Assembly: GCA_016865865.1 (NCBI GenBank)
Contig: VGOC01000004.1
Coordinates: forward strand, 17,388 to 81,387
Origin: Chloroflexota bacterium
GTDB lineage: Bacteria; Chloroflexota; Anaerolineae; Anaerolineales; UBA11858
Length of the DNA stretch: 64,000 bases
Direction: 5' to 3'
How positions within the stretch are numbered: the stretch's first letter is position 1; every line of letters starts with the position of its first letter. Both the position numbers and the translations under genes were made by a program. Below, piece by piece: positions 1 to 64,000 of this stretch. The notes under the pieces are model-generated. The model did no database searches. It had not been told where the DNA came from and saw only the letters and a program-made list of their open reading frames with translations.

Positions 1-195
1 ATTCGTCCAGGGCAGCAGAATCGATCGGCATTGATTTCTCCTCTATCAGCGAATTGTCGAACAAGGGTATTATAAATGAGCTTTTCCTTTGTGGGGAGAC
101 AATTCGAGGATCCTCGATGAAATCCCTTCGCTCCGCAAAGGCTATCCTGAACCTGCAAAGGAATGCATCGCTCAAGACGAAAAACATTCCTGCGT

Positions 196-228
196 TAAAA
201 GAAAGCGGCGCTCACCACAGGGAGCGCC
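196..228 (-). terminator. Probable rho-independent terminator after the DUF35 gene
   Basis: The minus strand reads GGCGCTC-loop-GAGCGCC followed by GCTTTCTTTT, directly downstream of the stop codon at 254. Confidence 0.45.
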
Positions 229-253
229 GTCTCGATTTCATACGAAATGCAAA

Positions 254-676
254 CTAATCAGCTACCGCTAATGGATGAAGCTCCATGGGCCGAAATTTGT
301 AGCCATACACCAACATGCCGCGATCTTCATCGCCTTCGGAGCGCAATTTCCGGGTGACCATTTCGACAGGCATGCCAATCTCGACAGGTTGACCGCCAAT
401 GTCGGTCAATTGAGCAGTGACCATGGGGCCTTCTTCCAGCTTGACCAGGGCGACTGTGTAGGGAGCATAAGCCTCATATCCGGCGGGGGCGTTGTGCAGC
501 GTTGTGTAGGAGTACACTTCCCCGCGGCCGCTGAACTCATAGAGAGTTTTCGCCTCATCGCCGCACTCTGGGCAGACATCTCTCGGCGGGAAAATCTTTG
601 TATCACAATGCGGGCAGACCTCGCCCATCAGGGCATAACGTTGTTTCTTCAATCGCCAATGACGTGGAATTTCCAT
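254..676 (-). CDS. DUF35 OB-fold/zinc-ribbon protein (thiolase/HMG-CoA synthase scaffold type)
   Basis: 140 aa. An N-terminal 4-Cys ribbon (CPHC...CPEC) is followed by an OB-like region. It is the last gene of the thiolase/HMGCS cluster. Confidence 0.85.
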   Translation of the reverse strand: MEIPRHWRLKKQRYALMGEVCPHCDTKIFPPRDVCPECGDEAKTLYEFSGRGEVYSYTTLHNAPAGYEAYAPYTVALVKLEEGPMVTAQLTDIGGQPVEIGMPVEMVTRKLRSEGDEDRGMLVYGYKFRPMELHPLAVAD

Positions 677-775
677 TTTCGACTCCTTGAGACCTTTGGT
701 CTGATTGAATGGTAGTATAGCCGGCTAAACTATCAGGAACTATCAGATTTGGGTGTGTTTCATTTCAGTCGAAAC

Positions 776-829
776 CGTCCCGAAGGTTGTCGCAAAGGCG
801 ACACACTCTCTGTGAAAACCTTCGGGACG
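776..829. repeat. Nested intergenic hairpin
   Basis: CGTCCCGAAGGTT ... AACCTTCGGGACG (13 bp arms) enclose a small GTCGC-AAAG-GCGAC hairpin. It lies in the 320 bp gap between the thiolase and DUF35 genes. Confidence 0.6.
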
Positions 830-856
830 TTCCTCCTTCAACTCATTTCTGATAGT

Positions 857-984
857 CAGTAGATCACGAAAAAGATCGAAAGCCCGTCACTTCGACTCTG
901 CTCAGTGCAAGCCTCGGGCGACCCGAGGCCTGTGCTGAGTGAACCGAAGCAACGAGTCTTCGATCGTGATTTCGCGATGTACTG
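857..984. mobile_element. MITE-like element, family B, copy 1 (128 bp)
   Basis: Terminal inverted repeats CAGTAGATCACGAAAAAGATCG / CGATCGTGATTTCGCGATGTACTG. It is flanked by the 5 bp direct repeat ATAGT (852-856 and 985-989). The arms match the copy at 28142-28222. Confidence 0.65.
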
Positions 985-996
985 ATAGTGCCATGA

Positions 997-2154
997 TCAC
1001 TGCGCTGCCAGGACATGGGTCGCCGCCGTCGAGGCTGGACCGCCCAGGCATTGGACTAACCCCAATCGAGCTTCGGGGATTTGATTAACGCCTGCTTCGG
1101 CGCGCAACTGTTTGACAGCTTCGACGACCTGATAAACGCCAGCTGCGCCCCAGGGATTCCCGCGCCCTTTCAACCCCCCCAGGGTGGAGATCGGGATGCG
1201 ACCTTCGAGGCTGATCTGACCCTCCTTGGCCAGCACCCAGCCCCGGCCGCGCTCCGCCAATCCTGCCGCCTCCAGGGAAAGCGCCGCGTAGATCGAATAA
1301 GCATCGTACAATTCGAAGAAATCCACCTGATCAACGGTGATCCCAGCCTGATAGCAAGCCCGTTCCACAGAGAGGCGCGCCGAGCGAAAATCCAGGGGAT
1401 CGGGGCGATCGTGCAACGACAGTGTATCCGTGGCGACGCTCGATCCGGCGATTCTTACCGGAGCGTGGGGCGTATCAGGAGGCAATAGATCGAAGCGAGT
1501 CAACAGCACCGCTGCGGCGCCATCGGCATCGGGAGCGGCGTCGAACATATTCAGGGGATCGCATACCATTCCCGCTTGTTGATAATGCTCAGGCTTGATG
1601 GCTTTGCGGAACATGGCCTGAGGGTTGCCGGTGCCATTGGCATGCGCCGTGATTGGAAATCCGGCCAGCGCGTGTTGGGGCGCAGCGTACTCATAGAAAT
1701 AACGCTGCATGAGCATGGCCGCCTGTGTGAGCGGAGTCGCCCCTTGAACGGCCTCGTAATCGCTGTCGAGGCTGGTAGCGATGGCGTTATCCACCTCGGG
1801 GCCGATTTTATCGGTGAGCTTCTCGACTCCCACCACCAGGGCCACATCCACGAAGCCCGACTTGACTGCCAGGTAACCGGCCCGCAAGGCCGCGCCCCCC
1901 GAGGCGCCCGCGGCTTCGATGGCGCAGGCCTCGACGCCGCGCAGCCCGACAAAATCGGCAATCAACACGCCTAAGTGCGCCTGCCCGGAGAGGTTGGGCG
2001 CAAGCATATTGCCTACGTATAGCGCCTGGGGGATCAGGCCTACGGCGTCATCGCGGGCTGCTTCGATGGCCTGATAGGCAAGTTCACGCAAGGAAATATC
2101 CCAATGCTCGTTGACCGGGGTTTGTCCAATTCCAGCGATAACAACGTCAGTCAT
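997..2154 (-). CDS. Thiolase-fold acetyl-CoA acetyltransferase (archaeal/SCP-x-like type)
   Basis: 385 aa with the thiolase fold throughout. It sits between the HMG-CoA synthase and DUF35 genes, as in archaeal mevalonate clusters. Confidence 0.9.
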   Translation of the reverse strand: MTDVVIAGIGQTPVNEHWDISLRELAYQAIEAARDDAVGLIPQALYVGNMLAPNLSGQAHLGVLIADFVGLRGVEACAIEAAGASGGAALRAGYLAVKSGFVDVALVVGVEKLTDKIGPEVDNAIATSLDSDYEAVQGATPLTQAAMLMQRYFYEYAAPQHALAGFPITAHANGTGNPQAMFRKAIKPEHYQQAGMVCDPLNMFDAAPDADGAAAVLLTRFDLLPPDTPHAPVRIAGSSVATDTLSLHDRPDPLDFRSARLSVERACYQAGITVDQVDFFELYDAYSIYAALSLEAAGLAERGRGWVLAKEGQISLEGRIPISTLGGLKGRGNPWGAAGVYQVVEAVKQLRAEAGVNQIPEARLGLVQCLGGPASTAATHVLAAQ

Positions 2155-2186
2155 TTCGTCAATTCCAATCGTTACGTTTCACGAAT

Positions 2187-3263
2187 CTACTTCATCACTA
2201 ACTGACCGCGCATCCGTGCATACGTAGCATAATCAATCTCGGTGCGGCGAGCGATGTAGGTTTGAGTCTTCGGGGCCAGGTCGCGCCTTTCGAGCAAACG
2301 TTCAGTGACGCGGATGCCGAAAGCGTCTGATCCGGCGCCGGAACCAAAGGAAACCATCAATACGCGGTCGCCGGGCTGGGCTACATCGAGGATCGCCGTC
2401 AGGCCGATGATGGCCGCGCCGGAATAGGTGTTGCCGATCACAGGTACCAGCAGCCCAGGCGCGATCTGCTCTTTGCTGAAGCCCAATAGCTCCGCAGCCC
2501 TGCCGGGGAATTTAGTGTTGGGTTGATGAAAAACGGCGTAACGATAATCTATCGCAGCGGTACCGGTCGCATCTAAATAGGCCTGTCCCGCGGAGGTGAT
2601 ATGCTTGAAATAAGCTGGTTCACCCGTAAAACGCTGCCCGTGTTCGGGGTATTTCTGATATTCCCGCCGGAAAAAATCGGGCGTGTCGGTGACGTAAGAA
2701 AGCGAGCTTTCGATCACAGCTACCGATTCCTCCGCCGGCCCGATCAAATAGGCCGCGCCGCCCGCCGAGGCAGTATATTCCAGAGCGTCGCCGGGGCGTC
2801 CCTGGGCGGTGTCCATGCCGATGGCCAACGCATATTTCGCCATCTCCGAGCCGACGAAGCCCATCGCCGCCACCATGGCTTCGGTGCCCGCCTTGCAGGC
2901 GAACTCCCAGTCGCCGGCCTGGGTGTAGGGCGTAATACCCAACGCCTCGGCCACGATCGTGGAGGTCGGCTTGACGGCGTAGGGATGAGATTCCGAGCCT
3001 ACCCAGACAGCCCTGATCTCTGCGGGGTCGATTCTCGCCCGGGCCAGAGCGTTTCGGCCTGCCTCGATGGACATGGTGGCTGTATCTTCATCGGGGCCGG
3101 GAACGGATTTCTCCTGGACGGGTGTCCCGCCGACGCCTCCGGTCCAGATGCGGGAGATCTCCCTGGCAGGCAGGCGGTAACGGGGCACATAGGCCCCATA
3201 GCCGACGATCCCCACGGGGCGGGAGGGTTTGAGGAGTAGATTTTCTGGATTTGTTTCTGTCAT
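2187..3263 (-). CDS. Hydroxymethylglutaryl-CoA synthase (archaeal type)
   Basis: Contains [15 protein letters not shown] near the N-terminus and is condensing-enzyme-like throughout. The ATG at 3263 is preceded by AAGGAA. The open frame extends to a GTG at 3302, but that would place a strong hairpin inside the CDS. Confidence 0.9.
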
Positions 3264-3281
3264 AGAAAATTTTCCTTCGGT

Positions 3282-3322
3282 CTTCACGTTTTGACGTTTC
3301 ACGAATTACGAAAAACGTGAAG
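3282..3322 (-). other. Intercistronic 11 bp-stem hairpin between the HMG-CoA reductase and synthase genes
   Basis: CTTCACGTTTT-19 nt-AAAACGTGAAG. The loop carries the 13-mer ACGTTTCACGAAT, which is also present at 2174-2186. Confidence 0.55.
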
Positions 3323-3340
3323 CGTAAAACGTAATGTTCA

Positions 3341-4654
3341 CTATTCTTGATCCCATCGAGCCAATATCTCCTTGGCGCGATCGATGCGCACTGTTTTTTC
3401 AGCAGCCAATTGTCGAGCCAAACGAGGAACAGCATCCCCCTGGGCGCCAGCGGCGATGGCTACCTGGCGGGCATGCAGGTTCATGTGTCCACGCTGGATG
3501 CCTTCGGTTGCTAATGCCCGTAGCGCAGCCAGGTTTTGGGCTAATCCCACAGAGACGATGATCTCAGCTAATTCACTGGCTTTGGTCACCCCCATGATTT
3601 TCAGGGCGACTTGCGCAGTGGGATGAGCTTTCGTAGCGCCTCCAACGATGCCGACCGCCATGGGCATTTCCAGTGCGCCCACCAGATTCCCTTCGTCATC
3701 GCTGCCCCAGGAGCTGAGGGAGGTATAGCGTCCTGCGCGGGCGGCGTAGGCATGCGCCCCGGCCTCCACGGCGCGCCAGTCGTTTCCGGTGGCCAGGACG
3801 ACGGCGTCAACGCCGTTCATGATGCCTTTGTTGTGCGTGGCCGCCCGGTAGGGATCGGCCGCGGCGAAGGCCCAGGCGGCGATGATGCCATCGCGCACTT
3901 CTTCAGCAGAGAAATCTCCGAAAGCCAGTTCAGCAAGGGGGATCGTGCAGCGCGCCGTGGCCAGACGGCGGTCCGCCAGGTTGGAGAGAATACGAAGATG
4001 TACGCGCCCGTCCGTGAGCGCCTCGATCCGGGGCGCCAATCTCTCACAAGCCGTATTGATGGTGTTCGCGCCCATCGCGTCGCGCACATCATAGATCAGG
4101 TGTACCACCAGGAAGGCCCCGATGGGAGACTCCTCGATCAGGCGCACTTCCAGGTCACGCGGACCGCCCCCCAGGCTCATCAAGACCGGGTCGCTCTCGG
4201 CAGCTTCAGCTAACAGGTCAGCCTTCTTCTCGAGCAGGGTCAGGCGCGCCAGGTGGAAATCGGGCGAATCCAAGACTTGCATCTGGCCGATCATCTCCGG
4301 GGGGGCGGCGTGGGCGGTGAAGCCCCCTCCAGAACGGGCTAGCTTCGCCATATAAGAAGCGCCAGCCACAACGGAAGGCTCCTCGACGACCATGGGCGCA
4401 ATCACATCGCGACCGTTGATCAAAAAATTCAACCCCAACCCCAGGGGGAGGCTGTGTAACCCAATCACATTTTCGATCATGTGTTGGGCCTGCTCGAGAG
4501 TCAGTCCGCGCTGACCTTCGAGAACAGGGATATCCTCAGGGTCCAGGAACCCACGTCGAGCGAGTTCGCTGCGCCGCCCCTCGATGGGGAGATCGTAAAA
4601 TCCGGAGATGCGTGAACTTTTGGGTAAATCAGTCATATCCTCACTTTCATCCAT
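3341..4654 (-). CDS. HMG-CoA reductase, class II
   Basis: 437 aa. Carries the motifs EEPSVVAGASY, DAMGAN, NKGIMNG and GIVGGATK. The length and motifs fit bacterial class II enzymes. Confidence 0.9.
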   Translation of the reverse strand: MDESEDMTDLPKSSRISGFYDLPIEGRRSELARRGFLDPEDIPVLEGQRGLTLEQAQHMIENVIGLHSLPLGLGLNFLINGRDVIAPMVVEEPSVVAGASYMAKLARSGGGFTAHAAPPEMIGQMQVLDSPDFHLARLTLLEKKADLLAEAAESDPVLMSLGGGPRDLEVRLIEESPIGAFLVVHLIYDVRDAMGANTINTACERLAPRIEALTDGRVHLRILSNLADRRLATARCTIPLAELAFGDFSAEEVRDGIIAAWAFAAADPYRAATHNKGIMNGVDAVVLATGNDWRAVEAGAHAYAARAGRYTSLSSWGSDDEGNLVGALEMPMAVGIVGGATKAHPTAQVALKIMGVTKASELAEIIVSVGLAQNLAALRALATEGIQRGHMNLHARQVAIAAGAQGDAVPRLARQLAAEKTVRIDRAKEILARWDQE

Positions 4655-4687
4655 ATTTTAGAGCGAGAAGCTGGCAAAAACTATCAG

Positions 4688-4801
4688 GTGTGCGCGCAAA
4701 TGTTGTCAGAAGGGTTCCCGAAAAAAGGGGTGTGGGGCGTGCGGAGCACGCCCCACACCCCTTTTTTCGGGTTATCTCCTGACATGTTTTGCGCGCACAC
4801 A
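4688..4801. mobile_element. MITE-like nested palindrome, family A subfamily, copy A1 (114 bp)
   Basis: Outer arms are GTGTGCGCGCAAA.../...TTTGCGCGCACAC. The core is CCCGAAAAAAGGGGTGTGGGGCGTGC-GGAG-CACGCCCCACACCCCTTTTTTCGGG. It is flanked by the 8 bp direct repeat ACTATCAG (4680-4687 and 4802-4809). Confidence 0.6.
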
Positions 4802-4836
4802 ACTATCAGACTCTGTGAGTTATATTGGACATTTTT

Positions 4837-4845
4837 TGGTATAAT
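4837..4845 (+). promoter_or_regulatory. Extended -10 promoter element (TGgTATAAT) for the histidine kinase gene
   Basis: TGGTATAAT lies 22 nt upstream of the ATG at 4868. A GGTGAGGA Shine-Dalgarno sequence follows it. Confidence 0.4.
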
Positions 4846-4867
4846 TGGGGGCGGTGAGGATCTCTTT

Positions 4868-6580
4868 ATGATGACATTAACACGTGAACAATTAGAAGAT
4901 AGGCTGGCCGCGCTGCACCGCGCCAGCCTTCAATTAGTGAGTGATCTATCCCGCAACAACGTATTGGAGCGTATCGTGCGAATCGCCCGCGAACAGGCGA
5001 ACGCACGATATGCTGCCATCGGCATCGTCAATGAAAGCGGCGAGTTGGAGAAATTCATCCCCATCGGCATGGCGGAGGCAGAGATATCGAAAATAGCTCA
5101 TCCTCCCAAAGGGCTGGGGCTGATCGGCGCTCTGCTGAAAGAACAAAAAACACTTCGGGTAGCCGACATAAACAAGGATGACCGCAGAGTAGGCTTCCCA
5201 AAAAATCACCCTAGTATGCGCTCGTTCCTGGGTGTACCGATTGTAACTGGGGGACGGATGTTGGGGCAAATCTACCTGACCGATAAAGAAAATGCCTCCG
5301 AGTTCACCGAAGATGATGAACGGGTCATCGAAACTCTGGCTGCGTACGCCGCCGTAGCGATCGAAAATTCGCGGCTGTACGAAGGCGTCGTCGAACGTGA
5401 TCAGACCCTGATGGAGCAGTTCGACGATCTGACCCTGCTTTACAATCTGGCCAAGTCTTCGGCGCGCGCCTCTGGCATGGATGAAATCCTGGATCAAACT
5501 CTAAACCAGGTAATCAGCCACTTTGGCGTTCAAGCGGGCGAGATATTCCTCCGGGAAGATGATAGCGAAGTGCTATGGCTGAAAATGCACCGCGGCGAGG
5601 CGGCTTCTGCTTTTTGGTCGTGCGAGCGCTTCAATTTTGGGGACGATATTATAGGCCGATGCGCTCAAGAGGATAAAACCATCGAAAGCCCTCCCCTGGA
5701 AAAAGATGTCGTTTGCCTGCGCCCGGCGGTCATCGAGGCGGGCTTCAAACGCATTGTCTGCATCCCTCTGCGCTCCAGCAATAGAGTGGTTGGCGTGATG
5801 ACCGTCGTCAGCCGCGCCGATCGGCAATTCTCCTGGCGCGAACTCGATCTCCTGGAAGCTATCGGCACCTGGACTGGGACAGCCATCGAGAACGCCCGCT
5901 TGCAGCAGCAAAGTCGCCGTGTCGCCATCCTGGAAGAGCGCGAGCGTATTGGCATGGACTTGCATGATGGCATCATCCAGTCTATCTACAGCGTCGGCCT
6001 TGCGCTGGATTTAGCCCGCATGTCGTTGGAAGATGATGTCAAAGTCGCCCGTCAGAAAATCAGCGAAGGCATCGAGGGACTGAACCGCGCTATTCAAGAT
6101 ATCCGGGCCTATATACTCGACCTGCGCCCCCGCCAGTTACACGGGGGCGAATCTTTGCCCCATGGCGTCCAGCGGCTGCTGGATGAATTCCGCAGTCATA
6201 CAAGAGCCAAAACCAATTTAGCCACATCAGAGAACGGTTTCGGTGGGTTGCCCCGCTCGAACGCCCTGGCGCTTTTTCACATCTGCCAGGAATCTCTGGC
6301 CAATGTAGCCAAACATGCCTATGCTGGCGAGGTGGATGTCCAGTTATGGGCTACGGAGGAGCAGGTGCTGCTGAAAGTCAGCGATGACGGCCGCGGCTTC
6401 GATCTGGGAAAGATCGGCCAAATTATCGGACACGGCCTCTCGAATATGCAACGACGAGCCAGAAAAGTAGGAGGCGACCTGAAAATCAACTCGAAAGAAG
6501 GGAACGGGACCACCGTTCTGGCGTGGGTGCCATGGAAAGAAGATAGTGCTGCTTCCGAGGAAGCGAACGAATTCTCCTGA
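4868..6580 (+). CDS. GAF-domain sensor histidine kinase (HisKA_3/NarX-like family)
   Basis: Two GAF-like regions are followed by the H-box ERERIGMDLHDGIIQ and HATPase motifs (QESLANVAKH, DDGRGF, GHGLSNM). The start was moved to the ATG at 4868 because the upstream part of the ORF is the repeat element. Confidence 0.85.
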   Translation: MMTLTREQLEDRLAALHRASLQLVSDLSRNNVLERIVRIAREQANARYAAIGIVNESGELEKFIPIGMAEAEISKIAHPPKGLGLIGALLKEQKTLRVADINKDDRRVGFPKNHPSMRSFLGVPIVTGGRMLGQIYLTDKENASEFTEDDERVIETLAAYAAVAIENSRLYEGVVERDQTLMEQFDDLTLLYNLAKSSARASGMDEILDQTLNQVISHFGVQAGEIFLREDDSEVLWLKMHRGEAASAFWSCERFNFGDDIIGRCAQEDKTIESPPLEKDVVCLRPAVIEAGFKRIVCIPLRSSNRVVGVMTVVSRADRQFSWRELDLLEAIGTWTGTAIENARLQQQSRRVAILEERERIGMDLHDGIIQSIYSVGLALDLARMSLEDDVKVARQKISEGIEGLNRAIQDIRAYILDLRPRQLHGGESLPHGVQRLLDEFRSHTRAKTNLATSENGFGGLPRSNALALFHICQESLANVAKHAYAGEVDVQLWATEEQVLLKVSDDGRGFDLGKIGQIIGHGLSNMQRRARKVGGDLKINSKEGNGTTVLAWVPWKEDSAASEEANEFS

Positions 6581-6582
6581 CA

Positions 6583-6624
6583 CTATCGAAAAGACCATCC
6601 ACATTCGGATGGTCTTTTCGATAG
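6583..6624 (+). terminator. Terminator hairpin after the kinase gene
   Basis: A perfect 18 bp stem, CTATCGAAAAGACCATCC-ACATTC-GGATGGTCTTTTCGATAG, starts 3 nt after the stop codon. Confidence 0.6.
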
Positions 6625-6686
6625 CGATCCGTGGGAAGGCGATTTCCTTTCGCCATCCCACAACTTCGGTGCAGGAGCACCGTGGA

Positions 6687-6759
6687 TGCCCCCAGGGAGA
6701 TTCGAACTCCCGTTTTAGCCTTGAAAGGGCTGCGTCCTAGTCCCCTAGACGATGGGGGC
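6687..6759 (-). tRNA. tRNA-Glu (anticodon UUC)
   Basis: The minus strand reads GCCCCCATCGTCTAGGGGACTAGGACGCAGCCCTTTCAAGGCTAAAACGGGAGTTCGAATCTCCCTGGGGGCA. It has a 7 bp acceptor stem, a GGGAGTTCGAATCTCCC T-arm and a CTTTCAA anticodon loop, and closely resembles the bacterial tRNA-Glu layout. CCA is not encoded. Confidence 0.85.
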
Positions 6760-6834
6760 CTGTCCTGACCTACCGTAGGGCTTGTTCTGAAACGAGCAGA
6801 ATTCTACCAGACCCCCTCGACAGGGTCAAGCGCG

Positions 6835-7128
6835 TTATTCTGCAATCGCCGAGGCGGGGGGTTCATCTCCTGGTTTATGGAGCCGCCGCACCGGTCGAGA
6901 TGGCCGCCCGGTTTGTGGGTCCAACATGACGCTCAACCAGGAGAGGGCGCGATGATCGTATTCCCGCAGGCCACAGACATCACAAACCCAGGCAGGGAAC
7001 TCGGGCACGGCGATAAACTCACCAGACACTTGGGCAAAATAAGTGATATGCTGCAAACGGAGAATGCCCGCCTGACATTCGGGGCAGGTATAGGCTTCTT
7101 GTGATTGGCACTGTTCTTCCTGGCTCAT
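6835..7128 (-). CDS. YgiT/MqsA-type zinc-finger domain protein
   Basis: 97 aa with CPEC...(27 aa)...CDVCG and the VPEFPAWVCDVCGLREYD pattern typical of YgiT-type zinc fingers. No HTH domain is present. Confidence 0.6.
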   Translation of the reverse strand: MSQEEQCQSQEAYTCPECQAGILRLQHITYFAQVSGEFIAVPEFPAWVCDVCGLREYDHRALSWLSVMLDPQTGRPSRPVRRLHKPGDEPPASAIAE

Positions 7129-7144
7129 CGAAGAAATCTCATTC

Positions 7145-7777
7145 TCAAGGAGCTGCTAACGCAATGGAGGGATGTTCTACCACGCCAATCGCTGAGATCG
7201 GCCAATAAACGAAAACCGCCTTGCCGATGATATACTCCATTGGCACCACCCCCCAACTGTGGGAGTCAGAGGAGTTATTGCGATTATCGCCCAGGACGAA
7301 AAGCGCATCCCCTGGAACCCGCCACTCGCCAGAATAGGTGGGCGAGGCGTTGATATATGGTTCATCCAATTCCCGGTCATTGACGAAGACGCTGCCATCT
7401 TGTATGACAACCTCATCTCCTGGCAGACCGATGGCGCGCTTGATGTAATCCTGGTCGGGATCTCGCGGCAGATGAAAGACAACCACATCCCCCCGTTCAG
7501 GTTCACCAAATTTATAGGATAACTTGGATACGATGATGAATTCGCCGCTATCGAACGTGGGAACCATGGATTGCCCATCGACACGCACACGCGCGGTGAT
7601 GGCATTGATCCCTAAAAATAGGATTACCGATAATAGAATCGTCTCGAGGATATCAGCCAGGAATCGAAGGACGCCCGAACCGGGTTTCGGAGATTGGTCT
7701 TCTGTATCAATGTTTTTTTCGGATGCGAGTTCGTTCAACGGAAACTCCAACTTTCTGCCAGATCTCCCGATCTGCAC
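7145..7777 (-). CDS. lepB: Signal peptidase I
   Basis: One TM helix followed by S26 motifs (GQSMVPTF, RGDVVVF, IKRAIGLPGD, GDNRNNSSDSH). The exact start is uncertain. Confidence 0.85.
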   Translation of the reverse strand: MQIGRSGRKLEFPLNELASEKNIDTEDQSPKPGSGVLRFLADILETILLSVILFLGINAITARVRVDGQSMVPTFDSGEFIIVSKLSYKFGEPERGDVVVFHLPRDPDQDYIKRAIGLPGDEVVIQDGSVFVNDRELDEPYINASPTYSGEWRVPGDALFVLGDNRNNSSDSHSWGVVPMEYIIGKAVFVYWPISAIGVVEHPSIALAAP

Positions 7778-7826
7778 GGGGGATTATATAGCGCGTTCGA
7801 AACTCCGGCAAGGACTTTTCTTCCTG

Positions 7827-8105
7827 CTAGCCCCAAGATGGGATATGCAAAGAATCGATGATCCCCACGATCACCGAAATTACGCACCCATCAGGCTGAT
7901 TGAGGGCTTGACGGGCGCCATTCCCCTCACGGTTGACGAGCACAGTATCCCCTATGCCGGCGTGAGTATTGTCCAAAGCGACGAAATCTCCCACCGCCGG
8001 GTCGCCGGGCAAGGTCAAGGGCTGCACAACCAACAGACGCCGGCGCTTATAATCCGGGTGGCTGATGGTGGTGACAACGGTGCCGACAACTTTTCCAATG
8101 GTCAT
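7827..8105 (-). CDS. BMC vertex pentamer protein (EutN/CcmL family, BMC-P), copy 4
   Basis: 92 aa. MTIGKVVGTVVTT... is an EutN/CcmL-like N-terminus. It has an ATGA overlap with the upstream BMC-P gene. Confidence 0.85.
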   Translation of the reverse strand: MTIGKVVGTVVTTISHPDYKRRRLLVVQPLTLPGDPAVGDFVALDNTHAGIGDTVLVNREGNGARQALNQPDGCVISVIVGIIDSLHIPSWG

Positions 8106-8422
8106 GTGTATTTTACGTAACCCTCTTCGAGGGTGAAATCGAATTCGCCATCTGGTTTGACCACTAATTCATCAACGATGCCGATGATAGCAAGATCAAC
8201 GGGGACGAATTTATGTTCTCGTAGAGCCAGGGCAGCCTCGCGGGAACGCACCATGACGCACAGGTCGCCAGGGCCGGCGTATACGACATCCACAGCGACC
8301 TGCAGGGGGCCGGTTGGTTGAAGGTGTTTGTCGAGCGGCTCCACCACCAGCAACTTCATCCCCTTGAGGTCGGGGTATTTGATCGTACAAATTGCAGTCC
8401 CGCGCACTCGCCCAAATAACAT
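8102..8422 (-). CDS. BMC vertex pentamer protein (EutN/CcmL family, BMC-P), copy 3, with C-terminal extension
   Basis: 106 aa. MLFGRVRGTAICTIKYPDLKGMKLLVV... matches the EutN/CcmL pattern. Confidence 0.8.
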   Translation of the reverse strand: MLFGRVRGTAICTIKYPDLKGMKLLVVEPLDKHLQPTGPLQVAVDVVYAGPGDLCVMVRSREAALALREHKFVPVDLAIIGIVDELVVKPDGEFDFTLEEGYVKYT

Positions 8423-8438
8423 CTATAAACCCTTATAA

Positions 8439-8464
8439 CCGCTAAGAACGCGAAGAGCGCAAAG
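8439..8464. repeat. 26 nt motif shared by two BMC-operon spacers (copy 1)
   Basis: CCGCTAAGAACGCGAAGAGCGCAAAG. An inverted copy lies at 12663-12687 (CCGCTAAGATACGAAGAGCGCAAAG on the other strand). Confidence 0.6.
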
Positions 8465-8550
8465 ATTTTTAGAAAATCTGCCTTGGCGATTCTGGCGTCT
8501 TTGCGGTGAATAGTCCTGTTGGTTGTGGAGATAAGCCATATAAACCACTG

Positions 8551-8919
8551 CTATGTTTTGATGTTCTGTAGGACACGGCCAATGATAGTATCCAGCAGTT
8601 TTTGATCCACCGCGTCGCCCAGGCGCGCGATGACAGCCTGGCGCACCCGTTGATGAACATCGCTGCTGCCCGATGGTTTCCTGGAGCTATCTGCTGCGCC
8701 ACTTGCCGCTGATGCGCTTGGAGATACCATCTTGGCAATATATGGGCGTTCTGGCGCGGCAGGGGGTTTATCATAGTCACGGATGAGTTGAATCCCCAGG
8801 CGCATGGCCTTGTCACGAGCCAGGTCGGTCAATACGATGCTGTCGTCAACCTCCAAGGCGGTGATCCCCTGCCGGGCTAGATCCTCGATATCTCGTTCGG
8901 TATAAAATGTCTTTGCCAT
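8551..8919 (-). CDS. BMC-associated hypothetical protein with an encapsulation-peptide-like C-terminal helix
   Basis: 122 aa. A folded-looking N-terminal segment of about 50 aa is followed by a Pro/Ala/Ser-rich linker and then the amphipathic helix DVHQRVRQAVIARLGDAVDQKLLDTIIGRVLQNI. The gene lies inside the shell-gene block. Confidence 0.6.
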   Translation of the reverse strand: MAKTFYTERDIEDLARQGITALEVDDSIVLTDLARDKAMRLGIQLIRDYDKPPAAPERPYIAKMVSPSASAASGAADSSRKPSGSSDVHQRVRQAVIARLGDAVDQKLLDTIIGRVLQNIKT

Positions 8920-8967
8920 GAGACACTCCTGATGATTTGCACGTCCCGAGTACTCGAAACAAGAGTA

Positions 8968-9606
8968 CTAGAATTCACTGGTTACGCCTTCGATGCTTTC
9001 CAAAGCCTGTATGGCAGCATCACGGGCGGTGATCGTCTCAGCCTCGGTTCCGGAAAGCCACATGCGGCCAAATCGTCCTACCGAGCTGACATGCACAATA
9101 TCTATACTGGCTTTCTTCTCTGCCTCGTTACAGGCGAAGTTGATATATGCTGCTGGGAAGCACTCCACCACCAGCAATGTCTGACCAGGGACCAGCATAC
9201 TGCCGCGCCGCCAGCGGTTGAGCAACTGCGCTTGATAAGGGTCTATGTTGGTGATCAACTGGATCGAGGCGATCTGAGGGCGGATGCGGTCCTCGATCTT
9301 CAAGCCCAGTCGTCCCAGCACGATACGACCAGATTCGAGTACAGCGGCCTGATTCGGCGAATGGATTTCGAACATGCCGAATTCACGCTCGACCACCTGC
9401 GCGCCGGGCTTGGCCTCGGTGGCTTTGACGGCGATATCTACCGTGCGGAAGACCTCGTTCCCAGGGGCCATCTCGATATACAGCGAGGCCATGCCCTCGA
9501 CCGGCAAATCGCCCTGGGTGATGGTGCCGATAAAGGCTGCGTACTGCGGCTGCATCCGGTCCAGATAACAATAACAACGTAACGAAAACTCACTTCCACT
9601 TGCCAT
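8968..9606 (-). CDS. Tandem-domain BMC shell protein (BMC-T, CcmP/CsoS1D-like)
   Basis: 212 aa, collinear with my recollection of CcmP-type proteins (YxYLDxxQxQxAxxIGT..., NIDPYQAQLLNRWRRG, ECFPAAYINFACNEAEK). Confidence 0.85.
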   Translation of the reverse strand: MASGSEFSLRCYCYLDRMQPQYAAFIGTITQGDLPVEGMASLYIEMAPGNEVFRTVDIAVKATEAKPGAQVVEREFGMFEIHSPNQAAVLESGRIVLGRLGLKIEDRIRPQIASIQLITNIDPYQAQLLNRWRRGSMLVPGQTLLVVECFPAAYINFACNEAEKKASIDIVHVSSVGRFGRMWLSGTEAETITARDAAIQALESIEGVTSEF

Positions 9607-9618
9607 AGATACCCTCGA

Positions 9619-10503
9619 TTAATTATCCATCCAACTCCGACCGTGCTCCCGGTCATGCATCGCTATCCCCAGCGGGGTCACGAATACAGGCCGCTCTGGA
9701 ACCTGAGTGGGGATACCGGTATATTCCTCGATCACCTCAGCCATGCCAGGGTAGGCGCAGGCGCCGCCAACAAGAGTCAACTGATCCACAGACACTTTGC
9801 TATTTTTCACGTGGCGAGCCGTGATACTGGCTACTTTTTCCATCACCGGCCGCAAGATGGGAAACAGACGCGCCTGCTCATTAGGGTTGGTCTTCATGGC
9901 TTCAGCCGCTTCGAAGGAGATATCATGCGCTCCGGCGACTACTAACGAAAAGTGCGTCCCTCCGGTAGGCTCGTCGGCGGTGTAGACGACCTCGCCATCT
10001 TGTAGAATCGCAATGCCTGTCGTGCCGCCGCCGACATCAACGATCGCTCCATTCCGAAGGCCCAGGAGGGCGTTCGCGGCGGTTGGCTCAGCGACCATCT
10101 GGGTGCAGCGCAATTCGGCGGCCTGGAGGACATGGGCAACCGCTCTGACTTCGACTTGAGGCACACCTGGCGGATAGCCGCTGGCGGCGTGAGTGAGTTG
10201 TCTGCCTAAACGGCGCTCAACTCGCTCCTTCATCTCTCTCAGCCGGTCTACAGCGCCGATGAAGTCAACCACCAGTCCGTCGCGCACCACCTGAGCAAAT
10301 TGATACTCACCCGCCAGAGGTTGATCAGCCTCATCGAGTACGACCAGCATCAGGTAGGCGGTGCCCAGGTCCACACCAACGTGCAGGATTCCCTCGGGAG
10401 CAGAAGCCAGCCGCGTCGGCGCAGGATCGGAAAGCCAGTGGATAACTTGCTCGGCGCGCGCTAACGTCTGGACGATCTCAGGGCGGGAAAGAGAATCCCG
10501 CAC
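9619..10503 (-). CDS. eutJ: EutJ-like actin/Hsp70-fold ATPase
   Basis: Phosphate-binding motifs VGVDLGTAY and IVDVGGGTTGIAI, plus LTLVGGACAYPG. About 290 aa, as for EutJ/PduJ-locus chaperones. Confidence 0.85.
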   Translation of the reverse strand: MRDSLSRPEIVQTLARAEQVIHWLSDPAPTRLASAPEGILHVGVDLGTAYLMLVVLDEADQPLAGEYQFAQVVRDGLVVDFIGAVDRLREMKERVERRLGRQLTHAASGYPPGVPQVEVRAVAHVLQAAELRCTQMVAEPTAANALLGLRNGAIVDVGGGTTGIAILQDGEVVYTADEPTGGTHFSLVVAGAHDISFEAAEAMKTNPNEQARLFPILRPVMEKVASITARHVKNSKVSVDQLTLVGGACAYPGMAEVIEEYTGIPTQVPERPVFVTPLGIAMHDREHGRSWMDN

Positions 10504-10505
10504 CT

Positions 10506-10850
10506 TTATTCTTCGTCTCCGTCAGATTCTTTTCCGCCGGATCGTCCGCCAAAGCCGCCTTTGGTATGCCTGGGCAGGATCATCTCGACGTTTTCGTGCG
10601 GGCGCGGGATGACATGCACCGAGACCAGCTCGCCCACGCGCTTGGCCGCAGCCGCGCCGGCGTCGGTGGCCGCTTTGACCGCGCCGACGTCGCCGCGCAC
10701 CATCACGGTAACATAGCCACCGCCGACGTATTCCGAGCCGATCAATGCCACGTTAGCCGCCTTGACCATGGCATCGGCAGCCTCGATTGCGCCGATCAGC
10801 CCTCGGGATTCGACCATACCTAGAGCGATAAATGCAGGATCTTGTGCCAT
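10506..10850 (-). CDS. BMC hexamer shell protein (BMC-H, PduA/EutM-like) with a Gly/charged C-terminal tail
   Basis: [26 protein letters not shown]...[23 protein letters not shown] is the canonical PF00936 pattern. Confidence 0.95.
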
Positions 10851-10880
10851 AACTTATCTCCTATTTAAACGAATAGATTT

Positions 10881-12350
10881 TCATGCCTTCAATACTTCTC
10901 GAACAACTTCTCTGACAATCGCCTCGATCTCGCCCGGAGAGGGGCCATAGACCGGGCCTACCGGGGCAGTGCTGGGTCTGAAAGCCTCCTCGGGAGGGCG
11001 CGAGGTTTCGTAAGCAATTCTCTTGATGTTATACAAATGATGCACGGTGACATTATCGCCAGTGATAGCGCCGCCAATGCCGCCCGGCCCCAACGTCAGC
11101 GAAGGCATGATCTTGGTGGTCATGCCGATCATCCCCAGGGTGCCCATGGTGTTGACGCCGATGCGAAAGACCGGTTTCTCCAGACCAAAGGCCATGATAG
11201 GCTTTTCGTCGGTGGCGTGAATGATCAGGCTGTGGCCGCGTCCGCCAAACTGGATCAATTCGATGCAGCGGTCACAGCCCGCTCGCCAGCCATTGACCTC
11301 ATACCAGCCCAACACCGTGGTTAATTTCTCGCGCGAAAGAGGTTCATCGCGACCGACCTTGGCAAGGCTCGCTACCAAAATTCGCGCCTGACCGGGAACG
11401 TGAATGCCTGCCAGCCCCGCAAGATATTGCGGCGACTTGCCAACTGTGGCAACGTTCATGCCTCCGTCAGGATGGAAAAGCGTCTTTCGCAGGGCGTCGG
11501 CCTGGACTTCATCAACAAAGAAAGCGCCCTCGCCCTGCATCAACTGCTTCAAACGTCCAGCGATTGGCCGATCAGCGACGACAGCTTGCTCCGTGGCGCA
11601 GATGACCGAGTGATCGAAGGCCTTGCTGCCAACGATGTATCTGGCGGCTTTCTCCAGGTCGGCACTGCGATCCACGTAGACCGGCACGTTGCCAGGTCCG
11701 ACGCCATAGGCCGGTTTGCCCTGCGAGTGAGCGACGCGCACCATCTCGGTCCCGCCCGTGGCCAGGATCAAAGCCGTGTGCCTGTGCGCCATCAATTCCT
11801 GGGTGCCTTCCAGGCTGATTTGCGTCAAACAACCAATCAAGCCCCGGGGGGCGCCGGCATCTTCGGCGGCATCGCTCATGATTTTGGCTGTGGCGTTGGA
11901 ACAATTGACTGCCGAGGGATGGGGAGCGACCACGATTCCATTGCGCGCTTTGACCGATATCAACACTTTGTTCATCGCCGTGGAAGTGGGGTTGGTGCTA
12001 GGGATCAGGGCGGCTACTACCCCCATTGGCCAGGCAACTTCAATAATGCCTCTGGCTTTGTCGCCTTTGATAATCCCCACCGTCTTGACATCTTTGATGC
12101 TCTCCCAAATATATCTGGATCCGAACTCGTTCTTCAGCTTCTTGTGTTCAGGCACGCCAAAGCCGGTCTCTTCAGCGGCCATGCGACCGAGCCGCTCAGC
12201 GCCGATGAAGGCTGCCTGCGCCATCGCCTCACAGACGCGGTCTACCTGTTGCTGAGTGGCATTGGCCCAGATTTGCTGAGCCTGGTGTGTCTGCTCAACT
12301 ATATCTCGGGCTTCTTGGATCGAACGCAGGTCTTTATCCGACTGGGTCAT
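10881..12350 (-). CDS. CoA-acylating aldehyde dehydrogenase (PduP/EutE-like) with a C-terminal encapsulation peptide
   Basis: About 489 aa of ALDH fold. The C-terminal linker PSTAPVGPVYGPSPG is followed by the amphipathic helix EIEAIVREVVREVLKA. The ATG at 12350 overlaps the upstream stop codon (ATGA). The ORF track's TTG at 12362 is less likely. Confidence 0.9.
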   Translation of the reverse strand: MTQSDKDLRSIQEARDIVEQTHQAQQIWANATQQQVDRVCEAMAQAAFIGAERLGRMAAEETGFGVPEHKKLKNEFGSRYIWESIKDVKTVGIIKGDKARGIIEVAWPMGVVAALIPSTNPTSTAMNKVLISVKARNGIVVAPHPSAVNCSNATAKIMSDAAEDAGAPRGLIGCLTQISLEGTQELMAHRHTALILATGGTEMVRVAHSQGKPAYGVGPGNVPVYVDRSADLEKAARYIVGSKAFDHSVICATEQAVVADRPIAGRLKQLMQGEGAFFVDEVQADALRKTLFHPDGGMNVATVGKSPQYLAGLAGIHVPGQARILVASLAKVGRDEPLSREKLTTVLGWYEVNGWRAGCDRCIELIQFGGRGHSLIIHATDEKPIMAFGLEKPVFRIGVNTMGTLGMIGMTTKIMPSLTLGPGGIGGAITGDNVTVHHLYNIKRIAYETSRPPEEAFRPSTAPVGPVYGPSPGEIEAIVREVVREVLKA

Positions 12351-12652
12351 GCCCCGCTCCAAGGTTCTTTCTGATACGTCACCCGGCTGCCGACCACCAT
12401 ATGGTCTATCACAGCCATGATCACCGCATCAACCGGGCTGTTCTTGGTGATATCTGTTTGGCGTCCGCCAGAACCATGGGCGGTCAGCACCAGGTCGCCA
12501 ACCCCGGCATCCAGAGTGTCAACCGCCACATAGGGTTTGCCATAGACCTGGCCAGCCTCGTCGCACTGGCGCAAGATGAGCAATTTACGGCCCTCCAGCT
12601 TTTCGTCTTTGATCGTCGAAATCGTGGTTCCGATTACTTTAGCAATATACAT
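12347..12652 (-). CDS. BMC vertex pentamer protein (EutN/CcmL family, BMC-P), copy 2
   Basis: 101 aa from the ATG at 12652 (MYIAKVIGTTISTIKDEKLEGRKLLIL...). It is closely similar by eye to the paralog immediately upstream. Confidence 0.9.
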   Translation of the reverse strand: MYIAKVIGTTISTIKDEKLEGRKLLILRQCDEAGQVYGKPYVAVDTLDAGVGDLVLTAHGSGGRQTDITKNSPVDAVIMAVIDHMVVGSRVTYQKEPWSGA

Positions 12653-12662
12653 GTTTGTATTT

Positions 12663-12687
12663 CTTTGCGCTCTTCGTATCTTAGCGG
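12663..12687. repeat. Motif shared by two BMC-operon spacers (copy 2, inverted)
   Basis: CTTTGCGCTCTTCGTATCTTAGCGG is the reverse complement of the motif at 8439-8464, apart from a 2-3 nt central difference. Confidence 0.6.
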
Positions 12688-12698
12688 TGAAAACAAAT

Positions 12699-12989
12699 CT
12701 ATGTCTTCCGAAAGACAACCTCGCCATCCACTTCTAAATGGTCTATCACAGCCATGACAACCGCGTCCACGGGACAATCTTTGGTTTTATAGGTTTGCCG
12801 CGCAGAAGAACCATGCCCGGTCAGTACGAGATCGCCGACGCCGGCATCCACCAGATCAACAGCCACATAAGATTTGCCGAGAATATCACCAGTTTGATCT
12901 GTCTGTTTGCAGATCAACAGCTTGCTGCCGCTCACCCTGGGGTTTTTTATCGTGGCGATGGTCTCGCCGATCACGCGTGCAATGAGCAT
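12699..12989 (-). CDS. BMC vertex pentamer protein (EutN/CcmL family, BMC-P), copy 1
   Basis: 96 aa from the ATG at 12989 (MLIARVIGETIATIKNPRVSGSKLLIC...), preceded by AAAGGAA. Confidence 0.9.
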   Translation of the reverse strand: MLIARVIGETIATIKNPRVSGSKLLICKQTDQTGDILGKSYVAVDLVDAGVGDLVLTGHGSSARQTYKTKDCPVDAVVMAVIDHLEVDGEVVFRKT

Positions 12990-13035
12990 AGTTCCTTTTC
13001 CGGTGGTCGTCTCAAGGACGCCCATCACGTTTTTC

Positions 13036-13965
13036 TCAATAAGCCTTCTTTGTCTGAAGAACAGGGGCTTCGAAGCCATTGGCCTCTTTTTCGCCCTGGA
13101 CGATCTTGACGCCCGCGCTGGCTCCGATGCGCGTCGCCCCAGCCTCGACCATGCTGCGGGCATCCTCATAGGATTTCACGCCGCCGGAGGCCTTGACGCC
13201 GATCTCCGGGCCGACCACGCGGCGCATCAACGCCACGTCCTCAATGGTAGCGCCGCCACCCGAGAAACCGGTGGATGTCTTGACGAAATCGGCGCCAGCT
13301 TCTTTCGACAATAAACAGGCGGTCACTTTCTCATCCTGGTCGAGCAACGAAGTTTCGATAATCACTTTGACGATTGCGCCCGCGGCATGAGCAATTCTTA
13401 CGACTTCATTTATATCTTGTGCGACCAGCTCGAAATCCCTGGCCTTCAGCGCGCCGACATTGATCACCATATCTATTTCAGCAGCGCCATCCCGAATTGC
13501 GGTTTCGGTCTCGTAGACTTTCACTGCCGTCGAAGTCGCGCCGAGCGGAAAACCGATCACCGTGCACACTTTTACCGGGCTGCCGCGCAACAATTCGGCG
13601 CACAACCTGACATGCGACGGATTGACGCACACCGAGGCAAATTCATATTTTCGCGCCTCGTAACACAACTGGGCAATCTGATCGTGAGTGGCGTCTGGTT
13701 TCAACAGGGTATGATCTATCATCCTGGCAACGCTGGGATCATCGGGGACGCCCCCCAGCGAAGAGGTCAGGCGCGCCGCGCCGGCGCTGACCACCCGCCC
13801 CACCCGGTCGAAACAAGTTCTTACGCAAATCCCCTCGGCGCATTCCTCTGTGCAATGATCGCCCTCGGGGTGTGCGTCGAGGTGTTCCTGTTCATTGAGC
13901 GCGATCAACACCTCACGGGTGATGATCTGGACTAATTGTTCTACGAACTCGACTTCTGGTGACAT
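13036..13965 (-). CDS. deoC: Deoxyribose-phosphate aldolase with an N-terminal encapsulation peptide and Cys-rich linker
   Basis: The DeoC core carries [22 protein letters not shown] and FVKTSTGF (Schiff-base Lys region). An N-terminal extension of about 80 aa starts with the amphipathic helix [23 protein letters not shown]. The ATG at 13965 lies 5 nt after the rpiB stop. Confidence 0.9.
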
Positions 13966-13969
13966 ATCT

Positions 13970-14566
13970 CTATTTCTCGATCGCCATGATCTTATCCACA
14001 CGGCGGGCGTGACGACCACCGCCAAAATCCGTGCTCAACCAGGTATCCACGATCTGTTTCGCCAGGTTGGGGCCGATCAAGCCTGCGCCCAGGGTGAGCA
14101 CATTGGCGTCGTTATGTTCTCTGCTGTTCACGGCGGTGGCGTGGTCGTAGCACAACGCTGCCCGGACGCCGCGCACTTTGTTGGCCGCCATACAACTGCC
14201 GATGCCGGCGCCATCCACGATGATGCCTCGCCAGGCCTCGCCATTGCTGACCAGCTTCGCCACCGCGTAGGCGAAATCAGGGTAATCAACCGGCTCTTGG
14301 CTAAAAGTACCGCAATCTTCGATCCGAAAACCCTGATCGTTCAGGTGCGCTTTCAAAGTCTCTTTCAACGAGAAACCGCCATGATCTGCGCCGAGGGCGA
14401 CTATTCGACCGCTGCTCTTCTTTGCTTCGGACTGAGTTTGTGGAGGCGACGGACGGGGGTCGAGGCTGGCTGCCACGGACGAAGGGGGGGGACTGTTCCC
14501 CAGCATCGTCTGGCGGACTACCCGCCGTACGATCTCATCCAGCGCAGCTTCGGTGGGATTGCTCAT
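13970..14566 (-). CDS. rpiB: RpiB/LacA/LacB-family sugar-phosphate isomerase with an N-terminal encapsulation peptide
   Basis: The core carries [31 protein letters not shown] and [15 protein letters not shown]. The N-terminal helix [17 protein letters not shown] is followed by a Pro/Ser linker. Confidence 0.9.
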
Positions 14567-14571
14567 ACCAT

Positions 14572-15363
14572 TCAGGCACGCGCCTCCGTCTCGATAGGCA
14601 GGGGCAGCCTTCGAAAAGCAAACGCATCCGGCCGCGCCTGCAAGCGAAGGTCTGCGTAGAAGCGGAAACGGTCGCCGCGCAACTCCGAGTCCACATACTC
14701 GATCACCTGGCCCGAAGCCAGGCGTGTTTCTCGATGGAAGACCAGCACAACGGCTGGCTGATCCAACTCCAACAGGCGGGCGACTTCTGCGGTAGCCAGA
14801 CCAGCCTCGATGACCTGCTCGGCATGATTGGGACTCTTGTTATATTTCCTGGTAAGCACTTCGTAGAGCGAGGCCGTCGAAAAGTCGTATTGCAAGATGC
14901 CCGGACAGAGATCATGCGGCAGATACGAACGTTCGATAGCAGTCGGTTCGCCATCCATCATCCGCACCCGGTACAGGAAAACCACCTCAGCCCCGAGTTG
15001 GATTTGCAGACGCCGCGCCAGAAAAGGATCCGCGCTGATCAGCTTGGCCTCGATCACCCGGCTGGAGACCTGCTTGCCATGAAGCCGCATCTCATGAGTG
15101 AACCCGTAGAGATATTGAGCGGTCTTATCGAAGCGCTCGCCAGAGACGAACGTGCCTACGCCCGGAATGGATTCCAACACACCATCCCTGGCCAGTTCGC
15201 TGAGCGCTCGTCGAACCGTGTTGCGGCCAACCGAATAGATCTGGCAAAGTTCGTGCTCCGAGGGCAGGCGGTCATTGGCTCTGAGCTGACCCTCGTTGAT
15301 CTGCTTGAGGATCGCTGCGGCAACAACCTGATAGAGGGGTTTGGCTTGCTTTTCTTCGACCAT
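14572..15363 (-). CDS. GntR/HutC-family transcriptional regulator (wHTH plus UTRA effector domain)
   Basis: LPSEHELCQIYSVGRNTVRRALSELARDGVL is the HTH, followed by a UTRA-like C-terminus. It is the first gene of the BMC operon. The ATG at 15363 is preferred. An alternative in-frame ATG at 15396 lies inside the inserted repeat element. Confidence 0.85.
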   Translation of the reverse strand: MVEEKQAKPLYQVVAAAILKQINEGQLRANDRLPSEHELCQIYSVGRNTVRRALSELARDGVLESIPGVGTFVSGERFDKTAQYLYGFTHEMRLHGKQVSSRVIEAKLISADPFLARRLQIQLGAEVVFLYRVRMMDGEPTAIERSYLPHDLCPGILQYDFSTASLYEVLTRKYNKSPNHAEQVIEAGLATAEVARLLELDQPAVVLVFHRETRLASGQVIEYVDSELRGDRFRFYADLRLQARPDAFAFRRLPLPIETEARA

Positions 15364-15380
15364 GACTTCTTTCGGTTCTT

Positions 15381-15491
15381 GTAACTGCTCAGCCATCAAA
15401 CGGATTTACCCGAAAAAAGGGTGTGCGCAGGGGGCGTAGCCCCCTGCGCACACCCTTTTTTCGGGAATTTCTCCGATTGGCTGAGTAGTAC
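15381..15491. mobile_element. MITE-like nested palindrome, family A, copy A2 (111 bp)
   Basis: Termini are GTAACTGCTCAGCC...GGCTGAGTAGTAC. The perfect core palindrome is CCCGAAAAAAGGGTGTGCGCAGGGGGCG-TA-GCCCCCTGCGCACACCCTTTTTTCGGG. It is flanked by the 8 bp direct repeat CGGTTCTT (15373-15380 and 15492-15499). Confidence 0.75.
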
Positions 15492-15541
15492 CGGTTCTTA
15501 ATATACTACATGTACCAACTTGTTCCAACAGGTGTGTGATT

Positions 15542-15571
15542 ATTATAGCATTTTTCGACAACTGGAGTCAA
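15542..15571 (-). promoter_or_regulatory. Sigma70-type promoter of the gntR/BMC operon
   Basis: The minus strand reads TTGACT-18 nt-TATAAT with an extended TGc (TGCTATAAT). It lies about 60 nt downstream of the der stop and upstream of gntR. Confidence 0.6.
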
Positions 15572-15634
15572 GCGCGAAATAGCAGCGGGGAGTCGGGTTC
15601 AGGAGGGAGGAAGGGTGCCCAGCCCCAGCCTCCA

Positions 15635-17014
15635 CTACTCTTCCTGACGCCCTCTCAAGAGGATCCGAATGGGGGTGCCGAGAAAGGGGTATGTCTCCCG
15701 GATACGGTTTTCGAGATAGCGCAGATAGGTAAAATGCGCCAACTCCGGATCGTTGACGTGTAGGACGAAGGTGGGCGGGTCGTTGCTCACCTGCGCCCCA
15801 TAGAAGATCTTCAGGGGACGTCCGGCTTTGGATGGCGGGGGGTGTTGAGCGAAGGCATCGCGCAGCAAGCGATTCAGCCTGCCGGTAGAAAGCCGCGCCA
15901 GGCGCTCCTCTTGCACCTGCAAGGCCATGGGGAGAATCTTATGAACTCTCTGCCCGGTTTTGGCGGAGATGAACAACACCGGCACGTAATCCAGAAAGTT
16001 CAACTCGTGGCGGATATGCCAGGTGTAATCCTCGATGGTGTGGGTATCCTTCGGGATGGCATCCCATTTGTTGACCAGGACGACGGCGCTCTTCCAGGCG
16101 TCGAGAATATACCCGGCGATATGGGTATCCTGCGCGGTGATGCCCTGGATTGCATCGAGCATCAACAAGGCCACATCCGAGCGGCGGATAGCCTGCATGG
16201 AGCGCAGCACACTATATTTTTCCACCCCTGGATATATCTTGCCGCGGCGGCGAATCCCAGCGGTATCAATGAGCGTGATCGGCATCTGGTGATACGTCAG
16301 ACGAGTGTCTATGGCGTCGCGCGTGGTCCCGGGGATGGGGCTGACGATGGCGCGTTCTTCTCTGGCCAGGCGATTGAGCAGCGTGGATTTTCCCACATTG
16401 GGCTTGCCGACGATCGAGATTTTAATCGAGTCTTCTTCTTGTTCCCCCACCCAGAGTTCGAAGGCAGCAACCAGGGCATCCAATAAGTCGCCAATGCCTT
16501 GTCCATGAAGGGCCGAGATAGGGTAAGGCTCCCCCATGCCCAATTCGTAGAATTCGTATACCTGATCCCTGCTGGCTTGGCTCTCGCATTTATTCACCAC
16601 CAACAAGATCGGCGGCCAGGGCCGTCCATCCTGTTCGCGCTGCTGCTTCCGTAATATTTGGGCGATCTCCTGGTCAGCTGGGGTAACGCCGCCTTGCACA
16701 TCGGCGACGAATAAGATCGCATCAGCCTCATGGATGGCGATCTCGGCCTGGGCGCGGATCTCCGCGATGAACTCGGCCGAGCCAATCGAAAGGGGGGCTT
16801 GCTTCTTCCCTGGGCTGACCTGGGTTGGATCAATCCCGCCGGTATCCACGATATCGAAGACATACCCGCCCCACTCGGCTTCGGCCATCAAGCGGTCGCG
16901 CGTTGTGCCGGGAATATCGTCTACAACAGCCAGACGCTCGCGGGCCAGACGGTTGAATAGCGTACTTTTACCGACGTTTGGACGTCCTACCAGGGCTACA
17001 ACGGGTTTAGCCAT
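15635..17014 (-). CDS. der: Ribosome-associated GTPase Der (EngA)
   Basis: Two tandem GTPase domains (GRPNVGKSTLFN and GKPNVGKSTLLN) plus a KH-like C-terminus. Confidence 0.95.
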   Translation of the reverse strand: MAKPVVALVGRPNVGKSTLFNRLARERLAVVDDIPGTTRDRLMAEAEWGGYVFDIVDTGGIDPTQVSPGKKQAPLSIGSAEFIAEIRAQAEIAIHEADAILFVADVQGGVTPADQEIAQILRKQQREQDGRPWPPILLVVNKCESQASRDQVYEFYELGMGEPYPISALHGQGIGDLLDALVAAFELWVGEQEEDSIKISIVGKPNVGKSTLLNRLAREERAIVSPIPGTTRDAIDTRLTYHQMPITLIDTAGIRRRGKIYPGVEKYSVLRSMQAIRRSDVALLMLDAIQGITAQDTHIAGYILDAWKSAVVLVNKWDAIPKDTHTIEDYTWHIRHELNFLDYVPVLFISAKTGQRVHKILPMALQVQEERLARLSTGRLNRLLRDAFAQHPPPSKAGRPLKIFYGAQVSNDPPTFVLHVNDPELAHFTYLRYLENRIRETYPFLGTPIRILLRGRQEE

Positions 17015-17024
17015 ACGAGGAAAC

Positions 17025-18281
17025 TCAGGGCGCAGAGGTTGGCGTGGCTTCTCCGACCGGGGTGATCTCCACTTCGATATTCTGTGGGGAAACCGCCTCG
17101 GCTCGTATCCGTTCGGGTAAGATGACCACCTGAGGGGTAAGCTGGTGCATCCCCGCCTCGAGGCCAGTCAAATCTACAACCACTCGCACATCGGTTTCGG
17201 CCAGCGCGTCCAATTCGGGCAGCGGTCCAAATAAAATCACATCAACCGAGTCTGGGGCAACCTTTGCCTGCAACTCCGGGTGGAGGCCAATCGTTTCCAC
17301 CAGGCGGATGATCTTCAGATTGCCTTCCATGGCAGCGATGCCCACCTGTACCAGTACGTTGGGGTCGCCAATCACGGAAACTCCTTCGGGTAAGTTCAAC
17401 CCCAAGATAGTTTCGATATCATCGAAAGAGCCGTTCAAATCCAGAGGGTTCGTCTCGACATAGCCCGGTAATTGATCAACCACGGCAGGGTTGGCAGAAA
17501 ATACCATCACATTTGGCGGAGAGACCGAGATGCTCGTCTGACGATATCCATTGGCGACCTGGCCTGTCGTGACCACCTTCACCACCATGTTGCGGTATCC
17601 ACCTTTGAGGGTGATCGTCTGAACGACGCCGATCTCACTGGGGGTCAAGATGACGCCCGAAACGACATTGCCTGCCTCATCATAGGCGAAAAGATTAAGA
17701 TTTCGCTCGATGGTTTCCTCAGCCCCGCTGATGCTCAAGGATGTCTTGACGGTTACCACCTGTTCCACCTGCGAGGCGCGCCCCGAGACCGTGACCTGGG
17801 CATGACTCCATTCAGGGGGGCTGGCCTGATACCCCAGGGTTGGCTCTCCAGTGACTTCTGTTCGAATAGGAAGCGTTTTAGAAATCAGCTCTTCCAGGGT
17901 GATGGTTACCGTCCCGGGATCGATGGCGACAGTGCGCACAGGACGAAACCTGGAGTCGATCTGATATTGCATGGGCATGGTATGAACTCCCGACTCCAGC
18001 CCTGATAGGTCCACCCAGGCCTGTATCGCACCAGTTTCTTTTTCGATCTGATCTAAGATGCTGCGTGGCGCCAGTAGGGTCAGGCGCAACTTGTCGGGAA
18101 GATCGCTGGTGATCTCGAGGTTCGAGGCCAGGCCTATCATATCTACCGTCACCGAATAGATTTGTTCCTGGTTCGGGTCAGCGGAGGTCACCGCGGCCAC
18201 CCAGACGATCAGTCCAAGAATCAGGGCTAACAGGAAGGTGCTGAAATTTCGAACCAGCCAACGAGGGAGACGAGATTTCAT
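17025..18281 (-). CDS. cdaR: YbbR-domain protein (CdaR-like regulator of diadenylate cyclase)
   Basis: An N-terminal TM helix is followed by repeated YbbR-like beta-rich modules. It has an ATGA overlap with the cdaA stop codon. Confidence 0.7.
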   Translation of the reverse strand: MKSRLPRWLVRNFSTFLLALILGLIVWVAAVTSADPNQEQIYSVTVDMIGLASNLEITSDLPDKLRLTLLAPRSILDQIEKETGAIQAWVDLSGLESGVHTMPMQYQIDSRFRPVRTVAIDPGTVTITLEELISKTLPIRTEVTGEPTLGYQASPPEWSHAQVTVSGRASQVEQVVTVKTSLSISGAEETIERNLNLFAYDEAGNVVSGVILTPSEIGVVQTITLKGGYRNMVVKVVTTGQVANGYRQTSISVSPPNVMVFSANPAVVDQLPGYVETNPLDLNGSFDDIETILGLNLPEGVSVIGDPNVLVQVGIAAMEGNLKIIRLVETIGLHPELQAKVAPDSVDVILFGPLPELDALAETDVRVVVDLTGLEAGMHQLTPQVVILPERIRAEAVSPQNIEVEITPVGEATPTSAP

Positions 18282-19135
18282 GGACGACCCTCCCAACGGC
18301 TGGATTCTGCATCAGCGAAGAACCGTTTGAAGAAGGCTTTCAAGGGATTCTTTTCTCTGGCGGGCTGGAAGAAAGTCCGCAGGATCGTCTTCAGACGTTC
18401 GCCCGTGAGATTGCTGATCATTCTACCCTGATGGGTAATCGAAATAACGCCGGTCTCTTCCGACACGACCACAGCGACCGCATCGCCGAACTCCGAGGCG
18501 CCCAAGGCCGCACGGTGCCGAAGCCCCATCGCTCGGTCGGGTGTGCTGGTCAAACTGCCGCTGGAGGATAGGGGCATCACACATGAGGCCGCCAAGACAT
18601 GATCTCCCTTGATGATCACAGCGCCGTCATGCAAAGGGGTATTGGGATAGAAAATCTGTAACAGCAACTCTGGCGTAACAAGGGCGTTCAGGGAAACCCC
18701 TGTTTCCACATAATCCTGCAAATTATCGGAGCGTTGCAGGACGATCAAGGCGCCATGGTTGCGATCAGCCAGACGGGTGACGGCTGTGACCAGGTCATCT
18801 ATCATATCCCCATTTTCCCTCGACCGTCGGGTAACGATTGCCCCAGTACGACCAATGCGTTCCAAAGCGCGGCGAATCTCAGGAGCAAAGATCACCGGGA
18901 TTGCCAAAAAGAGGGCCGGAAGCGCGCTGCTTACCAGCCAGGAAAAAGCTGGCAGAACTTCGAGGCTGGCCAGTATGCCGAGCAAAGTGATGAGCAATAA
19001 CCCGCCTCGTAGCAAGACCGCGGCCTGCGTATCGCGCAACAAGAGCAGAATCACGAAGAATATTGCCGTGACCAGCAATATATCAATGACCCCAAACCAA
19101 TCCAGACGTTCGAAAATAAAAATCAAGTAATCCAT
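18278..19135 (-). CDS. cdaA: Diadenylate cyclase CdaA
   Basis: Three N-terminal TM helices are followed by a DAC domain (HGALIVLQR, TPLHDGAVII, GLRHRAALG, ETGVISI). Confidence 0.9.
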   Translation of the reverse strand: MDYLIFIFERLDWFGVIDILLVTAIFFVILLLLRDTQAAVLLRGGLLLITLLGILASLEVLPAFSWLVSSALPALFLAIPVIFAPEIRRALERIGRTGAIVTRRSRENGDMIDDLVTAVTRLADRNHGALIVLQRSDNLQDYVETGVSLNALVTPELLLQIFYPNTPLHDGAVIIKGDHVLAASCVMPLSSSGSLTSTPDRAMGLRHRAALGASEFGDAVAVVVSEETGVISITHQGRMISNLTGERLKTILRTFFQPAREKNPLKAFFKRFFADAESSRWEGRP

Positions 19136-19138
19136 CGC

Positions 19139-20278
19139 TCAGACAGGGCGCAATACTCGATCCTCGCGCATTTGTTTGAAATACAATACCGTCCCAGGAG
19201 GCATAGACTCCATGGCGGCCTCCTGCCAGGCGCGTACGCTCAAAGCCTTAACGGTGCGAGCCGAATATCCCAATTCTTGCCAGACGTCAGTATGTCTGGC
19301 TACATCGGGGGACAAGAACAATAAAGCAGCCTCACACAATAGATCTTTAGAAGCAACCTCGACTTCCTCGATCATCGCCCTGACAGCATCAGCGATGGGC
19401 ACTTTGTCGCCAATCAGGACATCATCCACCCGCACAACCAGGTTTTCTACCTGCCACCCCATAAGCCCAGCAATATCTCCACCAGCTTTCAGTAGCATAA
19501 ACGCTTTCTCACCAAAAGCAGCCATCACATCCGTTCGAGTCATAAGGCGCTCGCCCTCGCTCATCCGGGTAATGAATTCGGCGATTTCTTCCGCCTCGGC
19601 TGGGCCAGCACGCTGAACGGTCAACTCTTTGACAAAAACATGTTCGACATGCTTAACAGGTTTGGATACGACTAACACTGGGACGGATTGCTGCCATGCG
19701 GCTATTACTTCTTCCCAGGTTTGTTCGAATGAATCGCTGTTATGAATCACTATATCGGCTGCCTCGAGCTTTGCCTCTTGAGGCTCCTGAGCCAAGACGC
19801 GGCTACGAGCCATATCTTCCGTCATGCCGCGTCGTTGGATCAGGCGCGCGATTTGTATTTCGGGGGATGCATCGGTGACCCAAATCGCATCACAAAGGGT
19901 ATGCAAGTCGCTTTCTAGGAGTTTGATCGCTTCGATAACGATCACTCGATGTGTGGTATGGCGAATCAATATATCTATCGCCTGACGCACCAGCGGGTGG
20001 ATGATCTTCTCCAAAGAAGCCATCGCTTCAGGATTCGGAAATACGAGCCGGCTTAATTTCTTCCGGTCGATTTGTCCATCAGGGGTCAGAATCCACTTAC
20101 CAAACAAGTCTACTACCTGTTCGTATCCAGGCGCTGCTTTCATGATCGTGCGATGGCTCAAAGTATCTGCATCTATGCCATACGCACCAAGGTGTTCCAT
20201 CATTTTACGGACCACGCTCTTTCCGGTAGCGATATTTCCGGTCAATCCAATCACATATTTATCGGGCCACGCGCTCAT
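19139..20278 (-). CDS. coaE: Dephospho-CoA kinase fused to a C-terminal domain of about 175 aa with unknown function
   Basis: The N-terminal region of about 200 aa carries the P-loop GLTGNIATGKS and is CoaE-like. The C-terminal half has no motif I can name. Confidence 0.8.
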   Translation of the reverse strand: MSAWPDKYVIGLTGNIATGKSVVRKMMEHLGAYGIDADTLSHRTIMKAAPGYEQVVDLFGKWILTPDGQIDRKKLSRLVFPNPEAMASLEKIIHPLVRQAIDILIRHTTHRVIVIEAIKLLESDLHTLCDAIWVTDASPEIQIARLIQRRGMTEDMARSRVLAQEPQEAKLEAADIVIHNSDSFEQTWEEVIAAWQQSVPVLVVSKPVKHVEHVFVKELTVQRAGPAEAEEIAEFITRMSEGERLMTRTDVMAAFGEKAFMLLKAGGDIAGLMGWQVENLVVRVDDVLIGDKVPIADAVRAMIEEVEVASKDLLCEAALLFLSPDVARHTDVWQELGYSARTVKALSVRAWQEAAMESMPPGTVLYFKQMREDRVLRPV

Positions 20279-20336
20279 AAGTTCTCCTCAGCACTTGGAA
20301 AGAATCTCCCTGGCCTGGTAATTTTCTTCTAAGATC

Positions 20337-20447
20337 GTAACTGCTCAGCCATCGAACGGATTAGCCCGAAAAAAGGGTGTGCGAAGGGGGCGCAGCCCCC
20401 TTCGCACACCCTTTTTCGGGAACTTCCCCGTTTGGCTGAGTAGTTAC
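20337..20447. mobile_element. MITE-like nested palindrome, family A, copy A3 (111 bp)
   Basis: It has the same termini and architecture as A2. It is flanked by the 8 bp direct repeat CTAAGATC (20329-20336 and 20448-20455). Confidence 0.75.
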
Positions 20448-20502
20448 CTAAGATCACACACATTTTAGTCGGGGCAATACAGAATGTCAAAGGAAGCTTG
20501 TG

Positions 20503-20549
20503 AAAAAAGGGTGTGCGGGGCGCACACGCACCCTGCACACCCTTTTTCC
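20503..20549 (-). terminator. Terminator-like hairpin after oppF (core-only relative of repeat family A)
   Basis: AAAAAAGGGTGTGC...GCACACCCTTTTT. On the minus strand the stem is followed by a T-tract, 30 nt after the stop codon at 20580. Confidence 0.55.
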
Positions 20550-20579
20550 CGGAGGACGGGCAGAGAGAAAGAAACGCAA

Positions 20580-21599
20580 CTAATCCAAGAATTGCTCAGC
20601 GTAATGGCAGGCGACTGCATGATCTGGTCGCAGTTGGCGCAGTTCGGGTTCATCCACAGCGCAGTTTTCCTGAGCAAGGGGGCAACGCGGGTGGAAACGG
20701 CAGCCCGGCGGCGGATTGAGCGGGCTTGGCACATCGCCAGTCAAAATGATGCGTTCGCGCTTCATGGTTGGATCGGGAATTGGGATAGCGGACATCAACG
20801 CCTGAGTATACGGGTGAATCGGCTTACCAAAGAGGTCATCCCTGGGAGCCATCTCAGCGATCTTCCCCAGATACATCACTGCCACGCGGTCGGAGATGTG
20901 CTCGACCACGGCCAAATTATGAGCCACAAACAGATAAGTCAGGCCAAACTCTTTTTGAAGGTCTTTCAACAGATTCAATACCTGGGCCTGGATAGACACA
21001 TCCAACGCCGAGACAGGTTCATCTAAAACGATGAATTTAGGCTGCATAGCCAATGCGCGGGCAATGCCAATGCGCTGGCGTTGACCGCCGGAAAATTCGT
21101 GGGGATAGCGGTTGGCATGGTAATCTTCCAAACCGACCTTGCGGAGCATCTGCATTACTTTATCCACGCGTTCTTTGCCATTGCCCATGCCATGGATTTT
21201 CAAGCCTTCAGCCACAGATTCACCAATTGGCAGGCGAGGATCGAGCGAGGCATACGGATCCTGGAATACGATCTGCATCTGACGGCGCATCTCTTTGAGT
21301 TCTTTTCCCTGAAGCCGGAATACATCAACATCATCGAAGAAAACCGAGCCGCCAGTTGGCGGAACCAGACGAAGCATGGTGTGCCCGGCGGTCGTTTTTC
21401 CACAACCCGACTCGCCTACCAGACTGAGCGTTTCGCCCTCCTTGATGGTGAAACTAATATCGTCCACTGCTTTGACCCAGGCAACGATCCGACGGAATAC
21501 GCCGCCCCGTACAGCATAATACTTCACCAGGTTCTTCACCCGAATTAGATCTCTATTTTTCCCGTTCGAATTTGTAGTTTGTTTCGCCATAATCATCAC
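20580..21599 (-). CDS. Oligopeptide/dipeptide ABC transporter ATP-binding protein (OppF/DppF type)
   Basis: Walker A GESGCGKTT, signature FSGGQRQR, Walker B IVLDEP, and an oligopeptide C-terminal extension. Confidence 0.9.
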   Translation of the reverse strand: MMIMAKQTTNSNGKNRDLIRVKNLVKYYAVRGGVFRRIVAWVKAVDDISFTIKEGETLSLVGESGCGKTTAGHTMLRLVPPTGGSVFFDDVDVFRLQGKELKEMRRQMQIVFQDPYASLDPRLPIGESVAEGLKIHGMGNGKERVDKVMQMLRKVGLEDYHANRYPHEFSGGQRQRIGIARALAMQPKFIVLDEPVSALDVSIQAQVLNLLKDLQKEFGLTYLFVAHNLAVVEHISDRVAVMYLGKIAEMAPRDDLFGKPIHPYTQALMSAIPIPDPTMKRERIILTGDVPSPLNPPPGCRFHPRCPLAQENCAVDEPELRQLRPDHAVACHYAEQFLD

Positions 21600-21614
21600 T
21601 GAGAGGAAAACCTG

Positions 21615-22646
21615 CTATTTCAACGGAGCTTTGTGATCTTCGTAATCTTGAAAAAGCCAGCAGCGCGCCGTATGTTCCGGGCCAACCAGGGTCAAGTCTG
21701 GTTCAACTTTAGTACAGATACCCAGGCCATACTCTGCTCTGGCTTCGCATCGGGAAGCAAAACGACATCCGGGGGGCAGCCCAATCAGGTTGGGGACATT
21801 TCCGGGAATAACCGCCAGCTCATCTTTCACTTTGCCGAGCACAGGCACCGAGGTGATCAATCCGTTGGTATAGGGGTGAGCAGGATTCCGAAACAAGGAT
21901 TTGACATCGGTCTGTTCGACGATGCGTCCTGCGTACATCACCGCCACCCGGTCGGCCATCTCGGCGATCAGGCCCAGGTCGTGGGTGATCAAAATCACCG
22001 AAGTGCCCAGCCGGTTCCTGAGATCCCGCATCAAATCCAGGATCTGGGCCTGGATGGTCACATCCAGGGCGGTGGTCGGTTCGTCAGCGATGAGCAGCCT
22101 CGGCTTGAGCGCCAGCGCCATGGCAATCATCACCCGTTGAGCCTGCCCGCCGGACATTTCATGCGGATAAGCATGAGATTTTTCTTCCACATCCGGGATG
22201 CCGACCAGTTTCAAGAGATCCACGGCATGTTCCCAGGCTTCATCTTTTTTCATTTTTCGGTGGATGCGAAACACCTCGGCAACCTGCGCGCCAACTGTAA
22301 ACACGGGATTAAGGCTCGATTGAGGCTGCTGAAAAATCATCGAGATCAGATTCCCCCGCATATCCACCATTTCAGCCTCTGTGAGTTCGAGCACATTTCG
22401 GCCATCGAAATAGATTTCACCAGCGACGATCTTGCCAGGTTGATCTACCAATCTAAGCACGGAGAATGAGGTCACACTTTTTCCACAACCGGATTCGCCC
22501 ACCAGCCCCAGGATTTCTCCAGGCTGCACATGAAAATCAACGCCATCCACAGCTTTGACGACGCCATCATCGGTGTAGAAATAGGTCTTGAGGTTACAGA
22601 CTTCTAATAGAGGTCGGGAGATGTTATTGGTCACGATACGCTCCAT
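21615..22646 (-). CDS. Oligopeptide/dipeptide ABC transporter ATP-binding protein (OppD/DppD type)
   Basis: Walker A GESGCGKSV, signature MSGGQAQR, Walker B LIADEPTT. Confidence 0.9.
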   Translation of the reverse strand: MERIVTNNISRPLLEVCNLKTYFYTDDGVVKAVDGVDFHVQPGEILGLVGESGCGKSVTSFSVLRLVDQPGKIVAGEIYFDGRNVLELTEAEMVDMRGNLISMIFQQPQSSLNPVFTVGAQVAEVFRIHRKMKKDEAWEHAVDLLKLVGIPDVEEKSHAYPHEMSGGQAQRVMIAMALALKPRLLIADEPTTALDVTIQAQILDLMRDLRNRLGTSVILITHDLGLIAEMADRVAVMYAGRIVEQTDVKSLFRNPAHPYTNGLITSVPVLGKVKDELAVIPGNVPNLIGLPPGCRFASRCEARAEYGLGICTKVEPDLTLVGPEHTARCWLFQDYEDHKAPLK

Positions 22647-22650
22647 CCGA

Positions 22651-23640
22651 TCATTGTTTCAAACGCGGGTCGATGGCGTCGCGCAGACCATCACCTAATA
22701 AATTGAAGGATAAGACAGTGATCATGATTGCTAATCCAGGGAAGAAAACCAGGTGAGGCGCGGTGAATACCTGGTTGCGTTCTGACCCTAACATGGTACC
22801 CCATTCTGGGGTAGGAGGTTGCGCGCCTAACCCTAAGAATGACAGGGCTGCTGCTTCCAGAATGGCGGTTGCGATCCCCAGGGTCCCCTGCACGATCAAT
22901 GGGGGGATGGCGTTGGGCAAGATACGCAGAAACAGGATATGGAATTGTCCGCCACCCAAAGCTCGCGAAGCGGAAACGAATTCTTGCTCCTTGACTGAAA
23001 GCACGCTGGCTCTCACCACCCTGGCATAAACCGGGATCGTTACGATTGCGATGGCCAGCAGCGCATTTTGTAATCCCCGGCCTAGCACAGAAACGATCGC
23101 AATAGCCAGCAAGAGCGAAGGGAAGGCCAATAACACATCCATGAAGCGCATGATGATGTTATCCACCCAACCCCCGAGAAAACCTCCCACCGCGCCGAGC
23201 AGGGTCCCGACGATAATCGCAAAGCCTACTGTTGTGAACCCGATGAACAATGATACCCGCGTGCCGTAAATCACCCGGCTGAAAACATCGCGCACATTTC
23301 CATCAATGCCAAGAATATGCTGAGGCTGATCTTCGGGACAGCCCAGCAAATGAATGCATGGCGAGTCTCGTTTGGATACCTCCTCTTTGCCTATCAGCAC
23401 TTCTTCCGGGTCATAAGGGGCAATGAGCGGGGCAAATATTGCGACCAGGATCAACAAACCCAGCATTATTCCCCCGACAATTGCATTTCGCTGGCGGAAG
23501 ATCCGCCGCATGGTAAGCCGGGCGAGGCTATTGGATCGGTAATCCTTCTCGGTGGTGTTTGGCTCCGGAACCTTACCAGCAACAACACCATCCATGTATT
23601 GATCCATATCGAGTGATTTCTCAGCAGGCATATTGGTCAT
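22651..23640 (-). CDS. Oligopeptide/dipeptide ABC transporter permease (OppC/DppC type)
   Basis: BPD-type permease carrying an EAA-like loop (ASRALGGGQFHILFLRILPNA). The start is taken at the ATG at 23640, just after the oppB stop. Confidence 0.85.
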   Translation of the reverse strand: MTNMPAEKSLDMDQYMDGVVAGKVPEPNTTEKDYRSNSLARLTMRRIFRQRNAIVGGIMLGLLILVAIFAPLIAPYDPEEVLIGKEEVSKRDSPCIHLLGCPEDQPQHILGIDGNVRDVFSRVIYGTRVSLFIGFTTVGFAIIVGTLLGAVGGFLGGWVDNIIMRFMDVLLAFPSLLLAIAIVSVLGRGLQNALLAIAIVTIPVYARVVRASVLSVKEQEFVSASRALGGGQFHILFLRILPNAIPPLIVQGTLGIATAILEAAALSFLGLGAQPPTPEWGTMLGSERNQVFTAPHLVFFPGLAIMITVLSFNLLGDGLRDAIDPRLKQ

Positions 23641-23647
23641 AAGATGT

Positions 23648-24727
23648 TCATTCCAGTTTAATGCGAGGATCAATAAAAACGTATGATAGATCAACGATCA
23701 AATTGACAGCTACATAGCCAACAGCAATGGCTACCGTAAATGCCTGGACGATAGGGAAGTCACGCGCCGTGATCGCTTCGAAGAGCATCCGGCCTACCCC
23801 GGCAATGCTGAAGATCGATTCGGTCAGTACGGCGCCGGCGAAAAGCGTGCCGACCTGCAAGCCGATAATCGTGGCGATGGGTAACAGAGCATTCCGGAAG
23901 GCATGTTTCAAGATGACAATACGTTCGAACAGGCCCTTGGCGCGCGCTGTGCGGATATAGTCTTGCCGTAAAACCTCGAGCATACTGGAGCGAGTCATGC
24001 GGGCGATGATCGAGAGCGGGATCGTCCCCAGCGCCAGTGAGGGCAGAATAAGGTGCGTGATCGCATCTCCAAGGACTTTCCAATCCCCGGTGATAATAGA
24101 GTTCAGGATGAGCATGTTGGAGAAGAAATCTGCCAGTTGGTAACTGAAGGCGCCCTTCGTCAATCCAAGATTGAACACCTCATAGAATGGGATCGAGACT
24201 ACGCCAGCCGAGAGACGTCCGGAGGGAGGCAACCAGAAAGGCGTATCCTTGAGCACAAGAGCGAACAGATAGGCAAGCATCAATCCCAACCAATAGACCG
24301 GCATCGAAACGCCGGTATTGGCGCCGATCATCGTGGCAACATCAATGGCCGAATTCCTCCGCACAGCCGAGAACACTCCCATGGGGATGCCTACAATCGT
24401 GGCGAAAACAAGCGCGGTGAGGCCTAATTCGATCGTGGTCGGCAAACGCTCGATGAGAATTTGAGTCACAGGTCGGCTAAAACGAATCGACATGCCAAAT
24501 TCTCCTCGGGAGATCTCTTTTAGATAGATCAAAAACTGCACATAGATGGGTTTATCCAGGCCATGTTCGCGCGTAAAACGCTCGCACACTTCTGCGGAGG
24601 CTTTTTCTCCCAACATGGCTTTACAAGGGTCGCCTGGGATAGAGCGCGCCAGCACAAAAGTGACCAGCAGAATCCCAAACACGACCGGGATAGATAATAA
24701 AATGCGGCGGATGGCGTATTGAATCAT
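23648..24727 (-). CDS. Oligopeptide/dipeptide ABC transporter permease (OppB/DppB type)
   Basis: N-terminal MIQYAIRRILLSIPVVFGI..., and the motif YIRTARAKGL typical of DppB/OppB. Confidence 0.9.
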   Translation of the reverse strand: MIQYAIRRILLSIPVVFGILLVTFVLARSIPGDPCKAMLGEKASAEVCERFTREHGLDKPIYVQFLIYLKEISRGEFGMSIRFSRPVTQILIERLPTTIELGLTALVFATIVGIPMGVFSAVRRNSAIDVATMIGANTGVSMPVYWLGLMLAYLFALVLKDTPFWLPPSGRLSAGVVSIPFYEVFNLGLTKGAFSYQLADFFSNMLILNSIITGDWKVLGDAITHLILPSLALGTIPLSIIARMTRSSMLEVLRQDYIRTARAKGLFERIVILKHAFRNALLPIATIIGLQVGTLFAGAVLTESIFSIAGVGRMLFEAITARDFPIVQAFTVAIAVGYVAVNLIVDLSYVFIDPRIKLE

Positions 24728-24745
24728 AGGCTATCTCGATTGTAA

Positions 24746-24890
24746 GACAGGTTGATAACCTGTCCAGAAATTACAGTTAGCACCAAACAGGTTAGCAACC
24801 TGCTCTACGGGGGACAGGTTGACAACCTGTCCTACGAATAAAGCAACGCGGGATGGTACGCGTCTCTCAGGGAGATTGTACCATCCCGCG
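24746..24890 (-). repeat. Four intercistronic stem-loops between the binding-protein and permease genes
   Basis: Three related hairpins: GACAGGTTgatAACCTGTC (24746-24764), ACAGGTTagcAACCTG (24787-24803) and GGACAGGTTgacAACCTGTCC (24812-24832). A fourth hairpin with a 13 bp stem, CGCGGGATGGTAC...GTACCATCCCGCG, lies at 24847-24890. Confidence 0.7.
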
Positions 24891-24927
24891 AGTTAGTCAT
24901 TCACCTAAAAAACGGCAGGCGATGATT

Positions 24928-26604
24928 TTACTCCTGGACGTTCATCAAACCGTCCCACAGGTAGGAATAGTATTCCCAGGAACCTGTGTTGCCGATGTGA
25001 TAGGGGCTCGAAGCATCGATACCCGCAGTCCAGGAAACCACGACATCATTGGCGTCGAATTTGGTGCCGTCATGGAAATAGACGCCCTCTCGCAGCGTGC
25101 AGGTCCAAACCGTAGAATCTGCATTGGCTGTGCACCCGGTAGCCAGGCGGGGTTCGACATCGCCAGAGTCGAAGGCATACTCGAAGAGGCCCTCGTTGAC
25201 CTGCTGGCAGGGCGCCAGCGATTCGCCATCGGTCTCGTCGGCGCAGTACAGGCTGATCGGTTCGGCATTCTGCATGAAGACGAAGGTGTCTTTGCCGGGG
25301 TCAACCAGGTTGAACAGCGGCGCGCCGAAGGGGCGGAAGTGTGCATTTTCGATCGTCGCCAGGGCGGCAGAAGCGGAAGCGCCATGAGCAATGGGCACCA
25401 TGGGCACCAATTCCTTGATGGCGTTGTTGGCCTGTACGTAAAGCGCACCAGCCTGTTCAGCATCACCGATCTGGGAAGCCTCTTCCAATACCTCGTAGAT
25501 TTCGGGGAAGGGATCGCCGAACTGCGGATTGGTGGCGCCGAAGTGGAAGTCCAGGAAGTTGGTCACATGGGGGTAGTCGGCGCCCCAGCCCAGCAAGTAG
25601 AACCCATCCAGGCGGCCATTGGTGGACTCATCTATGAACTCGCCCGATTCCATCACCACGACCTCGGCCTCGATGCCAAGGTTGTCGCGCAGTTGGGTTT
25701 GGAATTCGACCGCGACCAGGCCCGGCTCGGGCAGATAGCCGCGGAAGACATCGCGATAGTAGATGGCAGTCTCGAAGCCGTCTGGGAAGCCAGCCTCGGC
25801 CAGCAACGCCTTGGCGCCTTCGGGATCGAATTCGTACCAGGATTCACCCTGGCATCCGTTGGGAATCGAGCAGGGGGTAAAGTGTGAAGCCACCTCAGAA
25901 CCTTCGGGGTAGAAGTTATCCACGATGCGTTGGCGGTCAATACCCATCGCAATTGCCTGACGAACTTTCAGATTGTCGAAAGGCGCGAAGGTGTTGGTCA
26001 TGGCAAGGTAGAGAATGTTGGGATTAGCGACTGGCAGGAAGGTCAGGTTGGCGTCACCTTTGACGGTGTCGAAATCATCCGGGCTGAGGTTGGTGATCTG
26101 ATCCACGGTGCCAGCCTGGAGTTCCAGCAGCCGGGCTGCGCCCTCGGTAGCCCACTTGAAGATCAGGGTCTCATAGGGGGACTTATCGCCATAGTAGCCG
26201 TCGAAGCGCTTGAAGACTACGCTGTCACCCCGGTTCCAGCTTTCCAGATAGAAGGGGCCAGTTCCAACAGGGTGTGAGAGCAAGGTTTCTTTACCTTCGG
26301 TGTTGGCGTAGCTCTCGAGCCATTCACGTGGGTAAATGCCGAAAGGCGTAAAGGCAGCTTTGGCGAGGAAAGCCGGGTCGGGCTTGCACATGCTGAATTC
26401 GACAGTGAACTCATCCAGGGCCTTGATGGATTTGATCTTACCGCCGTAATCACAGCTTGGGGCTTCGAGCGCCAACGGCTCTGAATAGGCGATTTCCTCG
26501 TATGCTCGTTCGACTACAGGCTTCACAGCCGGTTTGCAGGCTGCCAGAACCATGCTAGCCAGGACGAGCAAGGAAACAAAAATAAATAGGGGTTTGTGCT
26601 TCAT
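24928..26604 (-). CDS. ABC transporter substrate-binding lipoprotein, family 5 (OppA/DppA type)
   Basis: The ATG at 26604 is preceded by AAGGAGGA. It has a signal peptide with lipobox LAAC and is SBP_bac_5-like throughout. Confidence 0.9.
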   Translation of the reverse strand: MKHKPLFIFVSLLVLASMVLAACKPAVKPVVERAYEEIAYSEPLALEAPSCDYGGKIKSIKALDEFTVEFSMCKPDPAFLAKAAFTPFGIYPREWLESYANTEGKETLLSHPVGTGPFYLESWNRGDSVVFKRFDGYYGDKSPYETLIFKWATEGAARLLELQAGTVDQITNLSPDDFDTVKGDANLTFLPVANPNILYLAMTNTFAPFDNLKVRQAIAMGIDRQRIVDNFYPEGSEVASHFTPCSIPNGCQGESWYEFDPEGAKALLAEAGFPDGFETAIYYRDVFRGYLPEPGLVAVEFQTQLRDNLGIEAEVVVMESGEFIDESTNGRLDGFYLLGWGADYPHVTNFLDFHFGATNPQFGDPFPEIYEVLEEASQIGDAEQAGALYVQANNAIKELVPMVPIAHGASASAALATIENAHFRPFGAPLFNLVDPGKDTFVFMQNAEPISLYCADETDGESLAPCQQVNEGLFEYAFDSGDVEPRLATGCTANADSTVWTCTLREGVYFHDGTKFDANDVVVSWTAGIDASSPYHIGNTGSWEYYSYLWDGLMNVQE

Positions 26605-26796
26605 GAAATCTTCCTCCTTGAAAAATTGAGCCATTTTTGAAAAAATTGGGAATAGGGAAAATGAATATAGAATGCTGTCTTCTCCTTTCGCTATTTTGTT
26701 TTATGAGAGGAATGGTCATCTTGAATTATACGCTACTATCAGACAGTGTCAAATGAATCAGCGGGATATTTTAGTAAAATCAGGACATCCCTGGTA

Positions 26797-26805
26797 TGCT
26801 ATAAT
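26797..26805 (+). promoter_or_regulatory. Extended -10 promoter element (TGCTATAAT) upstream of queG
   Basis: TGCTATAAT lies about 113 nt upstream of the queG ATG. No good -35 element is present. Confidence 0.4.
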
Positions 26806-26918
26806 CCCAGCCATGCCTGATTGGATATGGGGTGATGGACTCATGATCCCATCGAGATAGGACGCTGATCCATGCTGATGACGCTGATTCTGATCCTGGA
26901 ATAAGGGATGACGGACTC

Positions 26919-28082
26919 ATGATCTCATCGAGTGAACTCACTCAAGCGATCAAACAAGAGGCCTACCGGCTGGGATTCCATCTGGCGGGGGTGACCACCC
27001 CTGAGCCTCCTCCTCACCTGGACATCTACGAAGAATGGTTATCTGCAGGCCATTATGGGGAAATGGCCTGGTTAGCCAGCGACCGCGCTCGCCAACGACG
27101 CGCTGACCCGCGCCTGATCCTGCCGGAGTGCCAGGCGATAATAGTATTGGGAGTGCTCTACCCGCCCTCACCCTCCCCTGCTGCGCTCCCCCTCTCTCTC
27201 CCAATCTTGGGAGAGAGAGGGGGTTGGGGGGAGGGTGAGGGCGAGGGCAGTGTCGCCTCCTACGCCTGGGGGCAGGATTATCACGACGCGCTGCCACCAT
27301 TCCTGAGGGCGTTAGTCGAATACATAGAGCAGAAAATCGGGCATGCCATCCCCAATCGCTGGTACACCGACAGCGGCCCCGTCCTGGAGCGGGAGCTGGC
27401 TCAGCGAGCCGGTCTGGGTTGGATTGGCAAGAATACCAACCTGATCAATCCCAAAAAGGGTTCGTTTTTCCTGATAGCGGAAATTCTCATGGGAATCGAA
27501 CTCGTCCCCGATGCGCCTTTTACGCACGATCGTTGTGGATCGTGTACTCGCTGTATCGAGGCCTGCCCTACGGGATGTATTCTCCCCAACCGAACTATTG
27601 CAGCCCATCGCTGTATCTCGTATTTGACGATCGAACTCAAAGGATCAATTCCACCAGAACTTCGCCCCCGAATGGGAAACTGGATTTTCGGATGTGATAT
27701 CTGCCAGCAGGTTTGTCCCTGGAACAAGAGATTTGCTTTACCCCCCCCAGCCCCCCCGTTCACGGGGTGGAGCAGTTATCCATCTCCTGGCACGCTCTCA
27801 TCTTCTCCGTTCACGAGGGGGAGCGAGGGGGGGAGGGGGGCGGCGCGGCCATCCCTGGCGGAGGAACTATCCCTCAGCCCTGAGGCCTTCAACTGCAAGT
27901 TCGAGGGCAGCCCGATAAAACGCGCCAAACGCCGCGGCTATCTTCGCAATGTGGCAGTGGCATTGGGGAATTCACGGAACGCCGATGCAATCCCAGCCTT
28001 GACCAAAGCCCTCTCCGACGACGAACCCCTCGTGCGCGAGCACGCTGCCTGGGCTTTAGAACAAATCGTCCATTCGCAATGA
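26919..28082 (+). CDS. queG: tRNA epoxyqueuosine(34) reductase QueG with two low-complexity insertions
   Basis: Two 4Fe-4S motifs (CGSCTRCIEACP, CDICQQVCPWN), CISYLTIE, and a C-terminal HEAT-like region. The insertions are PSPSPAALPLSLPILGERGGWGEGEGEG and PPPAPPFTGWSS...SEGGRGAARPS. Confidence 0.9.
   Translation: MISSSELTQAIKQEAYRLGFHLAGVTTPEPPPHLDIYEEWLSAGHYGEMAWLASDRARQRRADPRLILPECQAIIVLGVLYPPSPSPAALPLSLPILGERGGWGEGEGEGSVASYAWGQDYHDALPPFLRALVEYIEQKIGHAIPNRWYTDSGPVLERELAQRAGLGWIGKNTNLINPKKGSFFLIAEILMGIELVPDAPFTHDRCGSCTRCIEACPTGCILPNRTIAAHRCISYLTIELKGSIPPELRPRMGNWIFGCDICQQVCPWNKRFALPPPAPPFTGWSSYPSPGTLSSSPFTRGSEGGRGAARPSLAEELSLSPEAFNCKFEGSPIKRAKRRGYLRNVAVALGNSRNADAIPALTKALSDDEPLVREHAAWALEQIVHSQ
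27165..27241. repeat. Imperfect palindrome of about 77 nt embedded in-frame in queG
   Basis: CCCTCACCCTCCCC...CCCCCTCTCTCTCCCAATCTTGGGAGAGAGAGGGGG..GGGGGGAGGGTGAGGG. Confidence 0.7.
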
Positions 28083-28141
28083 AATTCCTGCGCATAAGAC
28101 AAGAAAAAGCTTCCACGAAGTTCACAAAGAACACAAAGAAT

Positions 28142-28222
28142 CAGCACTTCACGAAAATAGGATCAAAGACCCGTCCTCGGGTCGCCCGGGGACGGGCTTC
28201 CGATCTTTTTCGTGATCTACTG
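28142..28222. mobile_element. MITE-like element, family B, copy 2 (81 bp)
   Basis: Terminal inverted repeats CAGCACTTCACGAAAATAGGATC / CGATCTTTTTCGTGATCTACTG. The core hairpin is GACCCGTCC-TCGGGTCGCCCG-GGGACGGGC. It is flanked by the 5 bp direct repeat AGAAT (28137-28141 and 28223-28227). Confidence 0.7.
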
Positions 28223-28307
28223 AGAATAGAAATAGAGTACTAAAAAAATCGTGACCTTCATGGATTTCCTGAATCTTTTTGATTCCGGCTCGTCCGGGGT
28301 ATGTGTT

Positions 28308-29141
28308 CTACACTGCTTTTCGCAGAAATTGACCCCCCCACACCAGTCCGAAAATCGCCGTGCAGGTCAAAACAATCGCCGCGCCAGAAGCGATGCTCAG
28401 ATAGTAAGATAGATACAATCCGATCACCCCTGAAATCGAGGCCATCGCCGCGGAAAGGGCCATCATCACCGGCAGTCGTTTTGTGAGCAGGTAAGCCGTA
28501 GCTGCGGGAGTGACCAACATGGCGACCATCAGGGCTACCCCCACAGTTTGTAGAGAAACCACGATGGTCACAGCGATCAGGATCAAGAGCAGAAACTCCA
28601 GCAAGCGAGCCGGGAGTCGCAATGTAGCTGCCAGAACAGGGTCGAACGAGAGCACCATGAACTCTTTGTAGAAGGCCAAAATCGCCAACAAGACCAATCC
28701 CCCAAAAACAGCAATCAACCATAGATCGCTTGCGCGCACCCCCAGCACGTCTCCGAAGAGAAAGTGCGCCAGGTCAACGGTGTAGCTGCGCACCGTAGAG
28801 ATCAGCGCTACACCCAGTGCAAAAGATCCGGCGAAGATGATGCCAATGGCAGTATCTTCTTTTATCTTGGTGCTGCGGCTGATGGCGCCAATCCCCAGGG
28901 AGCTGAGTATCGCGGCGACCAGCGCCCACCAGAAGAGCGGTTCCCGCGACCCCCCGCCGATCAGATAACCGACCGCGATCCCAGGCAGGATGGCATGAGC
29001 CAGGGCGTCGCCAAAGAAGGCCATGCCGCGCAGCACGACGTATGTGCCGACGATTGCACAGACAATGCCAACCATCACAGATGCGGCCAGCCCGCGAGCC
29101 ATAAAAGCGTATTGGAGGGGTTCGAGTAGAAAGTTGATCAT
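28308..29141 (-). CDS. Metal (Zn/Mn-type) ABC transporter permease, ABC-3 family
   Basis: 277 aa, polytopic, ZnuB/MntB-like (FGDALAHAILPGIA...). Confidence 0.85.
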   Translation of the reverse strand: MINFLLEPLQYAFMARGLAASVMVGIVCAIVGTYVVLRGMAFFGDALAHAILPGIAVGYLIGGGSREPLFWWALVAAILSSLGIGAISRSTKIKEDTAIGIIFAGSFALGVALISTVRSYTVDLAHFLFGDVLGVRASDLWLIAVFGGLVLLAILAFYKEFMVLSFDPVLAATLRLPARLLEFLLLILIAVTIVVSLQTVGVALMVAMLVTPAATAYLLTKRLPVMMALSAAMASISGVIGLYLSYYLSIASGAAIVLTCTAIFGLVWGGQFLRKAV

Positions 29142-29204
29142 ATTCTCTGTTAGCGAGTTAGAGTTTGGGAGTTAGGGGTTGGGAAGTTCGACAACCTCTG
29201 AACT

Positions 29205-30050
29205 TCATGACTCGTTATCCCCACAGCATGTATCTCCTAAAGCCAGCATACCCTCCTCTGTGGGCACCCAATGCAGGCGTCCCCCATAGGCGGACAATAA
29301 ATTCTCGGGGGTCAGCACCCACCCCGGGGTTCCAATCCCGAGCATCCGCTGATTGAGAAGCATTACCTGATCGAAGCGCTGAGTAGCCATCTTCAAGTCA
29401 TGCAACGACACCAGCACCGTTACCCCACGCGCTTTGAGATCATCTAAAATGCGAAAAACTTCTTCCTGGGAATTGATATCCAGCCCGGTGAAAGGCTCGT
29501 CCATCAGCATCAGTTCAGCTTCTTGAGCCAGGGCGCGGGCGATGAACATGCGCTGCTGTTGACCACCTGAGAGCTGATTGATCTGCCGTCTGGCAAGATC
29601 GCTCATCCCAACGATTTTCAAGGCCTGCTCGACGAGATTCCAATCGCTGGTTCTGGGGTTTCGGAAGAGGCCCAATTGCCCCACTCGCCCCATCATCACC
29701 ACATCCGCAACGGTGACCGGGAAATTCCAATCAACCTGGCTGCGCTGCGGCACATAGGCAATGCAAATATGCCCTCCCGGTTCGTTCCCGTAGATGTGCA
29801 CCCGTCCCTCGGTAGGCTGCAATACCCCGGCGATGATCTTGAGCAAAGTGCTCTTGCCAGCGCCATTTGGGCCGACGATAGCCAGACGTTCTCCTGTCAT
29901 CAACACGAATGAGGCCCCTTCGAGCGCGACGCCACTTTCGTAACGAAGGCCCAGACCCTCAGCGCGTAAAATCGGCGCGCCGTCCTGATGGGGTAGGCGA
30001 TGTTTGCGGAGATGTTGGGTGGTTTTGTGGAGTTCTTCGAAAAGGGACAT
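29205..30050 (-). CDS. Metal (Zn/Mn-type) ABC transporter ATP-binding protein
   Basis: Walker A GPNGAGKST, signature LSGGQQQR, Walker B LMLMDEP. Confidence 0.85.
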   Translation of the reverse strand: MSLFEELHKTTQHLRKHRLPHQDGAPILRAEGLGLRYESGVALEGASFVLMTGERLAIVGPNGAGKSTLLKIIAGVLQPTEGRVHIYGNEPGGHICIAYVPQRSQVDWNFPVTVADVVMMGRVGQLGLFRNPRTSDWNLVEQALKIVGMSDLARRQINQLSGGQQQRMFIARALAQEAELMLMDEPFTGLDINSQEEVFRILDDLKARGVTVLVSLHDLKMATQRFDQVMLLNQRMLGIGTPGWVLTPENLLSAYGGRLHWVPTEEGMLALGDTCCGDNES

Positions 30051-30079
30051 TAGGGGGTAGGGGGGTAGGAGTTAGGAGG

Positions 30080-31030
30080 TTAGGGAGTAGGTGTGAGGGC
30101 ATTTATGAAGGTGGTTGTATTGTAACGCATATACGCTAAATAGGTGTCGGCATCTCCACCTGTCTCGCTGAGGGAGCCGGTGTAAACATAGATGAGTAGC
30201 ACACCTGTATCTTCGGCGAGGCGTTCGGCTAAGGTAGGGTTGACCGTATTGCCGACGAAAACAGCGCTGATCTCCAAAGCGGCGATCGAATCTTCGAGTT
30301 CAGCCAGTTCTTGCGCCGTGGGTTCGGCCAATGTGCTGTAACCAGCGATCAACGCGCCAACCTGGTCGAAGCCATACTCGTCAGCGAAGTAACCGAAGAG
30401 GGAGTGATCGGTGACGAGTTTGCGTTTCTCTTCTGGAATCTGGGATGCCTGTTCACGGATCCAGGCATCCAATTCCTCAAGCTCAGCCAGATATTTTCCG
30501 GCGTTTGCTTCGTAAACATCTCCATTTTCGGGGTTTTCTTCATGGAGCGCCCTCTCGATATTGTGAACCCAAATCATCACGTTATTTGGATCCGTCCAGG
30601 TGTGCGGGTCGGCGTGGCTGCGGCCTTCTTCTTCGGATATCAGGAAGTCGATCCCTTCGGAAACCTGCACGACCTTATCTTCCGCGCCGGCGCTTTCGAT
30701 CAGGTGATCGAGGAATTCCTCCAACCCGGCGCCGTTGGCAAAGATCAAATCAGCCTCAGCTACTCGGGCAATATCTTGAGGGGTGGGATCGAAACTATGC
30801 GGATCACTTCCCACTGGGAGTAAAATACTCAATCCGATAAGGTCGCCTCCCACCTGGGAGACCACGTCCCCTACGATGGTGGTGGTGGCGACAACCTCGA
30901 GCTTGCCAACACCCGAGGGCTGATCCGTCAGTGGGCTGCAGGCGGTCACGAACGCCATTCCGGTGAACAACACCGGAAACAGCATCAACGCGCCCGTTTG
31001 TGATAGCGACTTGAAAACGTTTTTCATCAT
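30080..31030 (-). CDS. Metal-binding lipoprotein, cluster A-I (ZnuA/TroA family)
   Basis: Lipobox FVTAC, plus DPHTWTDP and a TroA-like two-lobe layout. Confidence 0.85.
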   Translation of the reverse strand: MMKNVFKSLSQTGALMLFPVLFTGMAFVTACSPLTDQPSGVGKLEVVATTTIVGDVVSQVGGDLIGLSILLPVGSDPHSFDPTPQDIARVAEADLIFANGAGLEEFLDHLIESAGAEDKVVQVSEGIDFLISEEEGRSHADPHTWTDPNNVMIWVHNIERALHEENPENGDVYEANAGKYLAELEELDAWIREQASQIPEEKRKLVTDHSLFGYFADEYGFDQVGALIAGYSTLAEPTAQELAELEDSIAALEISAVFVGNTVNPTLAERLAEDTGVLLIYVYTGSLSETGGDADTYLAYMRYNTTTFINALTPTP

Positions 31031-31080
31031 TGTAGACCTTGTTCACTCTTTTTCGTTGGGCGCCTGGTGAATGAGATCAT

Positions 31081-31839
31081 TTACGGCTTTTCCAACCCAT
31101 GCGCTTCTAACAAAACCCCATCTTCCAGGAGCTTTGCCGTTGGGCCATCTGCTACAACGAATCCCTCATCCATGATGACCATGCGCGGGAACAATTCTTC
31201 GACCATTGCCAAATCGTGAGTGGATATCAGCATGGTGATAGGCAGCTCGCGCAAGAGATTGATCAGCGAACGGCGGGCGCGCGGGTCGAGGCCTGAGGAG
31301 GGTTCATCCAACACTAATATCTGGGGGCGCATTGCCAGCACAGTTGCAATGGCAATGCGTTTCTTTTGACCTGCGCTCAGGTGGTGAGAGAGTCGCTTGC
31401 CAAAATCGTCCATCTGCACAGCAGCAAGCGCTTCATCCACACGGGTGTAAACTTCGGCCTCTGGCAAGCCCATGTGCAAGGGGCCGAAAGCCACATCGTC
31501 GAACACCGTTGGGGAAAACAACTGATCGTCTGGATTATGGAAGACCAACCCCACCATCGCCCGGATGATAGGCAGATTCTCTCTGGTTATGGACATCCCG
31601 GCGATCGAGATGGAACCATGCCCGCGCAAAATCCCATTGAGGTGCAACATCAGCGTGGATTTACCCGCCCCATTGGGTCCTACCACGGCTACTTTTTCAC
31701 CCTCACACACATTCAGGCTCACACCTCGCAGCGCAACGCGCCCATCAGGATACGCAAAGCGCAGATCACGAATTCGAAGGATATCACCTTTGCATTCGGG
31801 TATCGTGATTTCATAATCAGGTGGATGTTTCACTGGCAT
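31081..31839 (-). CDS. cbiO: ECF-type cobalt/nickel transporter ATPase (CbiO/NikO)
   Basis: Walker A GPNGAGKST, signature LSAGQKKR, Walker B LVLDEPSSGLD. The ATG at 31839 shares one nucleotide with the cbiQ stop (TGATG). Confidence 0.85.
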   Translation of the reverse strand: MPVKHPPDYEITIPECKGDILRIRDLRFAYPDGRVALRGVSLNVCEGEKVAVVGPNGAGKSTLMLHLNGILRGHGSISIAGMSITRENLPIIRAMVGLVFHNPDDQLFSPTVFDDVAFGPLHMGLPEAEVYTRVDEALAAVQMDDFGKRLSHHLSAGQKKRIAIATVLAMRPQILVLDEPSSGLDPRARRSLINLLRELPITMLISTHDLAMVEELFPRMVIMDEGFVVADGPTAKLLEDGVLLEAHGLEKP

Positions 31840-32633
31840 CAGCGCACCCATCCCAACAATTGGATAAAGGACAAAACGGCCAGCGAGAGAATCAAAGCTA
31901 GCCAATCTAGCCTGGTCATGGCATGGGGGTTGAGCGTGCGCAAGTGACCTGTGTAACCGCGCCCCAGCATGGCGTAGTAGATGCGGTCGGAGCGCTCGTA
32001 GCTGCGCAGGAATAACTGTCCAACCATACTGCCGGTCACTTTCGCGCGCCAGGTCAATCTGCCGCCGCGCTTTCTGCCTTGCAGACTGGCGCTGCGGGCT
32101 TCGCGGGCGCGCAGCAGACGCAAAGCTTCGTCAGTCAGTACGAAGAGGTAACGATACAGGAAGGCAATGATGGTGGTCAGAATACGCGGCAGACGCAGGT
32201 GTTCGAACGCATGGATCAGGTCGGGAAATTGTGTGGTGGCTACCAGTAGAATCGCCATCTGCACCGATAGCCAGGAGCGGACGAGAATGCTGAAAAAGCG
32301 CGCCACGCCGAAATTGGTGGGGATGAGCGTAATAAACCCCAGATGCCATTGAGCCAGTGGTTTTCCCAACGGCGAGAATATGACGCTTATGGCAACCAGC
32401 ACGAACGGCAGAACAATGTACGAGCGTTTGAAAGTGTAGCCCAATCCCAGGCGCGAGAGATCATTTCCCAACAGCAACACCAACCAGGCGACCGCAAACG
32501 CCAGCCAATTGCCATCCGGCAAGATCGCGTTGGACAAGATGAATGCGACGGTCACCGCTGCCTTGACGCGCGCGTCCAGGCGGTGGATCAGGCTATCCTG
32601 AAAATGGTAGTGGTCGAAAACGTTGATGTGCAT
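31839..32633 (-). CDS. cbiQ: ECF transporter T component (CbiQ/NikQ)
   Basis: 264 aa, polytopic, with ARG-type motifs (ALRLLRAREARS). Confidence 0.8.
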   Translation of the reverse strand: MHINVFDHYHFQDSLIHRLDARVKAAVTVAFILSNAILPDGNWLAFAVAWLVLLLGNDLSRLGLGYTFKRSYIVLPFVLVAISVIFSPLGKPLAQWHLGFITLIPTNFGVARFFSILVRSWLSVQMAILLVATTQFPDLIHAFEHLRLPRILTTIIAFLYRYLFVLTDEALRLLRAREARSASLQGRKRGGRLTWRAKVTGSMVGQLFLRSYERSDRIYYAMLGRGYTGHLRTLNPHAMTRLDWLALILSLAVLSFIQLLGWVR

Positions 32634-32677
32634 GGGAGGATGTCAAGTGCCAGGTGTCAGGTTCCAGGGATTGGGGA

Positions 32678-33622
32678 TCAGGTATGGGGGGGCGATTTGC
32701 GCAGGCTCCGGCCAAGTAAGATCAATAGTCCCAGCAATACCAGTGCGCCAACCATTCCGGCGATGATGGTGGAGAGATGAGTTTCACCCAGGAAGGGGAT
32801 GGTATAGTCGGGCAAGATTTCGCAGGGGGCGCTCTGGCCGATTTCTAAGAAGCCCAGGTTTTCGGCGACACGCTCCAGGCCATCGGGCGAGCCAGAAGCC
32901 AGCGGCGAAAGCAGCACCGCCAGCAACGATACGATGATCCCTGCAATAATCCAGCCGCGCCCTCCGCCGGACGCGGCTTTCTCGCTAGTCAAAAGATCAG
33001 GCCGGGTCCGTTCGATGAAAGCCAGCGCGGCCACAGTGATCAGCGCTTCGCCGAGGCCGATCGGCGTATGGACGCCGAGCATCGCCGGAAGGACGATCTC
33101 CAGCCGGGATGCGCCGCTCAACCAGAGCTGTAATGACGTCAACAAAGCGGCTGCCATGGTCGCCAGCCAGGAAGCCAGGCCAGCCGCGACCAGGCGCGCA
33201 CCTATCTTGCGATGGATCACCATCCGGTAGAGGCCAAAACCGATCACCACAGTGAGAATGCCCATGTTGAAAATATTGGCGCCCATCACCAGCAGGCCGC
33301 CATCCTGGAAGAGCAAGGCTTGAACGGCGATAACGGCTGTCATGACCAGGATTCCAGCCCAAGGCCCCAACACAATCGCCGCCAGGGCGCCGCCCAGGAA
33401 GTGACCCGATGTTCCCCCCGCCACCGGGAAGTTGAGCATTTGGGCGGCAAAGATGAAAGCCGCCATGAGGCCCATCAAGGGAATTTGCCTTTCCCCCAGG
33501 GTTTTATTCGTTTTCGATATTGCCAGGCCAACCATGATCATCGTCGCCCCCCAAAAGACCAGCGAAATAAATGGGGTCAAAAAACCATCTGGAATATGCA
33601 GAGGAGCAGGGGAAAGCAGCAT
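32678..33622 (-). CDS. Cobalt/nickel ECF S component CbiM/NikM fused to a PDGLE (CbiN/NikN-like) C-terminal domain
   Basis: The conserved HIPDGF motif lies near the N-terminus, with FPVAGGTSGH downstream. The C-terminal region contains GSPDGLERVAE plus one TM helix. A strong AAGGAGGA Shine-Dalgarno sequence precedes the ATG. Confidence 0.85.
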   Translation of the reverse strand: MLLSPAPLHIPDGFLTPFISLVFWGATMIMVGLAISKTNKTLGERQIPLMGLMAAFIFAAQMLNFPVAGGTSGHFLGGALAAIVLGPWAGILVMTAVIAVQALLFQDGGLLVMGANIFNMGILTVVIGFGLYRMVIHRKIGARLVAAGLASWLATMAAALLTSLQLWLSGASRLEIVLPAMLGVHTPIGLGEALITVAALAFIERTRPDLLTSEKAASGGGRGWIIAGIIVSLLAVLLSPLASGSPDGLERVAENLGFLEIGQSAPCEILPDYTIPFLGETHLSTIIAGMVGALVLLGLLILLGRSLRKSPPHT

Positions 33623-34069
33623 TTATTCCTCCTTGAGTTTTTCGGACGATAATTGACACCCGGCGCAAACACCAAAAATCGAAATGTGCTGCAAGTCCGC
33701 TGTGAAGCCATATTCTGTGTCTAATTCTTCTCTGAGGGATTCCAACGCCTGGGGGTCAGCGTCAATCAGCCGATTGCAATAACGGCACACCAAATGAATG
33801 TGGGGGCCATGCTGCAAAGCTGCGTACACGATCCTGCATTCGCCCAGGTCGTTTCGGCAGGCCAGCCCCTCTTCCCAAAGCATGTCCAGCGTGCGGTAGA
33901 CCGTGGCAAGATTTGCAGCCGGTGTGTGTTTTCTCACCTCAGCGAAGACCTCCTCCGCGGAGATATGCTGCTCGCTATGAGCAATCGTCTGGATGATCAT
34001 CTCCCGTTGGAGAGTGATGCGGTAGCCTTTTTGGCGAAGATGTTCAGTGAGCGTCGAGCAGGGGGACAT
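33623..34069 (-). CDS. Fur-family metalloregulator (possibly Nur/Zur-like)
   Basis: 148 aa with a wHTH (VYRTLDML), HGPHIH, and two CxxC pairs (CRYC, CAGC). It immediately precedes the metal-uptake genes. Confidence 0.85.
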   Translation of the reverse strand: MSPCSTLTEHLRQKGYRITLQREMIIQTIAHSEQHISAEEVFAEVRKHTPAANLATVYRTLDMLWEEGLACRNDLGECRIVYAALQHGPHIHLVCRYCNRLIDADPQALESLREELDTEYGFTADLQHISIFGVCAGCQLSSEKLKEE

Positions 34070-34070
34070 A

Positions 34071-34108
34071 AATCTTCCTTATTGCAAGTATTTGCAATAA
34101 GGAAGATT
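34071..34108. promoter_or_regulatory. Perfect 17+17 nt palindromic operator (TTGCAA-N4-TTGCAA core)
   Basis: AATCTTCCTTATTGCAA-GTAT-TTGCAATAAGGAAGATT. It overlaps the -10 element, the predicted transcription start and the Shine-Dalgarno sequence of the fur-family gene. Confidence 0.7.
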
Positions 34109-34133
34109 ATAAATTAGAGACCAGAAATGTCAA
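34106..34133 (-). promoter_or_regulatory. Consensus sigma70 promoter of the fur/cbi/znu block
   Basis: The minus strand reads TTGACA-16 nt-TATAAT. Confidence 0.65.
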
Positions 34134-34143
34134 TGGAGGTCTT

Positions 34144-34902
34144 TCAAGGAGTGGGAGTAGGCTCGACGCCTCCGGTTTCCTCGCCCCCTTCGGTCGTTGG
34201 CACTGGGGTCACCAGGTTGACTCGAACGATCAATATTTGACCAATAAAAAGCGAGTTGGGATCTTCTTCCAGATATTCGTTTCGTCTGATGATGTCCTCG
34301 ACGGTGCTGTTGAATTTTAGGGCAATGGCGCCCAGTGAGTCTCCAGGCTGGACCGTGTACTCGATTGGCGTACCAGGAGGCAAGTCTGGCGGCACCAAAG
34401 TTGGCGTCGGCAACTGCGTCCCCGGTGGGGGGATCAATATCTCATCGCCCACTTTGATGATCGGGTTGACCGGATCAAGCCCCATACGTTCGCGGTTGGT
34501 CTCGATCAAAACCAGAATATCCATCTCGAACTTTTCGGCGATCGAGTACAGATTATCACCTTCTTCGACCACATAGATCACAGGCCCTGTGCGCGTAGGA
34601 GTGGGGCTGGACTCGGGTGTGTCTGTAGGAGGCGCCGGAGTGGCAGTCAGAGTTACAGTGGGTGAGGGTGGGATCGGCGTTGGCGTGAATGTGATAGTGG
34701 GCGTTGGCGTCTTGGATGCAAATATTGCTGCGAGATTGATCTGCGGCGTCTCCGCGCCAGTCAGCCAGAAAATGAGCATGCCGGCTCCGGCGATCAAAAA
34801 GATGCTTGCCAGCGAGAGAATCAACTTGGGGGTTCTCTGCGAGCGCCGCTGACGCCTGCGATACGCCTCGATAACTTCTTGGGGAGATTCTGGTTTGGCC
34901 AT
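34144..34902 (-). CDS. Membrane-anchored protein with two LysM domains and a Pro/Thr-rich linker
   Basis: One TM helix, a PT-rich region, and two LysM motifs (VVEEGDNLYSIAEKF, VQPGDSLGAIALKF). Confidence 0.75.
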   Translation of the reverse strand: MAKPESPQEVIEAYRRRQRRSQRTPKLILSLASIFLIAGAGMLIFWLTGAETPQINLAAIFASKTPTPTITFTPTPIPPSPTVTLTATPAPPTDTPESSPTPTRTGPVIYVVEEGDNLYSIAEKFEMDILVLIETNRERMGLDPVNPIIKVGDEILIPPPGTQLPTPTLVPPDLPPGTPIEYTVQPGDSLGAIALKFNSTVEDIIRRNEYLEEDPNSLFIGQILIVRVNLVTPVPTTEGGEETGGVEPTPTP

Positions 34903-34965
34903 AATAGTCGCCTCGGTTGCAATACCTTCGGGTTCGATTCTACTCTATTTCCGATTGGCAGTGGT

Positions 34966-35503
34966 CTATTCTCGCTCACCCAACAACAATCTCAATAACT
35001 CGCGTTGTTTTTCGAGAAGTTGTCGTTATTCTTCCATGATTGCAGATAATTGCGTGTTTAATTGCTCTAGCAACTGAACCATTTCGCGATAACGAGTCAG
35101 CAAGAGGATTTCTTCGGTATGTTGTCGTTCCCGTAAACGATATGCGACAAGCGGCGGACGATTCATTCAAGCGAAGGCGTTTCAGTGTGAAAGCACCTAT
35201 GACCGTCTAAGGATGTAGTGTGCCATCATCCAATGGGAGGAAATGTTGCGCGGCAGGTTCGCGACGAGGATTCCAAAGCGATGGTTCATCGTGATGGCTC
35301 GACCAATAATCGAGTTTATATTGATTGCACCGATGGCAACGGTAGAGCAAGTTCTCAGGCCCATCATCGCCCCCTTTGGTAATGGGTCGAAAGTGGTCTA
35401 TGGTCAATTCACCACCCGCGTCTGTTTCTGTGACACCGCAAAACTCGCAGGCGTAGTTTGCACGCTGTCGAACCCACTCACGGGTTTCAGCAGTAATGGT
35501 CAT
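34966..35503 (-). pseudogene. HNH endonuclease gene, apparently disrupted (in-frame TAG, 4 bp duplication frameshift, in-frame TAA)
   Basis: The intact N-terminal 98 aa carry the HNH motif (CEFCG...DHFRPITKGGDDGPENLLYRCHRCNQYK). The frame continues past the TAG at 35207-35209 as TVIGAFTLKRLRLN. It then shifts at the tandem GAATGAAT (about 35160-35167) into RPPLVAYRLRERQHTEEILLL...AIMEE. A TAA at 35026-35028 follows, and then RQLLEKQRELLRLLLGERE. Confidence 0.55.
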
Positions 35504-35847
35504 GCAGGTTGCGCTCCAAGTTGTTGCACAAGTTGATGGCGCAATGCGGCGATTTCACGTCGCAACGTCTCATTTTCGGAAGCAACCTCTTGGATGCGTT
35601 TTGTAACTGTCATCAGTTGCTTTAAGGCCGCGTCAACCTGAGATTGGAGGGAAACCACCCTTTTCTCGCTAGTGGTCAATTCGAGCAATTTGCTCTCGGC
35701 AGTATCTTGAGTAGCATACCAGTCTAGCAATCGCTTTTGTTCTTCTGCCGAAAGCGCCTCACCACGCGATGCCCTATCATGTAATTTCTTGGCTGTGTCG
35801 TTGGAAATCACTTTGCACTCCTTTCCATCGTTTATGTTAGCCAACAT
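35500..35847 (-). CDS. Hypothetical coiled-coil protein coupled to the HNH gene
   Basis: 115 aa with a heptad-rich C-terminal half. It has a 4 bp overlap with the HNH start. No recognisable domain. Confidence 0.5.
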   Translation of the reverse strand: MLANINDGKECKVISNDTAKKLHDRASRGEALSAEEQKRLLDWYATQDTAESKLLELTTSEKRVVSLQSQVDAALKQLMTVTKRIQEVASENETLRREIAALRHQLVQQLGAQPA

Positions 35848-35972
35848 TCTACTACTGTCTCACAGTGGGTGTCAAAGACATGTCATGGACGAATCGCTGA
35901 AGCACTTAAGGCATTTCTTCTTGCTTGTGCAATTGGGAAGCCGCACAGAATGCGCAACGCAATGTCGCCACA

Positions 35973-37214
35973 CTAGCGCATCACACCCAAAGAATCCCAA
36001 ACAGCCCAATCCTGATCGGCTGGGCCATTGGCAAGAACGACCAGGTAGAACCTGACCGACTTCCCCTTCAAGGCGCTCAGGTTGACTTCGATCTTCTTCA
36101 ATGCGCCGTCACAGGTTTCGCTCCAGGAACCCAGTTGGGTTAACGTCCCCATATCGTTTCCTACGGTATAGTAAATGCGGAAAACCGCATCCCCGACGCC
36201 GCATGAACCATCGCTCTTGGCAATGAAGCCCAGTTTTCCTTTTATGTAATCTCCATTGCCAACGGTGTAGGCAGGATAGCGTCCGATGATGTAACCATCA
36301 TTTACCCATTTGGGATGCGTCTCTAGAATCTTGCCTGTCATTTTGCCATCTTCTAGTTTTTGACCATCTTTCACCATGGCAAAGCCATTGGCATCCGTGT
36401 CGGGGCCGCCGTAAGCGATATCGGTATCCCCGGGGTTATCGAAATCCAGGGGGGTTGTGCCAGCACCCCAGTCCGCGTTCTTCGCCTGGGAGATAAAATC
36501 GAACATCACCCCAGAGAGTTCCACAACCTCGATCTCAGCCCAGAATGACTTCGACTGATCTCCCCATCCGAATAACACGCCGCTGGCATTGCGCAGCTTG
36601 AAATAGCCCCGGTAAACTCCCGGATCGTTGGGGGCAACCAGGTTGACAGCGACATCTATTTCAGCCCCTGGCGGCACACTGCCGCCGGTCACCTGGACGG
36701 CAGCCGGCGCGCCCATATTGTCGCCAGAGACGAACACCAAATGATAACCTGAAGTCCAGGTGCAGGAACCGCCATTCTTCAAGCGCCAGATCTTGGTGAA
36801 GGCCTGGCCGGGATTCATATCCGTGCCGTCGGGGACGGTTACATCAACAGGATCGCCAAAATCCACATGATCGCAGGGGATCGGGGTGTGGGTCGGCGTT
36901 GGGAGGGGTGTGTTGGTTGGGGGGACAGGGGTCGAGGTGGGAGGAACTGGGGTAAGGCTGGGCTGTACCTGAAGCTGCGTCTGCCCCTGCTGTGTGGGCT
37001 GTTGCGCTTGCAAGCCGGCGGCAGATAGGGTCATCTGAGCGGCCACCGTCTGAGCGGCAATCGTGTGGATCATCCCCGCTGGCTCCTGTGTAGATACTGC
37101 TTTCCCTGGCAGATTGCATCCGCTGAAAAGCATCAGGAGAAGCGCTACGCCAGGCGCAAGGGATAATGGGGATTTTTTGAGCTGGATCATGGCTTTCTCT
37201 CTCCTCATGGACAA
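35973..37214 (-). CDS. Secreted lipoprotein with an NBR1-like Ig-fold domain and a C-terminal domain of unknown function
   Basis: Lipobox LFSGC and a Pro/Thr linker. GQAFTKIWRLKNGGSCTW...YRGYFKLRN matches the NBR1-like pattern. Confidence 0.55.
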   Translation of the reverse strand: MSMRREKAMIQLKKSPLSLAPGVALLLMLFSGCNLPGKAVSTQEPAGMIHTIAAQTVAAQMTLSAAGLQAQQPTQQGQTQLQVQPSLTPVPPTSTPVPPTNTPLPTPTHTPIPCDHVDFGDPVDVTVPDGTDMNPGQAFTKIWRLKNGGSCTWTSGYHLVFVSGDNMGAPAAVQVTGGSVPPGAEIDVAVNLVAPNDPGVYRGYFKLRNASGVLFGWGDQSKSFWAEIEVVELSGVMFDFISQAKNADWGAGTTPLDFDNPGDTDIAYGGPDTDANGFAMVKDGQKLEDGKMTGKILETHPKWVNDGYIIGRYPAYTVGNGDYIKGKLGFIAKSDGSCGVGDAVFRIYYTVGNDMGTLTQLGSWSETCDGALKKIEVNLSALKGKSVRFYLVVLANGPADQDWAVWDSLGVMR

Positions 37215-37298
37215 ACTGCGATACAGAAGTGCTCTCTGAATAACAGTTTACAACGAGTCTCCTGAGATTGCAACAAACGACAAGTGGGCGCGGCGGAT

Positions 37299-38717
<1,419 letters not shown>

Positions 38718-38765
38718 GTCCGATATTATAACATTCGGTTATCCAACCGAGAAGTTGGATCATCT

Positions 38766-38823
38766 TCAGTGCTTCACGAAAACAGGATCAAAAAACCGTC
38801 ATCGGGTCGCCCGGGACGGGTTT
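38766..38823. repeat. Family B repeat, truncated copy (left arm plus core)
   Basis: TCAGTGCTTCACGAAAACAGGATCAAAAAACCGTCATCGGGTCGCCCGGGACGGG. The right arm is absent. Confidence 0.6.
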
Positions 38824-38841
38824 AATGTATAATTACCTCTA

Positions 38842-39258
38842 ATGGCTGGTCCTGAATACGATCAAAATTCCCTAGACGAGCTATGCCGCCAATTCGATCT
38901 AATCCTGGTTATCGCCTACGGCTCGCAAATAACTGGTCACGCCAGTTCACATAGTGACACAGACATCGGTATATTGCAACGATCAGGAGTGCTCCCCATA
39001 AAGCAATATCTAGACCTCTGCTATCACTTGTCCCAAATTATTCAGCCCAGCAACATTGACTTGGTAGATTTTCGCCGCGTTCCAGGCTTGCTCAGACACC
39101 TGGCCTGTGAAAAGGGTAAGGTGCTGTTCGAGAGTGCGCCAGGGATTTACGCCAACTTCCGCTTGTACGCCTGGAATTTATACCAGGATGAATGTACTGC
39201 TATTCGCCGGCATGATCGTGAAGCGATCCAAACTGCGTTAAGGAGTTTTTCCCCATGA
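38842..39258 (+). CDS. mntA: MntA-type nucleotidyltransferase antitoxin
   Basis: Carries the minimal nucleotidyltransferase motif YGSQITGHASSHSDTDIGIL. It overlaps the downstream HEPN gene by 4 bp. Confidence 0.75.
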   Translation: MAGPEYDQNSLDELCRQFDLILVIAYGSQITGHASSHSDTDIGILQRSGVLPIKQYLDLCYHLSQIIQPSNIDLVDFRRVPGLLRHLACEKGKVLFESAPGIYANFRLYAWNLYQDECTAIRRHDREAIQTALRSFSP

Positions 39259-39719
39259 TGAGTCCCGCAGATCAAGACGTAATTCGCCGCAAACTTGACC
39301 GCATTATTAAGTGCTTGCAGCGTATTCGAGAAGCCCAGCGTAAAACCCTGGACGATTACCTTTCCGATCAGGATTTGCAATTCATCATGGAGCGCCAATT
39401 GGAGCTAATCATCGGCGCTGCAGTAGATGCCAACGTGCATATTCTGGCTCAATCCGGTTTTGGAACCCCTGCAGACGCCTATACATCTTTTTTTGAACTT
39501 GCCCGTCATACCGAGGCAATTCCTATGGATCTGGCATCTCAGATGGCTCCGGCCACTGGCTTGCGCAACCGCCTGGCGCACGATTATGAAGAGATAGATC
39601 ATAAGCTTGTCCATAGAGGGCTTGGTGAGGCGCTGGCGTTGTTTCCGAAATATATCGAAGCCGTCGAAAAGTATCTATCCAGTTTGCCCGCTCAAGAATC
39701 GTTCTTATCCCAGGAGTAA
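39255..39719 (+). CDS. hepT: HepT-type HEPN/DUF86 RNase toxin
   Basis: Carries the Rx4H motif in [14 protein letters not shown] near the C-terminus. The size is typical of DUF86. Confidence 0.8.
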
Positions 39720-39723
39720 CCGT

Positions 39724-41403
39724 ATGTACGACCCCCAGGAATTAGAAAAGCTTCGTCAGAAGATCACACAGTGGGAGCAGAAAACCCTCCACCCCACGCT
39801 GGAACGCAACCCGGAACGCCAGGAGAGGTTCGCCACCACCTCCTCTGAACCGATCGAGCGTCTGTACACCCCATTAGATGTAACTGGAGATGGCTACGCC
39901 GAGAAACTGGGTATGCCCGGCGAATATCCCTACACCCGCGGTGTTCACGCCACCATGCACCGCGGCCGCCTGTGGACCATGCGCATGTTCGCCGGTTTCG
40001 GCGCCGCAGAGGAGACCAACCGGCGCTTCAAGTATCTGCTCGACCAGGGCCAGACTGGTCTTTCCATCGCTTTTGACCTGCCCACCCTGATGGGCCTGGA
40101 CAGCGACGACCCCGAGGCCTTGGGCGAGTTCGGCAAGTGCGGCGTGGCTGTTTGCTCGCTCAAGGATATGGAAGTGTTGACCGCTGGCCTCCCCCTGGAC
40201 AGAGTCTCCACCAGCATGACCATCAACTCCCCGGCAGCCATCATCTGGGCCATGTATATCGCAGCCGCCGAGAAGCAAGGGGCGCGCCACGACCAACTGC
40301 GCGGCACCATCCAGAACGACATTCTCAAAGAGTATATCGCTCAGAAAGAGTATATCTTCCCGCCAGAACCCTCCATGCGTCTGGTGACCGATACCATCGA
40401 GTTTGGCGCCAGCGATCTGCCCCAATGGAACACCATCAGCATCTCCGGCTACCATATCCGTGAGGCGGGTTCTACCGCAGCCCAGGAGCTGGCCTTCACC
40501 CTCTCCGACGGCATGGAATATGCCCGGTGGGCCATCGCGCGCGGCCTGGACGTGGACGCCTTCGCCCCGCGCCTATCCTTCTTCTTCAATGCCCATAACG
40601 ACTTCTTCGAAGAGATCGCCAAATACCGGGCAGCGCGGCGCATCTGGGCGCGAGAGATTCGGGAAACTTTTGGCGCAAAAGACCCCCGCTCATGGTTGAT
40701 GCGCTTCCACACCCAGACCGCGGGAGCCTCCTTGACTGCGCAGCAGCCTGAGAACAATATCGTGCGCGTGGCTATCCAGGCCCTGGCTGCCGTGTTAGGC
40801 GGCACCCAGTCTTTGCACACCAACAGCATGGACGAAGCCCTGGCGCTGCCCTCCGAGCACGCCGCCACGATCGCCTTGCGCACGCAGCAGATCATCGCCG
40901 AAGAATCGGGAGTGACCAACACCATTGATCCGCTGGGCGGTTCCTTCTTCGTCGAAGCGCAGACGGATCGCATCGAGGCTCAGGCCTATCATTATTTCCG
41001 GCGCATCGCAGAACTGGGCGGCGTGCTGCCCGCCATCGAAAAGGGCTTCTTCCAGGGCGAAATCGCCGACGCCGCCTATCGCTACCAGCGCGAGATAGAC
41101 CTCGATGAGCGCAAGATCGTGGGGATCAACGCCAATGCCGAGGATAAACCCCTCACGATTCCCCTCCTGGAAATGGACCCGCAGGGCTATCAGCACCAGG
41201 TCAATCGCTTGACGAAACTGCGCGCCGAACGCGACAATGGCCGCGTCGGGCAAACCCTGGATCGCCTGCGCATCGCCTGCCAGGGTACAGAAAATACCAT
41301 GCCGCACATCCTGGAAGCCGTGCGCGCCTATGCCACCCTGGGAGAAATCGTGAGGGTGATGAAAGAAGTCTTCGGCGCCTATCAGGAACCAACCTGGATA
41401 TAA
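39724..41403 (+). CDS. Methylmalonyl-CoA mutase-family large (catalytic TIM-barrel) subunit
   Basis: 559 aa from the ATG at 39724. Carries [26 protein letters not shown] and the MCM barrel throughout. No B12-binding domain is present. Confidence 0.9.
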
Positions 41404-41468
41404 CCCCGGATAGCATCCATGAAGGCCACGAATATTACAGCGCAAGGTCGGCTGTATATGCATAAAAA

Positions 41469-41507
41469 CCGATCGAAAGCCCGTCTTCGGGCGCCCCGGG
41501 GACGGGG
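41469..41507. repeat. Family B repeat, core fragment
   Basis: CCGATCGAAAGCCCGTCTTCGGGCGCCCCGGGGACGGGG lies after the mutase stop codon. Confidence 0.5.
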
Positions 41508-41600
41508 CTGGAGATCAATGTTTGGGAACATTGCGCTGTAATACTAAGAACAGGAATAATCCTTCGTGTTACTCCATGGATAGCTTTTTAATGACACTCA

Positions 41601-42812
41601 TTGAAAAAATCCCACATAACCTCTTTCACCCATCAGATCAGCCAGGATTTCCAGGCCATCGAACGCCCGCTGCGGGCGCAGATCCTGATCTTCACCTTCA
41701 TCCGCCTGATCTTCAACACCCTCTTCCGCATGGTCTACCCTTTCCTTTCGGTTTTCAGCCGAGGCATGGGCGTAGATATCGCGGCTCTGTCATTGGCCCT
41801 GACCAATCGCGCTTTGGCGGGTATGCTGGGGCCGTTTCTGGCCGCCATCGTCAATCGCCGTGGACGAAAGGCGGGGATGCTCTTTGGAGTCAGTACGTTC
41901 ATCTTCGGGGTGATCATCATGATCATCTGGCCCTCCTTTCCAGCCTTCGTCATCATGCTGATTCTCACCACCCTGGGGAAATATGGCTTCGACCCCTCTA
42001 TGCAGGCCTACGTGGGAGACCGCGTCCCCTACCAGCGGCGCGGCCTGGCAATCTCGATGACCGAACTGGGCTGGTCGCTGAGCTTCTTTATTGGGATTCC
42101 TTTGATCAGCTTTCTGATTGCCCGGAAGGGATGGACATCGCCTTTCCTGATTCTAGCGCTCCTCGGGTGCGTGGCTGGGGTTGCGCTGATCTGCCTGATC
42201 GAGCGCGACACTGTCCCCGAGGAGAATCAAACCAACCTCCTGCTCAACATCCGAGATGTGCTCACCTATCCTCCTGCTTTAGCGGGACTGTCCTTGGGGT
42301 TATCAGCTACCACCGCCAATGAAGTCATCAACTTGATCTTTGGCGTTTGGCTGGAAGACTCTTTTGGGCTGTTGATCATCGCTCTGGGGGGCACCGCCGC
42401 AGTGATCGGCCTGGCTGAACTGGCTGGGGAGACCCTGACTGGCGGATTGGTAGATCGAATGGGAAAAGTGCGTGCAGTGGGAATGGGTTTGATCGGCAAC
42501 TGTCTTGCCGTGCTGATATTTCCTCTAGCCGGTAGCAACACCGCGGGGGCGCTGGTTGGTCTATTCTTGTTTTTCATCACCTTCGAGTTTTCCATGGTCA
42601 GCAGCATCCCGATGATGACTGAGATCAAGCCCGACGCCCGCGCCACGCTGATGGCCTTCAACGTGGCCAGCTTTTCACTCGGACGCGCCATCGGCGCGTT
42701 GATCGGGCCTTCGCTCTACGCCCTGGGCATCGGAGGCAGCGCCATGGGAGCGGTCTTCTTCAATCTCCTGGCTCTCCTTGCCCTGCAGAGGATCCGTAAA
42801 GCCATTCGATAG
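41601..42812 (+). CDS. MFS transporter
   Basis: 403 aa with about 12 predicted TM segments and an MFS loop motif (NRRGRK). The likely start is TTG, because the first TM segment precedes the first ATG. Confidence 0.75.
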   Translation: MKKSHITSFTHQISQDFQAIERPLRAQILIFTFIRLIFNTLFRMVYPFLSVFSRGMGVDIAALSLALTNRALAGMLGPFLAAIVNRRGRKAGMLFGVSTFIFGVIIMIIWPSFPAFVIMLILTTLGKYGFDPSMQAYVGDRVPYQRRGLAISMTELGWSLSFFIGIPLISFLIARKGWTSPFLILALLGCVAGVALICLIERDTVPEENQTNLLLNIRDVLTYPPALAGLSLGLSATTANEVINLIFGVWLEDSFGLLIIALGGTAAVIGLAELAGETLTGGLVDRMGKVRAVGMGLIGNCLAVLIFPLAGSNTAGALVGLFLFFITFEFSMVSSIPMMTEIKPDARATLMAFNVASFSLGRAIGALIGPSLYALGIGGSAMGAVFFNLLALLALQRIRKAIR

Positions 42813-42863
42813 AAGTACTAACGTCCTCTTATATGCGGCGACCGATTCCTGTATAATTTCCCC

Positions 42864-43643
42864 ATGAGATCCCGCCTCTTTTCGAGCCTCGCCTGTTGCT
42901 TGATGCTGCTTGGTTTAGCGATCCCGGTTCTGGCCGCGCCACCGCTCCAGCCAACCGCTTTCCCCACTCCTACCCCCGGGCCAGACGGGCGCATCATTTA
43001 TATCGTCCAACCGGGAGATACACTCTGGCGCATTGCCGCCATGGCAAATATCTCTATAGATCAACTACGGGCGTTGAATAATCTCACTGCCAGCGACGTG
43101 ATTGCCCCAGGAGACGAGATCTTCCTCGGTCTGGGAGGGCCAGCCACCGCTATTCCTCCCGAACAGCCAACCGCCACGCCGGCGCCATCAGGGCCAACGC
43201 CCACCACGGAGATCGGTTATGGCGTCATCTGTGTGATTCTGTACAATGATGCCAATGGCGACGCCATCCGACAGGAGGAAGAGAGCTTTATTCCCGCCGG
43301 AAGGATCAGCATTGCCCATGCCGACGGTTCGATGTCGGTCACCGAGGACACATTGACTGGCCTGGATCACTTATGCACCGAGAATCTCGAAGAAGGTGAG
43401 TACAACATCAGCGTTGGCATCCCCGATGGATATAACTCCACCACGGCCATCAGCGCCAGCATCGTTCTAAATGGGGGGGATGAGATCTATCTGGATTTTG
43501 GCGCCCAGCCCAACTCGGAGACTCTGGCCGAAGCCCCCGCGCCTGTTGGGACTGGCAGGTCTCCTTTGCTTGGAATCATCGGCGGATTTGTTTTGTTAGT
43601 TGGAATCGGGTTGGGGGTGTACGCGGCAGTGATGAGAAAGTAA
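42864..43643 (+). CDS. Secreted LysM-domain protein with a C-terminal membrane anchor
   Basis: Signal peptide, LysM motif (VQPGDTLWRIAAMANISIDQLRALNNL), a PT linker and a C-terminal TM helix. Confidence 0.75.
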   Translation: MRSRLFSSLACCLMLLGLAIPVLAAPPLQPTAFPTPTPGPDGRIIYIVQPGDTLWRIAAMANISIDQLRALNNLTASDVIAPGDEIFLGLGGPATAIPPEQPTATPAPSGPTPTTEIGYGVICVILYNDANGDAIRQEEESFIPAGRISIAHADGSMSVTEDTLTGLDHLCTENLEEGEYNISVGIPDGYNSTTAISASIVLNGGDEIYLDFGAQPNSETLAEAPAPVGTGRSPLLGIIGGFVLLVGIGLGVYAAVMRK

Positions 43644-43649
43644 CCAATT

Positions 43650-44648
43650 TTATTCAGGTTCTGAATATCCATTGGGATGCGAACGATGCCACTCCCAGGC
43701 GCTGGCGATGATATCAACTAAATCTGGGATTTGCGGCTGCCAGCCCAATCCCTGGCAGATTCGTTCCGAGGAGGCTACCAGGCGGGGGGCATCGCCAGGG
43801 CGGCGAGGCATCTCTTCGGCGGGGATGGGATGCCCGGTCACTTCCCGGGCAGTTTCAATCACTTCACGAACCGAATAACCCGCGCCGTTCCCTATATTGT
43901 AAACCAGCTTATCGCTCTTCCTGAGAGCCTCCAAAGCCAATAGATGCGCCGAGATCAAATCCGTGATGTGAATATAATCGCGGATGCAAGTGCCATCCGG
44001 TGTGGGATAATCCGCGCCGTAAATGTAGACCTGGTCGCGCTGCCCCAGCGCAGCCTGCAGAGTCAGCGGGATGAGATGGGATTCGGGCTGATGGGCTTCG
44101 CCGCGATGGGGAAAGCCTCCGGCGGCGTTGAAGTAACGCAAGGAGGCATAATGTAATCCATGGATTTCCCGGTACCAATCCAGAGCCTGCTCGATCATCA
44201 GCTTGGTTTGGCCGTACACATTGGTGGGGCCAAGCGGCGACTCCTCGCTGAGCGGCTCGTCGCTGGATTGATAAACTGCGGCGGTGGAGGAAAGCACAAA
44301 GCGTTTCACTCCGGCTTTTACGGCCAGCTCGATCAAATCCAATGAGATGCTCAGGTTATTATAGAAATACTTGCCGGGATTCTGCATACTTTCTCCGGCC
44401 TCGATGAAAGCCGCGAAGTGCATCACGGCATCGTAGGCATCCTGTTCGAGAACTGCTTCGACACAGGCGATGTCGGCCAGATCGTTGTGGATGAACTCAA
44501 CGCCTTCGGGAATGGCAGCGCGATAACCCGTGGCCAGGGAGTCGTACACAGTGACGGAATGTCCGTTAAGAAGCAAGGTTTCGGCGGCTGCGGAGCCGAT
44601 GTAGCCTGCGCCGCCGGTGAGGAAGATGTTCATAGGTTCACTGCTCAC
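43650..44648 (-). CDS. galE: UDP-glucose 4-epimerase
   Basis: GGAGYIGS Rossmann motif and YGQTK catalytic motif. GalE-like throughout. Confidence 0.9.
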   Translation of the reverse strand: MSSEPMNIFLTGGAGYIGSAAAETLLLNGHSVTVYDSLATGYRAAIPEGVEFIHNDLADIACVEAVLEQDAYDAVMHFAAFIEAGESMQNPGKYFYNNLSISLDLIELAVKAGVKRFVLSSTAAVYQSSDEPLSEESPLGPTNVYGQTKLMIEQALDWYREIHGLHYASLRYFNAAGGFPHRGEAHQPESHLIPLTLQAALGQRDQVYIYGADYPTPDGTCIRDYIHITDLISAHLLALEALRKSDKLVYNIGNGAGYSVREVIETAREVTGHPIPAEEMPRRPGDAPRLVASSERICQGLGWQPQIPDLVDIIASAWEWHRSHPNGYSEPE

Positions 44649-44651
44649 TGA

Positions 44652-45050
44652 CTACTGCTTACTGAGCACACGCTTCATAAAGCGGTCTTTCTCGACCACG
44701 GAGCGCCAATGGCTGCCCTCGCCGATCTTTTCCTGCTCGTCCCATGCTTCGATGGACAAGTGGACGCGGTTCTTTACAACCTCCAACACCTCGGCGCGTA
44801 TTCTGACGCGTGCCTTGACCGGCGTGGCAGCCAGGTGCTCGACATCCACATGGACGCCCACGCTCATATAGCCATCGGGTAAATGCCCGGCGACCAGACG
44901 GTTCGCGACGCGCTCCATAAAAGAGATCATCCAGGGGGTGCCCAAGACACGCTCATCGCCGCTGCCGATGTGGTAGGCTGTGTGCTGATCTTCCACGGTG
45001 AAGGTTTCCTCGCGGATCAGACCGGGGGAAACGTGTGCTGATAAATCCAT
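44652..45050 (-). CDS. Hotdog-fold thioesterase (fluoroacetyl-CoA thioesterase-like family)
   Basis: 132 aa from the ATG at 45050. The pattern TFTVEDQHTA...VLGTPWMISFME...VGVHVDVEHLAATPVG-like fits this family. Confidence 0.6.
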   Translation of the reverse strand: MDLSAHVSPGLIREETFTVEDQHTAYHIGSGDERVLGTPWMISFMERVANRLVAGHLPDGYMSVGVHVDVEHLAATPVKARVRIRAEVLEVVKNRVHLSIEAWDEQEKIGEGSHWRSVVEKDRFMKRVLSKQ

Positions 45051-45061
45051 TTTGTTCTCCG

Positions 45062-46081
45062 TTATGCTGCTGCCCACCAATCCACGCCTTCGCGCAAGCC
45101 GAAAGCATTGAGTCGTTCCCGGATTATCGAGCGGGCGCCGCGAGCGCCGACAGCAGCCAGCAAAACTGGGTTTCGATAACGCCCCCACCAATCGCACAGA
45201 TCTTCGGGGGGGATGACCGGTTTCCCGCGGCGTGTCTTGCCGATCTTCTTGGGGTCAATATCTACAAAGGATACCACGGGGACGCCTTCCTCGCGCATGA
45301 GCAGCTTGCCCAACCGCCGCCCCATCATGCCTGCGCCCCAGATGATGACGGCATCCCGGTCTGCCAGGGGGCCAAGCCGCAGGTAGTGGGCTTTGGCGCG
45401 CAGGAAGTTTTCCAACGAATAGCGGCGATCCGTGCGGGTGAGGCGTTCAGGATGCTCACGCCATTCTAACAAAACCTGGGGAATTTTGGCAAACCGTGCT
45501 CCAGCCAGGTACATGCGCAGATACAGATCATAATCTTCAGGCCAGCCGTGGTCCTGATAACCGCCCACGCGCTCCAACCACTCTGCCCGGAAGGTCACAC
45601 TGGGATTGGGCAGCGGGCTTTCGACAAACATCTCCCGCCGGATATCTTCGTCGCTGATCAGCGAGTTGAGCCACTCGATGTAGATACGAAATCCCTCCCG
45701 GATATGCTCGTCGGGGAAGGTCGTCACCAGGCAGCTCACCGCGGCAATCTCAGGGTGTTCGTCGAGGTAGGTGACCTGCTTCGCGAGTCGCTCAGGGTGA
45801 GCGCGGTCATCGGCATCCATGCGGGCGATGTAACGCGCCCGGCATTCTCGCAGCCCTGTGGCCGAGGCTTCGATCACCCCGCCATGGGGACGGGAATAAA
45901 CTCGAAAGCGGCAATCACCCGCGGCCCAGTCCCGCAGCATCCTTAACGTAGAATCTTGCGAGCCATCATCAACGACGATCGCCTCGAAGTCGGCGAGCGT
46001 CTGCCTGGAAAGGGAGTCCAAAGTCTCCTCTACAGTGTCGGCGGCGTTATAGCAAGGCAGCAGCACAGATACAACAGGCAT
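45062..46081 (-). CDS. Family 2 glycosyltransferase with a C-terminal Rossmann-like extension
   Basis: VSVLLPCYNA...DFEAIVVDDGSQD is the GT-A motif. The C-terminal region contains VIIWGAGMMGRRLG. The ATG at 46081 abuts the sbcD stop. Confidence 0.8.
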   Translation of the reverse strand: MPVVSVLLPCYNAADTVEETLDSLSRQTLADFEAIVVDDGSQDSTLRMLRDWAAGDCRFRVYSRPHGGVIEASATGLRECRARYIARMDADDRAHPERLAKQVTYLDEHPEIAAVSCLVTTFPDEHIREGFRIYIEWLNSLISDEDIRREMFVESPLPNPSVTFRAEWLERVGGYQDHGWPEDYDLYLRMYLAGARFAKIPQVLLEWREHPERLTRTDRRYSLENFLRAKAHYLRLGPLADRDAVIIWGAGMMGRRLGKLLMREEGVPVVSFVDIDPKKIGKTRRGKPVIPPEDLCDWWGRYRNPVLLAAVGARGARSIIRERLNAFGLREGVDWWAAA

Positions 46082-46082
46082 G

Positions 46083-47312
46083 TCAGGCCTCGTCTCCCTG
46101 GATGATCTCTCCAGCCAGTTCTTGCAATACTTTGATTGCCTCGCCATCCACATGATTGGCTTGCCAGTATAGGTCGAGTAGTTCCAACGGCGAAAGCGCG
46201 CCAATAGCCTGATCTTCGGACAGGCGGATGCGATTCTCTTGCTGCGGGCGTTTGAGCAGGTGGAACTCAAAAGCCTCGGCAGCGTGCTCCCGCAGCGCGG
46301 CCTCGTCAATCATCGCTTCCCACTCTCGCGGATATTCTATTACCAGGCGGACGATGGCGTCAGCCAGGTCCTCTCGAGGGGGCAACCCGGCGCACAATTG
46401 ATCGTTGATCCCTTCCTGAGAGGTGAGGCGGATGAACCGGTCTACGAAGGGGCGGATACCGGTGAGTTGGTGCCAGACTACTTCCGAGACGCCCTTCTTA
46501 ACCTCTGCGATGACGAAGAACTTATCATCCTCGGCCTCGCCAAAATCGACGCGCTCGATGGAGCCAGGATAAACCACAGGGGGCTGTGCGCCTTCGTTCA
46601 GATTTTGGGATTTGTGGATATGCCCGAGGGCCACGTAATCCAGGCGCGGGTCTTTGACCAGGGAACCTGGCAGCACCAGGTCATTCCCCAGCATCACCGT
46701 GCGCTCGCCGCCGTATTTGGCTCCCTGCACCGAAGCATGGGCAGTCAACAGAATGGGAAAGTCAGGAACAGCTTCATCGAGCCAGTGATGCACTTTCTCG
46801 GTCAGATGTTCTCCGAGTTCCTTGTAAATCTGAGACAGGTCACGCCCTCTCGTGTTGAGATATGTCGGTAACCCTGAACGATGAACCCAGGGGAGCGCCA
46901 AAACCTGCAAAGGCAGCCCTTCGAGATCATCAGGGGTCAGAAAACAAGGGCTATCCAACACTCGAACAAGGGGCACCTGCAAAGTAGAATATTCGCTCAT
47001 GGCGTGGGCGCGATGCATTGCTGGAGAGAGGTCATGATTGCCGGTTAACAGCAAGGTTGGAATACCGGCCCGGGAGAGCCGCATCATGCGTTTCCCCCAT
47101 TCGCGTTGATAGGTTGGAGCCGGGTTGCGGTCTTTGTAGGCATCCCCGGCGAAGAGCACCAGGTCAACCTGCTCCTCGACGGCCGCATCAACGATCGTGT
47201 CGAGGGAGTTCAAAAAGTCAATCACCCGCAAGGGCAGGCCGCTCTGAGGGTCATGGCGGCCATAGGCCGCTATATCTATGTGGGCGTCAGCAAAATGGAG
47301 GATCTTCACCAT
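46083..47312 (-). CDS. sbcD: Mre11/SbcD-family metallophosphoesterase nuclease
   Basis: Carries ILHFADAH, FAGDAYKD and LLTGNHD. No sbcC is adjacent. Confidence 0.8.
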   Translation of the reverse strand: MVKILHFADAHIDIAAYGRHDPQSGLPLRVIDFLNSLDTIVDAAVEEQVDLVLFAGDAYKDRNPAPTYQREWGKRMMRLSRAGIPTLLLTGNHDLSPAMHRAHAMSEYSTLQVPLVRVLDSPCFLTPDDLEGLPLQVLALPWVHRSGLPTYLNTRGRDLSQIYKELGEHLTEKVHHWLDEAVPDFPILLTAHASVQGAKYGGERTVMLGNDLVLPGSLVKDPRLDYVALGHIHKSQNLNEGAQPPVVYPGSIERVDFGEAEDDKFFVIAEVKKGVSEVVWHQLTGIRPFVDRFIRLTSQEGINDQLCAGLPPREDLADAIVRLVIEYPREWEAMIDEAALREHAAEAFEFHLLKRPQQENRIRLSEDQAIGALSPLELLDLYWQANHVDGEAIKVLQELAGEIIQGDEA

Positions 47313-47429
47313 AACAGTAAACCTGCAACATTCTACCATGCAGGAGGAGATGTACGAAAAAAAGCACGGGCGATAACCCGTGCCAGGAATATGTTGAAAG
47401 TCAACCCACGGTTGACTGTGCTAAACCCC

Positions 47430-47636
47430 TCAGAGACCTCCGGGACTACAAGAAGCGGCTGTGCTCGATGAAAATGAATTCCGCCCCGAAATGTTAGACG
47501 CGAATGTGGAAAGTATCTTTCTCACTCTTTCACTCTGACAATCAGGGCAGATCACCTCGCCAATGGCGCTGGCGCTGCGTACTAACTCCTCGAAGCTTTG
47601 ATCGCATTCTTCACACACAAATTCGAAAATCGGCAT
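47430..47636 (-). CDS. FmdB-family zinc-ribbon protein
   Basis: MPIFEFVCEECDQSFE...CPDCQS matches the CxxC_CxxC_SSSS pattern. Confidence 0.75.
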   Translation of the reverse strand: MPIFEFVCEECDQSFEELVRSASAIGEVICPDCQSERVRKILSTFASNISGRNSFSSSTAASCSPGGL

Positions 47637-47656
47637 ACCTTCCTCCAAAAGTGATG

Positions 47657-47768
47657 GTAACTACTCAGCCATACGGAGAAATTCCCGAAAAAAGGGTGTG
47701 AGCAGGGGGCGTAGCCCCCTGCTCACACCCTTTTTTCGGGTAAATCCGTTCGATGGCTGAGCTGTTAC
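47657..47768. mobile_element. MITE-like nested palindrome, family A, copy A4 (112 bp, inverted relative to A2/A3)
   Basis: GTAACTACTCAGCC...core...GGCTGAGCTGTTAC. No clean 8 bp flanking duplication is visible for this copy. Confidence 0.65.
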
Positions 47769-47824
47769 ATGGCAACCATCCTGGTTAGATGCTGAATCCA
47801 GAAAATGGTTTCAATTCTATTCGG

Positions 47825-49117
47825 TTACCCACTCCCCCGGATGCGTTCTAAGTGAAACTTGCCAAGATCGAAGTGACCGTTGAGTTTTACGGCTTCAGAC
47901 AAATCAGCAATCGCCCCTGCGATGTCGCCCAGGGCTTCTTTGGCCAGGGCGCGCCAGAACCAGGACTCCTCGATAGCCGGTTCGCTGGCCGCCTGGATGG
48001 TTGTGGTGGCCAGATTGAGCACATCATAGTAGCGTCCTGTGTTGAAGTAGGCCTCATAAGGGCCAATCTGGTACCAAAGGATTCGCCAGGGAAGATTGAT
48101 TTCTTCGGGATCGAGGCTGGCATACAAAGCAAAAAACTCATCATACGCCGCGGCTGCCCCAGCATAATCTTCGAGATAAAGCAGATTGGTGCCCCAGTTG
48201 AACCAGGCGAAAGCCTTTTCTCGTCCCTCGAGGGTATAGATCTCCTCGGCTGCTTTCTGGGCTGCATATTGATAATTATAGGTTTCATCGGATTGCGGGC
48301 CGAGGATAGACATCACTTCCTCTTCACGCACAGGGTAATACACCACGATGTAGGTGTAGTTGAAATGCCGCCAGTATTTCTCCATATCCTCGTAGCTGAC
48401 AGGAAGATTTTTAGCGATGAATGAATCTTGTGCGATGAAATACTGGTGCGTGTCGTCGTAGCCGTTGATGACCTCATAATGCCCCATCCAGCCCTCGAAA
48501 CCGGCGCCCTCGAAGCCTTTCTCGACCAACACCGGGAAGCCCGCGGCGATGAAACGTTTCATCAAATCCAGATCGCCGCCCACGCGCCACAGGGCATCGA
48601 ACTCGGTTTCTTCGTTGACGAAGGCCGCCATCTCCGAAGGCATGACGTTCTTATCGCGCTGATTGGGCTTCAGGTAGGCAGCGGTGTCGCGCTGATCGCC
48701 ATTCCATTTCCAATACGAAAGCGCCATGGCGAGATTCGCAGGGCCGCAGTTATTCCACTTTTGAAATTCATGGATGACGCCCCCGAGCTCGACTTTATCG
48801 GGGATGGGCGTCGAGGTGACTGTCGGCGTGGGGGAGGGGAAAGGGGTCGCCGTTGGTCCCAGGGCTGTGGGTGTATATGTCAGCGGGAAGAGTGTGGGAG
48901 TTGGCTGGTCTAGCGATGCCGGCGTTTGCCCCTGTCCTCCTCCAGGGATGAATAGCGCCTGCTCAGGAGGATACAGAGCGTACTTGATCTTCGCCTTCCA
49001 TTCGTCAATCCGCCAGGCCAGGCGTTCATTGATGGGAGGGGAATTGTATAGCAAAGCCGCCAGCGCTACCAACGCCGGGATCGCCAACAGCGCGATGAAC
49101 AATCTTCGTTTTTGCAT
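47825..49117 (-). CDS. Membrane-anchored C39-like peptidase domain protein with C-terminal TPR-like repeats
   Basis: TM anchor and PT linker. NNCGPANLAMALSYW fits the Peptidase_C39_2 catalytic Cys region. The C-terminus is helical-repeat. Confidence 0.55.
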   Translation of the reverse strand: MQKRRLFIALLAIPALVALAALLYNSPPINERLAWRIDEWKAKIKYALYPPEQALFIPGGGQGQTPASLDQPTPTLFPLTYTPTALGPTATPFPSPTPTVTSTPIPDKVELGGVIHEFQKWNNCGPANLAMALSYWKWNGDQRDTAAYLKPNQRDKNVMPSEMAAFVNEETEFDALWRVGGDLDLMKRFIAAGFPVLVEKGFEGAGFEGWMGHYEVINGYDDTHQYFIAQDSFIAKNLPVSYEDMEKYWRHFNYTYIVVYYPVREEEVMSILGPQSDETYNYQYAAQKAAEEIYTLEGREKAFAWFNWGTNLLYLEDYAGAAAAYDEFFALYASLDPEEINLPWRILWYQIGPYEAYFNTGRYYDVLNLATTTIQAASEPAIEESWFWRALAKEALGDIAGAIADLSEAVKLNGHFDLGKFHLERIRGSG

Positions 49118-49142
49118 AATGGGGGATTATATCGAGTTGACT

Positions 49143-49721
49143 TCAATCACCAACGATCAGCTCATCCAATGAACGCTTTGGCACGTGATGGATGCCATCA
49201 TTATCTCGCCAATATTTGATGTCGCCATCCGGCCTAAGAGGTTCGATGACCACGGTCTCTTTGGGCTTTCCTAAAGCAAGCACCAACAGAATGATCAGAT
49301 GATCGGGCAACCCCAACGCCTCAGTCAGCGCCTCACGACGCTCGACAGTCGCGATCATACATCCCCCCAGGCCTTTCTCGACCGCCCCCAACAAGATACT
49401 CTGCGCGGCGATGCCGTGGTCGCAGCCAAAGCTCTGCTTAAGATGGGTATCCCCCAGAATGATGATATATGCCGACGGCCGCTCCCCCTCCTCGGGGCCA
49501 GGCCAATCCGTCAGGTAGCCTGCCCACCCCAAATGAGGAAAGATCATCCTGTTCATTTCCGGGGTATGCGACAGGAAGAATTTCAACGGCTGCACATTGG
49601 CGGCTGAGGCCGAATGTCGAGCTAAATCCACTAACTCGATCAGCGCGGCCCGTTCTATGGTGTGATCTTGATAAAAACGGCGGTAACTGCGATTCTTCAG
49701 CACATATTCTCGGATATTCAT
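49143..49721 (-). CDS. Nitroreductase-family protein
   Basis: 192 aa. RRSYRRF near the N-terminus and SAANVQP fit the FMN nitroreductase fold pattern. Confidence 0.8.
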   Translation of the reverse strand: MNIREYVLKNRSYRRFYQDHTIERAALIELVDLARHSASAANVQPLKFFLSHTPEMNRMIFPHLGWAGYLTDWPGPEEGERPSAYIIILGDTHLKQSFGCDHGIAAQSILLGAVEKGLGGCMIATVERREALTEALGLPDHLIILLVLALGKPKETVVIEPLRPDGDIKYWRDNDGIHHVPKRSLDELIVGD

Positions 49722-50635
49722 ATTTTCTCCTCAACAGGTTCATGCCATCCTATGAGAGTTGACGACGTTGGATTGTGGGCTTCGAAATTCGCTTTGGCGC
49801 GCTCGAAATTTCCCGTGGCATAACAGTATGGGCAGCCGTAGACACAGGTGTCGTACATGCCGATATCTTTGCTCACCACACAGCCGCAAGCCGCCCGCTG
49901 GCCTGGGTCTTTTTTGTGGTTGACTTCGATGTCGAAAGTGTCTTCGATATATGTATCGTCAATGCACTTGCCCGCAAGGATGCCATAGCCCGCCAGATCG
50001 CACTCTTCGGAGCAGGAGAAGATTCCCATATCGTTCGCACGGGCGGTCTGGGCGATGGCGTTCATCAAGGCAGCGTAGCACGGGCTGAAATGGCCGTCAT
50101 GTTCGATAACGCCAACGCCTTGCTGATTGACTTGAGCGATGCGCTTGCGGATCTTGTTGTACATATCCATCACGCTGATCACCGAACGATACGTATAACC
50201 GCGCAGAGCCTCGGCAATGCGCCCGTAATTCTCCGTGTGATACTGGCTGCCGGTGAGCTTGCTGAAAACGATAGGGTCATACCGCCAGATCATCCGCTGG
50301 GGGCTAATTCGCTCTGCCAATTCTTGAAAGGTTCGAATGGCGGCCTGACGAGAGGGGCTTTTGGCATCGATCTGGCAGGGATACCCCAGCAGAGTGTACT
50401 GAAAATAATACCGGTAACCGCGCTGATCGAGTTCGTCGAGATGCGGGAAGAGCGGCCTGGGGTTGCGCGTCCAGAAGACGATCACATCCACTTCTTCGGG
50501 CAGCAGCGAGATGCGCGCCACCTGCTGACGGTGGAAGGGGTTGGGCGTCGTGCAATACCCTGCCCGGATGCGGTTGATGAACCATTCGGCGTAGAATGCG
50601 GGAATATCCGTTCGGCGGCTGGCGCTAATGATCAT
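49718..50635 (-). CDS. DUF1848-family protein (Cys-rich C-terminus)
   Basis: MIISASRRTDIPAFYAEWF is the characteristic DUF1848 N-terminus. The C-terminal region is CGCVVSKDIGMYDTCVYGCPYCYA. It has 4 bp overlaps with both neighbours. Confidence 0.75.
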   Translation of the reverse strand: MIISASRRTDIPAFYAEWFINRIRAGYCTTPNPFHRQQVARISLLPEEVDVIVFWTRNPRPLFPHLDELDQRGYRYYFQYTLLGYPCQIDAKSPSRQAAIRTFQELAERISPQRMIWRYDPIVFSKLTGSQYHTENYGRIAEALRGYTYRSVISVMDMYNKIRKRIAQVNQQGVGVIEHDGHFSPCYAALMNAIAQTARANDMGIFSCSEECDLAGYGILAGKCIDDTYIEDTFDIEVNHKKDPGQRAACGCVVSKDIGMYDTCVYGCPYCYATGNFERAKANFEAHNPTSSTLIGWHEPVEEKI

Positions 50636-52992
50636 CCCTCGTCCACTGGCGGGGCGGCGGACCCGTAATCCAGAACATCTCGGGGGGCGGGGCCTTCGGC
50701 GGCGGTGCTGATGATACCATCTCGCTCCATGCTATCAATCAAGCGGGCGGCGCGGGTGTAGCCGATGCGCAGGGCGCGCTGCAACATGGAGATCGAGGCG
50801 CGCCCCTTCCGCCTGACCATATCAACGGCTTCGTCGTAGAGCGGGTCGCGATCTCCTTTCGGCTTCAGATCCTCCTCGTTCCAGAATTCCATCTGCTTGA
50901 GAGGAAGGTTGCGAGGGATGCCGTCGGGATGGCCGCCTGCGGCGGTGGCCACCGAGGTGGGAGGCGCATAACCATGTTGGTCGCGCCAGTACTGCACGAT
51001 GCGAAGAATCTCGAAATCGGAGACGAAGACGCCCTGCAAGCGCACCGGCGCCGGGGCGTCGGGCGCCTGGAAGAGCATATCGCCGCGGCCGAGCAGGCGC
51101 TCCGCGCCAGGCTGATCGAGGATCACGCGGCTATCAATGCCGGAGGCGGTGGCGAAAGCGATGCGCGCTGGGAAGTTGGCTTTGATCAGGCCGGTGACGA
51201 CATCCACCGAGGGGCGCTGGGTGGAGATGACCAGGTGAATGCCTGTGGCGCGGGCAAGCTGCGCCATACGGGTGATGGTGCGTTCGGTCTCATCGGGAGC
51301 CAGCATCATCAAATCGGCCAGCTCGTCAATGATCACCACCAGATAGGGCAGCTTGCGAAACCCTTGAGTTTCTGCACGGGCGTTGTAATCGGCCAGATTG
51401 CGGGCGCCCGCATCGGCAAACTTCTCGTAGCGTTGATCCATCTCACGAGTCACCCACTGCAAGGCGCCCACCACGCGCTCTAGCTCGACCACAACCGGCG
51501 CTAATAAGTGGGGAATACCGTCATAGCCGGTCAACTCGACGCGTTTAGGGTCCACCATAATCAGGCGCAGATCGTTGGGGGTGTTGTGCATCAACAGGCA
51601 GGCGATGATCGAATTCACACACACTGACTTACCCGATCCGGTCGTCCCTGCGATGAGCAGGTGAGGCATGGCTGCCAAATCCGCGGCGATGGCGTTGCCG
51701 GAGACATCTTGTCCCAGGGCAAAGCGCAAGGGCCGCCCCTCCAAACGTCTGAAGGCTTCATTGGAAACGCCATCCCTCAAAGACACCAGGGAAACCTCCG
51801 CGTTGGGAACCTCGATGCCCACGAAACCTTTGCCAGGCACAGGCGCCTCCACACGTACGCGCGTAGCAGCCAGAGCCAACGCCAGATCGTCGGCCAGCGA
51901 GGCGATCTTATTGACGCGCACGCGTTTGCGGCCGCCGCGCGACTCGATGAAATCAGGTTCGACGCCGAACTGGGTGATGGTGGGGCCGCGATTGATCTCG
52001 ACGACTCGACCGGGCGCGCCAAAGGATTCCAGAGATTCCTCGATGATCTGGGCGCGTTGACGATCGAACTCATCATCAACCGGAACTTCCAGGCCGGCAT
52101 CCAGGGTAAACTCTATCGAAGGAAGCGCCCATTCATGGGCAGGGGTGATCTCCTCTTTCACTGCAGGAATCATGGGAGCATCTTTGGAGGTAGCCGCCTC
52201 CCCGGGGATCGCCTCACCCCGCGCGACTAGGAGCGGAGTCTCCTGTCCCAAATGTTGGGCGAGCCTTTGGTTTTGCGGCCATCCCCTTCGAGGAAATCTA
52301 TCCAAGGCCGAGCGCAGCGTCGAATCGAGAGGTTTCAAACGCTGGAACAGCTCCCAAACGGTGATATCGAAGGTGAGCACCAGGGCCAGGATGAACCAGG
52401 CGAGAAGAATGACGGCCGCGCCGCCCAGGCCGAGCAGGTTTTCCAGTAGGGTGAAGAAAAGGCCGCCAATGGAACCGCCTCCCGATGTTTGTGAATCCAG
52501 CAGGTAAAAGCCGCTTCGATGGATCAAGATTGCCAGGAATTGCAGCCCGGTCAGGAAACAGGCGAATAACAAGAAAATGCCCACGGCGCGCTCGAGTGAG
52601 AATCGAGGCAGACGCTCGATATTCCGCATGACCAGCCACAGCCCAAACAGGAACAGTCCAAGAGGCAGTATGTATCCTCCCCAGCCGAATAGATCAACCA
52701 GAAGGCCAAGCCAGCGCCCCATCCAGATGCCTTTGGTGGTCGAAAACATGCCGAAGAGAGTCAACAAGCCGATGATAGCCATGATCACCCCGGCGATATC
52801 GAGTTTGCGATCCAGGGAGAGGGTCTTTCTGCGCGGCGATTCTCTCGGCGTCTCTCGTTTGTTCGAGAGTTTACGGCTTATGATCCTGCGCAGGGAAGAC
52901 CTTCGACTGGAAGATCTCCGTGAGGCGGGCCTTCGCGAGGTCGTTTTACGTGTGGCGCGTTTGCGGGTGGAATGCGATTTTTTGCGGGCCAT
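50632..52992 (-). CDS. ftsK: DNA translocase FtsK/SpoIIIE
   Basis: An Arg/Ser-rich N-terminus and 4 TM helices are followed by the motor domain (Walker A GTTGSGKS) and a gamma wHTH (ISMLQRALRIGYTRAARLID). Confidence 0.95.
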   Translation of the reverse strand: MARKKSHSTRKRATRKTTSRRPASRRSSSRRSSLRRIISRKLSNKRETPRESPRRKTLSLDRKLDIAGVIMAIIGLLTLFGMFSTTKGIWMGRWLGLLVDLFGWGGYILPLGLFLFGLWLVMRNIERLPRFSLERAVGIFLLFACFLTGLQFLAILIHRSGFYLLDSQTSGGGSIGGLFFTLLENLLGLGGAAVILLAWFILALVLTFDITVWELFQRLKPLDSTLRSALDRFPRRGWPQNQRLAQHLGQETPLLVARGEAIPGEAATSKDAPMIPAVKEEITPAHEWALPSIEFTLDAGLEVPVDDEFDRQRAQIIEESLESFGAPGRVVEINRGPTITQFGVEPDFIESRGGRKRVRVNKIASLADDLALALAATRVRVEAPVPGKGFVGIEVPNAEVSLVSLRDGVSNEAFRRLEGRPLRFALGQDVSGNAIAADLAAMPHLLIAGTTGSGKSVCVNSIIACLLMHNTPNDLRLIMVDPKRVELTGYDGIPHLLAPVVVELERVVGALQWVTREMDQRYEKFADAGARNLADYNARAETQGFRKLPYLVVIIDELADLMMLAPDETERTITRMAQLARATGIHLVISTQRPSVDVVTGLIKANFPARIAFATASGIDSRVILDQPGAERLLGRGDMLFQAPDAPAPVRLQGVFVSDFEILRIVQYWRDQHGYAPPTSVATAAGGHPDGIPRNLPLKQMEFWNEEDLKPKGDRDPLYDEAVDMVRRKGRASISMLQRALRIGYTRAARLIDSMERDGIISTAAEGPAPRDVLDYGSAAPPVDEG

Positions 52993-53039
52993 GGGTCTGG
53001 AGGTTGGATATAGGAGGTTGGATGTTGATAAGCTCCCGG

Positions 53040-53048
53040 ATTATAGCA
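53040..53048 (-). promoter_or_regulatory. Extended -10 promoter element (TGCTATAAT) upstream of ftsK
   Basis: The minus strand reads TGCTATAAT about 47 nt upstream of the ATG at 52992. Confidence 0.4.
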
Positions 53049-53171
53049 CAAATGATCTGGTTCCGGATGGGTTGTCTGGTACATTTGTGCCCTATCTTGG
53101 GCAGGTTAGCTCTTCTTTTTTTGTCCCCAATGTTATACGCTCACGTCGCTCGATGGCGCGTCGGAACTCTA

Positions 53172-53474
53172 CTACGAACGCGGTTTAGCGATATGCCAGA
53201 TCACTTTTCCGATCAGGTCGTGCTTTGGGATCGGACCAAACTGGGAGCTATCCAGGCTGTGAGGATGCGCGCCAGTGACATATACCCCCTTGCCGTCCGC
53301 CTCGTTATGAGCAAACTTCTTGATCATCGTGCCATACTGTTCGTGCTGGAAGACGAGCACATCCCCCGGCTTGAGGGCATTCAAGAAAAGAGGACTCGTC
53401 GCAAGGACTACGAAATCCCCTTCTTCGAACTCAGGTGAGAGGCTGTCGCCCGTCACTCTCATGATTTTGAACAT
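53172..53474 (-). CDS. sodX: S26-family protease, likely NiSOD maturation protease SodX
   Basis: 100 aa with the minimal signal-peptidase-like core (VTGDSLSPEF...GDVLVF...MIKKF...). It lies in the same cluster as sodN. Confidence 0.7.
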   Translation of the reverse strand: MFKIMRVTGDSLSPEFEEGDFVVLATSPLFLNALKPGDVLVFQHEQYGTMIKKFAHNEADGKGVYVTGAHPHSLDSSQFGPIPKHDLIGKVIWHIAKPRS

Positions 53475-53637
53475 TTATTATCTCCTTCCCTATGCCTCCG
53501 CAACACGCCGACCATCCTTGACGCCGCTCGCAAAATGAAGCCAAACGAGGCTAACCAACTGCGCTAACACGCCGCATGCGTTCTGTCGCCAGGGGGTGTG
53601 TGTTTGCGTACGCGCCATTTGCTAATCAACTCAGCCC

Positions 53638-55260
53638 TTAGCTGCTGAGCAATTCGTAGACCATTCTCTGTCCATCCACTACGGGCAACTTAGCCATGCC
53701 CTGGCGCCCGAAGATGAAGTGGTGTTTCATCGCGCCCAGGTGGCGATAGGTGGTTTCACAGATCAGCATTCCTCCCTCACGCATATAAATGGCAAATGAA
53801 CCCAACTTGCGGGCGACATGACCAGCCTGGGAGGTTAGGACTGGCGTAATCCAGTTCGACGGTTTCGCCTCCTGAAGAGCCACCTCGCCAGTAGAGATGC
53901 CCATGCCAATCTTAAACGTTTTCAATCCCTGGCCTGCAAGCTGATCATTGAAGCATTCCACCAAAATCTTCAAATCCAATCCCGTGCGAACCGCTGTCAA
54001 GGCGCAAGCTTGCGGAGATGCGTGAGCGCCCAGGCCAAAAGAAGCTAACAGCGAACCATCGTCGAGCCGCTCGACCAGCCCGCCATTGCTTTCCAGACGC
54101 TCGACGACATCGGCGATAGGACCGAGCGCTGCCAATCGGCCATCCCCAGTAGAGGCGGCTTCTCTATGCAACGCAATCGCCAGGACCGCGATCTGCCAGA
54201 TTTCCTCCCTCAGGATTCGGACGGTGGGCAGCGGAGTGCGCAGCTCGGGTCTGGATTCGTCGCTCACCTGGATGGCGCTGCGCTTCCTGGCTGGAACCTG
54301 CTTAACAGAGACCACCCGTGAAATAGAGCGTGGTTCGGCGACATCGTGCAATCCCAAAGCGATCAGATAAAAGGAGGCCGCAAAGAGAGAGATCGCCAAA
54401 GCCGAAGTCACCATCACATTCCAGGGGATCGCGCCGTTGATCTGTCGGTAAGTCTCGGCGTCGTAGATCATGCTGCCCCAGTTCAACTGAGCCCGGGAGA
54501 GACCCAGGAAGGCAATGAAACCGTTTGCAAAGATCGCCCCGGTCACCGTCAGGAGCATATTGACCGACGCCAGCGGTAGCATATGGGGGATCAGGTGGCG
54601 GCCAATGATGTGGAGCGCCCCTCCCCCTGCAATTCGAGCGGCAGCGATGAAGTTTTTGTTCATGATCGTCAACGCGTGGGCGCGTAACACGGTTGCCACC
54701 CCGCCAATACCGACCAAAAAGCCATAGAGCAAGCCGAACTTCAAGGGACTGATATCCAGCATAAAGCCGATGACCACCATCACGATCGGCGCAGGAGCAA
54801 GGAGCGATAGATCCGCCAGGTTCGAAAAAAGGTCATCCACCAGGCCGCGATAATAAGCTGATACCGCTCCGATGAGGGTGCCAATAATCGCAGCGGTCAA
54901 GGCGGCGGTCAAAGCCATCTGCAGCGAGGGCCGCGTGGCCGCCATCAAGATGCTGAGCACATCACGCCCCAGGGTATCCGTTCCCAGGGGATGTCCCGGG
55001 CCCGGCGGAGAGGGATGTGGGAATATATTCACATCGTACCCCACCACCGGGTCATAAATACCCTTGGGCCATACGGTGCGCATCATCATTGGATGTGCAA
55101 CCGCCATCAACAGGTAGATCACTAACACCAACAGTCCCAAGACGGCCAGCTTGTTACGTTTGTAGATTCGCCATGAATCCCTCGAACGCGTCCAGCTCGA
55201 GATCAGCCAGATCTTGAAACGTTCTTTTCGAGATATGATAAGGATTTTTTGATTGGGCAT
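53638..55260 (-). CDS. Nik/Dpp-type ABC permease (NikC/DppC-like) fused to a C-terminal class III nucleotide-cyclase-like domain
   Basis: Residues 1-310 are a BPD permease (GTDTLGRDVLS, AARIAGGGALHIIGRHLIPH). Residues 350-538 are collinear with cyclase homology domains (GGLVERLDDGSLLASFG, KIGMGISTGEV, AGHVARKL, MVYEL), but the first metal-binding Asp is missing. Confidence 0.75.
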   Translation of the reverse strand: MPNQKILIISRKERFKIWLISSWTRSRDSWRIYKRNKLAVLGLLVLVIYLLMAVAHPMMMRTVWPKGIYDPVVGYDVNIFPHPSPPGPGHPLGTDTLGRDVLSILMAATRPSLQMALTAALTAAIIGTLIGAVSAYYRGLVDDLFSNLADLSLLAPAPIVMVVIGFMLDISPLKFGLLYGFLVGIGGVATVLRAHALTIMNKNFIAAARIAGGGALHIIGRHLIPHMLPLASVNMLLTVTGAIFANGFIAFLGLSRAQLNWGSMIYDAETYRQINGAIPWNVMVTSALAISLFAASFYLIALGLHDVAEPRSISRVVSVKQVPARKRSAIQVSDESRPELRTPLPTVRILREEIWQIAVLAIALHREAASTGDGRLAALGPIADVVERLESNGGLVERLDDGSLLASFGLGAHASPQACALTAVRTGLDLKILVECFNDQLAGQGLKTFKIGMGISTGEVALQEAKPSNWITPVLTSQAGHVARKLGSFAIYMREGGMLICETTYRHLGAMKHHFIFGRQGMAKLPVVDGQRMVYELLSS

Positions 55261-55282
55261 CGTTTTGCTAAGAGCAATGTCC

Positions 55283-56434
55283 TTATAGCGACGAAACGAT
55301 TCGGATGCGCGGATCCAATGCAGCCAACAGCACCTCCAGGAGCAGGCGCGCCAGCAACGCTACCACACCGATTACAATGGTAGCGCCCAGCGCCAGAGGG
55401 ATGTTCTGCATACCGACGGCATAGAACAATGTCGTGCCGATCCCCTGTACATTCATCACCTCTTCGATCATCACCATGCTGGAGAGCAGGAATGGCAGGC
55501 TGATCATCAATCTGCTGGTAACAGGCAGAAGCGCGTTGCGAGCGGCATGTTGGTCACGAACCTTGTGGTCGGCCAGGCCCTTGGCCCGAGCGATCTGCAC
55601 ATAGTCTTCGTGTAAGGTATCTACCATTGTGGTGCGCATGATCAACATCACTTCGCCGAAAGTAAGCAGAACGTAGGTTGCCGTTGGGATCGCCATCTGG
55701 CGCAAGATGCCTGGAACAAGGTCATGAATACCGAACAATAACCAACTCCCGGCCCAGAGGATCGTCATCAGCAGGGAAAAAACGATCTGGGGAAGTGGTC
55801 GCTTGAAAAAACGGCGCGCCAGCCAATTGGACATCAGCGCAGCCAACAAAGCCAGAATCAACCCCACCAGCATTCGAGAGATCGTCTGCGCCTGATCTAC
55901 GCCGGGCGCGTCGAACCTCGGGCGACCGCCCAGGCTCACCGGGATGCCAAATCGCAGGGCGATGAACTCGTACATCAGAAATGCTATCCAGGGCGGAAAG
56001 GAAGTGTAAAGCGCAATGGACACGAAAGTGATCGAGCCTGTAACCACCCCAGGGCCCCGCCAGGCCGCCACCCTGCCCAGCCACTGCCCTAGCAGGAAGG
56101 CGACCACCGTTCCCAGACCAAAGATCAGCATCGTGATCGGCGCCGTTTGAATGAGAATTTGTGTAACAGGCGGCCCCATCCCCCAGGGAGAAAATGATGT
56201 CCCCAGGTCGCCCCTCGACACATGCGAAAGCCAATTCAGATAACGCTGCCAGAGTGGCGCATCGAGCTTCAGTTCCTCGCGCAATGTCGCGGCTTCGCTG
56301 GGCGTCAACCCCAACGCAAACTGGCTGACGTAATCGCCAGGCAGGATAGCCTGTATGCTGAAAAAAAGGAGAGATACATAGATGAACAAAAGAACCAGGC
56401 CTGTCAACAGGCGTTTGAAGAGGTATCGAATCAT
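55283..56434 (-). CDS. Nik/Dpp-type ABC permease (NikB/DppB-like)
   Basis: N-terminal MIRYLFKRLLTGLVLL, plus YVQIARAKGL. Polytopic. Confidence 0.85.
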   Translation of the reverse strand: MIRYLFKRLLTGLVLLFIYVSLLFFSIQAILPGDYVSQFALGLTPSEAATLREELKLDAPLWQRYLNWLSHVSRGDLGTSFSPWGMGPPVTQILIQTAPITMLIFGLGTVVAFLLGQWLGRVAAWRGPGVVTGSITFVSIALYTSFPPWIAFLMYEFIALRFGIPVSLGGRPRFDAPGVDQAQTISRMLVGLILALLAALMSNWLARRFFKRPLPQIVFSLLMTILWAGSWLLFGIHDLVPGILRQMAIPTATYVLLTFGEVMLIMRTTMVDTLHEDYVQIARAKGLADHKVRDQHAARNALLPVTSRLMISLPFLLSSMVMIEEVMNVQGIGTTLFYAVGMQNIPLALGATIVIGVVALLARLLLEVLLAALDPRIRIVSSL

Positions 56435-56543
56435 AAGGTCACTCCCTGACAGATCTGTACACTGTTCTCTTATTCAACCATTTGGTCTGCTATGTCCCAG
56501 CTATCGCTAAAAACTACCTGTTCCTTAAGCAATCCGTGGCGTT

Positions 56544-57032
56544 TTACAGCTCAGGATAAACCATAACCAGCGCTGGAGCGTAGGGCGCCTTGGCCTTTTT
56601 GGTCTTGATGCCTTTGATGGCCCAGAAAATCTCGGCGAATTGATTGATGGCTTCCACGAAATCCAGCCCGGCCTGGCGGTCGGCGGTCTGGCGGGCTTTG
56701 GAACCCAATTGCATGATCTTCTTGACCAGCTCATTGAGTTCTGGATATTTTTCCACATGCTCGGGTTTGATAAAGTCACCCCAAATCACACGCACTTCGT
56801 GTTTGGCCTGCTCGGCATGATCTTCTTTGACGGCTATGTAGCGGGACATGCTATTTTGGTAAGACGCGCCTTCGCCTTCCAGAGCCGCCATCAGATCCAT
56901 CATGCGCACAACGGTCAAGGCGCTGATCTGGGCGGCGATGGGATCATAGATGCCGCAAGGAATATCGCAGTGGGCCTTTGCTTGCTCGAATCCCAATTTT
57001 TCATCCAACATTTTCAGGAATTTGTACATCAT
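56544..57032 (-). CDS. sodN: Nickel superoxide dismutase precursor
   Basis: The Ni-hook HCDIPCGIYDP follows a 20 aa leader (MMYKFLKMLDEKLGFEQAKA). The ATG at 57032 is preceded by GGAGG. The longer ORF-track start runs into a palindromic repeat. Confidence 0.9.
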   Translation of the reverse strand: MMYKFLKMLDEKLGFEQAKAHCDIPCGIYDPIAAQISALTVVRMMDLMAALEGEGASYQNSMSRYIAVKEDHAEQAKHEVRVIWGDFIKPEHVEKYPELNELVKKIMQLGSKARQTADRQAGLDFVEAINQFAEIFWAIKGIKTKKAKAPYAPALVMVYPEL

Positions 57033-57097
57033 TTTGACCTCCAATCGTAAGAAGAATACTTTGTGTTCACTGAATAAACTCATGAAGGAGAGGGTGA

Positions 57098-57148
57098 GGC
57101 GGCATATATGGGGGCGCGCGCGAAGCGCGCGCCCCCATATATGCCGCC
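57098..57148. repeat. Perfect GC-rich palindrome with 24 bp arms
   Basis: GGCGGCATATATGGGGGCGCGCGC-gaa-GCGCGCGCCCCCATATATGCCGCC lies in the sodN / PIG-L divergent intergenic region. Confidence 0.7.
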
Positions 57149-57295
57149 CCGAATTCGCTATGCGTAGTTTTTTCAGTGGACTCATGCTTTCGAATTCGGA
57201 ATATTCGACGCCTGTGATGATACTTAATAAGACTCATCTCGTCAAGTTAGAAGGCGGTTTTTCGATCGCTTTCGGTATAATGGCGCTGGTGTCGT

Positions 57296-58030
57296 ATGCA
57301 ATGGATTTATCTTTCGCCCCACCTGGATGATGTGGCGCTTTCTCTCGGGGGGTTGCTCTGGGAGCAAGCCGCTGCGGGAGAGTCGGCTTATGTGTGGACG
57401 ATCTGCGCGGGCGACCCGCCCCCCGGACCGCTATCGCCTTTTGCGGAGAGTCTGCACGGACGCTGGGGGGCTGGGCGGGAGGCCATCGCGAGGCGGCGCG
57501 CTGAGGATATCGAATCTTGTGCGGTCATGAGAGCGGCATACCGGCATTTCCCCATTCCCGATTGCATCTACCGCCGGTCCGAGCAATCCGGAGAGTATCT
57601 CTACGCTTCCGAAGACTCTTTGAATGGCCCTTTACACCCCGACGAACAGTCCCTGGTTTGGGTGCTAAGAAAAATCCTAAAAGCGGCGCTCACCCCTGGG
57701 GTAAGATTGGTCTGCCCTATCGGGTTGGGAGATCATGTGGGTCATCGTCTGACGCGCACCGCTGCGGATGGTCTCGATATCCCCCTGTGGTATTACGCCG
57801 ACTATCCTTATGTCCGTCGGATATCCAACTGGGAACCGAAAAATCTGGAGCCAACCGTATATCCGATTTCAGCGGAGGGGATCGCCGCCTGGCAGGATTC
57901 TGTCGCCGCGCATCGTTCACAGATCAGCACATTCTGGGAGAGCATCTCTGTGATGAAGACTGAAATCAGCGAGTATGTCCAGCAAATGAAGGGGGCTATA
58001 CTCTGGCGCGTATCCGAACGCATGTTCTAG
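57296..58030 (+). CDS. PIG-L/LmbE-family deacetylase
   Basis: YLSPHLDDVALSLGG at the N-terminus and GDHVGH later on are PIG-L zinc-site motifs. Confidence 0.8.
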   Translation: MQWIYLSPHLDDVALSLGGLLWEQAAAGESAYVWTICAGDPPPGPLSPFAESLHGRWGAGREAIARRRAEDIESCAVMRAAYRHFPIPDCIYRRSEQSGEYLYASEDSLNGPLHPDEQSLVWVLRKILKAALTPGVRLVCPIGLGDHVGHRLTRTAADGLDIPLWYYADYPYVRRISNWEPKNLEPTVYPISAEGIAAWQDSVAAHRSQISTFWESISVMKTEISEYVQQMKGAILWRVSERMF

Positions 58031-58037
58031 GCTACCC

Positions 58038-58066
58038 TTGTCATGGGAAAAAAGTTATGCTAAAAT
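58038..58066 (+). promoter_or_regulatory. Sigma70-type promoter upstream of greA
   Basis: TTGTCA-17 nt-TAAAAT with an extended TGc. This implies a leader of about 140 nt. Confidence 0.5.
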
Positions 58067-58211
58067 GCTGCCCGCGGCGCAATGGGACACAGGTCCTTTT
58101 TTATTGACGCCGCTGCTTGTTTATCGGAGTGCTAGCAAAATCACCGAATAGCATTCTCGATAAAAGAAATTTCTACACAGAAAGATGGATTCGAGAGGCA
58201 AAGAAAGAACG

Positions 58212-58679
58212 ATGCCACCAACATACATCACCCAAGAGGGTTTCGAAAAACTTCAACAGGAACTTGAATATCTGCGCACGACTCGCCGCCATGAAGTGGC
58301 TGAACGCTTGCGTGAAGCTCTGGAAGATGGGGATTCAGGTGTGGATGCTGACGCCGAATGTGACGCTGCTCGCAACGAGCAAGCTTTTGTCGAGGGGCGC
58401 ATTCAGGAGCTGGAACGCATTCTTGCCAATGCGCAACTCATCAAAGAAGACCATAAAAGGGATATGATCCAGGTTGGTTCTACAGTGACTATTCAAGAAG
58501 AGGGTCTCGATCCTGAGATATACACGATCGTCGGCGCTGTCGAGGCGCATCCCAGCAATGGGCGCATATCCAATGAATCTCCCCTAGGGAAAGCGCTCAT
58601 CGGCCATAAACCCAATGACGTAGTGACGATACAGGCGCCCAACGGCTCGTTTACTGTGAGGGTGTTGAAGGTCGAATGA
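58212..58679 (+). CDS. greA: Transcription elongation factor GreA
   Basis: N-terminal coiled coil (ITQEGFEKLQQELEYL) and a C-terminal FKBP-like domain (ISNESPLGKALIGHKPNDVV). Confidence 0.9.
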   Translation: MPPTYITQEGFEKLQQELEYLRTTRRHEVAERLREALEDGDSGVDADAECDAARNEQAFVEGRIQELERILANAQLIKEDHKRDMIQVGSTVTIQEEGLDPEIYTIVGAVEAHPSNGRISNESPLGKALIGHKPNDVVTIQAPNGSFTVRVLKVE

Positions 58680-58699
58680 ACTGGGGCTTGACCCATGTA

Positions 58700-58736
58700 G
58701 CCCCGCGCGAGTAGACTCGGCGCGGGGCTTTTTTGT
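58700..58736 (+). terminator. Rho-independent terminator after greA
   Basis: GCCCCGCGCGAG-tagaC-TCGGCGCGGGGC followed by TTTTTT. Confidence 0.75.
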
Positions 58737-58798
58737 TACCCGGCAGTGTTATCCGTTTTCCAGTCCGAATCAGCGGCGACGAGCGAGGAACGAGTGAT

Positions 58799-60316
58799 AT
58801 GGCGGCAGATTACACGAACTTAGAGCAGATCAGGCTCGAGAAAATCGAGGAACTTCGGGCGGAAGGCATCGAGCCTTACCCCCATCGGGTCGAACGCACC
58901 CACACCAGCGTGGAGGCTATTCAGGCTTTCGAGGCTGTCGAAGGCGACGAGCAAGCCGCGGTGGTGCAGGCCACGCTGGCCGGCAGGTTGCGATCTATGC
59001 GCCCGATGGGCAAGATCATCTTCGCCCATATCGAAGATGGTGATGGGCGAATCCAACTTTTCTTCCGGGCGAATGACATTGGAGAGGAGCGGATTTCGCT
59101 TTTCAACCGTGCCTTCGATTTAGGCGATTATATTCAGGCCAGTGGAAAGATGTTCCGGACGCGCGCGGGGGAGGCATCGTTGTGGGTCGAGTCTTTCAGG
59201 ATGTTAGCCAAAGCTGTGACGCCCCTGCCGGCAGCCAAGGATGAAGTGGTTGACGGCGAGGTCATCCAACACGCCACATTAGCAGATCCGGAGACGCGCT
59301 ACCGTCAACGCTACGCTGATTTGGCTGTCAATGCTGAAGTACGCAAAATCTTCCGCAAGCGCGCGGCCATCGTGCGCGCCCTGCACCAATTCATGAATGA
59401 TCACAGCTTCCTCGAGGTGGAGACTCCCATTTTACAGCCGATCTACGGCGGCGCGGCGGCTCAGCCTTTCGTCACCCACCACAATCAACTCAAGCAAGAC
59501 CTTTACCTGCGCATATCTTTCGAACTCTATCTCAAACGCCTGCTGGTGGGCGGCTTCGAGCGCGTCTATGAAATTGGGCGCGATTTCCGCAACGAGGGCG
59601 TTTCTTTCAAACACAACCCCGAGTTCACTCAGTTGGAATTCTACTGGGCGTACGCTGATTACAACCAGGTCATGGATCTTACCGAACAGATGCTGGCCTT
59701 CGTAGCTGACCAGGTTATCGGCCAGCGCAGCTTTACTTACCAGGGCCATGAGATCAACCTGAATCCCCCCTGGGAGCGAGTCGAGTTACGTCAGAGATTG
59801 GCCGAGGTCACCGGCATTGATATCCATGAACATGCCACCGCGCAGAGTCTGGCGGCTGCGATGAAAGCTAAAGAGATGGAAGTCAAACCCGGCGCAACGC
59901 GCGGAAAGCTGATTGATGCGCTGATCGGCAATCATCTCGAACCGAATCTGATCCAGCCGACTTTTCTGTATAATTACCCCAGAGATATCTCTCCTCTGGC
60001 CAAGAGCATGCCGGGGGATCCCCAGGTGGTGGAGCGCTTCGAGGGTTTTCTCGGGGGCATGGAGATCTGCAACGCCTTCACTGAACTCAACGACCCCCTC
60101 GATCAGGAGGCGCGCTTCCTGGAGATGGGGCGGGATTACGCCGACGACGATGAAGAACGCCACCCCATGGATGAAGATTATTTGCGGGCATTGCGCTACG
60201 GCATGCCACCCAATGGTGGATTCGGCATGGGCATCGATCGCCTGACTATGCTGTTTACCGATCAGCGCAGCATCCGGGAGGTGATTCTCTTCCCCCATCT
60301 GCGTAGTAGAGAGTAA
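58799..60316 (+). CDS. lysS: Lysine--tRNA ligase (class II)
   Basis: An OB anticodon-binding N-terminus is followed by class II motifs ([16 protein letters not shown]). Confidence 0.95.
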
Positions 60317-60319
60317 GAC

Positions 60320-60360
60320 GACAAGAAACCCGTTTTCTACCGGAAAACGGGTTTCTTGTC
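60320..60360. terminator. Bidirectional terminator between convergent lysS and the deoxynucleoside kinase gene
   Basis: An 18 bp perfect stem, GACAAGAAACCCGTTTTC-taccg-GAAAACGGGTTTCTTGTC. Confidence 0.7.
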
Positions 60361-60365
60361 TATTT

Positions 60366-61037
60366 CTAATAAGATGATGTCCGCCCGTTTTCGACTTCGA
60401 CAGGATCGAAGACAACCACGTCTTTGCCCGTTAGTTTCTCGTCTACTTTACGGATGACCATCTCCAAATGGGCTGGGTGCTTCACATAGTTGATGTCATC
60501 GGCGGGGACAGTCAGCACCGGGCACAAATTGAAGTTATCAACCCACTCCTCGTATAGCTCGTTCAACTGGGCCAGGTAATCCGGGTGGATCTTACTTTCG
60601 TAATCGCGCCCACGTCGCCGGATACGCCGCTGCAAGATCTCAACTGAGGCTCTCAAATATACGACCAGGTCTGGCGGAGGTAAGAATTCGCTCAATACCT
60701 GATAGAGCTCCTGGTAGGTTTCGTAATCGCGTTCGCTCATCTGCTTTTGGCGGTACAGATTGCGGGCGAAGATTTCCGCATCCTCATAAACGCTGCGATC
60801 CTGGACGACGGAAGTAGGATGATCGGCAAGTCTGCGATGAATGCGCAGGCGGTGGGTCAAGAAGAAAACCTGCGATTGAAAAGCCCAGGCTTTCATGTCA
60901 CGGTAAAAATCCGGCAGGTAGGGATTCTCTGTTTCGGGTTCATAGAAGGGTTCCCAGCCCAAACTCTTGCTGAGCATGCTTACCAGGGTAGATTTACCAA
61001 CGCCAATGTTTCCAGCGACTGCAATAAATTTTTTCAT
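60366..61037 (-). CDS. Deoxynucleoside kinase (dNK family)
   Basis: P-loop AGNIGVGKST, plus DRSVYED and the RRGRDYE LID-like motif. Confidence 0.85.
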   Translation of the reverse strand: MKKFIAVAGNIGVGKSTLVSMLSKSLGWEPFYEPETENPYLPDFYRDMKAWAFQSQVFFLTHRLRIHRRLADHPTSVVQDRSVYEDAEIFARNLYRQKQMSERDYETYQELYQVLSEFLPPPDLVVYLRASVEILQRRIRRRGRDYESKIHPDYLAQLNELYEEWVDNFNLCPVLTVPADDINYVKHPAHLEMVIRKVDEKLTGKDVVVFDPVEVENGRTSSY

Positions 61038-61049
61038 CGGGAATGCCTT

Positions 61050-63374
61050 TCAATCTGGACACAAGAGGGCAACAGCCTGCCCTGCTTCATTGTCCATAAT
61101 CACATCAAGATGATATCCTTGCCGAAAAGAAGAAACCTCGATGAGGCGTATACAAGCTGCCAGGTGCGCCTCATCGGGGGCGCGTTCAGCCAGCCGATTG
61201 GGTGTGTGATAGAAAAATTGGCGATCGAAGATCACACCTTCATCATTCAGGAAAATTGCCAGGGGGTGGATGCGCGCCTCGATCAGGTCCTGGAAGAAGT
61301 GCGTGCCAAAGGAGGGTTCTGGAGCGGGGCCAATCCCCTCCCCTGCCAACTCCACCAGGGCGCGCGTGTTGTAGATATCTGAATATCGGATATTGACTCC
61401 CAAATCGGGGTCACGCGTCCCCCAGCGGCCAGGCCCGATACATATAAACACCTCGTTCGACAAGATCGTGTTGATGCGGCTGATCGTTCTCCCCAACTCG
61501 GCGCGGGCAGATGGCGTAGGAAGCGCATAATAGCCTTCAGGGACAACGAACAACACATAGCGAATATCTCGAATATGCCCGCGGGGAACCATGCGCCGCG
61601 TGGAAAAAACAATTTCCTCGGGGTTCAGCTCGTCGGGGATGTGGGCTTCCTCTTCTTCAGCATGACTTTGGGGACGGCACTGCAGAATAGATATTCGAAT
61701 CCCTGGGCTTAGGCTTTGGGGGTCTTCGACCCGGATGGCAAACTCCATATCCACGGGCGTTTTATAATGATGTTCCAAGAGATTCAGAATGCGCTTCATA
61801 CGATCAGCCAGTTCCGTGCGCTGAATCAACGCGTCGAAAGTGAGCACTATTTTCTTGACATTCCCTGTGGAAAGATTACTCCGAATGGGGACAAGGTACC
61901 CCCCCTGGTCTAATTGAGCGATGTAACGCAAGAGTGGATAGCGCCGGGTGATCACCTCTAGCACGGGCAATGTCTCGAAACGATTCTCTTTCAGGTTGAT
62001 CAAATCTATGTACTGTTGTGAGTAGCGGCGGATTTGTTTTGGGTCAGCATCGGGGCGCAGATGGGGGTGACTCAGGGCTACCAGCCGCGGGTAATCACTG
62101 CCAACGCGGTCAACCGCCCGCGTCCCCAAACCCCAGACCAGTCTCAAAAACCCATCCTCGCTGCGGATTTGGGGTGACCAGCGATAGATGTTGCGGCTAA
62201 ATCCAACGCCGGCGGCATGTGGGAAGAAATAATCCCCAAAACGTTCTCCTTCCACAACCTGGATGAGGATCGCCAGCCGCTCGTCATAATCTTGCAGCCC
62301 CATGGCGCGCCGGTAGAGCAGCGCATCAGGGTTGAGTCCGCTGGCGAAAACGCGGGCGATCGCCTGGGTCAACCTGGAAAGATTCTCCTCGGGGGAACCC
62401 TGGTTGGGGCAAAATACGCTTTCGTACTTTCCGGCAAAAGATGTCCCGAAATTATCTTCCAGCAGGGAGGAAGAACGGACGATCAAAGGCTGTTTGCCAA
62501 CATCGGCCAGCATCTCCTGGAGTTTCTCTATAATGTCAGGAGGAAATTTGGCTTTTGCGTACTCTTCCTGGATCGTAGGATATTCAGTATTGATTTGTTC
62601 CTCGGACTTATATTTTTGATCGGCCCAGTGGATCAAATCGTTGTAGCTCATGAAGGCATACATGACATCCGAACCCAGAAAATAGGACTCAGGGGTGCAC
62701 AGAGCGTCGCGGATATCCTCTCCAGCGATCTCGCTCAAGATGCGCGCCGCCAGCAACATCCCTGCCGCCTTGCCGCCGATTTTCCCGTGCCCTATCTTGC
62801 GTCTCTGGATATCGAGCAGGTCGCTGGCCGTAAACCAGGTTTTGGCGATGTTGATGTAAGCCAGTTGATCGCTGATCATCCGGCGTATCAGTACGACGAT
62901 CAATTCATGATAACGGGGTTGATAATGAGCCCGCTCCTCGACGGGTAGGCTCTCGAGGGCCATTGCCTGCTCGAAGAGCATATCCTGCGGCGCTAACTCC
63001 GGATTGAAGGAGATCTCGATCTCATCCACAGCAGGGATGCGCTCGGCAAGCACATCTTTGACGATCTCCTCGAAATCCTCGAATCGCAGGTTGTAGGCGA
63101 AATAGAAATCGGTCAGGTGCTTGCGGACACGCGACATCCTGATTTCCCAGATTTCCCCGCTTTCTTCCCACAGGGGATCATGTAATCCCTCACGCGCCTG
63201 AGATTCGATTGCCTTTTGGCGCACTTCAGCCTCGAAATCTTTGGGTCCGACAATGCCTCGCTCGAAGAGTTCGCGCCTCATGCGGGCGCGAATGCGTGTC
63301 TGTAAAACGGGATATTGCGCCAGGGCCAGGTAAATCCGTAACGCTCGATCAGTCGAGGGACTTGGCAGAGTCAT
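61050..63374 (-). CDS. PEP/pyruvate-binding (PPDK_N-like ATP-grasp) domain protein
   Basis: GHGKIGGKAAGMLLA and VRSSSLLEDNFGTSFAGKY are typical of the PEP-utilising enzyme N-terminal domain. No phosphohistidine swivel or PEP-binding TIM domain is recognised. The start is taken at the ATG at 63374. Confidence 0.7.
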   Translation of the reverse strand: MTLPSPSTDRALRIYLALAQYPVLQTRIRARMRRELFERGIVGPKDFEAEVRQKAIESQAREGLHDPLWEESGEIWEIRMSRVRKHLTDFYFAYNLRFEDFEEIVKDVLAERIPAVDEIEISFNPELAPQDMLFEQAMALESLPVEERAHYQPRYHELIVVLIRRMISDQLAYINIAKTWFTASDLLDIQRRKIGHGKIGGKAAGMLLAARILSEIAGEDIRDALCTPESYFLGSDVMYAFMSYNDLIHWADQKYKSEEQINTEYPTIQEEYAKAKFPPDIIEKLQEMLADVGKQPLIVRSSSLLEDNFGTSFAGKYESVFCPNQGSPEENLSRLTQAIARVFASGLNPDALLYRRAMGLQDYDERLAILIQVVEGERFGDYFFPHAAGVGFSRNIYRWSPQIRSEDGFLRLVWGLGTRAVDRVGSDYPRLVALSHPHLRPDADPKQIRRYSQQYIDLINLKENRFETLPVLEVITRRYPLLRYIAQLDQGGYLVPIRSNLSTGNVKKIVLTFDALIQRTELADRMKRILNLLEHHYKTPVDMEFAIRVEDPQSLSPGIRISILQCRPQSHAEEEEAHIPDELNPEEIVFSTRRMVPRGHIRDIRYVLFVVPEGYYALPTPSARAELGRTISRINTILSNEVFICIGPGRWGTRDPDLGVNIRYSDIYNTRALVELAGEGIGPAPEPSFGTHFFQDLIEARIHPLAIFLNDEGVIFDRQFFYHTPNRLAERAPDEAHLAACIRLIEVSSFRQGYHLDVIMDNEAGQAVALLCPD

Positions 63375-63388
63375 AAGGAAATAGTTCA

Positions 63389-63431
63389 AAAATAGGGGTG
63401 TGAGGCGCTCTGCGCCACACACCCCTATTTT
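63389..63431 (-). terminator. Terminator hairpin after dnaN
   Basis: The minus strand reads AAAATAGGGGTGTGTGGCGC-ag-AGCGCCTCACACCCCTATTTTT. The stem is followed by a T-run, 19 nt after the dnaN stop. Confidence 0.6.
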
Positions 63432-63449
63432 GTGGTCAGGCGAACGCGC

Positions 63450-64000
63450 TTAGCTGCCCAGATGCATGGGCATAATCACATGCAAGAAATCCTTCTGGCC
63501 TACCGGGCGAATGACCCCCGGGCTGGTATCCGCAGTAGTCTCCAGGGCGACATTAGGGGTCTTGACCACATCCAGCACTTCTCGCAAGAAGCGCACGTTG
63601 AAAGCGATCAATATCGGCGGGCCTTCGATGGAGGCATCCACGATGGTCTGGTTCGACCCTGTCTCTTCAGATTGCCCTGAAATTTCCACCGTGCCAGGCT
63701 GCAATTCTCCCCCGGGTGTAACGCTCACCCTGGCGATCAAAGTTCCCTCGCGGGCGAAGATTTCGGCCTGTTTGCAGGCCTTCAGGAAAGCATCCGTGGC
63801 GAGTACTGTGCGAGTTTGGTGGCTGTGCGGGATGATCTGCTCGTAATCGGGGAAGGAACCTTCGATCAACTGCGAGGCCAATTCTACACTTTGGGTGCGG
63901 AAGATCACGCGTCCGCTTTGGGGTGGCAGCAGCATGGTGATGGTTTCATTGCCATTCGAGCCTGAAGATGAGGTGATGCGAGCTAATTCGCTCAGCGCCC
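63450..64000 (-). CDS. dnaN: DNA polymerase III beta sliding clamp, C-terminal part (runs off the window)
   Basis: The frame is open to the window edge. The C-terminus PGVIRPVGQKDFLHVIMPMHLGS is dnaN-like, and domain III is beta-rich. Confidence 0.85.
   Translation of the reverse strand, partial: ALSELARITSSSGSNGNETITMLLPPQSGRVIFRTQSVELASQLIEGSFPDYEQIIPHSHQTRTVLATDAFLKACKQAEIFAREGTLIARVSVTPGGELQPGTVEISGQSEETGSNQTIVDASIEGPPILIAFNVRFLREVLDVVKTPNVALETTADTSPGVIRPVGQKDFLHVIMPMHLGS

Follow-up and report, generated by a model that had tools for sequence, protein, structure and literature searches.

Gene content and organization of the locus

Twelve co-oriented genes and a promoter occupy positions 7827-15571 on the minus strand of the window (the whole 64-kb stretch of DNA that was analyzed), and each gene has HMM or PDB sequence support. 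In transcription order, they encode a GntR/UTRA regulator, an RpiB-like protein, a DeoC-type deoxyribose-5-phosphate aldolase (DERA), two BMC-P, an acylating aldehyde dehydrogenase (AldDH), a BMC-H, EutJ, a CcmP-like BMC-Tdp, a 122-aa protein, and two more BMC-P. This set had been proposed by a sequence-only reading, and all twelve open reading frames are present in the place and order it gave. The features are as follows, with the evidence for each in parentheses.

15542..15571, minus strand: promoter, TTGACTCC-N-TGCTATAAT, with extended -10 (11 of 12 consensus matches)
15501..15530, minus strand: probable GntR operator, tandem 10-bp units TGTTGGAACA / AGTTGGTACA / TGTAGTATAT (comparison with relatives)
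15381..15492, minus strand: 112-bp palindromic MITE/REP-like element in the operon leader (sequence, folding, relatives' leaders)
14572..15363, minus strand: GntR/HutC-family regulator, winged HTH and UTRA effector domain (Pfam, NCBIfam)
13970..14566, minus strand: RpiB-family protein, 198 aa (Pfam, NCBIfam, alignment)
13036..13965, minus strand: DERA, 309 aa, signature enzyme (HMM, PDB alignment, AF2)
12699..12989, minus strand: BMC-P 1, pentamer vertex protein, 96 aa (Pfam, NCBIfam)
12347..12652, minus strand: BMC-P 2, 101 aa (Pfam, NCBIfam)
10881..12350, minus strand: CoA-acylating acetaldehyde dehydrogenase, 489 aa (Pfam, NCBIfam, PDB)
10506..10850, minus strand: BMC-H, hexameric shell protein, 114 aa, with PRPH motif and an acidic tail rich in Gly (Pfam, NCBIfam)
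9619..10503, minus strand: EutJ-family actin/Hsp70-fold ATPase, 294 aa (PRK15080)
8968..9606, minus strand: BMC-Tdp, CcmP/CsoS1D-type stacking pseudohexamer, 212 aa (PDB, NCBIfam)
8551..8919, minus strand: 122-aa EutQ-N-terminal-like protein (profile comparison, predicted structure)
8102..8422, minus strand: BMC-P 3, 106 aa, C-terminal extension (Pfam)
7827..8105, minus strand: BMC-P 4, 92 aa, last gene of the conserved block (Pfam, relatives' gene order)

Successive junctions measure 5, 4, 46, 46, -4, 30, 2, 12, 48, 128 and -4 nt. The tight spacing described earlier (overlaps or gaps of 5-50 nt) holds for most of them, but not for the 128-nt gap between the 122-aa protein and BMC-P 3. The true starts of DeoC (13965), BMC-P 1 (12989), BMC-P 2 (12652) and AldDH (12350) are internal to their maximal open reading frames. 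For BMC-P 1, a JGI alternative start at 13025 gives a product of 108 aa.

Shell proteins and EutJ

Profile searches returned a PF00936 (BMC) match for the BMC-H at 1.2e-28 and PF03319 (EutN_CcmL) matches for all four BMC-P (3e-24, 4e-26, 1.5e-22 and 2.5e-20), clustered with enzymes as is general for BMC loci. Three kinds of BMC-P are present, with BMC-P 1 and BMC-P 2 as tandem duplicates of a single kind (61% identity). While these five shell proteins pass the BMC profiles, the 212-aa BMC-Tdp falls below the Pfam BMC threshold (E=0.0045), yet it has clear PDB matches to 4ht5 CcmP (1.4e-61), HO-5816 (3e-56) and CsoS1D (8e-47), and by its sequence it is unambiguously a CcmP/CsoS1D-type double-BMC trimer protein. 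The alignment with CcmP covers its full length and includes the E-R pair of the pore (E73/R74 with CcmP E69/R70); the protein presumably forms a gated pore through which large phosphorylated metabolites or cofactors would pass. It differs from CcmP in its score (250 bits, below the NCBIfam equivalog cut-off of 340) and in its setting, which is catabolic rather than carboxysomal. No other BMC-H occurs in the window, and tblastn found no further shell paralogue anywhere in the 64 kb. The EutJ assignment is supported by PRK15080 (351 bits, cut-off 182).

Enzymes and their putative packaging extensions

The DERA is recognized by Pfam DeoC (1.9e-18), by deoC TIGR00126 (284 bits, cut-off 117) and by solved DERAs (E=2e-88), and its catalytic D165, K229 and K258 align with E. 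coli D102/K167/K201 and carry the same numbering as in the characterized SPU6 enzyme. A 77-aa N-terminal extension, which is a mark of SPU DERAs and is absent from free DERAs, precedes the region aligning to solved DERAs. In the AF2 model, the extension consists of a helix (residues 5-31) and a beta-hairpin, located between the encapsulation helix and the barrel, that carries four cysteines in a conserved pattern (C38-x3-C42-x4-C47-x3-C51). This hairpin could act as a redox- or metal-dependent switch of DERA aggregation or encapsulation, and the switch might take the form of cross-strand disulfides or of an intersubunit metal or Fe-S site. The SPU6 DERA of Chloroflexi bacterium GWB2_54_36 has been purified and cleaves 2-deoxyribose-5-phosphate (dR5P) in vitro, with the N-terminal extension removed from the assayed protein (Dwyer, Sutter and Kerfeld 2024).

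The AldDH (Aldedh PF00171 3e-19; EutH_ACDH 552 bits; PDB 3k9d 3e-138 and 5j78 2e-137) retains its catalytic Cys251 within ICATEQ. Alignment to solved AldDHs reveals no N-terminal extension and a C-terminal one of 42 aa (448-489), which ends in an amphipathic helix of high hydrophobic moment, EIEAIVREVVREVLKA, an encapsulation peptide. The C-terminal position of this peptide is the hallmark of SPU6, as other SPU types carry it at the N-terminus (Dwyer 2024; Sutter 2021).

The RpiB-like protein matches LacAB_rpiB PF02502 (1.2e-55) and rpiB TIGR01120 (168 bits, cut-off 139). Asp118 replaces the catalytic Cys (E. coli Cys66), His151 is kept (E. coli His99), and the N-terminus forms an encapsulation-peptide-like amphipathic helix (residues 4-20) followed by a 30-aa Pro/Ser linker. 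The SPU6 RPI carries the same Cys66 to Asp exchange and has negligible R5P isomerase activity, and a DERA-RPI complex has been demonstrated for SPU6 proteins (Dwyer, Sutter and Kerfeld 2024). Because the exchange is shared with this nearly inactive protein, the RpiB-like protein is most likely a DERA-binding packaging partner rather than an isomerase.

Amphipathic helices are thus found on the RpiB-like protein, DERA and AldDH, and also on the 122-aa protein (AF2 among the bases). The latter has no Pfam match and comprises a small alpha/beta domain (residues 4-47), a disordered linker with a PPAAPERPYIAK..SPSA motif (PERPYIxK..SPSA), and a pair of amphipathic helices at the C-terminus (85-100 and 106-121). 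It is collinear with EutQ residues 2-99 in 10 of 24 NCBIfam members (best 5e-4); hhalign gives a weak match to EutQ (E=9.5e-4, probability 22%), and the link through intermediate sequences reaches 6e-7. As the resemblance covers the N-terminal linker region only, the protein was not classified as EutQ proper; it ends after the region equivalent to EutQ 2-99, without the C-terminal cupin (PF06249)/acetate-kinase domain. EutQ(1-99) is an experimentally supported bridge between shell and cargo, in which H1/H2 bind the shell and H3/H4 the cargo encapsulation peptides, and by this analogy the 122-aa protein is a probable shell-cargo linker.

Relationship to SPU6 and other microcompartments

The locus had been placed in the SPU class, and its gene set, gene order and proposed chemistry do match SPU, specifically SPU6 (Sutter 2021, Dwyer 2024). 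It encodes a deoC-type DERA (PF01791), an acylating AldDH and an RpiB-family protein with the Cys66-to-Asp exchange, and the 122-aa protein fits the short SPU6 protein (~130 aa, without a Pfam domain, weakly EutQ-like). The SPU6 exemplar GWB2_54_36 (Dwyer 2024; Sutter 2021 catalogue) has the same GntR/UTRA regulator, RPI, DERA, AldDH, single BMC-H and single BMC-Tdp, and both loci have the EutQ-like short protein, the C-terminal AldDH encapsulation peptide, N-terminal extensions on DERA (~70 aa) and RPI, the RPI Cys to Asp exchange, DERA D165/K229/K258, and a Chloroflexi/Anaerolineae host, while both lack PduS and a phosphotransacylase. The locus departs from the catalogued type in having four BMC-P rather than a triplet, in encoding EutJ (8 of 44 catalogue loci), and in its MITE-like leader insertion. 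The first two departures are common among relatives. Beyond the genes named, the 64 kb contain no BMC-Ts or PduS.

The block from RpiB through DERA, one or two BMC-P, AldDH, BMC-H, EutJ, BMC-Tdp and the 122-aa protein to the last two BMC-P is conserved in 67 other species-level Anaerolineales/Chloroflexota genomes; the number of BMC-P is four in 35 of these and three in 32, EutJ is present in 62, and the 122-aa protein occurs in all fetched relatives by construction of the search. The full twelve-gene block, including GntR, is also found in CP070764.1 with different flanking genes. All 80 of the closest loci come from Anaerolineales/Chloroflexota MAGs (best 74-95% protein identity), in line with the SPU6 host range.

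As in the Eut BMC of Salmonella and E. coli, an acylating AldDH would trap acetaldehyde within a shell of BMC-H and BMC-P; the EutJ is 43% identical to E. coli EutJ, the BMC-H is 69% identical to EutM, and the 122-aa protein aligns with the N-terminal part of EutQ. In contrast to Eut, the signature enzyme is DERA rather than ethanolamine ammonia-lyase, the AldDH belongs to the EutH_ACDH/AdhE-like branch with a C-terminal instead of an N-terminal encapsulation peptide, EutD and EutG are missing, and a BMC-Tdp is present. For the AldDH and BMC-Tdp of SPU6, the nearest relatives are reported from EUT3 loci (Sutter et al. 2021). These loci have a single BMC-P, and EutABC and an EutL-type BMC-Tsp take the place of DERA and RPI. 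A putative placement of the AldDH and BMC-Tdp described here in the same SPU6 clades draws indirect support from the gene order shared with Anaerolineales loci.

Promoter, probable operator and an insertion in the leader

The predicted promoter is a sigma-70-like TTGACT-18-(TG)TATAAT arrangement at 15571-15542. Of 41 related loci examined, 21 also have TTGAC...TGCTATAAT upstream of the GntR gene and conserve both promoter and operator. The operator begins 11 nt past the -10 box and follows the GT-N-AC-type consensus TGTWGGWAYA; in relatives, two to three similar units spaced 10 bp apart follow the -10 box at a distance of 9-12 nt. These tandem units are the probable binding sites of the GntR regulator (GntR 4e-21, UTRA 1.3e-39). 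The start of the regulator is most likely the ATG at 15363 (MVEEKQAKPLYQ). Its maximal open reading frame extends to 15399, and starts at 15399/15396 are disfavored by comparison with relatives.

Downstream of the operator and upstream of this probable start lies the MITE/REP-like element, bounded by terminal inverted repeats (GGTA(A)CTACTCAGCCA ... TGGCTGAGCAGTTAC) and centered on a perfect GC-rich 27-bp stem with A6/T6 flanks, a terminator-type hairpin at 15409-15465. The element is missing from the equivalent position in all related loci compared, and two further copies occur in the window, both intergenic (20337-20447 and 47657-47768). Such a hairpin may block normal expression of the operon in this population, that is, a structurally intact operon would be attenuated or silenced by an intrinsic terminator. 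The position between a conserved promoter/operator and the first gene points in this direction, as do the folding energy of the leader (dG -86.5 kcal/mol, z = -9.7; 27-bp stem plus U6), the short, hairpin-free leaders of relatives (just 29-70 nt from the -10 box to the GntR N-terminus), and the additional copies of the element. However, all twelve open reading frames are intact and highly similar to those of relatives, as would be expected under ongoing selection of an expressed operon, and the identical sequence was recovered from several metagenome samples. The hairpin may instead mainly terminate transcripts of the gene upstream, der; read-through of it could also yield enough transcript, or a further promoter may drive the operon. 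On balance, we regard attenuation or silencing as unlikely.

Proposed function

We consider it likely, with a probability of roughly 0.8, that this locus specifies a metabolosome of the SPU6 type, in a bacterium of the Anaerolineales (Chloroflexota), and that the compartment converts dR5P to glyceraldehyde-3-phosphate (G3P) and acetaldehyde, and the acetaldehyde to acetyl-CoA. The same chemistry had been proposed beforehand, and it is supported by the DERA residues, the AldDH and the cleavage of dR5P by an SPU6 homologue. In the proposed mechanism, the HutC/UTRA-type GntR repressor would bind the TGTWGGWAYA sites past the -10 box and be released by a sugar phosphate. The shell would be built from the BMC-H, a gated BMC-Tdp and the three kinds of BMC-P, one duplicated, with DERA and the RpiB-like protein packaged through N-terminal amphipathic helices and AldDH through its C-terminal helix, while the 122-aa protein would bridge the shell, with its N-terminal domain, and the encapsulation peptides, with its C-terminal helices. 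Inside, DERA would cleave dR5P, as its SPU6 homologue does, and AldDH, judging from its family and conserved Cys, would convert acetaldehyde to acetyl-CoA and NADH.

The operon had also been called complete, which holds in the SPU6 sense only, as genes for cofactor recycling (phosphotransacylase, alcohol dehydrogenase, PduS) occur neither in the operon nor elsewhere in the 64-kb window. As none is encoded, the compartment must depend on the cytosol for the exchange of CoA/acetyl-CoA and NAD+/NADH, which presumably takes place via the large BMC-Tdp pore, as the literature proposes. A more elaborate reading, in which SPU6 packaging relies on two undescribed elements (the four-Cys hairpin switch and the shell-cargo bridge) and a MITE terminator throttles the operon here, is speculative and rather improbable.

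Quite improbable is a different substrate, either another sugar phosphate with the Asp-variant RpiB-like protein as a real isomerase, or acetaldehyde from elsewhere, e.g., an ethanolamine 'EUT module': the RpiB/LacAB family is broad in substrates and this member exceeds the rpiB equivalog cut-off with His151 kept, RpiB strictly co-occurs with DERA (fused in SPU3) without a catalytic explanation, dR5P-supplying genes (deoA/B/D, deoK) were not found in the 64 kb, and EUT-module satellites accompany 7 of 44 SPU6 loci (Sutter et al. 2021), but the DERA is a strong deoC equivalog with all catalytic residues, the SPU6 DERA cleaves dR5P in vitro, the SPU6 RPI has negligible R5P isomerase activity, and EutA, EutB, EutC and EutL genes were not found in the 64 kb (tblastn for eutL; annotated flanking genes).

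The view that the SPU class is defined only bioinformatically is outdated, as SPU6 DERA activity and the DERA-RPI complex have been published (Dwyer, Sutter and Kerfeld 2024); observed shells are reported for no SPU BMC in the literature surveyed. The SPU6 type is already catalogued and partly characterized in the laboratory, and the present locus is a real and sound but ordinary find, encoding an organelle whose most likely role is the breakdown of DNA-derived deoxyribose-5-phosphate.

Assignment of the operon to the SPU6 type

Twelve minus-strand ORFs, all co-oriented, occupy positions 7827-15399. The microcompartment operon of 12 genes claimed from sequence alone was borne out by these ORFs and by Pfam, NCBIfam and PDB sequence matches, and the shell-protein HMMs with which it was proposed to check that claim (PF00936 and PF03319) returned one BMC match (1.2e-28) and four EutN_CcmL matches.

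Family assignments in the operon (all minus strand)
GntR/UTRA regulator: Pfam GntR 4e-21 and UTRA 1.3e-39
RpiB-like protein (RPI): Pfam LacAB_rpiB 1.2e-55; NCBIfam rpiB equivalog 168 bits (cut-off 139)
DERA (DeoC): Pfam DeoC 1.9e-18; NCBIfam deoC equivalog 284 bits (cut-off 117)
Four BMC-P (pentamers): Pfam EutN_CcmL, 2.5e-20 to 4.3e-26
AldDH: Pfam Aldedh 3e-19; NCBIfam EutH_ACDH (acetylating acetaldehyde dehydrogenase) 552 bits, slightly below the 620 cut-off
BMC-H (hexamer): Pfam BMC domain 1.2e-28
EutJ: Pfam actin/Hsp70-fold; NCBIfam EutJ 351 bits (cut-off 182)

The 212-aa BMC-Tdp (stacking trimer) fell below the Pfam BMC threshold (E=0.0045). As it aligns end to end with the solved BMC-Tdp proteins CcmP (4ht5, 1.4e-61), H. 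ochraceum HO-5816 (3e-56) and CsoS1D (8e-47), its initial label of CcmP-like BMC-T is correct. In the CcmP alignment, E73/R74 pairs with E69/R70, the E-R pair that we take to be the CcmP pore gate, and the pair is kept. No additional shell paralogues were found elsewhere in the 64-kb window. Computed from the likeliest start codons, the gene junctions measure 5, 4, 46, 46, -4, 30, 2, 12, 48, 128 and -4 nt in operon order, so that the tight junctions first described hold for all but one, the 128-nt gap between BMC-P3 and hyp122, a 122-aa protein (8551-8919, minus strand). The length of this gap differs from relative to relative, and no conserved or structured feature was detected in it or in the region past BMC-P4. 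BMC-P1 and BMC-P2, the adjacent pair upstream of AldDH, are 61% identical, versus 34-41% to BMC-P3 and BMC-P4, and by these identities the "fourth" pentamer is best read as a tandem duplicate inside the usual BMC-P triplet.

Microcompartments of the sugar phosphate utilising (SPU) class are among the commonest types and are thought to recycle deoxyribose from DNA in anoxic sediments and waters; no SPU organelle is known to have been isolated in native form so far. SPU is divided into seven subtypes (Sutter et al. 2021), of which SPU6 holds 44 loci, confined to Chloroflexi, with enzymes of pfam01791 and pfam02502, an encapsulation peptide at the AldDH C-terminus and, in some loci, EutJ (Sutter et al. 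2021 supplement). In Chloroflexi bacterium GWB2_54_36 the SPU6 operon encodes GntR/UTRA, RPI, DERA, AldDH, one H, one Tdp and three P proteins; its DERA, minus an N-terminal extension of ~70 aa, cleaves deoxyribose-5-phosphate (dR5P; active site D165, K229 and K258), and its RPI, in which the catalytic Cys66 is changed to Asp, shows negligible isomerase activity on R5P (Dwyer, Sutter and Kerfeld 2024). The sequence-only reading had the SPU class as a bioinformatic one only, which is outdated now that an SPU6 DERA has been shown to cleave dR5P (Dwyer, Sutter and Kerfeld 2024), and its SPU interpretation was right in substance, as the SPU6 details recur here.

The DERA of the window, like that of GWB2_54_36, has D165/K229/K258 aligned to E. 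coli D102/K167/K201, and carries a 77-aa extension before the part alignable to solved DERAs, compared with ~70 aa in GWB2_54_36. As in the SPU6 RPI, the RpiB-like protein has an Asp (Asp118) opposite E. coli Cys66, with His151 opposite His99; AldDH retains the catalytic Cys and, as in SPU6, is extended at the C-terminus, here by a tail of 42 aa ending in an amphipathic helix (EIEAIVREVVREVLKA). The operon differs from that of GWB2_54_36 in having four BMC-P rather than three. Judged by its sequence, the locus belongs to SPU6, a type already catalogued and in part characterised, and represents its four-pentamer variant. Its sequence is already present in public metagenome assemblies; the MAG names of the related loci had no match in the Sutter et al. 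2021 supplements.

Distribution among relatives and neighbourhood

A pattern-based scan covering a single genome for each species yielded 124 loci; 80 were retained, and all of these (80/80) come from Anaerolineales/Chloroflexota MAGs. In the tblastn survey of these related loci, the order RpiB-DERA-P(1-2)-AldDH-H-EutJ-Tdp-hyp122-P-P was nearly invariant. Variants were counted over the 67 loci reaching from DERA to the last BMC-P: EutJ is present in 62 and an orthologous GntR gene lies upstream in 43, with four BMC-P in 35 loci and three in 32. The four-pentamer variant is thus common in public genomes, making up about half of the relatives. Some distant SPU6-like loci (L046, L062, L063 and L075) gave AldDH or DERA matches that are split or duplicated, and L046 carries an additional DERA-like gene, divergent and on the opposite strand, in agreement with the catalogue's remark on duplicate or split sets.

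The complete chromosome CP070764.1 carries the same 12 genes flanked by unrelated neighbours, and the unit therefore extends from GntR to BMC-P4. In the window the operon is flanked by housekeeping genes, the der GTPase upstream and lepB and a tRNA downstream; no terminator-like hairpin was found between the operon and lepB.

Other features of the window
7783-7811, minus strand: lepB promoter-like site TTGCCG-17-TATAAT, 10/12 matches, 15 nt past the BMC-P4 stop
6687-6759, minus strand: tRNA gene (Rfam 58 bits), with lepB and a 97-aa zinc-ribbon-like ORF upstream of it
254-4654, minus strand: mevalonate-pathway cluster of DUF35/OB-fold protein, thiolase, HMG-CoA-synthase-like protein and HMG-CoA reductase
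~38842-39719: HepT-like and Pol-beta (MNT) nucleotidyltransferase pair, a toxin-antitoxin module adjoining methylmalonyl-CoA mutase
~53172-53474: small S24/S26-like peptidase gene, possible maturation protease
56544-57032: nickel superoxide dismutase (Sod_Ni) gene

The 254-4654 cluster has an archaeal-style thiolase/HMGCS/DUF35 arrangement in a Chloroflexota genome, and the Sod_Ni and peptidase genes lie on either side of two ABC permease genes.

The 64-kb window encodes no nucleoside phosphorylase, phosphopentomutase or deoxyribokinase, and tblastn with E. coli DeoA/B/D, EutD, EutG, EutP, EutQ, EutL, EutS and EutK gave no matches in it. A deoxynucleoside kinase (60366-61037), a salvage enzyme, is unlinked to the operon. 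With no PTAC (PduL or Pta), alcohol dehydrogenase, PduS or acetate kinase encoded in the window, cofactor turnover would presumably proceed by exchange through the Tdp pore, as proposed in the literature for SPU types without PTAC.

Promoter, operator and an inserted leader element

Position 15571 falls at the -35 hexamer of a sigma-70-type promoter (11/12 matches, extended -10). Among the 41 related loci with an extractable upstream region, 21 have a TTGAC-N17-21-TATAAT (or TAAAAT) promoter and, 9-12 nt downstream of it, two or three 10-bp units in tandem with the consensus TGTWGGWAYA, and the same arrangement occupies 15571-15501 here. The promoter with which the sequence-only reading opened the operon thereby gains phylogenetic-footprint support. 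GT-N-AC motifs are typical of GntR-family operators; the tandem units are of this type and are predicted to be the GntR operator. Their conservation together with the promoter supports a model in which GntR would repress its own operon at transcription start, with dR5P or a related sugar phosphate as a plausible effector of the UTRA domain. Rfam at gathering threshold gave nothing in the leader, and thus no riboswitch was detected; one tRNA was its only match in the window.

Between operator and GntR start lies a palindromic MITE/REP-like element with further copies in the window.

Copies of the 112-bp element
15381-15492: operon leader, between operator and GntR start
20337-20447: intergenic, ~112 bp
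47657-47768: intergenic, ~112 bp

Each of the three copies is intergenic between minus-strand genes, with terminal inverted repeats GTAACTRCTCAGCCA, a central hairpin, perfect and GC-rich, with A6/T6 on its flanks, and inter-copy base changes that are compensated in both arms. In the leader copy the repeats read GTAACTACTCAGCCA ... TGGCTGAGCAGTTAC, and the centre is a 27-bp stem, perfect and including A6/T6. Comparison with relatives indicates ATG 15363 (MVEEKQAKPLYQ) as the probable GntR start; the maximal ORF is longer by 12 codons, which stem from the leader copy, as do the first codons of the database GntR gene call. Relatives have no counterpart at this position, and the hairpin was rejected as the operon's own attenuator on the grounds that it is an inserted repeat; locus L008 has a related element, upstream of its promoter.

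The predicted leader RNA fold has -86.5 kcal/mol (z = -9.7 against shuffles), and the modelled stem plus U6 is shaped like an intrinsic terminator whichever way it is read. The element may serve der transcript termination, attenuation of the BMC operon, or both. That the insertion attenuates the operon in this population, as a rival to or modifier of the main reading, draws on this terminator-like shape between operator and GntR start, and we consider it unlikely. A dead operon is argued against by the intact, conserved ORFs.

Candidate packaging determinants: hyp122 and the DERA extension

Roughly 1000 homologues of hyp122 were found, all from Chloroflexota and none named. An alignment of 24 of them shows a conserved block of 48 aa at the N-terminus, the motif PPAAPERPYIAK..SPSA, a variable linker and another conserved block at the C-terminus. 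The linker motif PERPYI(A/T)K..SPSA occurs once in forms of ~120-130 aa and twice in forms of ~150-160 aa, which suggests a repeated short linear binding motif; it was noted in hyp122 and in homologues P0027, P0043, P0048, P0088 and P0093. The AF2 model has a beta-alpha-beta-beta-alpha-beta domain at aa 4-47 (pLDDT about 85), then disorder and helices at 85-100 and 106-121.

The first ~100 positions of the NCBIfam EutQ model were matched by 10/24 family members (best 5e-4) and TIGR02536 by 8/24; aligning the family with E. coli EutQ by hhalign gave a collinear match over residues 2-99 at E=9.5e-4, with a probability of only 22%. A profile search of a 1.8-billion-protein library recovered multi-module relatives that themselves match the EutQ N-terminus (5.8e-7) and TIGR02536 (6e-11), among them five proteins of 223-255 aa with the N-terminal module three times in tandem (P0130, P0136, P0167, P0171 and P0181). 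These three-module relatives connect hyp122 with the EutQ and EutT N-termini as well as with the TIGR02536 "eut_hyp" family. Searching PDB sequences with hyp122 turned up chance matches only, and a Foldseek comparison of its model with PDB structures had no significant match (best E=0.2); the EutQ N-terminal region is not known to have a solved structure, and fold comparison is therefore unable to confirm the homology.

EutQ-likeness was dropped as a new inference, being already in the Sutter et al. 2021 supplement; with the homology known since 2021, the new part is the functional reading only. In a 2025 study, shell and cargo of the Eut microcompartment are shown to be bridged by EutQ(1-99), in which H1/H2 bind EutM/EutL and, after a flexible linker, H3/H4 bind the EutC and EutE encapsulation peptides. 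Resembling this bridge region, and differing from EutQ in standing alone without a cupin, hyp122 would by analogy be a cupin-less, stand-alone shell-cargo bridge.

With an alignment of its N-terminus, AF2 modelled DERA as a helix (5-31), a beta-hairpin (38-43/46-51) and then the barrel. The matches from a protein search with the DERA N-terminal 110 aa were all fragmentary gene calls of <=190 aa, suited to an alignment; the GWB2_54_36 orthologue was not found among them.

Cysteine motif of the DERA extension
13813-13854: C-x3-C-x4-C-x3-C, DERA aa 38-51, in the predicted beta-hairpin of the N-terminal targeting extension

Over 69 loci, C38 is conserved in 68, C42 and C47 in 63 each, and C51 in all 69. 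C42 and C47 are lost jointly in six loci, as expected of cross-strand partners (C42-C47 inner, C38-C51 outer). Dwyer, Sutter and Kerfeld 2024 make no mention of these cysteines in their main text. They may form disulfides, bind a metal or mediate oligomerisation, and the hairpin may be a cause of the insolubility reported for full-length DERA. The joint reading, that SPU6 cargo packaging rests on the DERA Cys hairpin together with the hyp122 linker protein, is tentative, with a probability of roughly 0.2.

Implications

The window adds one more compact SPU6 operon (7.7 kb, 12 genes), from a freshwater Anaerolineales population, and its value is confirmatory. It upholds the catalogue features, namely the Cys to Asp change in RPI, the encapsulation peptide at the AldDH C-terminus and a small EutQ-like protein, and leaves the current understanding of SPU microcompartments standing. 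To these it adds testable details: the four-pentamer variant, the Cys hairpin in the DERA targeting extension and the conserved GntR promoter/operator.

Follow-up and report, generated by a model that had tools for sequence, protein, structure and literature searches.

The sequence upstream of gntR in the window (the whole stretch of 64,000 nucleotides that was analyzed) is best explained, in our judgment with moderate confidence, by the insertion of a MITE that is abundant in Anaerolineales into the 5' leader of the gntR-rpiB-deoC-BMC operon, where it would likely attenuate expression of the operon in part. The element has the terminal repeats, target-site duplication and dispersed copies of a mobile element, it is missing from the orthologous site of three relatives, and its central hairpin has the form of an intrinsic terminator on either strand.

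Structure of the element in the gntR leader

The element, copy 1 of a family designated family A, occupies positions 15381 to 15491 of the window. It is palindromic and 111 bp long, with terminal repeats at 15381 to 15395 and 15478 to 15491, and is flanked by an 8-bp target-site duplication that reads CGGTTCTT on the plus strand and AAGAACCG in the sense of the gene. The gene-side copy of the duplication (15373 to 15380) is 100% identical to the promoter-side copy (15492 to 15499). A preliminary description, made without database searches, had proposed both the 111-bp palindrome and its perfect duplication, and repeat finding confirmed the two. It had also placed the element 17 nt upstream of the gntR ATG at 15363, which agrees with the sequence: the ATG is preceded by the gene-side AAGAACCG (15380 to 15373) and by nine bases, AAAGAAGTC, that together make up the 17 nt.

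The center of the element is a hairpin core (15409 to 15465) whose inverted-repeat arms, 15409 to 15435 and 15439 to 15465, are 27 nt long, 100% complementary and separated by a 3-nt loop. The 27 bp comprise CCC/GGG, the A6/T6 runs and a 17-bp G+C-rich stem. The core had been described as a perfect hairpin of about 26 bp flanked by A/T runs; its perfect pairing was borne out, and its length and the flanking position of the runs were corrected, as the arms are 27 bp long with the A6/T6 runs included. When the element and its duplications were folded as RNA, the predicted energy was -82.3 kcal/mol (z = -12.25), and 0 of 200 shuffled sequences folded as well. The right-hand terminal repeat of this copy is one base short, with GTAGTAC in place of the GTAGTTAC found in other copies. 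Apart from a chance in-frame ATG that is treated below, the 111 bp contain no ORF of their own and are noncoding.

The element lies between a conserved promoter and a microcompartment operon

The nearest protein relatives of the genes in the window are labeled as Chloroflexota or Anaerolineae MAGs. The gene next to the element, gntR (14572 to 15363, minus strand), encodes a protein of 263 aa with GntR HTH and UTRA domains and heads an SPU-type BMC operon. The gene upstream of it on the same strand is der (EngA GTPase; 15635 to 17014, minus strand), which has its stop at 15635. According to the Pfam matches, the gene order after the element is gntR, rpiB, deoC, two BMC-P genes, an aldehyde dehydrogenase gene, a BMC-H gene, a EutJ-like gene and two further BMC-P genes, with rpiB starting 5 nt past the end of gntR. 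The assignment to the SPU type is based on the presence, again by Pfam, of the GntR/UTRA regulator, an RpiB-type RPI, a DeoC aldolase, an acylating aldehyde dehydrogenase and both BMC-H and BMC-P shell genes. A characterized sugar-phosphate-utilizing BMC locus in Chloroflexi bacterium GWB2_54_36 has the same order with the GntR/UTRA regulator first (PMC11585597), and the window operon matches it in both respects.

The promoter of this operon is upstream of the element. Its -35 hexamer, TTGACT (15566 to 15571, minus strand), and its extended -10 element, TGCTATAAT (15542 to 15550, minus strand), are invariant in four species, and transcription is predicted to start at about 15535. The promoter scan gave TTGACT-18-TATAAT with its TG (15571 to 15542, minus strand) a score of 11 out of 12. 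The earlier claim that a good promoter precedes the element thus held on both its score and its conservation across species. A weaker second promoter-like site, TTGGAA-17-TATATT (15500 to 15528, minus strand; 9 out of 12), ends right at the insertion site, and its block TAGTATATTAAGAA is conserved in the relatives L037 and L039. On the gene strand, the scan revealed no promoter-like site past the hairpin, and none directed outward was found within the element either by scan or by eye.

The gntR locus was compared to those of three relatives, L037, L039 and L038, whose GntR proteins are 92%, 84% and 84% identical to that of the window, respectively. When the element and one copy of the repeat were removed in silico, the window aligned colinearly with all three. 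The TTGACTC, TGCTATAAT and GGAACA repeats were invariant in the window and the three relatives; the rest of the intergenic region had diverged, and the relatives have the promoter in the form TTGACT-N17/18-TGCTATAAT. Both L037 and L039 have a single AAGAAT(T/C)(C/G) site and no element, with a TATTAAGAAT(T/C)(C/G) block followed by the ATG, and L038 has a shorter leader that contains neither the AAGAA block nor the element. The preliminary description had suggested such an empty-site comparison with related genomes and had expected that removal of the element would restore a plausible leader; the in silico removal yielded the leader of the MITE-free relatives. Since the element is absent from the gntR site in all three relatives, the insertion occurred in the lineage of the window, and since the conserved promoter is upstream of the element, the SPU-type BMC operon carries it in its 5' leader.

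GT(A/T)GGAACA boxes directly follow the -10 element and have been kept in four species. In the window, these operator-like repeats read TGTTGGAACAAGTTGGTACATGTAG (15506 to 15530, minus strand), and the columns GGAACA..GT..GG(A/T)ACA..GT are invariant in the window, L037, L039 and L038. The site consists of two direct boxes approximately 10 to 11 nt apart, and a short palindrome comes after them (TACATGTA in the window and AACATGTT in L039). Judging from its sequence, it is probably an operator for autoregulation by the GntR/HutC protein, a putative assignment.

Another insertion and a possible one were noted in the spacer between der and gntR. In L039, a sequence related to the element is found at 2810 to 2892; it shares the right arm, GTAAATCCGTTCCGTGGCCGAGCAGTTA, but its hairpin differs in sequence and its left end has decayed. 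This relative is located 22 nt upstream of the -35 hexamer of the orthologous gntR promoter and represents an independent hit, so this spacer has been struck more than once. In L037, two small genes on the opposite strand (183 aa and 79 aa, no Pfam hit) are present at 1679 to 2466, between der and the gntR promoter, and are missing from the window. This pair could be an inserted cassette, perhaps a toxin-antitoxin pair.

Family A is a dispersed MITE family with 8-bp target-site duplications

Five matches to the core pattern were found in the window, compared to 0 expected, and the terminal repeat GTAACTNCTCAGCCA was matched six times, compared to 0.21 expected, at both ends of all three copies. 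Copy 2 (20337 to 20447) is located between the conserved coaE promoter and coaE and has a perfect duplication, CTAAGATC, at 20329 to 20336 and 20448 to 20455. Copy 3 (47657 to 47768) is in the opposite orientation and has no recognizable duplication. It starts 57 nt past the stop of a C39-like peptidase/TPR gene, and its end is approximately 10 nt before the GGAGGA ribosome-binding site of a gene for a 72-aa zinc-ribbon protein (PF09723), in the interval 47640 to 47656.

In a scan of species-representative genomes, the core was present at 36 or more loci. These are Anaerolineales MAGs, and most of the loci come from three MAGs, one of them from 750 m in the Black Sea. For the 21 copies with recognizable ends, the duplications at the default boundary matched at 8 of 8 positions in five copies and at 7 of 8 in four. 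Perfect 8-bp duplications are found at window copies 1 and 2 and at L011, L016, L017, L018 and L021, those of copy 1 and L017 being perfect only after a one-base offset for their damaged right ends; the 7-of-8 matches are those of L002, L004, L008 and L035. Among 16 canonical cores, we counted 13 compensated pair changes, distributed over 11 copies, and five mismatches in three copies. The compensated changes in the arms indicate that the palindrome is maintained, either by structural selection or by a copying or repair mechanism. In the metagenomes, approximately 150 to 210 Logan contigs per run touch the element, and the summed word depth over the element is approximately 1,300 to 1,600 times the flank depth and steady across samples, a ratio that is not a copy number.

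At 111 bp, family A is thus shorter than the limit of about 300 bp that applies to MITEs; it is noncoding, and it has terminal inverted repeats, a duplication of fixed length, dispersed copies and an empty orthologous site, which are the features by which MITEs are recognized. The earlier designation of the element as a MITE with a target-site duplication is supported by the terminal repeats, the 8-bp duplication and the three copies in the window. Family A appears to be an undescribed, new family of a well-known kind; no Chloroflexi or Anaerolineae MITEs of this type turned up in our literature search. No matching family was found in Rfam, where the hits to miRNA and sRNA models were below threshold and at the level of chance. 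A search of the window and of loci L001 to L036 revealed no autonomous IS that shares the ends of family A, and the pairs of its terminal repeats spaced by up to 3.5 kb in this set did not bound a credible longer element. We presume that the parent of family A could be an IS of the IS66 family, with which it would have the 8-bp target duplication and ends beginning with GTAA in common, and we take an IS66-type transposase to be the lead for a parent IS bounded by GTAACTNCTCAGCC.

In several copies, the duplication is directly preceded by a TATAAT-like hexamer. Targeting of promoter -10 and transcription start regions by the family was considered and rejected: TATAAT-like hexamers within 16 nt were directed toward the element in 11 cases versus away from it in 8, which is not a significant difference, and a preference for AT-rich targets explains it well enough. 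In L021, positions 5449 to 5498 contain a 50-bp miniature of family A that has both terminal repeats and the linkers and lacks the hairpin core; the 8-bp duplication around it, CTTCATCT, is perfect. Either transposition does not require the hairpin, or this copy lost it once inserted.

Terminator form and predicted effect on expression

We examined the element for the form of an intrinsic terminator, which the preliminary description had attributed to it in both orientations. The RNA in the sense of gntR contains A6 and then GGGUGUGCGCAGGGGGC-UAC-GCCCCCUGCGCACACCC-UUUUUU, and the 17-bp G+C-rich stem, 3-nt loop and U6 have a predicted energy of -41.0 kcal/mol on either strand, in agreement with that view. 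The U6 tract past the stem in the gntR sense (15413 to 15418, minus strand) is the predicted point of termination. A standard terminator scan misses the hairpin due to the position of the T-run inside the 27-bp arms, and a separate hairpin scan finds it. The stem, at 17 bp, is longer than those of typical bacterial terminators.

A comparable hairpin occurs after the stop of oppF (window 20497 to 20549). It is like the MITE core (GAAAAAGGGTGTGC...GCACACCCTTTTTTC) and lacks the MITE ends. The hairpin is present at the orthologous site in four species (the window, L045, L046 and L048), where both arms have changed and most of the base pairs are nonetheless retained. This retention suggests that selection acts on such hairpins in this clade, and termination would be their simplest function. 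The oppF hairpin could have given rise to the MITE core, or it may be an ancient, domesticated relic.

The mechanism that we propose for gntR is as follows. The element entered the 8-bp site AAGAACCG and duplicated it on insertion, approximately 36 nt downstream of the predicted start of the conserved sigma-70-type promoter, just past the repeats resembling a GntR operator and 17 nt before the start codon. Transcripts from this promoter, together with any read-through from der, would have to cross the 17-bp G+C-rich stem and its U6, and part of them would probably terminate near 15413 to 15418. Any mRNA that read through would carry a perfect 27-bp duplex in its leader, which may be a substrate for RNase III. 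The gntR gene is the first of the operon and is probably autorepressed, and feedback should restore the basal levels of GntR; the net effect would therefore be mainly a lower induced maximum of the operon. A role of the element as a partial attenuator is plausible but unproven.

How much transcription such a hairpin may allow is indicated by copy 2. The coaE promoter, TTGACA-17-TAAAAT (20463 to 20491, minus strand), is invariant in four species, and copy 2 is inserted 6 nt past its -10 element, at about +1 to +8, in the oppF-coaE spacer ahead of coaE-dacA-ybbR. The coaE leaders of L045, L046 and L048 have no element, and a single site is recognizable in L045 and L046 (GATCTGAC and GATTTTAT). 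A promoter scan of the spacer revealed no alternative coaE promoter. The coaE gene is normally indispensable. With copy 2 ahead of this presumably essential gene, the hairpin must allow substantial read-through, or transcription must restart at a point that was not seen. By analogy, a complete stop at the gntR hairpin is unlikely.

The same sister copy is one of the points in favor of a second, possible reading that we consider rather unlikely, namely, that the MITE is a neutral passenger in the gntR leader, with a hairpin that neither terminates transcription nor destabilizes the mRNA to a meaningful extent, and that expression is as in the relatives. A copy in the 5' leader of a presumably essential operon is consistent with it, as are three other findings. 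First, the copies are not depleted from divergent, promoter-bearing spacers. A crude ORF context placed 20 of the 36 copies between tandem genes, 6 between divergent genes, 3 between convergent genes, 6 at contig edges and 1 inside an ORF; the context caller is rough, and it miscalled the window's own copy. In these contexts, there was no enrichment of copies at the 3' ends of genes, which a strongly polar terminator would predict. Second, the operon ORFs downstream of the element are all intact, with full-length Pfam domain matches. Third, fold prediction gave the native ribosome-binding site and ATG the same accessibility whether or not the element was present. Against neutrality, the stem and U6 have the canonical form of a terminator with an A-tract upstream, and the very similar native hairpin kept after oppF in four species suggests an action on transcription.

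The similarity of hairpin cores in different settings raises a further possibility, which is tentative and to which we assign a low probability: the core may be a module derived from host terminators that rides on several unrelated MITE backbones and serves as a portable, leaky attenuator in 5' leaders. If this were true, the cores ahead of the BMC and coaE operons would imply a general mechanism of read-through or processing in these Anaerolineae, such as antitermination or trimming by RNase III, which would make insertions in leaders tunable and not lethal. A second MITE family, family B, is represented at window positions 4687 to 4797 and has a perfect 9-bp duplication, AACTATCAG, at 4678 to 4686 and 4798 to 4806. 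It is situated in the divergent spacer between the genes for HMG-CoA reductase and a GAF histidine kinase. Its terminal repeats, GTGTGCGCGCAAATGTTGTCAG..., differ from those of family A and its hairpin core, CCCGAAAAAAGGGGTGTGGGGCGTGC..., is very similar; such a core on a different backbone suggests that the hairpin is modular. In addition, window positions 63393 to 63427 contain a hairpin of this style that consists of the core alone (AAAATAGGGGTGTGAGGCGC...GCCACACACCCCTATTTT); it has a single mismatch, and terminal repeats are not recognizable around it.

It is very unlikely that the element is a domesticated insulator, kept to stop read-through from der, with the gntR transcript starting inside or after it. 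In favor of such a role, the two genes are on the same strand and, apart from the element, the stretch from the der stop (15635) to gntR contains no terminator-like hairpin. However, the conserved promoter and operator are upstream of the element and not downstream, neither scanning nor reading of the last 60 nt of the element and the next 17 nt revealed a promoter-like site, and the relatives function without the element. Still more improbable is a knock-down on the way to loss, in which the insertion has silenced gntR and the BMC operon and the locus is decaying in this lineage: a strong predicted terminator does precede the whole operon, gntR and rpiB are only 5 nt apart and no internal promoter was found, but every ORF of the operon is intact and matches its domains over their full length, eight samples have this same allele, and survival with such an insertion is demonstrated by the coaE copy.

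The window and its relatives form a natural pair with and without the element, in which promoter, operator and leader are the same and a terminator-shaped MITE is present here and absent there. Such a pair lends itself to a test of the effect of a mobile hairpin on an autoregulated microcompartment operon, and of the ability of Chloroflexi to terminate transcription at intrinsic terminators of this form.

Presence of the insertion in lake metagenomes

The window stretch is present in eight lake-water metagenomes at 86 to 100% of the sampled words. In all eight, Logan contigs that enter the element from the two flanks match it over 30 nt with 0 mismatches. The contigs break inside the hairpin and leave its center unspanned, as a high-copy repeat would lead one to expect. 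Across the whole element, the JGI metagenome contig L043 agrees with the window at every position. These Logan and JGI data may include the window's own source and are corroboration that is possibly not independent. No contig that skips the element, as an empty allele would, was found in the eight metagenomes, and the protein collection contained no MITE-free 263-aa GntR at 100% identity. The insertion appears to be fixed in the lake population and absent from the nearest relatives found. The chance that an assembler misplaced a repeat at gntR is negligible: the unspanned center of the hairpin would allow it, but both flanks reach 30 nt into the element without mismatch in eight runs, the JGI contig spans the element identically, and the perfect 8-bp duplication fits the rule for the family.

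Comparison of family A to known mobile hairpins

The pneumococcal SPRITE is a small interspersed repeat that forms an 18-bp stem and a U-rich tract in its transcript and has been proposed to be a mobile terminator; it is AT-rich, has only AAAA/TTTT ends and no demonstrable duplication, and is enriched at the 3' ends of genes (PMC3049150). Transcripts of family A likewise contain a long stem (17 bp and G+C rich, versus 18 bp) followed by a U tract. Unlike SPRITE, family A has terminal repeats of 14 to 15 nt, 8-bp duplications and a symmetric terminator form on both strands, and it occurs in 5' leaders and divergent spacers. We rejected its classification as a SPRITE-like, co-opted terminator repeat, for which enrichment 3' of coding sequences or in convergent spacers would be expected; the tandem, divergent and convergent counts were 20, 6 and 3.

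Correia elements (CREE/nemis) of Neisseria are MITEs of approximately 100 to 150 bp that form a long hairpin when cotranscribed, insert near promoters and into leaders, and alter the fate of mRNA through cleavage by RNase III (PMC10969869). Family A is like them in MITE size, in its hairpin and in its placement at promoters and leaders, and has no sequence similarity to them. Correia elements duplicate TA, have IHF sites and outward promoters, and are not known to have a core made of a G+C stem and a U-tract. By analogy, family A may work like SPRITE or Correia-type elements, and it is a member of neither group, as its ends, duplication length and sequence differ.

REP/BIME sequences, which are associated with RAYT transposases, are high-copy, intergenic, G+C-rich palindromes that have been proposed to act as terminators or mRNA stabilizers (PMC3733652, PMC2817692). 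REP sequences are 20 to 40 bp long, carry a GTAG/CGTC tag and lack terminal inverted repeats and duplications, whereas family A has both and starts with GTAAC. Membership in the REP/RAYT group was rejected on the basis of the 111-bp length, GTAAC ends and 8-bp duplications of family A. Apart from its position in a leader, copy 1 is an ordinary MITE insertion; the analysis adds the empty sites at two loci and the promoter-proximal placement.

The element affects the annotated start of GntR

The terminal repeat nearest to gntR supplies an in-frame ATG (15394 to 15396, minus strand; MAEQLQEPKEV-), which the preliminary description had considered as a possible extension of GntR. Public gene calls use this ATG at 15396 and give a protein, P0001, of 274 aa (window 14572 to 15396) to which 11 MITE-encoded residues have been added. 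Several results make it an unlikely start. Most of the listed GntR homologues are 258 to 263 aa long: among 119 listed homologues other than P0001, 58 are of 259 aa, 14 are of 263 aa and 104 do not exceed 269 aa. The ATG at 15396 has no Shine-Dalgarno sequence, and the outer stem covers part of it: the A, T and G are predicted to be unpaired with probabilities of 0.72, 0.09 and 0.01, respectively. The GntR domain begins 8 residues past the ATG at 15363. The real start of GntR is thus probably 15363, and the 274-aa call is probably a systematic misannotation caused by the element. For annotation, the consequences of family A are that gene callers lengthen GntR by 11 element-encoded residues and that assemblies break at its repeats.

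Follow-up and report, generated by a model that had tools for sequence, protein, structure and literature searches.

A degenerate class III cyclase homology domain fused to an OppC-type ABC transporter permease in Anaerolineales

Why does a membrane subunit of an ABC importer carry a cyclase-like domain at its C-terminus, and what could such a domain do after losing its catalytic residues? The question is raised by a gene of an uncultured Anaerolineales bacterium, located on a stretch of DNA of 64,000 nucleotides that was analysed as a whole (the window), and encoding a 540-aa OppC/DppC/NikC-type permease in which the limits of a class III cyclase homology domain (CHD) lie at residues ~352-539. 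Regulation of ABC importers is known to act via additional domains of the ATPase subunits. For the membrane subunit to bear an accessory domain is unusual, and full-text searches found no description of one with a cyclase fold. A first-pass annotation, made from the DNA sequence, knew of no fusion of this kind, and the literature searches agree with it, as no paper was found that describes an OppC permease-CHD architecture. The fusion is, apparently, undescribed. One Arthrospira genome paper that names both Pfam families was set aside, since it does so in a domain-count table only.

The fusion gene and its permease half

The gene and its parts are located in the window as follows:

53638..55260, minus strand: whole fusion gene, OppC-type permease plus degenerate CHD (540 aa and stop; ORF, Pfam BPD_transp_1 and OppC_N)
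54328..55260, minus strand: permease module, residues 1-311, with OppC_N helix, six-helix BPD_transp_1 core and EAA-type coupling loop FIAAARIAGGGALHIIGRHLIPHMLP (Pfam/NCBIfam; alignment to 8Z21_B and 8Z1V_B)
54208..54327, minus strand: linker, residues 312-351, basic, hypervariable and predicted disordered (family identity and full-length AF2 model)
53641..54207, minus strand: degenerate class III CHD, residues 352-540 (sequence profile, AF2, Foldseek)

The segment to which the first-pass annotation had assigned the cyclase-like domain, 53647-54213, corresponds exactly to residues 350-538 of the 540-aa ORF, and all motifs quoted for it (IAVLAIAL, GGLVERLDDGSLLASFG, ACALTAVRTGLDL, KIGMGISTGEV, AGHVARKL, and VDGQRMVYEL) are present in the translation. 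The fusion protein is genuine and conserved. It was recovered as an identical protein (P0001, 100% identity) on 7 contigs, and independent assemblies (JGI, ENA, NCBI, and Logan) yielded another 27 full-length homologues, which brings the full-length members of the same architecture to 28; moreover, the fusion is a single gene call in 9 independent loci. Because the NikC/OppC-like permease is joined to a CHD in 30 independent homologues, the assembly error or frameshift joining two separate genes, which the annotation itself had named as a check and for which no supporting point was found, was rejected and retains a negligible probability.

Both BPD_transp_1 (residues 127-311, 57.6 bits) and OppC_N (residues 26-59, 36.6 bits) score above their Pfam cut-offs, and the permease half aligns end to end with the solved OppC and DppC chains 8Z21_B and 8Z1V_B. 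Since these chains end 2-3 residues past the position matching query residue 311, the last ~229 residues constitute an addition. The OppC_N helix, the BPD_transp_1 core, the EAA loop, and the adjacent OppB are shared with E. coli OppBCDF (8Z21) and DppBCDF (8Z1V), and M. tuberculosis OppABCD (8J5Q), whereas the ~229 extra C-terminal residues and an operon without OppD/F or binding-protein gene set the window protein apart from OppC, DppC, and NikC. The permease scores far below every NCBIfam equivalog cut-off, including those for NikC (89.7 bits versus 358 for TIGR02790, and 112.5 versus 300 for NF045474). Within the family the permease module has a mean pairwise identity of 73%, and in its EAA loop, the pattern of which we take to be that of the OppC type, 28 sequences show no variation at A207, G212, H222, P225, H226, P229, and L230. 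The partner permease is encoded directly upstream:

55283..56434, minus strand: OppB-type partner permease, 383 aa (Pfam BPD_transp_1_N and BPD_transp_1; NCBIfam Opp2B/Opp3B-like)

A gap of 22 bp separates this oppB gene from the fusion gene, which it adjoins in all related loci; the product of oppB is 79% identical to the OppB of locus L001, and the EAA coupling loops are canonical in both permeases. As the OppB pairing and the EAA coupling loop have been kept, OppD/F-type ATPases from genes located elsewhere should still power the permease pair.

The cyclase homology domain and its catalytic positions

The assignment of the tail to the class III cyclases, made in the first-pass annotation from the order of short motifs, was borne out by profile and structure comparison. 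A single-sequence phmmer search against the PDB matched the tail to Cya2 (2W01, E=1.3e-7), and a profile of 25 tail sequences matched CyaB (3R5G, E=1.7e-11) along the entire domain (profile positions 10-200, chain positions 7-194). The AF2 model of the tail has a mean pLDDT of 91.4 and a pTM of 0.88, and when the proposed Foldseek check was performed on this model, each of the top 50 PDB hits was the catalytic domain of a class III cyclase (TM ~0.7, probability 1.00, E down to 6.5e-11). The proposed Pfam check was less uniform: PF00211 is matched by 6 of 25 family tails, and the window's own tail has no match above any Pfam threshold. At the level of profile and predicted model, residues ~352-539 are confirmed as a class III CHD that is expected to be well folded. 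Its fold, a beta-alpha-beta-beta-alpha-beta core with a beta4-beta5 arm, and its order of secondary structure elements are those of CyaB (3R5G), Synechocystis Cya2 (2W01), and Spirulina CyaC (1WC1), with which it also has core motifs in common, i.e., GG..., FG, GIxxG, and the L/I and T of the GG-LI(C/S)E-T stretch. Mean pairwise identity of the CHD in the family is 34%, versus 15% in the linker and 73% in the permease, and its conserved positions are the Gly and hydrophobic residues of the cyclase core; the CHD appears to be under selection as a fold.

Class III cyclases sit on a sensor through a coiled coil or HAMP domain, whereas the CHD of the window protein sits on a transporter through a disordered linker. 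The annotation had described a basic linker of about 40 aa, and residues 312-352 indeed contain 9 K+R against 4 D+E. Across the family the length of the linker varies from 28 to 85 aa, and in the full-length AF2 model (pTM 0.47) residues 317-350 have a pLDDT of 31-36. We infer from the hypervariable linker and this model that the CHD is tethered via a linker predicted to be disordered, and is not rigidly coupled to the permease.

The CHD of the window carries A/R/DG/W/V/H/K where D/K/GD/R/T/N/R are canonical, so the substitutions listed in the first-pass annotation (first metal Asp to Ala, GD to DG, Asn to His, and transition-state Arg to Lys) were correct, and the absence of the catalytic residues supports its view of the domain as a pseudo-cyclase. 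Both metal Asp positions are affected (Ala and Gly), the phosphate-binding Arg is replaced by Trp, and the substrate-specifying pair (Lys with Asp/Thr, or Glu with Cys/Gly) is absent, its positions being occupied by Arg and Val. In the family as a whole, neither the first metal Asp nor the substrate Lys occurs in any of 30 members, the second metal position is Asp in 2/30, the transition-state Asn is kept in 1/30, and the beta7-beta8 loop has a Pro (Pro526, 97% conserved) instead of the triphosphate-binding Lys. Because the first metal Asp is found in none of the 30, the whole OppC-CHD family is, judged by its residues, a pseudo-cyclase family. An enzyme of another kind, a non-canonical cyclase or a nucleotidyl-transferase-type catalyst that employs other residues, could draw on the intact CHD fold and on the isolated canonical residues that a few members keep (Asn and Arg in P0017, the second-metal Asp in P0013 and P0022). 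It is nevertheless highly improbable, considering that the complete set is found in no member, that the family CHDs contain no alternative conserved acidic set, and that the Pro at the triphosphate-binding position is conserved.

No polar residue is conserved across the family at the former active-site positions. A family-specific polar conservation is displayed by a pair of histidines, H513 (86%) and H514 (76%), and the Cys of the LICE motif (C501) is found in 16 of the 28 members, and every member with this Cys has the HH pair; in tail numbering these residues are H169, H170, and C157.

Relatives, carriers, and gene neighbourhood

The 30 independent relatives with the same architecture are 47-85% identical to the window protein and derive from Anaerolineales MAGs and metagenomes; none of the 28 full-length members contains a truncation or stop codon. 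The size of the family is based on full-length-query searches, which find the fusions, and on further homologue searches, not on the word-index protein search with the tail alone, which gave no match; the tail profile retrieved one fragment only. In contigs, an 8-sequence alignment matched 31 stretches, none of them a relative, and a full-length alignment matched at least 80 loci, with no fusion among GTDB species representatives in the matches listed, all of which end at about residue 311-425. The DNA pairs at hand are 25-56% identical in the tail, and their synonymous sites are saturated.

The tail is not a constant part of this permease lineage. Orthologous OppB-OppC pairs without tail occur in the same PHP-SecG-SBP_bac_5 block (L091 and L093). 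In other sister permeases the N- or C-terminus is extended by a TPR-like stretch, the TPR matches being mostly under Pfam thresholds. The CHD is thus an optional or swappable add-on. Moreover, the nearest relatives of the tail reside on another carrier: six clusters of MFS transporters (P0122, P0126, P0132, P0145, P0157, and P0162; the IMG label of P0122 reads 'MFS family permease/class 3 adenylate cyclase') have a C-terminal CHD that is 29-37% identical to the query tail, groups with the OppC tails in an NJ tree, and is equally degenerate at the catalytic positions. The MFS is an unrelated transporter superfamily that has no ATPase partner, and no paper studying MFS-CHD proteins was found in the literature. 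A candidate FtsX-CHD member, P0168, was rejected because it matched PF00211 only.

Two co-oriented genes that flank the permease pair are specific to the window:

56544..57032 (probable start), minus strand: sodN, Ni-containing superoxide dismutase with HCDIPCG Ni-hook (Pfam Sod_Ni, 8e-46; TIGR02753, 169 bits versus cut-off 90)
53172..53474, minus strand: S26-type peptidase (100 aa) similar to SodX, the protease of Ni-SOD maturation (TIGR02754; Pfam Peptidase_S26/S24)

The sodN gene, the ORF of which is open up to 57185, is located upstream of the pair, and the sodX-like gene 163 bp downstream of the fusion gene. The best NCBIfam match of the latter is TIGR02754 sod_Ni_protease (E=5.9e-13, positions 2-90/90), at 49 bits below the 63-bit cut-off. 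The four co-oriented genes sodN, oppB, oppC-CHD, and sodX-like have no clear internal terminator between them, and a promoter-like site is found near sodN at 57245-57217, although the promoter and terminator scan gave weak, near-background signals only. In cyanobacteria the nickel permease gene sodT co-localises with sodN and sodX (PMC4284471). Because the pair sits between sodN and a sodX-like gene, its substrate in this genome may be nickel for Ni-SOD, a proposal drawn from a single locus and having this neighbourhood as its sole basis. The sodN/sodX context was seen in the window only; in 7 of 10 fusion contexts a PilZ/PHP/SecG/SBP block is found instead. The window also encodes a CbiMQO Ni/Co transporter. 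Of the genes that make up a full operon (oppB, those of two ATPases, and that of a family-5 binding protein), oppB is adjacent and the ATPase genes are not: in none of the 10 contexts with the fusion, nor in those without the tail, does an ABC ATPase gene adjoin the pair. In most related loci, though not in the window, an SBP_bac_5 gene follows at a distance of 1.3-3.3 kb downstream. Rfam searches of the window and five related loci detected no riboswitch near the pair, and only a tRNA at 6687-6759.

Possible roles of the tail

The most likely role that we infer for the CHD, with a probability of about 0.5, is that of an optional, tethered, non-catalytic interaction or dimerisation module that neither produces cyclic nucleotides nor replaces an ATPase. 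Judged by its residues, the domain would make neither cAMP nor cGMP. As a dimerisation or adaptor domain it would join two transporter complexes or recruit a cytoplasmic partner, and it would modulate or organise transport, with the transport cycle itself running independently of it. This form is favoured because CHDs are obligate dimers. Against it, each OppBC heterodimer has one CHD only, so that dimerisation would call for a second complex or for a partner supplied in trans; neither the window nor the flanks of 12 related loci encode another CHD. Nucleotide-cyclase-type domains that have lost catalysis and are kept for binding or scaffolding are known, for example the degenerate GGDEF/EAL receptors or scaffolds PelD, LapD, and FimX, and, in the dimers tmAC C1/C2 and sGC alpha/beta, the second site, which is degenerate. 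These keep a defined nucleotide or allosteric pocket, whereas no conserved pocket residues are evident in the OppC-CHD family. Among bacteria, the family is a clear case of a pseudo-enzyme that arose from the class III cyclase fold. As the CHD is found on OppC-type and MFS carriers, i.e., one dead domain on two unrelated transporter classes, and TPR-like modules occur on the same ABC permease clade, the data point to a reusable cytoplasmic module that organises or regulates transporters in Anaerolineae-type bacteria.

Paramecium and Plasmodium have K+-channel-like adenylyl cyclases, which are chimeras of a transporter and a cyclase. Further chimeras, of P4-ATPase and guanylate cyclase, occur in alveolates and stramenopiles (PMC13466520). 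These eukaryotic proteins likewise combine a membrane transport protein with a class III CHD at its cytoplasmic end, but their cyclase domains are active and form an intramolecular C1/C2 pair, whereas the window protein is a bacterial type-I ABC importer permease with a single dead CHD. A comparison with active transporter-cyclase chimeras accordingly fails on the single CHD and on the loss of all catalytic residues.

The annotation had suggested that the domain could sense a cytoplasmic ligand and gate transport. The ligand of the CHD would then be a nucleotide, a metabolite, or a metal, for example Ni, and the CHD would gate the importer in the manner of the trans-inhibition domains of MetN (C2), ModC, and MalK. 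These domains reside on the ATPase subunit, are present twice, and have either the transported substrate or a regulator as their ligand. Like these, the CHD is an extra cytoplasmic domain on an ABC importer subunit and presumably regulatory; unlike them, it is located on the membrane subunit, in a single copy, and has an unrelated fold. Its cytoplasmic position on a transporter, the HH pair and LICE Cys as a candidate metal or ligand site, the nickel traffic suggested by the sodN/sodX context of the window, and the allosteric ligands bound by degenerate second sites of heterodimeric cyclases such as tmAC and sGC all fit with sensing. The suggestion nevertheless receives little support: no polar residue at the former active-site positions is conserved, the canonical CHD ligand pocket is a dimer interface of which one OppBC complex provides a single half, the disordered, hypervariable linker of 28-85 aa is a poor conduit for conformational signals, and the same domain on MFS transporters, as well as the TPR-like modules on permeases of the same clade, do not fit with it. 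We consider ligand sensing rather unlikely, though the foremost of the alternatives to an interaction module.

Less probable still is that the tail is a relic of an ancestral active transporter-cyclase fusion, persisting without present function. The loss of all catalytic residues, the much faster divergence of the tail than of the permease (34% versus 73% identity), and the orthologous permeases that lack the tail in the same synteny block are consistent with a relic. Against it, the fold core is kept in members down to 47% overall identity, the tail is modelled by AF2 at a pLDDT of 91, the full-length members are free of truncations and stops, tail identity is well above the 15% of the linker, and the same degenerate domain has also been retained in a sister clade, on MFS transporters.

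About as doubtful as the relic is a role as transceptor. OppC-CHD and MFS-CHD proteins would together make up a hitherto unrecognised class of pseudo-cyclases tethered to transporters, in which the CHD forms a heterodimer with the protomer of a bona fide cyclase from another place in the genome, linking solute transport to cyclic-nucleotide signalling. Since the dead CHD contributes no catalytic residue, it would silence the cyclase protomer or localise it at the transporter, and the transporter would set the local output of cAMP or cGMP. If the CHD does pair with active cyclases, uptake of nutrients or metals would be tied to cyclic-nucleotide signalling.

Finally, the annotation had raised the possibility that the domain substitutes for the contacts normally made with an ATPase. 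A CHD in the place of the nucleotide-binding domain, or making its contacts, would explain that no ABC ATPase gene adjoins the OppB/OppC-CHD pair in the window or related loci. Pairs with and without the tail equally lack an adjacent ATPase and the EAA loop is intact, so the CHD is not the replacement, and this explanation was largely refuted and is extremely unlikely; in addition, the domain is undocked on its floppy tether in the AF2 model, and its sister CHDs are fused to MFS transporters, which are ATPase-free. The window itself contains OppD/F-type ATPase genes elsewhere, at 20580-22646 only.

Identity and distribution of the OppC-CHD protein

The gene under study was called as one ORF:
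53638-55260, minus strand: oppC-CHD fusion gene, 540 aa

All motifs quoted in the first-pass annotation were found in its translation, in which nucleotides 53647-54213 correspond exactly to residues 350-538. Pfam placed OppC_N (residues 26-59) and BPD_transp_1 (residues 127-311) above threshold in the window protein and gave no match for its last ~220 residues, while in NCBIfam residues 1-311 matched Opp/Dpp/Nik C-type permeases with scores far below the equivalog cut-offs, and the tail (residues ~352-539) gave a single weak match (E=0.007), to the cyclase portion of the TOMM kinase/cyclase model. By sequence, the permease half falls within the OppC/DppC/NikC family. The solved Escherichia coli OppC (8Z21_B) and DppC (8Z1V_B) align with this half end to end and stop 2-3 residues past the equivalent of residue 311, which marks the last ~229 residues as an addition to the permease. 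In OppC, both the N- and the C-terminus face the cytoplasm.

Single-sequence comparison of the tail with all PDB chains (phmmer) returned only cyclases, i.e., Synechocystis Cya2 (2W01, E=1.3e-7) and a phytochrome-Cya2 chimera, and a profile of 25 tails matched Pseudomonas aeruginosa CyaB (3R5G) at E=1.7e-11 (profile 10-200, chain 7-194), followed by Cya2 and human soluble AC. Moreover, when an AlphaFold2 model of the tail (built with its alignment; mean pLDDT 91.4, pTM 0.88) was compared with the PDB by Foldseek, each of the top 50 matches was a class III cyclase catalytic domain (probability 1.00, TM about 0.7, E down to 6.5e-11), which bears out the class III cyclase-like domain that had been proposed from the sequence. 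The expected PF00211 assignment held in part: 6 of 25 family tails matched it individually, and the homologue P0019 has it as a precomputed annotation, but the window's own tail had no Pfam match. On alignment and modelled fold, the tail belongs to the class III cyclase domain superfamily as a cyclase homology domain (CHD), and the identities of permease, CHD, and fusion can be regarded as virtually certain.

A full-length search of JGI, ENA, NCBI, and Logan assemblies (the named sources being Anaerolineales MAGs) retrieved 7 contigs encoding the identical protein, another 27 full-length homologues (543-611 aa; coverage 93-100%, identity 47-67%), and a contig-end fragment (P0003, 435 aa, 85% identical). 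Permease and tail were confirmed by local HMM search in all homologues and in the more distant P0124, and the fusion gene was called as a single ORF in nine independent loci. The fusion is thus genuine, and a frameshift or chimeric assembly joining two genes was excluded, since independent assemblies and all nine loci display the same architecture; the probability of such an artefact is negligible. The family seems to be rare: no relative was picked up by tail-specific patterns in 185,579 GTDB species representatives, and among the matches listed for a permease-pattern scan none reached into the tail. Word-indexed protein searches with the tail alone or its profile returned 0 fusion homologues, as compared to 28 for the full-length query, and negatives of such searches on short divergent domains do not amount to absence.

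Catalytic positions and relatives of the tail

The canonical positions were compared in an alignment of all tails, CyaB, and Cya2 to the family HMM.

Canonical catalytic positions in CyaB and in the window protein
First metal Asp: CyaB D; window protein A
Substrate Lys: CyaB K; window protein R
Gly-Asp with second metal Asp: CyaB GD; window protein DG
Phosphate Arg: CyaB R; window protein W
Second substrate position: CyaB T; window protein V
Transition-state Asn: CyaB N; window protein H
Transition-state Arg: CyaB R; window protein K

The earlier reading of an Ala at the first metal position and an inverted GD pair was reproduced, and its extension to a non-catalytic pseudo-cyclase applies to the family: the first metal Asp, the substrate Lys, and the complete catalytic set each occur in 0/30 fusion proteins, an Asp at the second metal position in two, the transition-state Asn in one, and the transition-state Arg in seven. 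The beta7-beta8 loop Lys, which binds triphosphate in canonical cyclases, is replaced by a Pro that is 97% conserved. Positions conserved in at least 70% of the family are nearly all Gly or hydrophobic core, common to active cyclases, and the only family-specific polar conservation comprises an HH pair (86% and 76%) and K450 (76%); R519 and E536 are common to fusion tails, MFS forms, and some canonical cyclases. Every residue-based membership test placed the tail outside the class III cyclase enzymes, and a residual enzyme is highly improbable. Judged from sequence, these losses and the core-dominated conservation argue that the whole family is a pseudo-cyclase, with preserved fold and without conserved pocket chemistry.

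HMMER was run exhaustively on 1.84 billion representatives and yielded 61 proteins at E<=1e-3. Besides OppC fusions, these include many dCache_3/HAMP-CHD receptors and, from metagenome contigs, six clusters of MFS transporters that end in a CHD (P0122, P0126, P0132, P0145, P0157, and P0162), the first of which IMG had auto-annotated as 'MFS family permease/class 3 adenylate cyclase'; AAA_16/TPR cyclases matched at weaker scores. In a neighbour-joining tree the OppC tails clustered with the MFS tails and not with canonical cyclases. The MFS tails, the nearest relatives of the OppC tails, are equally degenerate at all catalytic positions, and only matches further removed (e.g., P0130, P0142, P0152) have the canonical D-K-GD-R-T-N-R set. 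Hence, transporters of two unrelated superfamilies have acquired the same dead domain, and one of the two, MFS, has no ATPase. Neither the window nor the flanks of 12 related loci encode a second CHD. Canonical catalytic residues are also missing from the dCache_3-HAMP-CHD proteins P0127, P0128, P0129, P0133, P0136, P0139, P0150, and others, which suggests, at sequence level, a wider clade of membrane-associated pseudo-cyclases.

Genomic context, ATPases, and the nickel-SOD neighbourhood

An OppB-type partner (383-389 aa) is always encoded directly upstream of oppC, in fusion and related loci. Seven of ten fusion contexts (L001/L002, L005/L006, L088, L089, L090, L094, and the P0014 contig) have the block PilZ (-), OppB-OppC-CHD (+), PHP (-), SecG, SBP_bac_5, TPR-SLT (-), with variable outer flanks; the window, L003/L004, and L087 depart from it. 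An adjacent ABC ATPase was found in 0/10 fusion contexts. The same block also houses sister permeases that lack the CHD (P0036, 332 aa, L091; P0044, 418 aa, L093), and their pairs likewise have no adjacent ABC ATPase, which shows that the CHD is an optional, swappable cytoplasmic add-on to an orthologous permease. Since, moreover, the EAA coupling loop is conserved across the fusion family, the earlier suggestion that the domain substitutes for ATPase contacts was abandoned; the MFS proteins carry the same dead domain without any ATPase, and an ATPase surrogate is extremely unlikely. The data show a conventional ATPase-dependent importer with ATPases encoded elsewhere. In the window, OppD/F-type ATPases are encoded only in the following operon, and are therefore candidates to energise the orphan pair in trans:
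20580-26634, minus strand: complete Opp/Dpp-type operon (SBP_bac_5, OppB, OppC, OppD, and OppF with oligo_HPY)

The divergent PilZ gene upstream of oppB in 7/10 fusion contexts encodes a single-domain protein of ~113 aa with RxxxR and D-x-T-x-x-G motifs. It also adjoins a tail-less orthologue (L093), and may link the transporter to c-di-GMP independently of the CHD.
PilZ genes: L001:8189-8530, L005:5022-5375, L088:6321-6665, L089:3798-4142, L090:2578-2922, L093:7273-7611, L094:963-1304

In the window, the pair is located between two nickel-SOD-related genes, and further metal transporters are encoded:
56544-57185, minus strand, upstream of the pair: ORF of sodN (Ni-SOD; Pfam Sod_Ni 8e-46; TIGR02753 169 bits, cut-off 90; HCDIPCG Ni-hook), with 50 open codons preceding M52 (57032), the likely start, the mechanical call overstating the gene
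Downstream of the pair, minus strand: SodX-like S26-type peptidase, 100 aa, best family TIGR02754 (Ni-SOD maturation protease) at E=5.9e-13, full-length alignment, below cut-off
28308-31030, minus strand: ZnuA/ABC-3/ABC_tran metal uptake system
31081-33622, minus strand: CbiM(PDGLE)-CbiQ-CbiO Ni/Co ECF-type transporter

After propeptide cleavage, the mature SodN would start with the Ni-hook. The four genes are co-oriented (53172-57185, minus), with a promoter-like site upstream of sodN and no convincing internal terminator among them, and are possibly co-transcribed. Among the ten fusion contexts only the window has this arrangement; PilZ, PHP, SecG, and TPR-SLT are absent from it, and the block's binding protein has a weak 29% match there, in the other Opp operon. 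As the window OppB shares 79% identity with the OppB of L001, the pair is orthologous at a rearranged position. The cluster recalls that of cyanobacteria, where sodT, for a nickel permease proposed to supply nickel, is clustered with sodN and sodX (PMC4284471). By this analogy and the neighbouring genes at this one locus, a nickel-supply role is plausible, although CbiM/CbiQ/CbiO means that the pair is not the sole possible nickel route.

Tether and possible function of the domain

Mean pairwise identity among 28 aligned members is 73% for the permease, 15% for the linker, and 34% for the CHD, and the linkers span 28-85 aa, with P/A/S/T/G/Q/E abundant. AF2 modelling of the full-length protein gave a pLDDT of 31-36 for residues 317-350, between two folded domains, and the CHD is predicted to hang from a flexible, disordered tether; since overall pTM is 0.47, no confident docking on the membrane domain is proposed. 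Sensor cyclases, in contrast, relay conformational change through a HAMP domain or coiled coil.

CHDs normally act in dimeric form, and the tail motif with the least variation (G454, I455, G458) is the GIxxG strand, which lies at the foot of the dimerisation arm. The CHD may thus serve as a tethered, non-catalytic protein-protein interaction module, in the simplest form dimerising two transporter complexes or capturing a partner, a tentative mechanism with a probability of about 0.4-0.45. The TPR-like modules seen elsewhere in the permease clade point in the same direction: other sister permeases have C-terminal (140-217 aa) or N-terminal (~100-160 aa) extensions with weak recurrent TPR-family matches. 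The main rival, a ligand or metal sensor gating transport, would fit the HH pair, a Cys, and the nickel context of the window, but is unlikely, because the pocket has no conserved residues, each complex contains only one CHD, and the linker is floppy; an evolutionary relic is less probable still.

Eukaryotic transporter-cyclase chimeras are known, as in P4-ATPase-GC (PMC13466520), which has an active cyclase pair, whereas the catalytic residues of OppC-CHD are lost. Full-text literature searches (ABC permease with cyclase homology domain, the two Pfam names, class III cyclase/permease/fusion) returned no description of the architecture, in agreement with the first-pass annotation. Known regulatory domains of ABC importers reside on the ATPase subunit, in contrast to the permease location here. 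This architecture is genuine and conserved and, to judge by these searches, undescribed, whereas its function is inferred; new are the domain architecture and the bacterial pseudo-cyclase clade, and the parallel MFS clade makes OppC-CHD more than a curiosity.

Among the sister permeases, TPR-like extensions are C-terminal in P0062, P0070, P0074, P0082, P0083, and P0085, and N-terminal in P0081, P0110, P0115, and P0119; a further such OppC permease is encoded at L092:9001-10380. P0033-P0048 have ~100-aa N-terminal extensions without Pfam match, and P0116 and P0120 are OppB-OppC fusions of 760 aa. One tail relative pairs an FtsX-type permease domain (PF02687) with a CHD.
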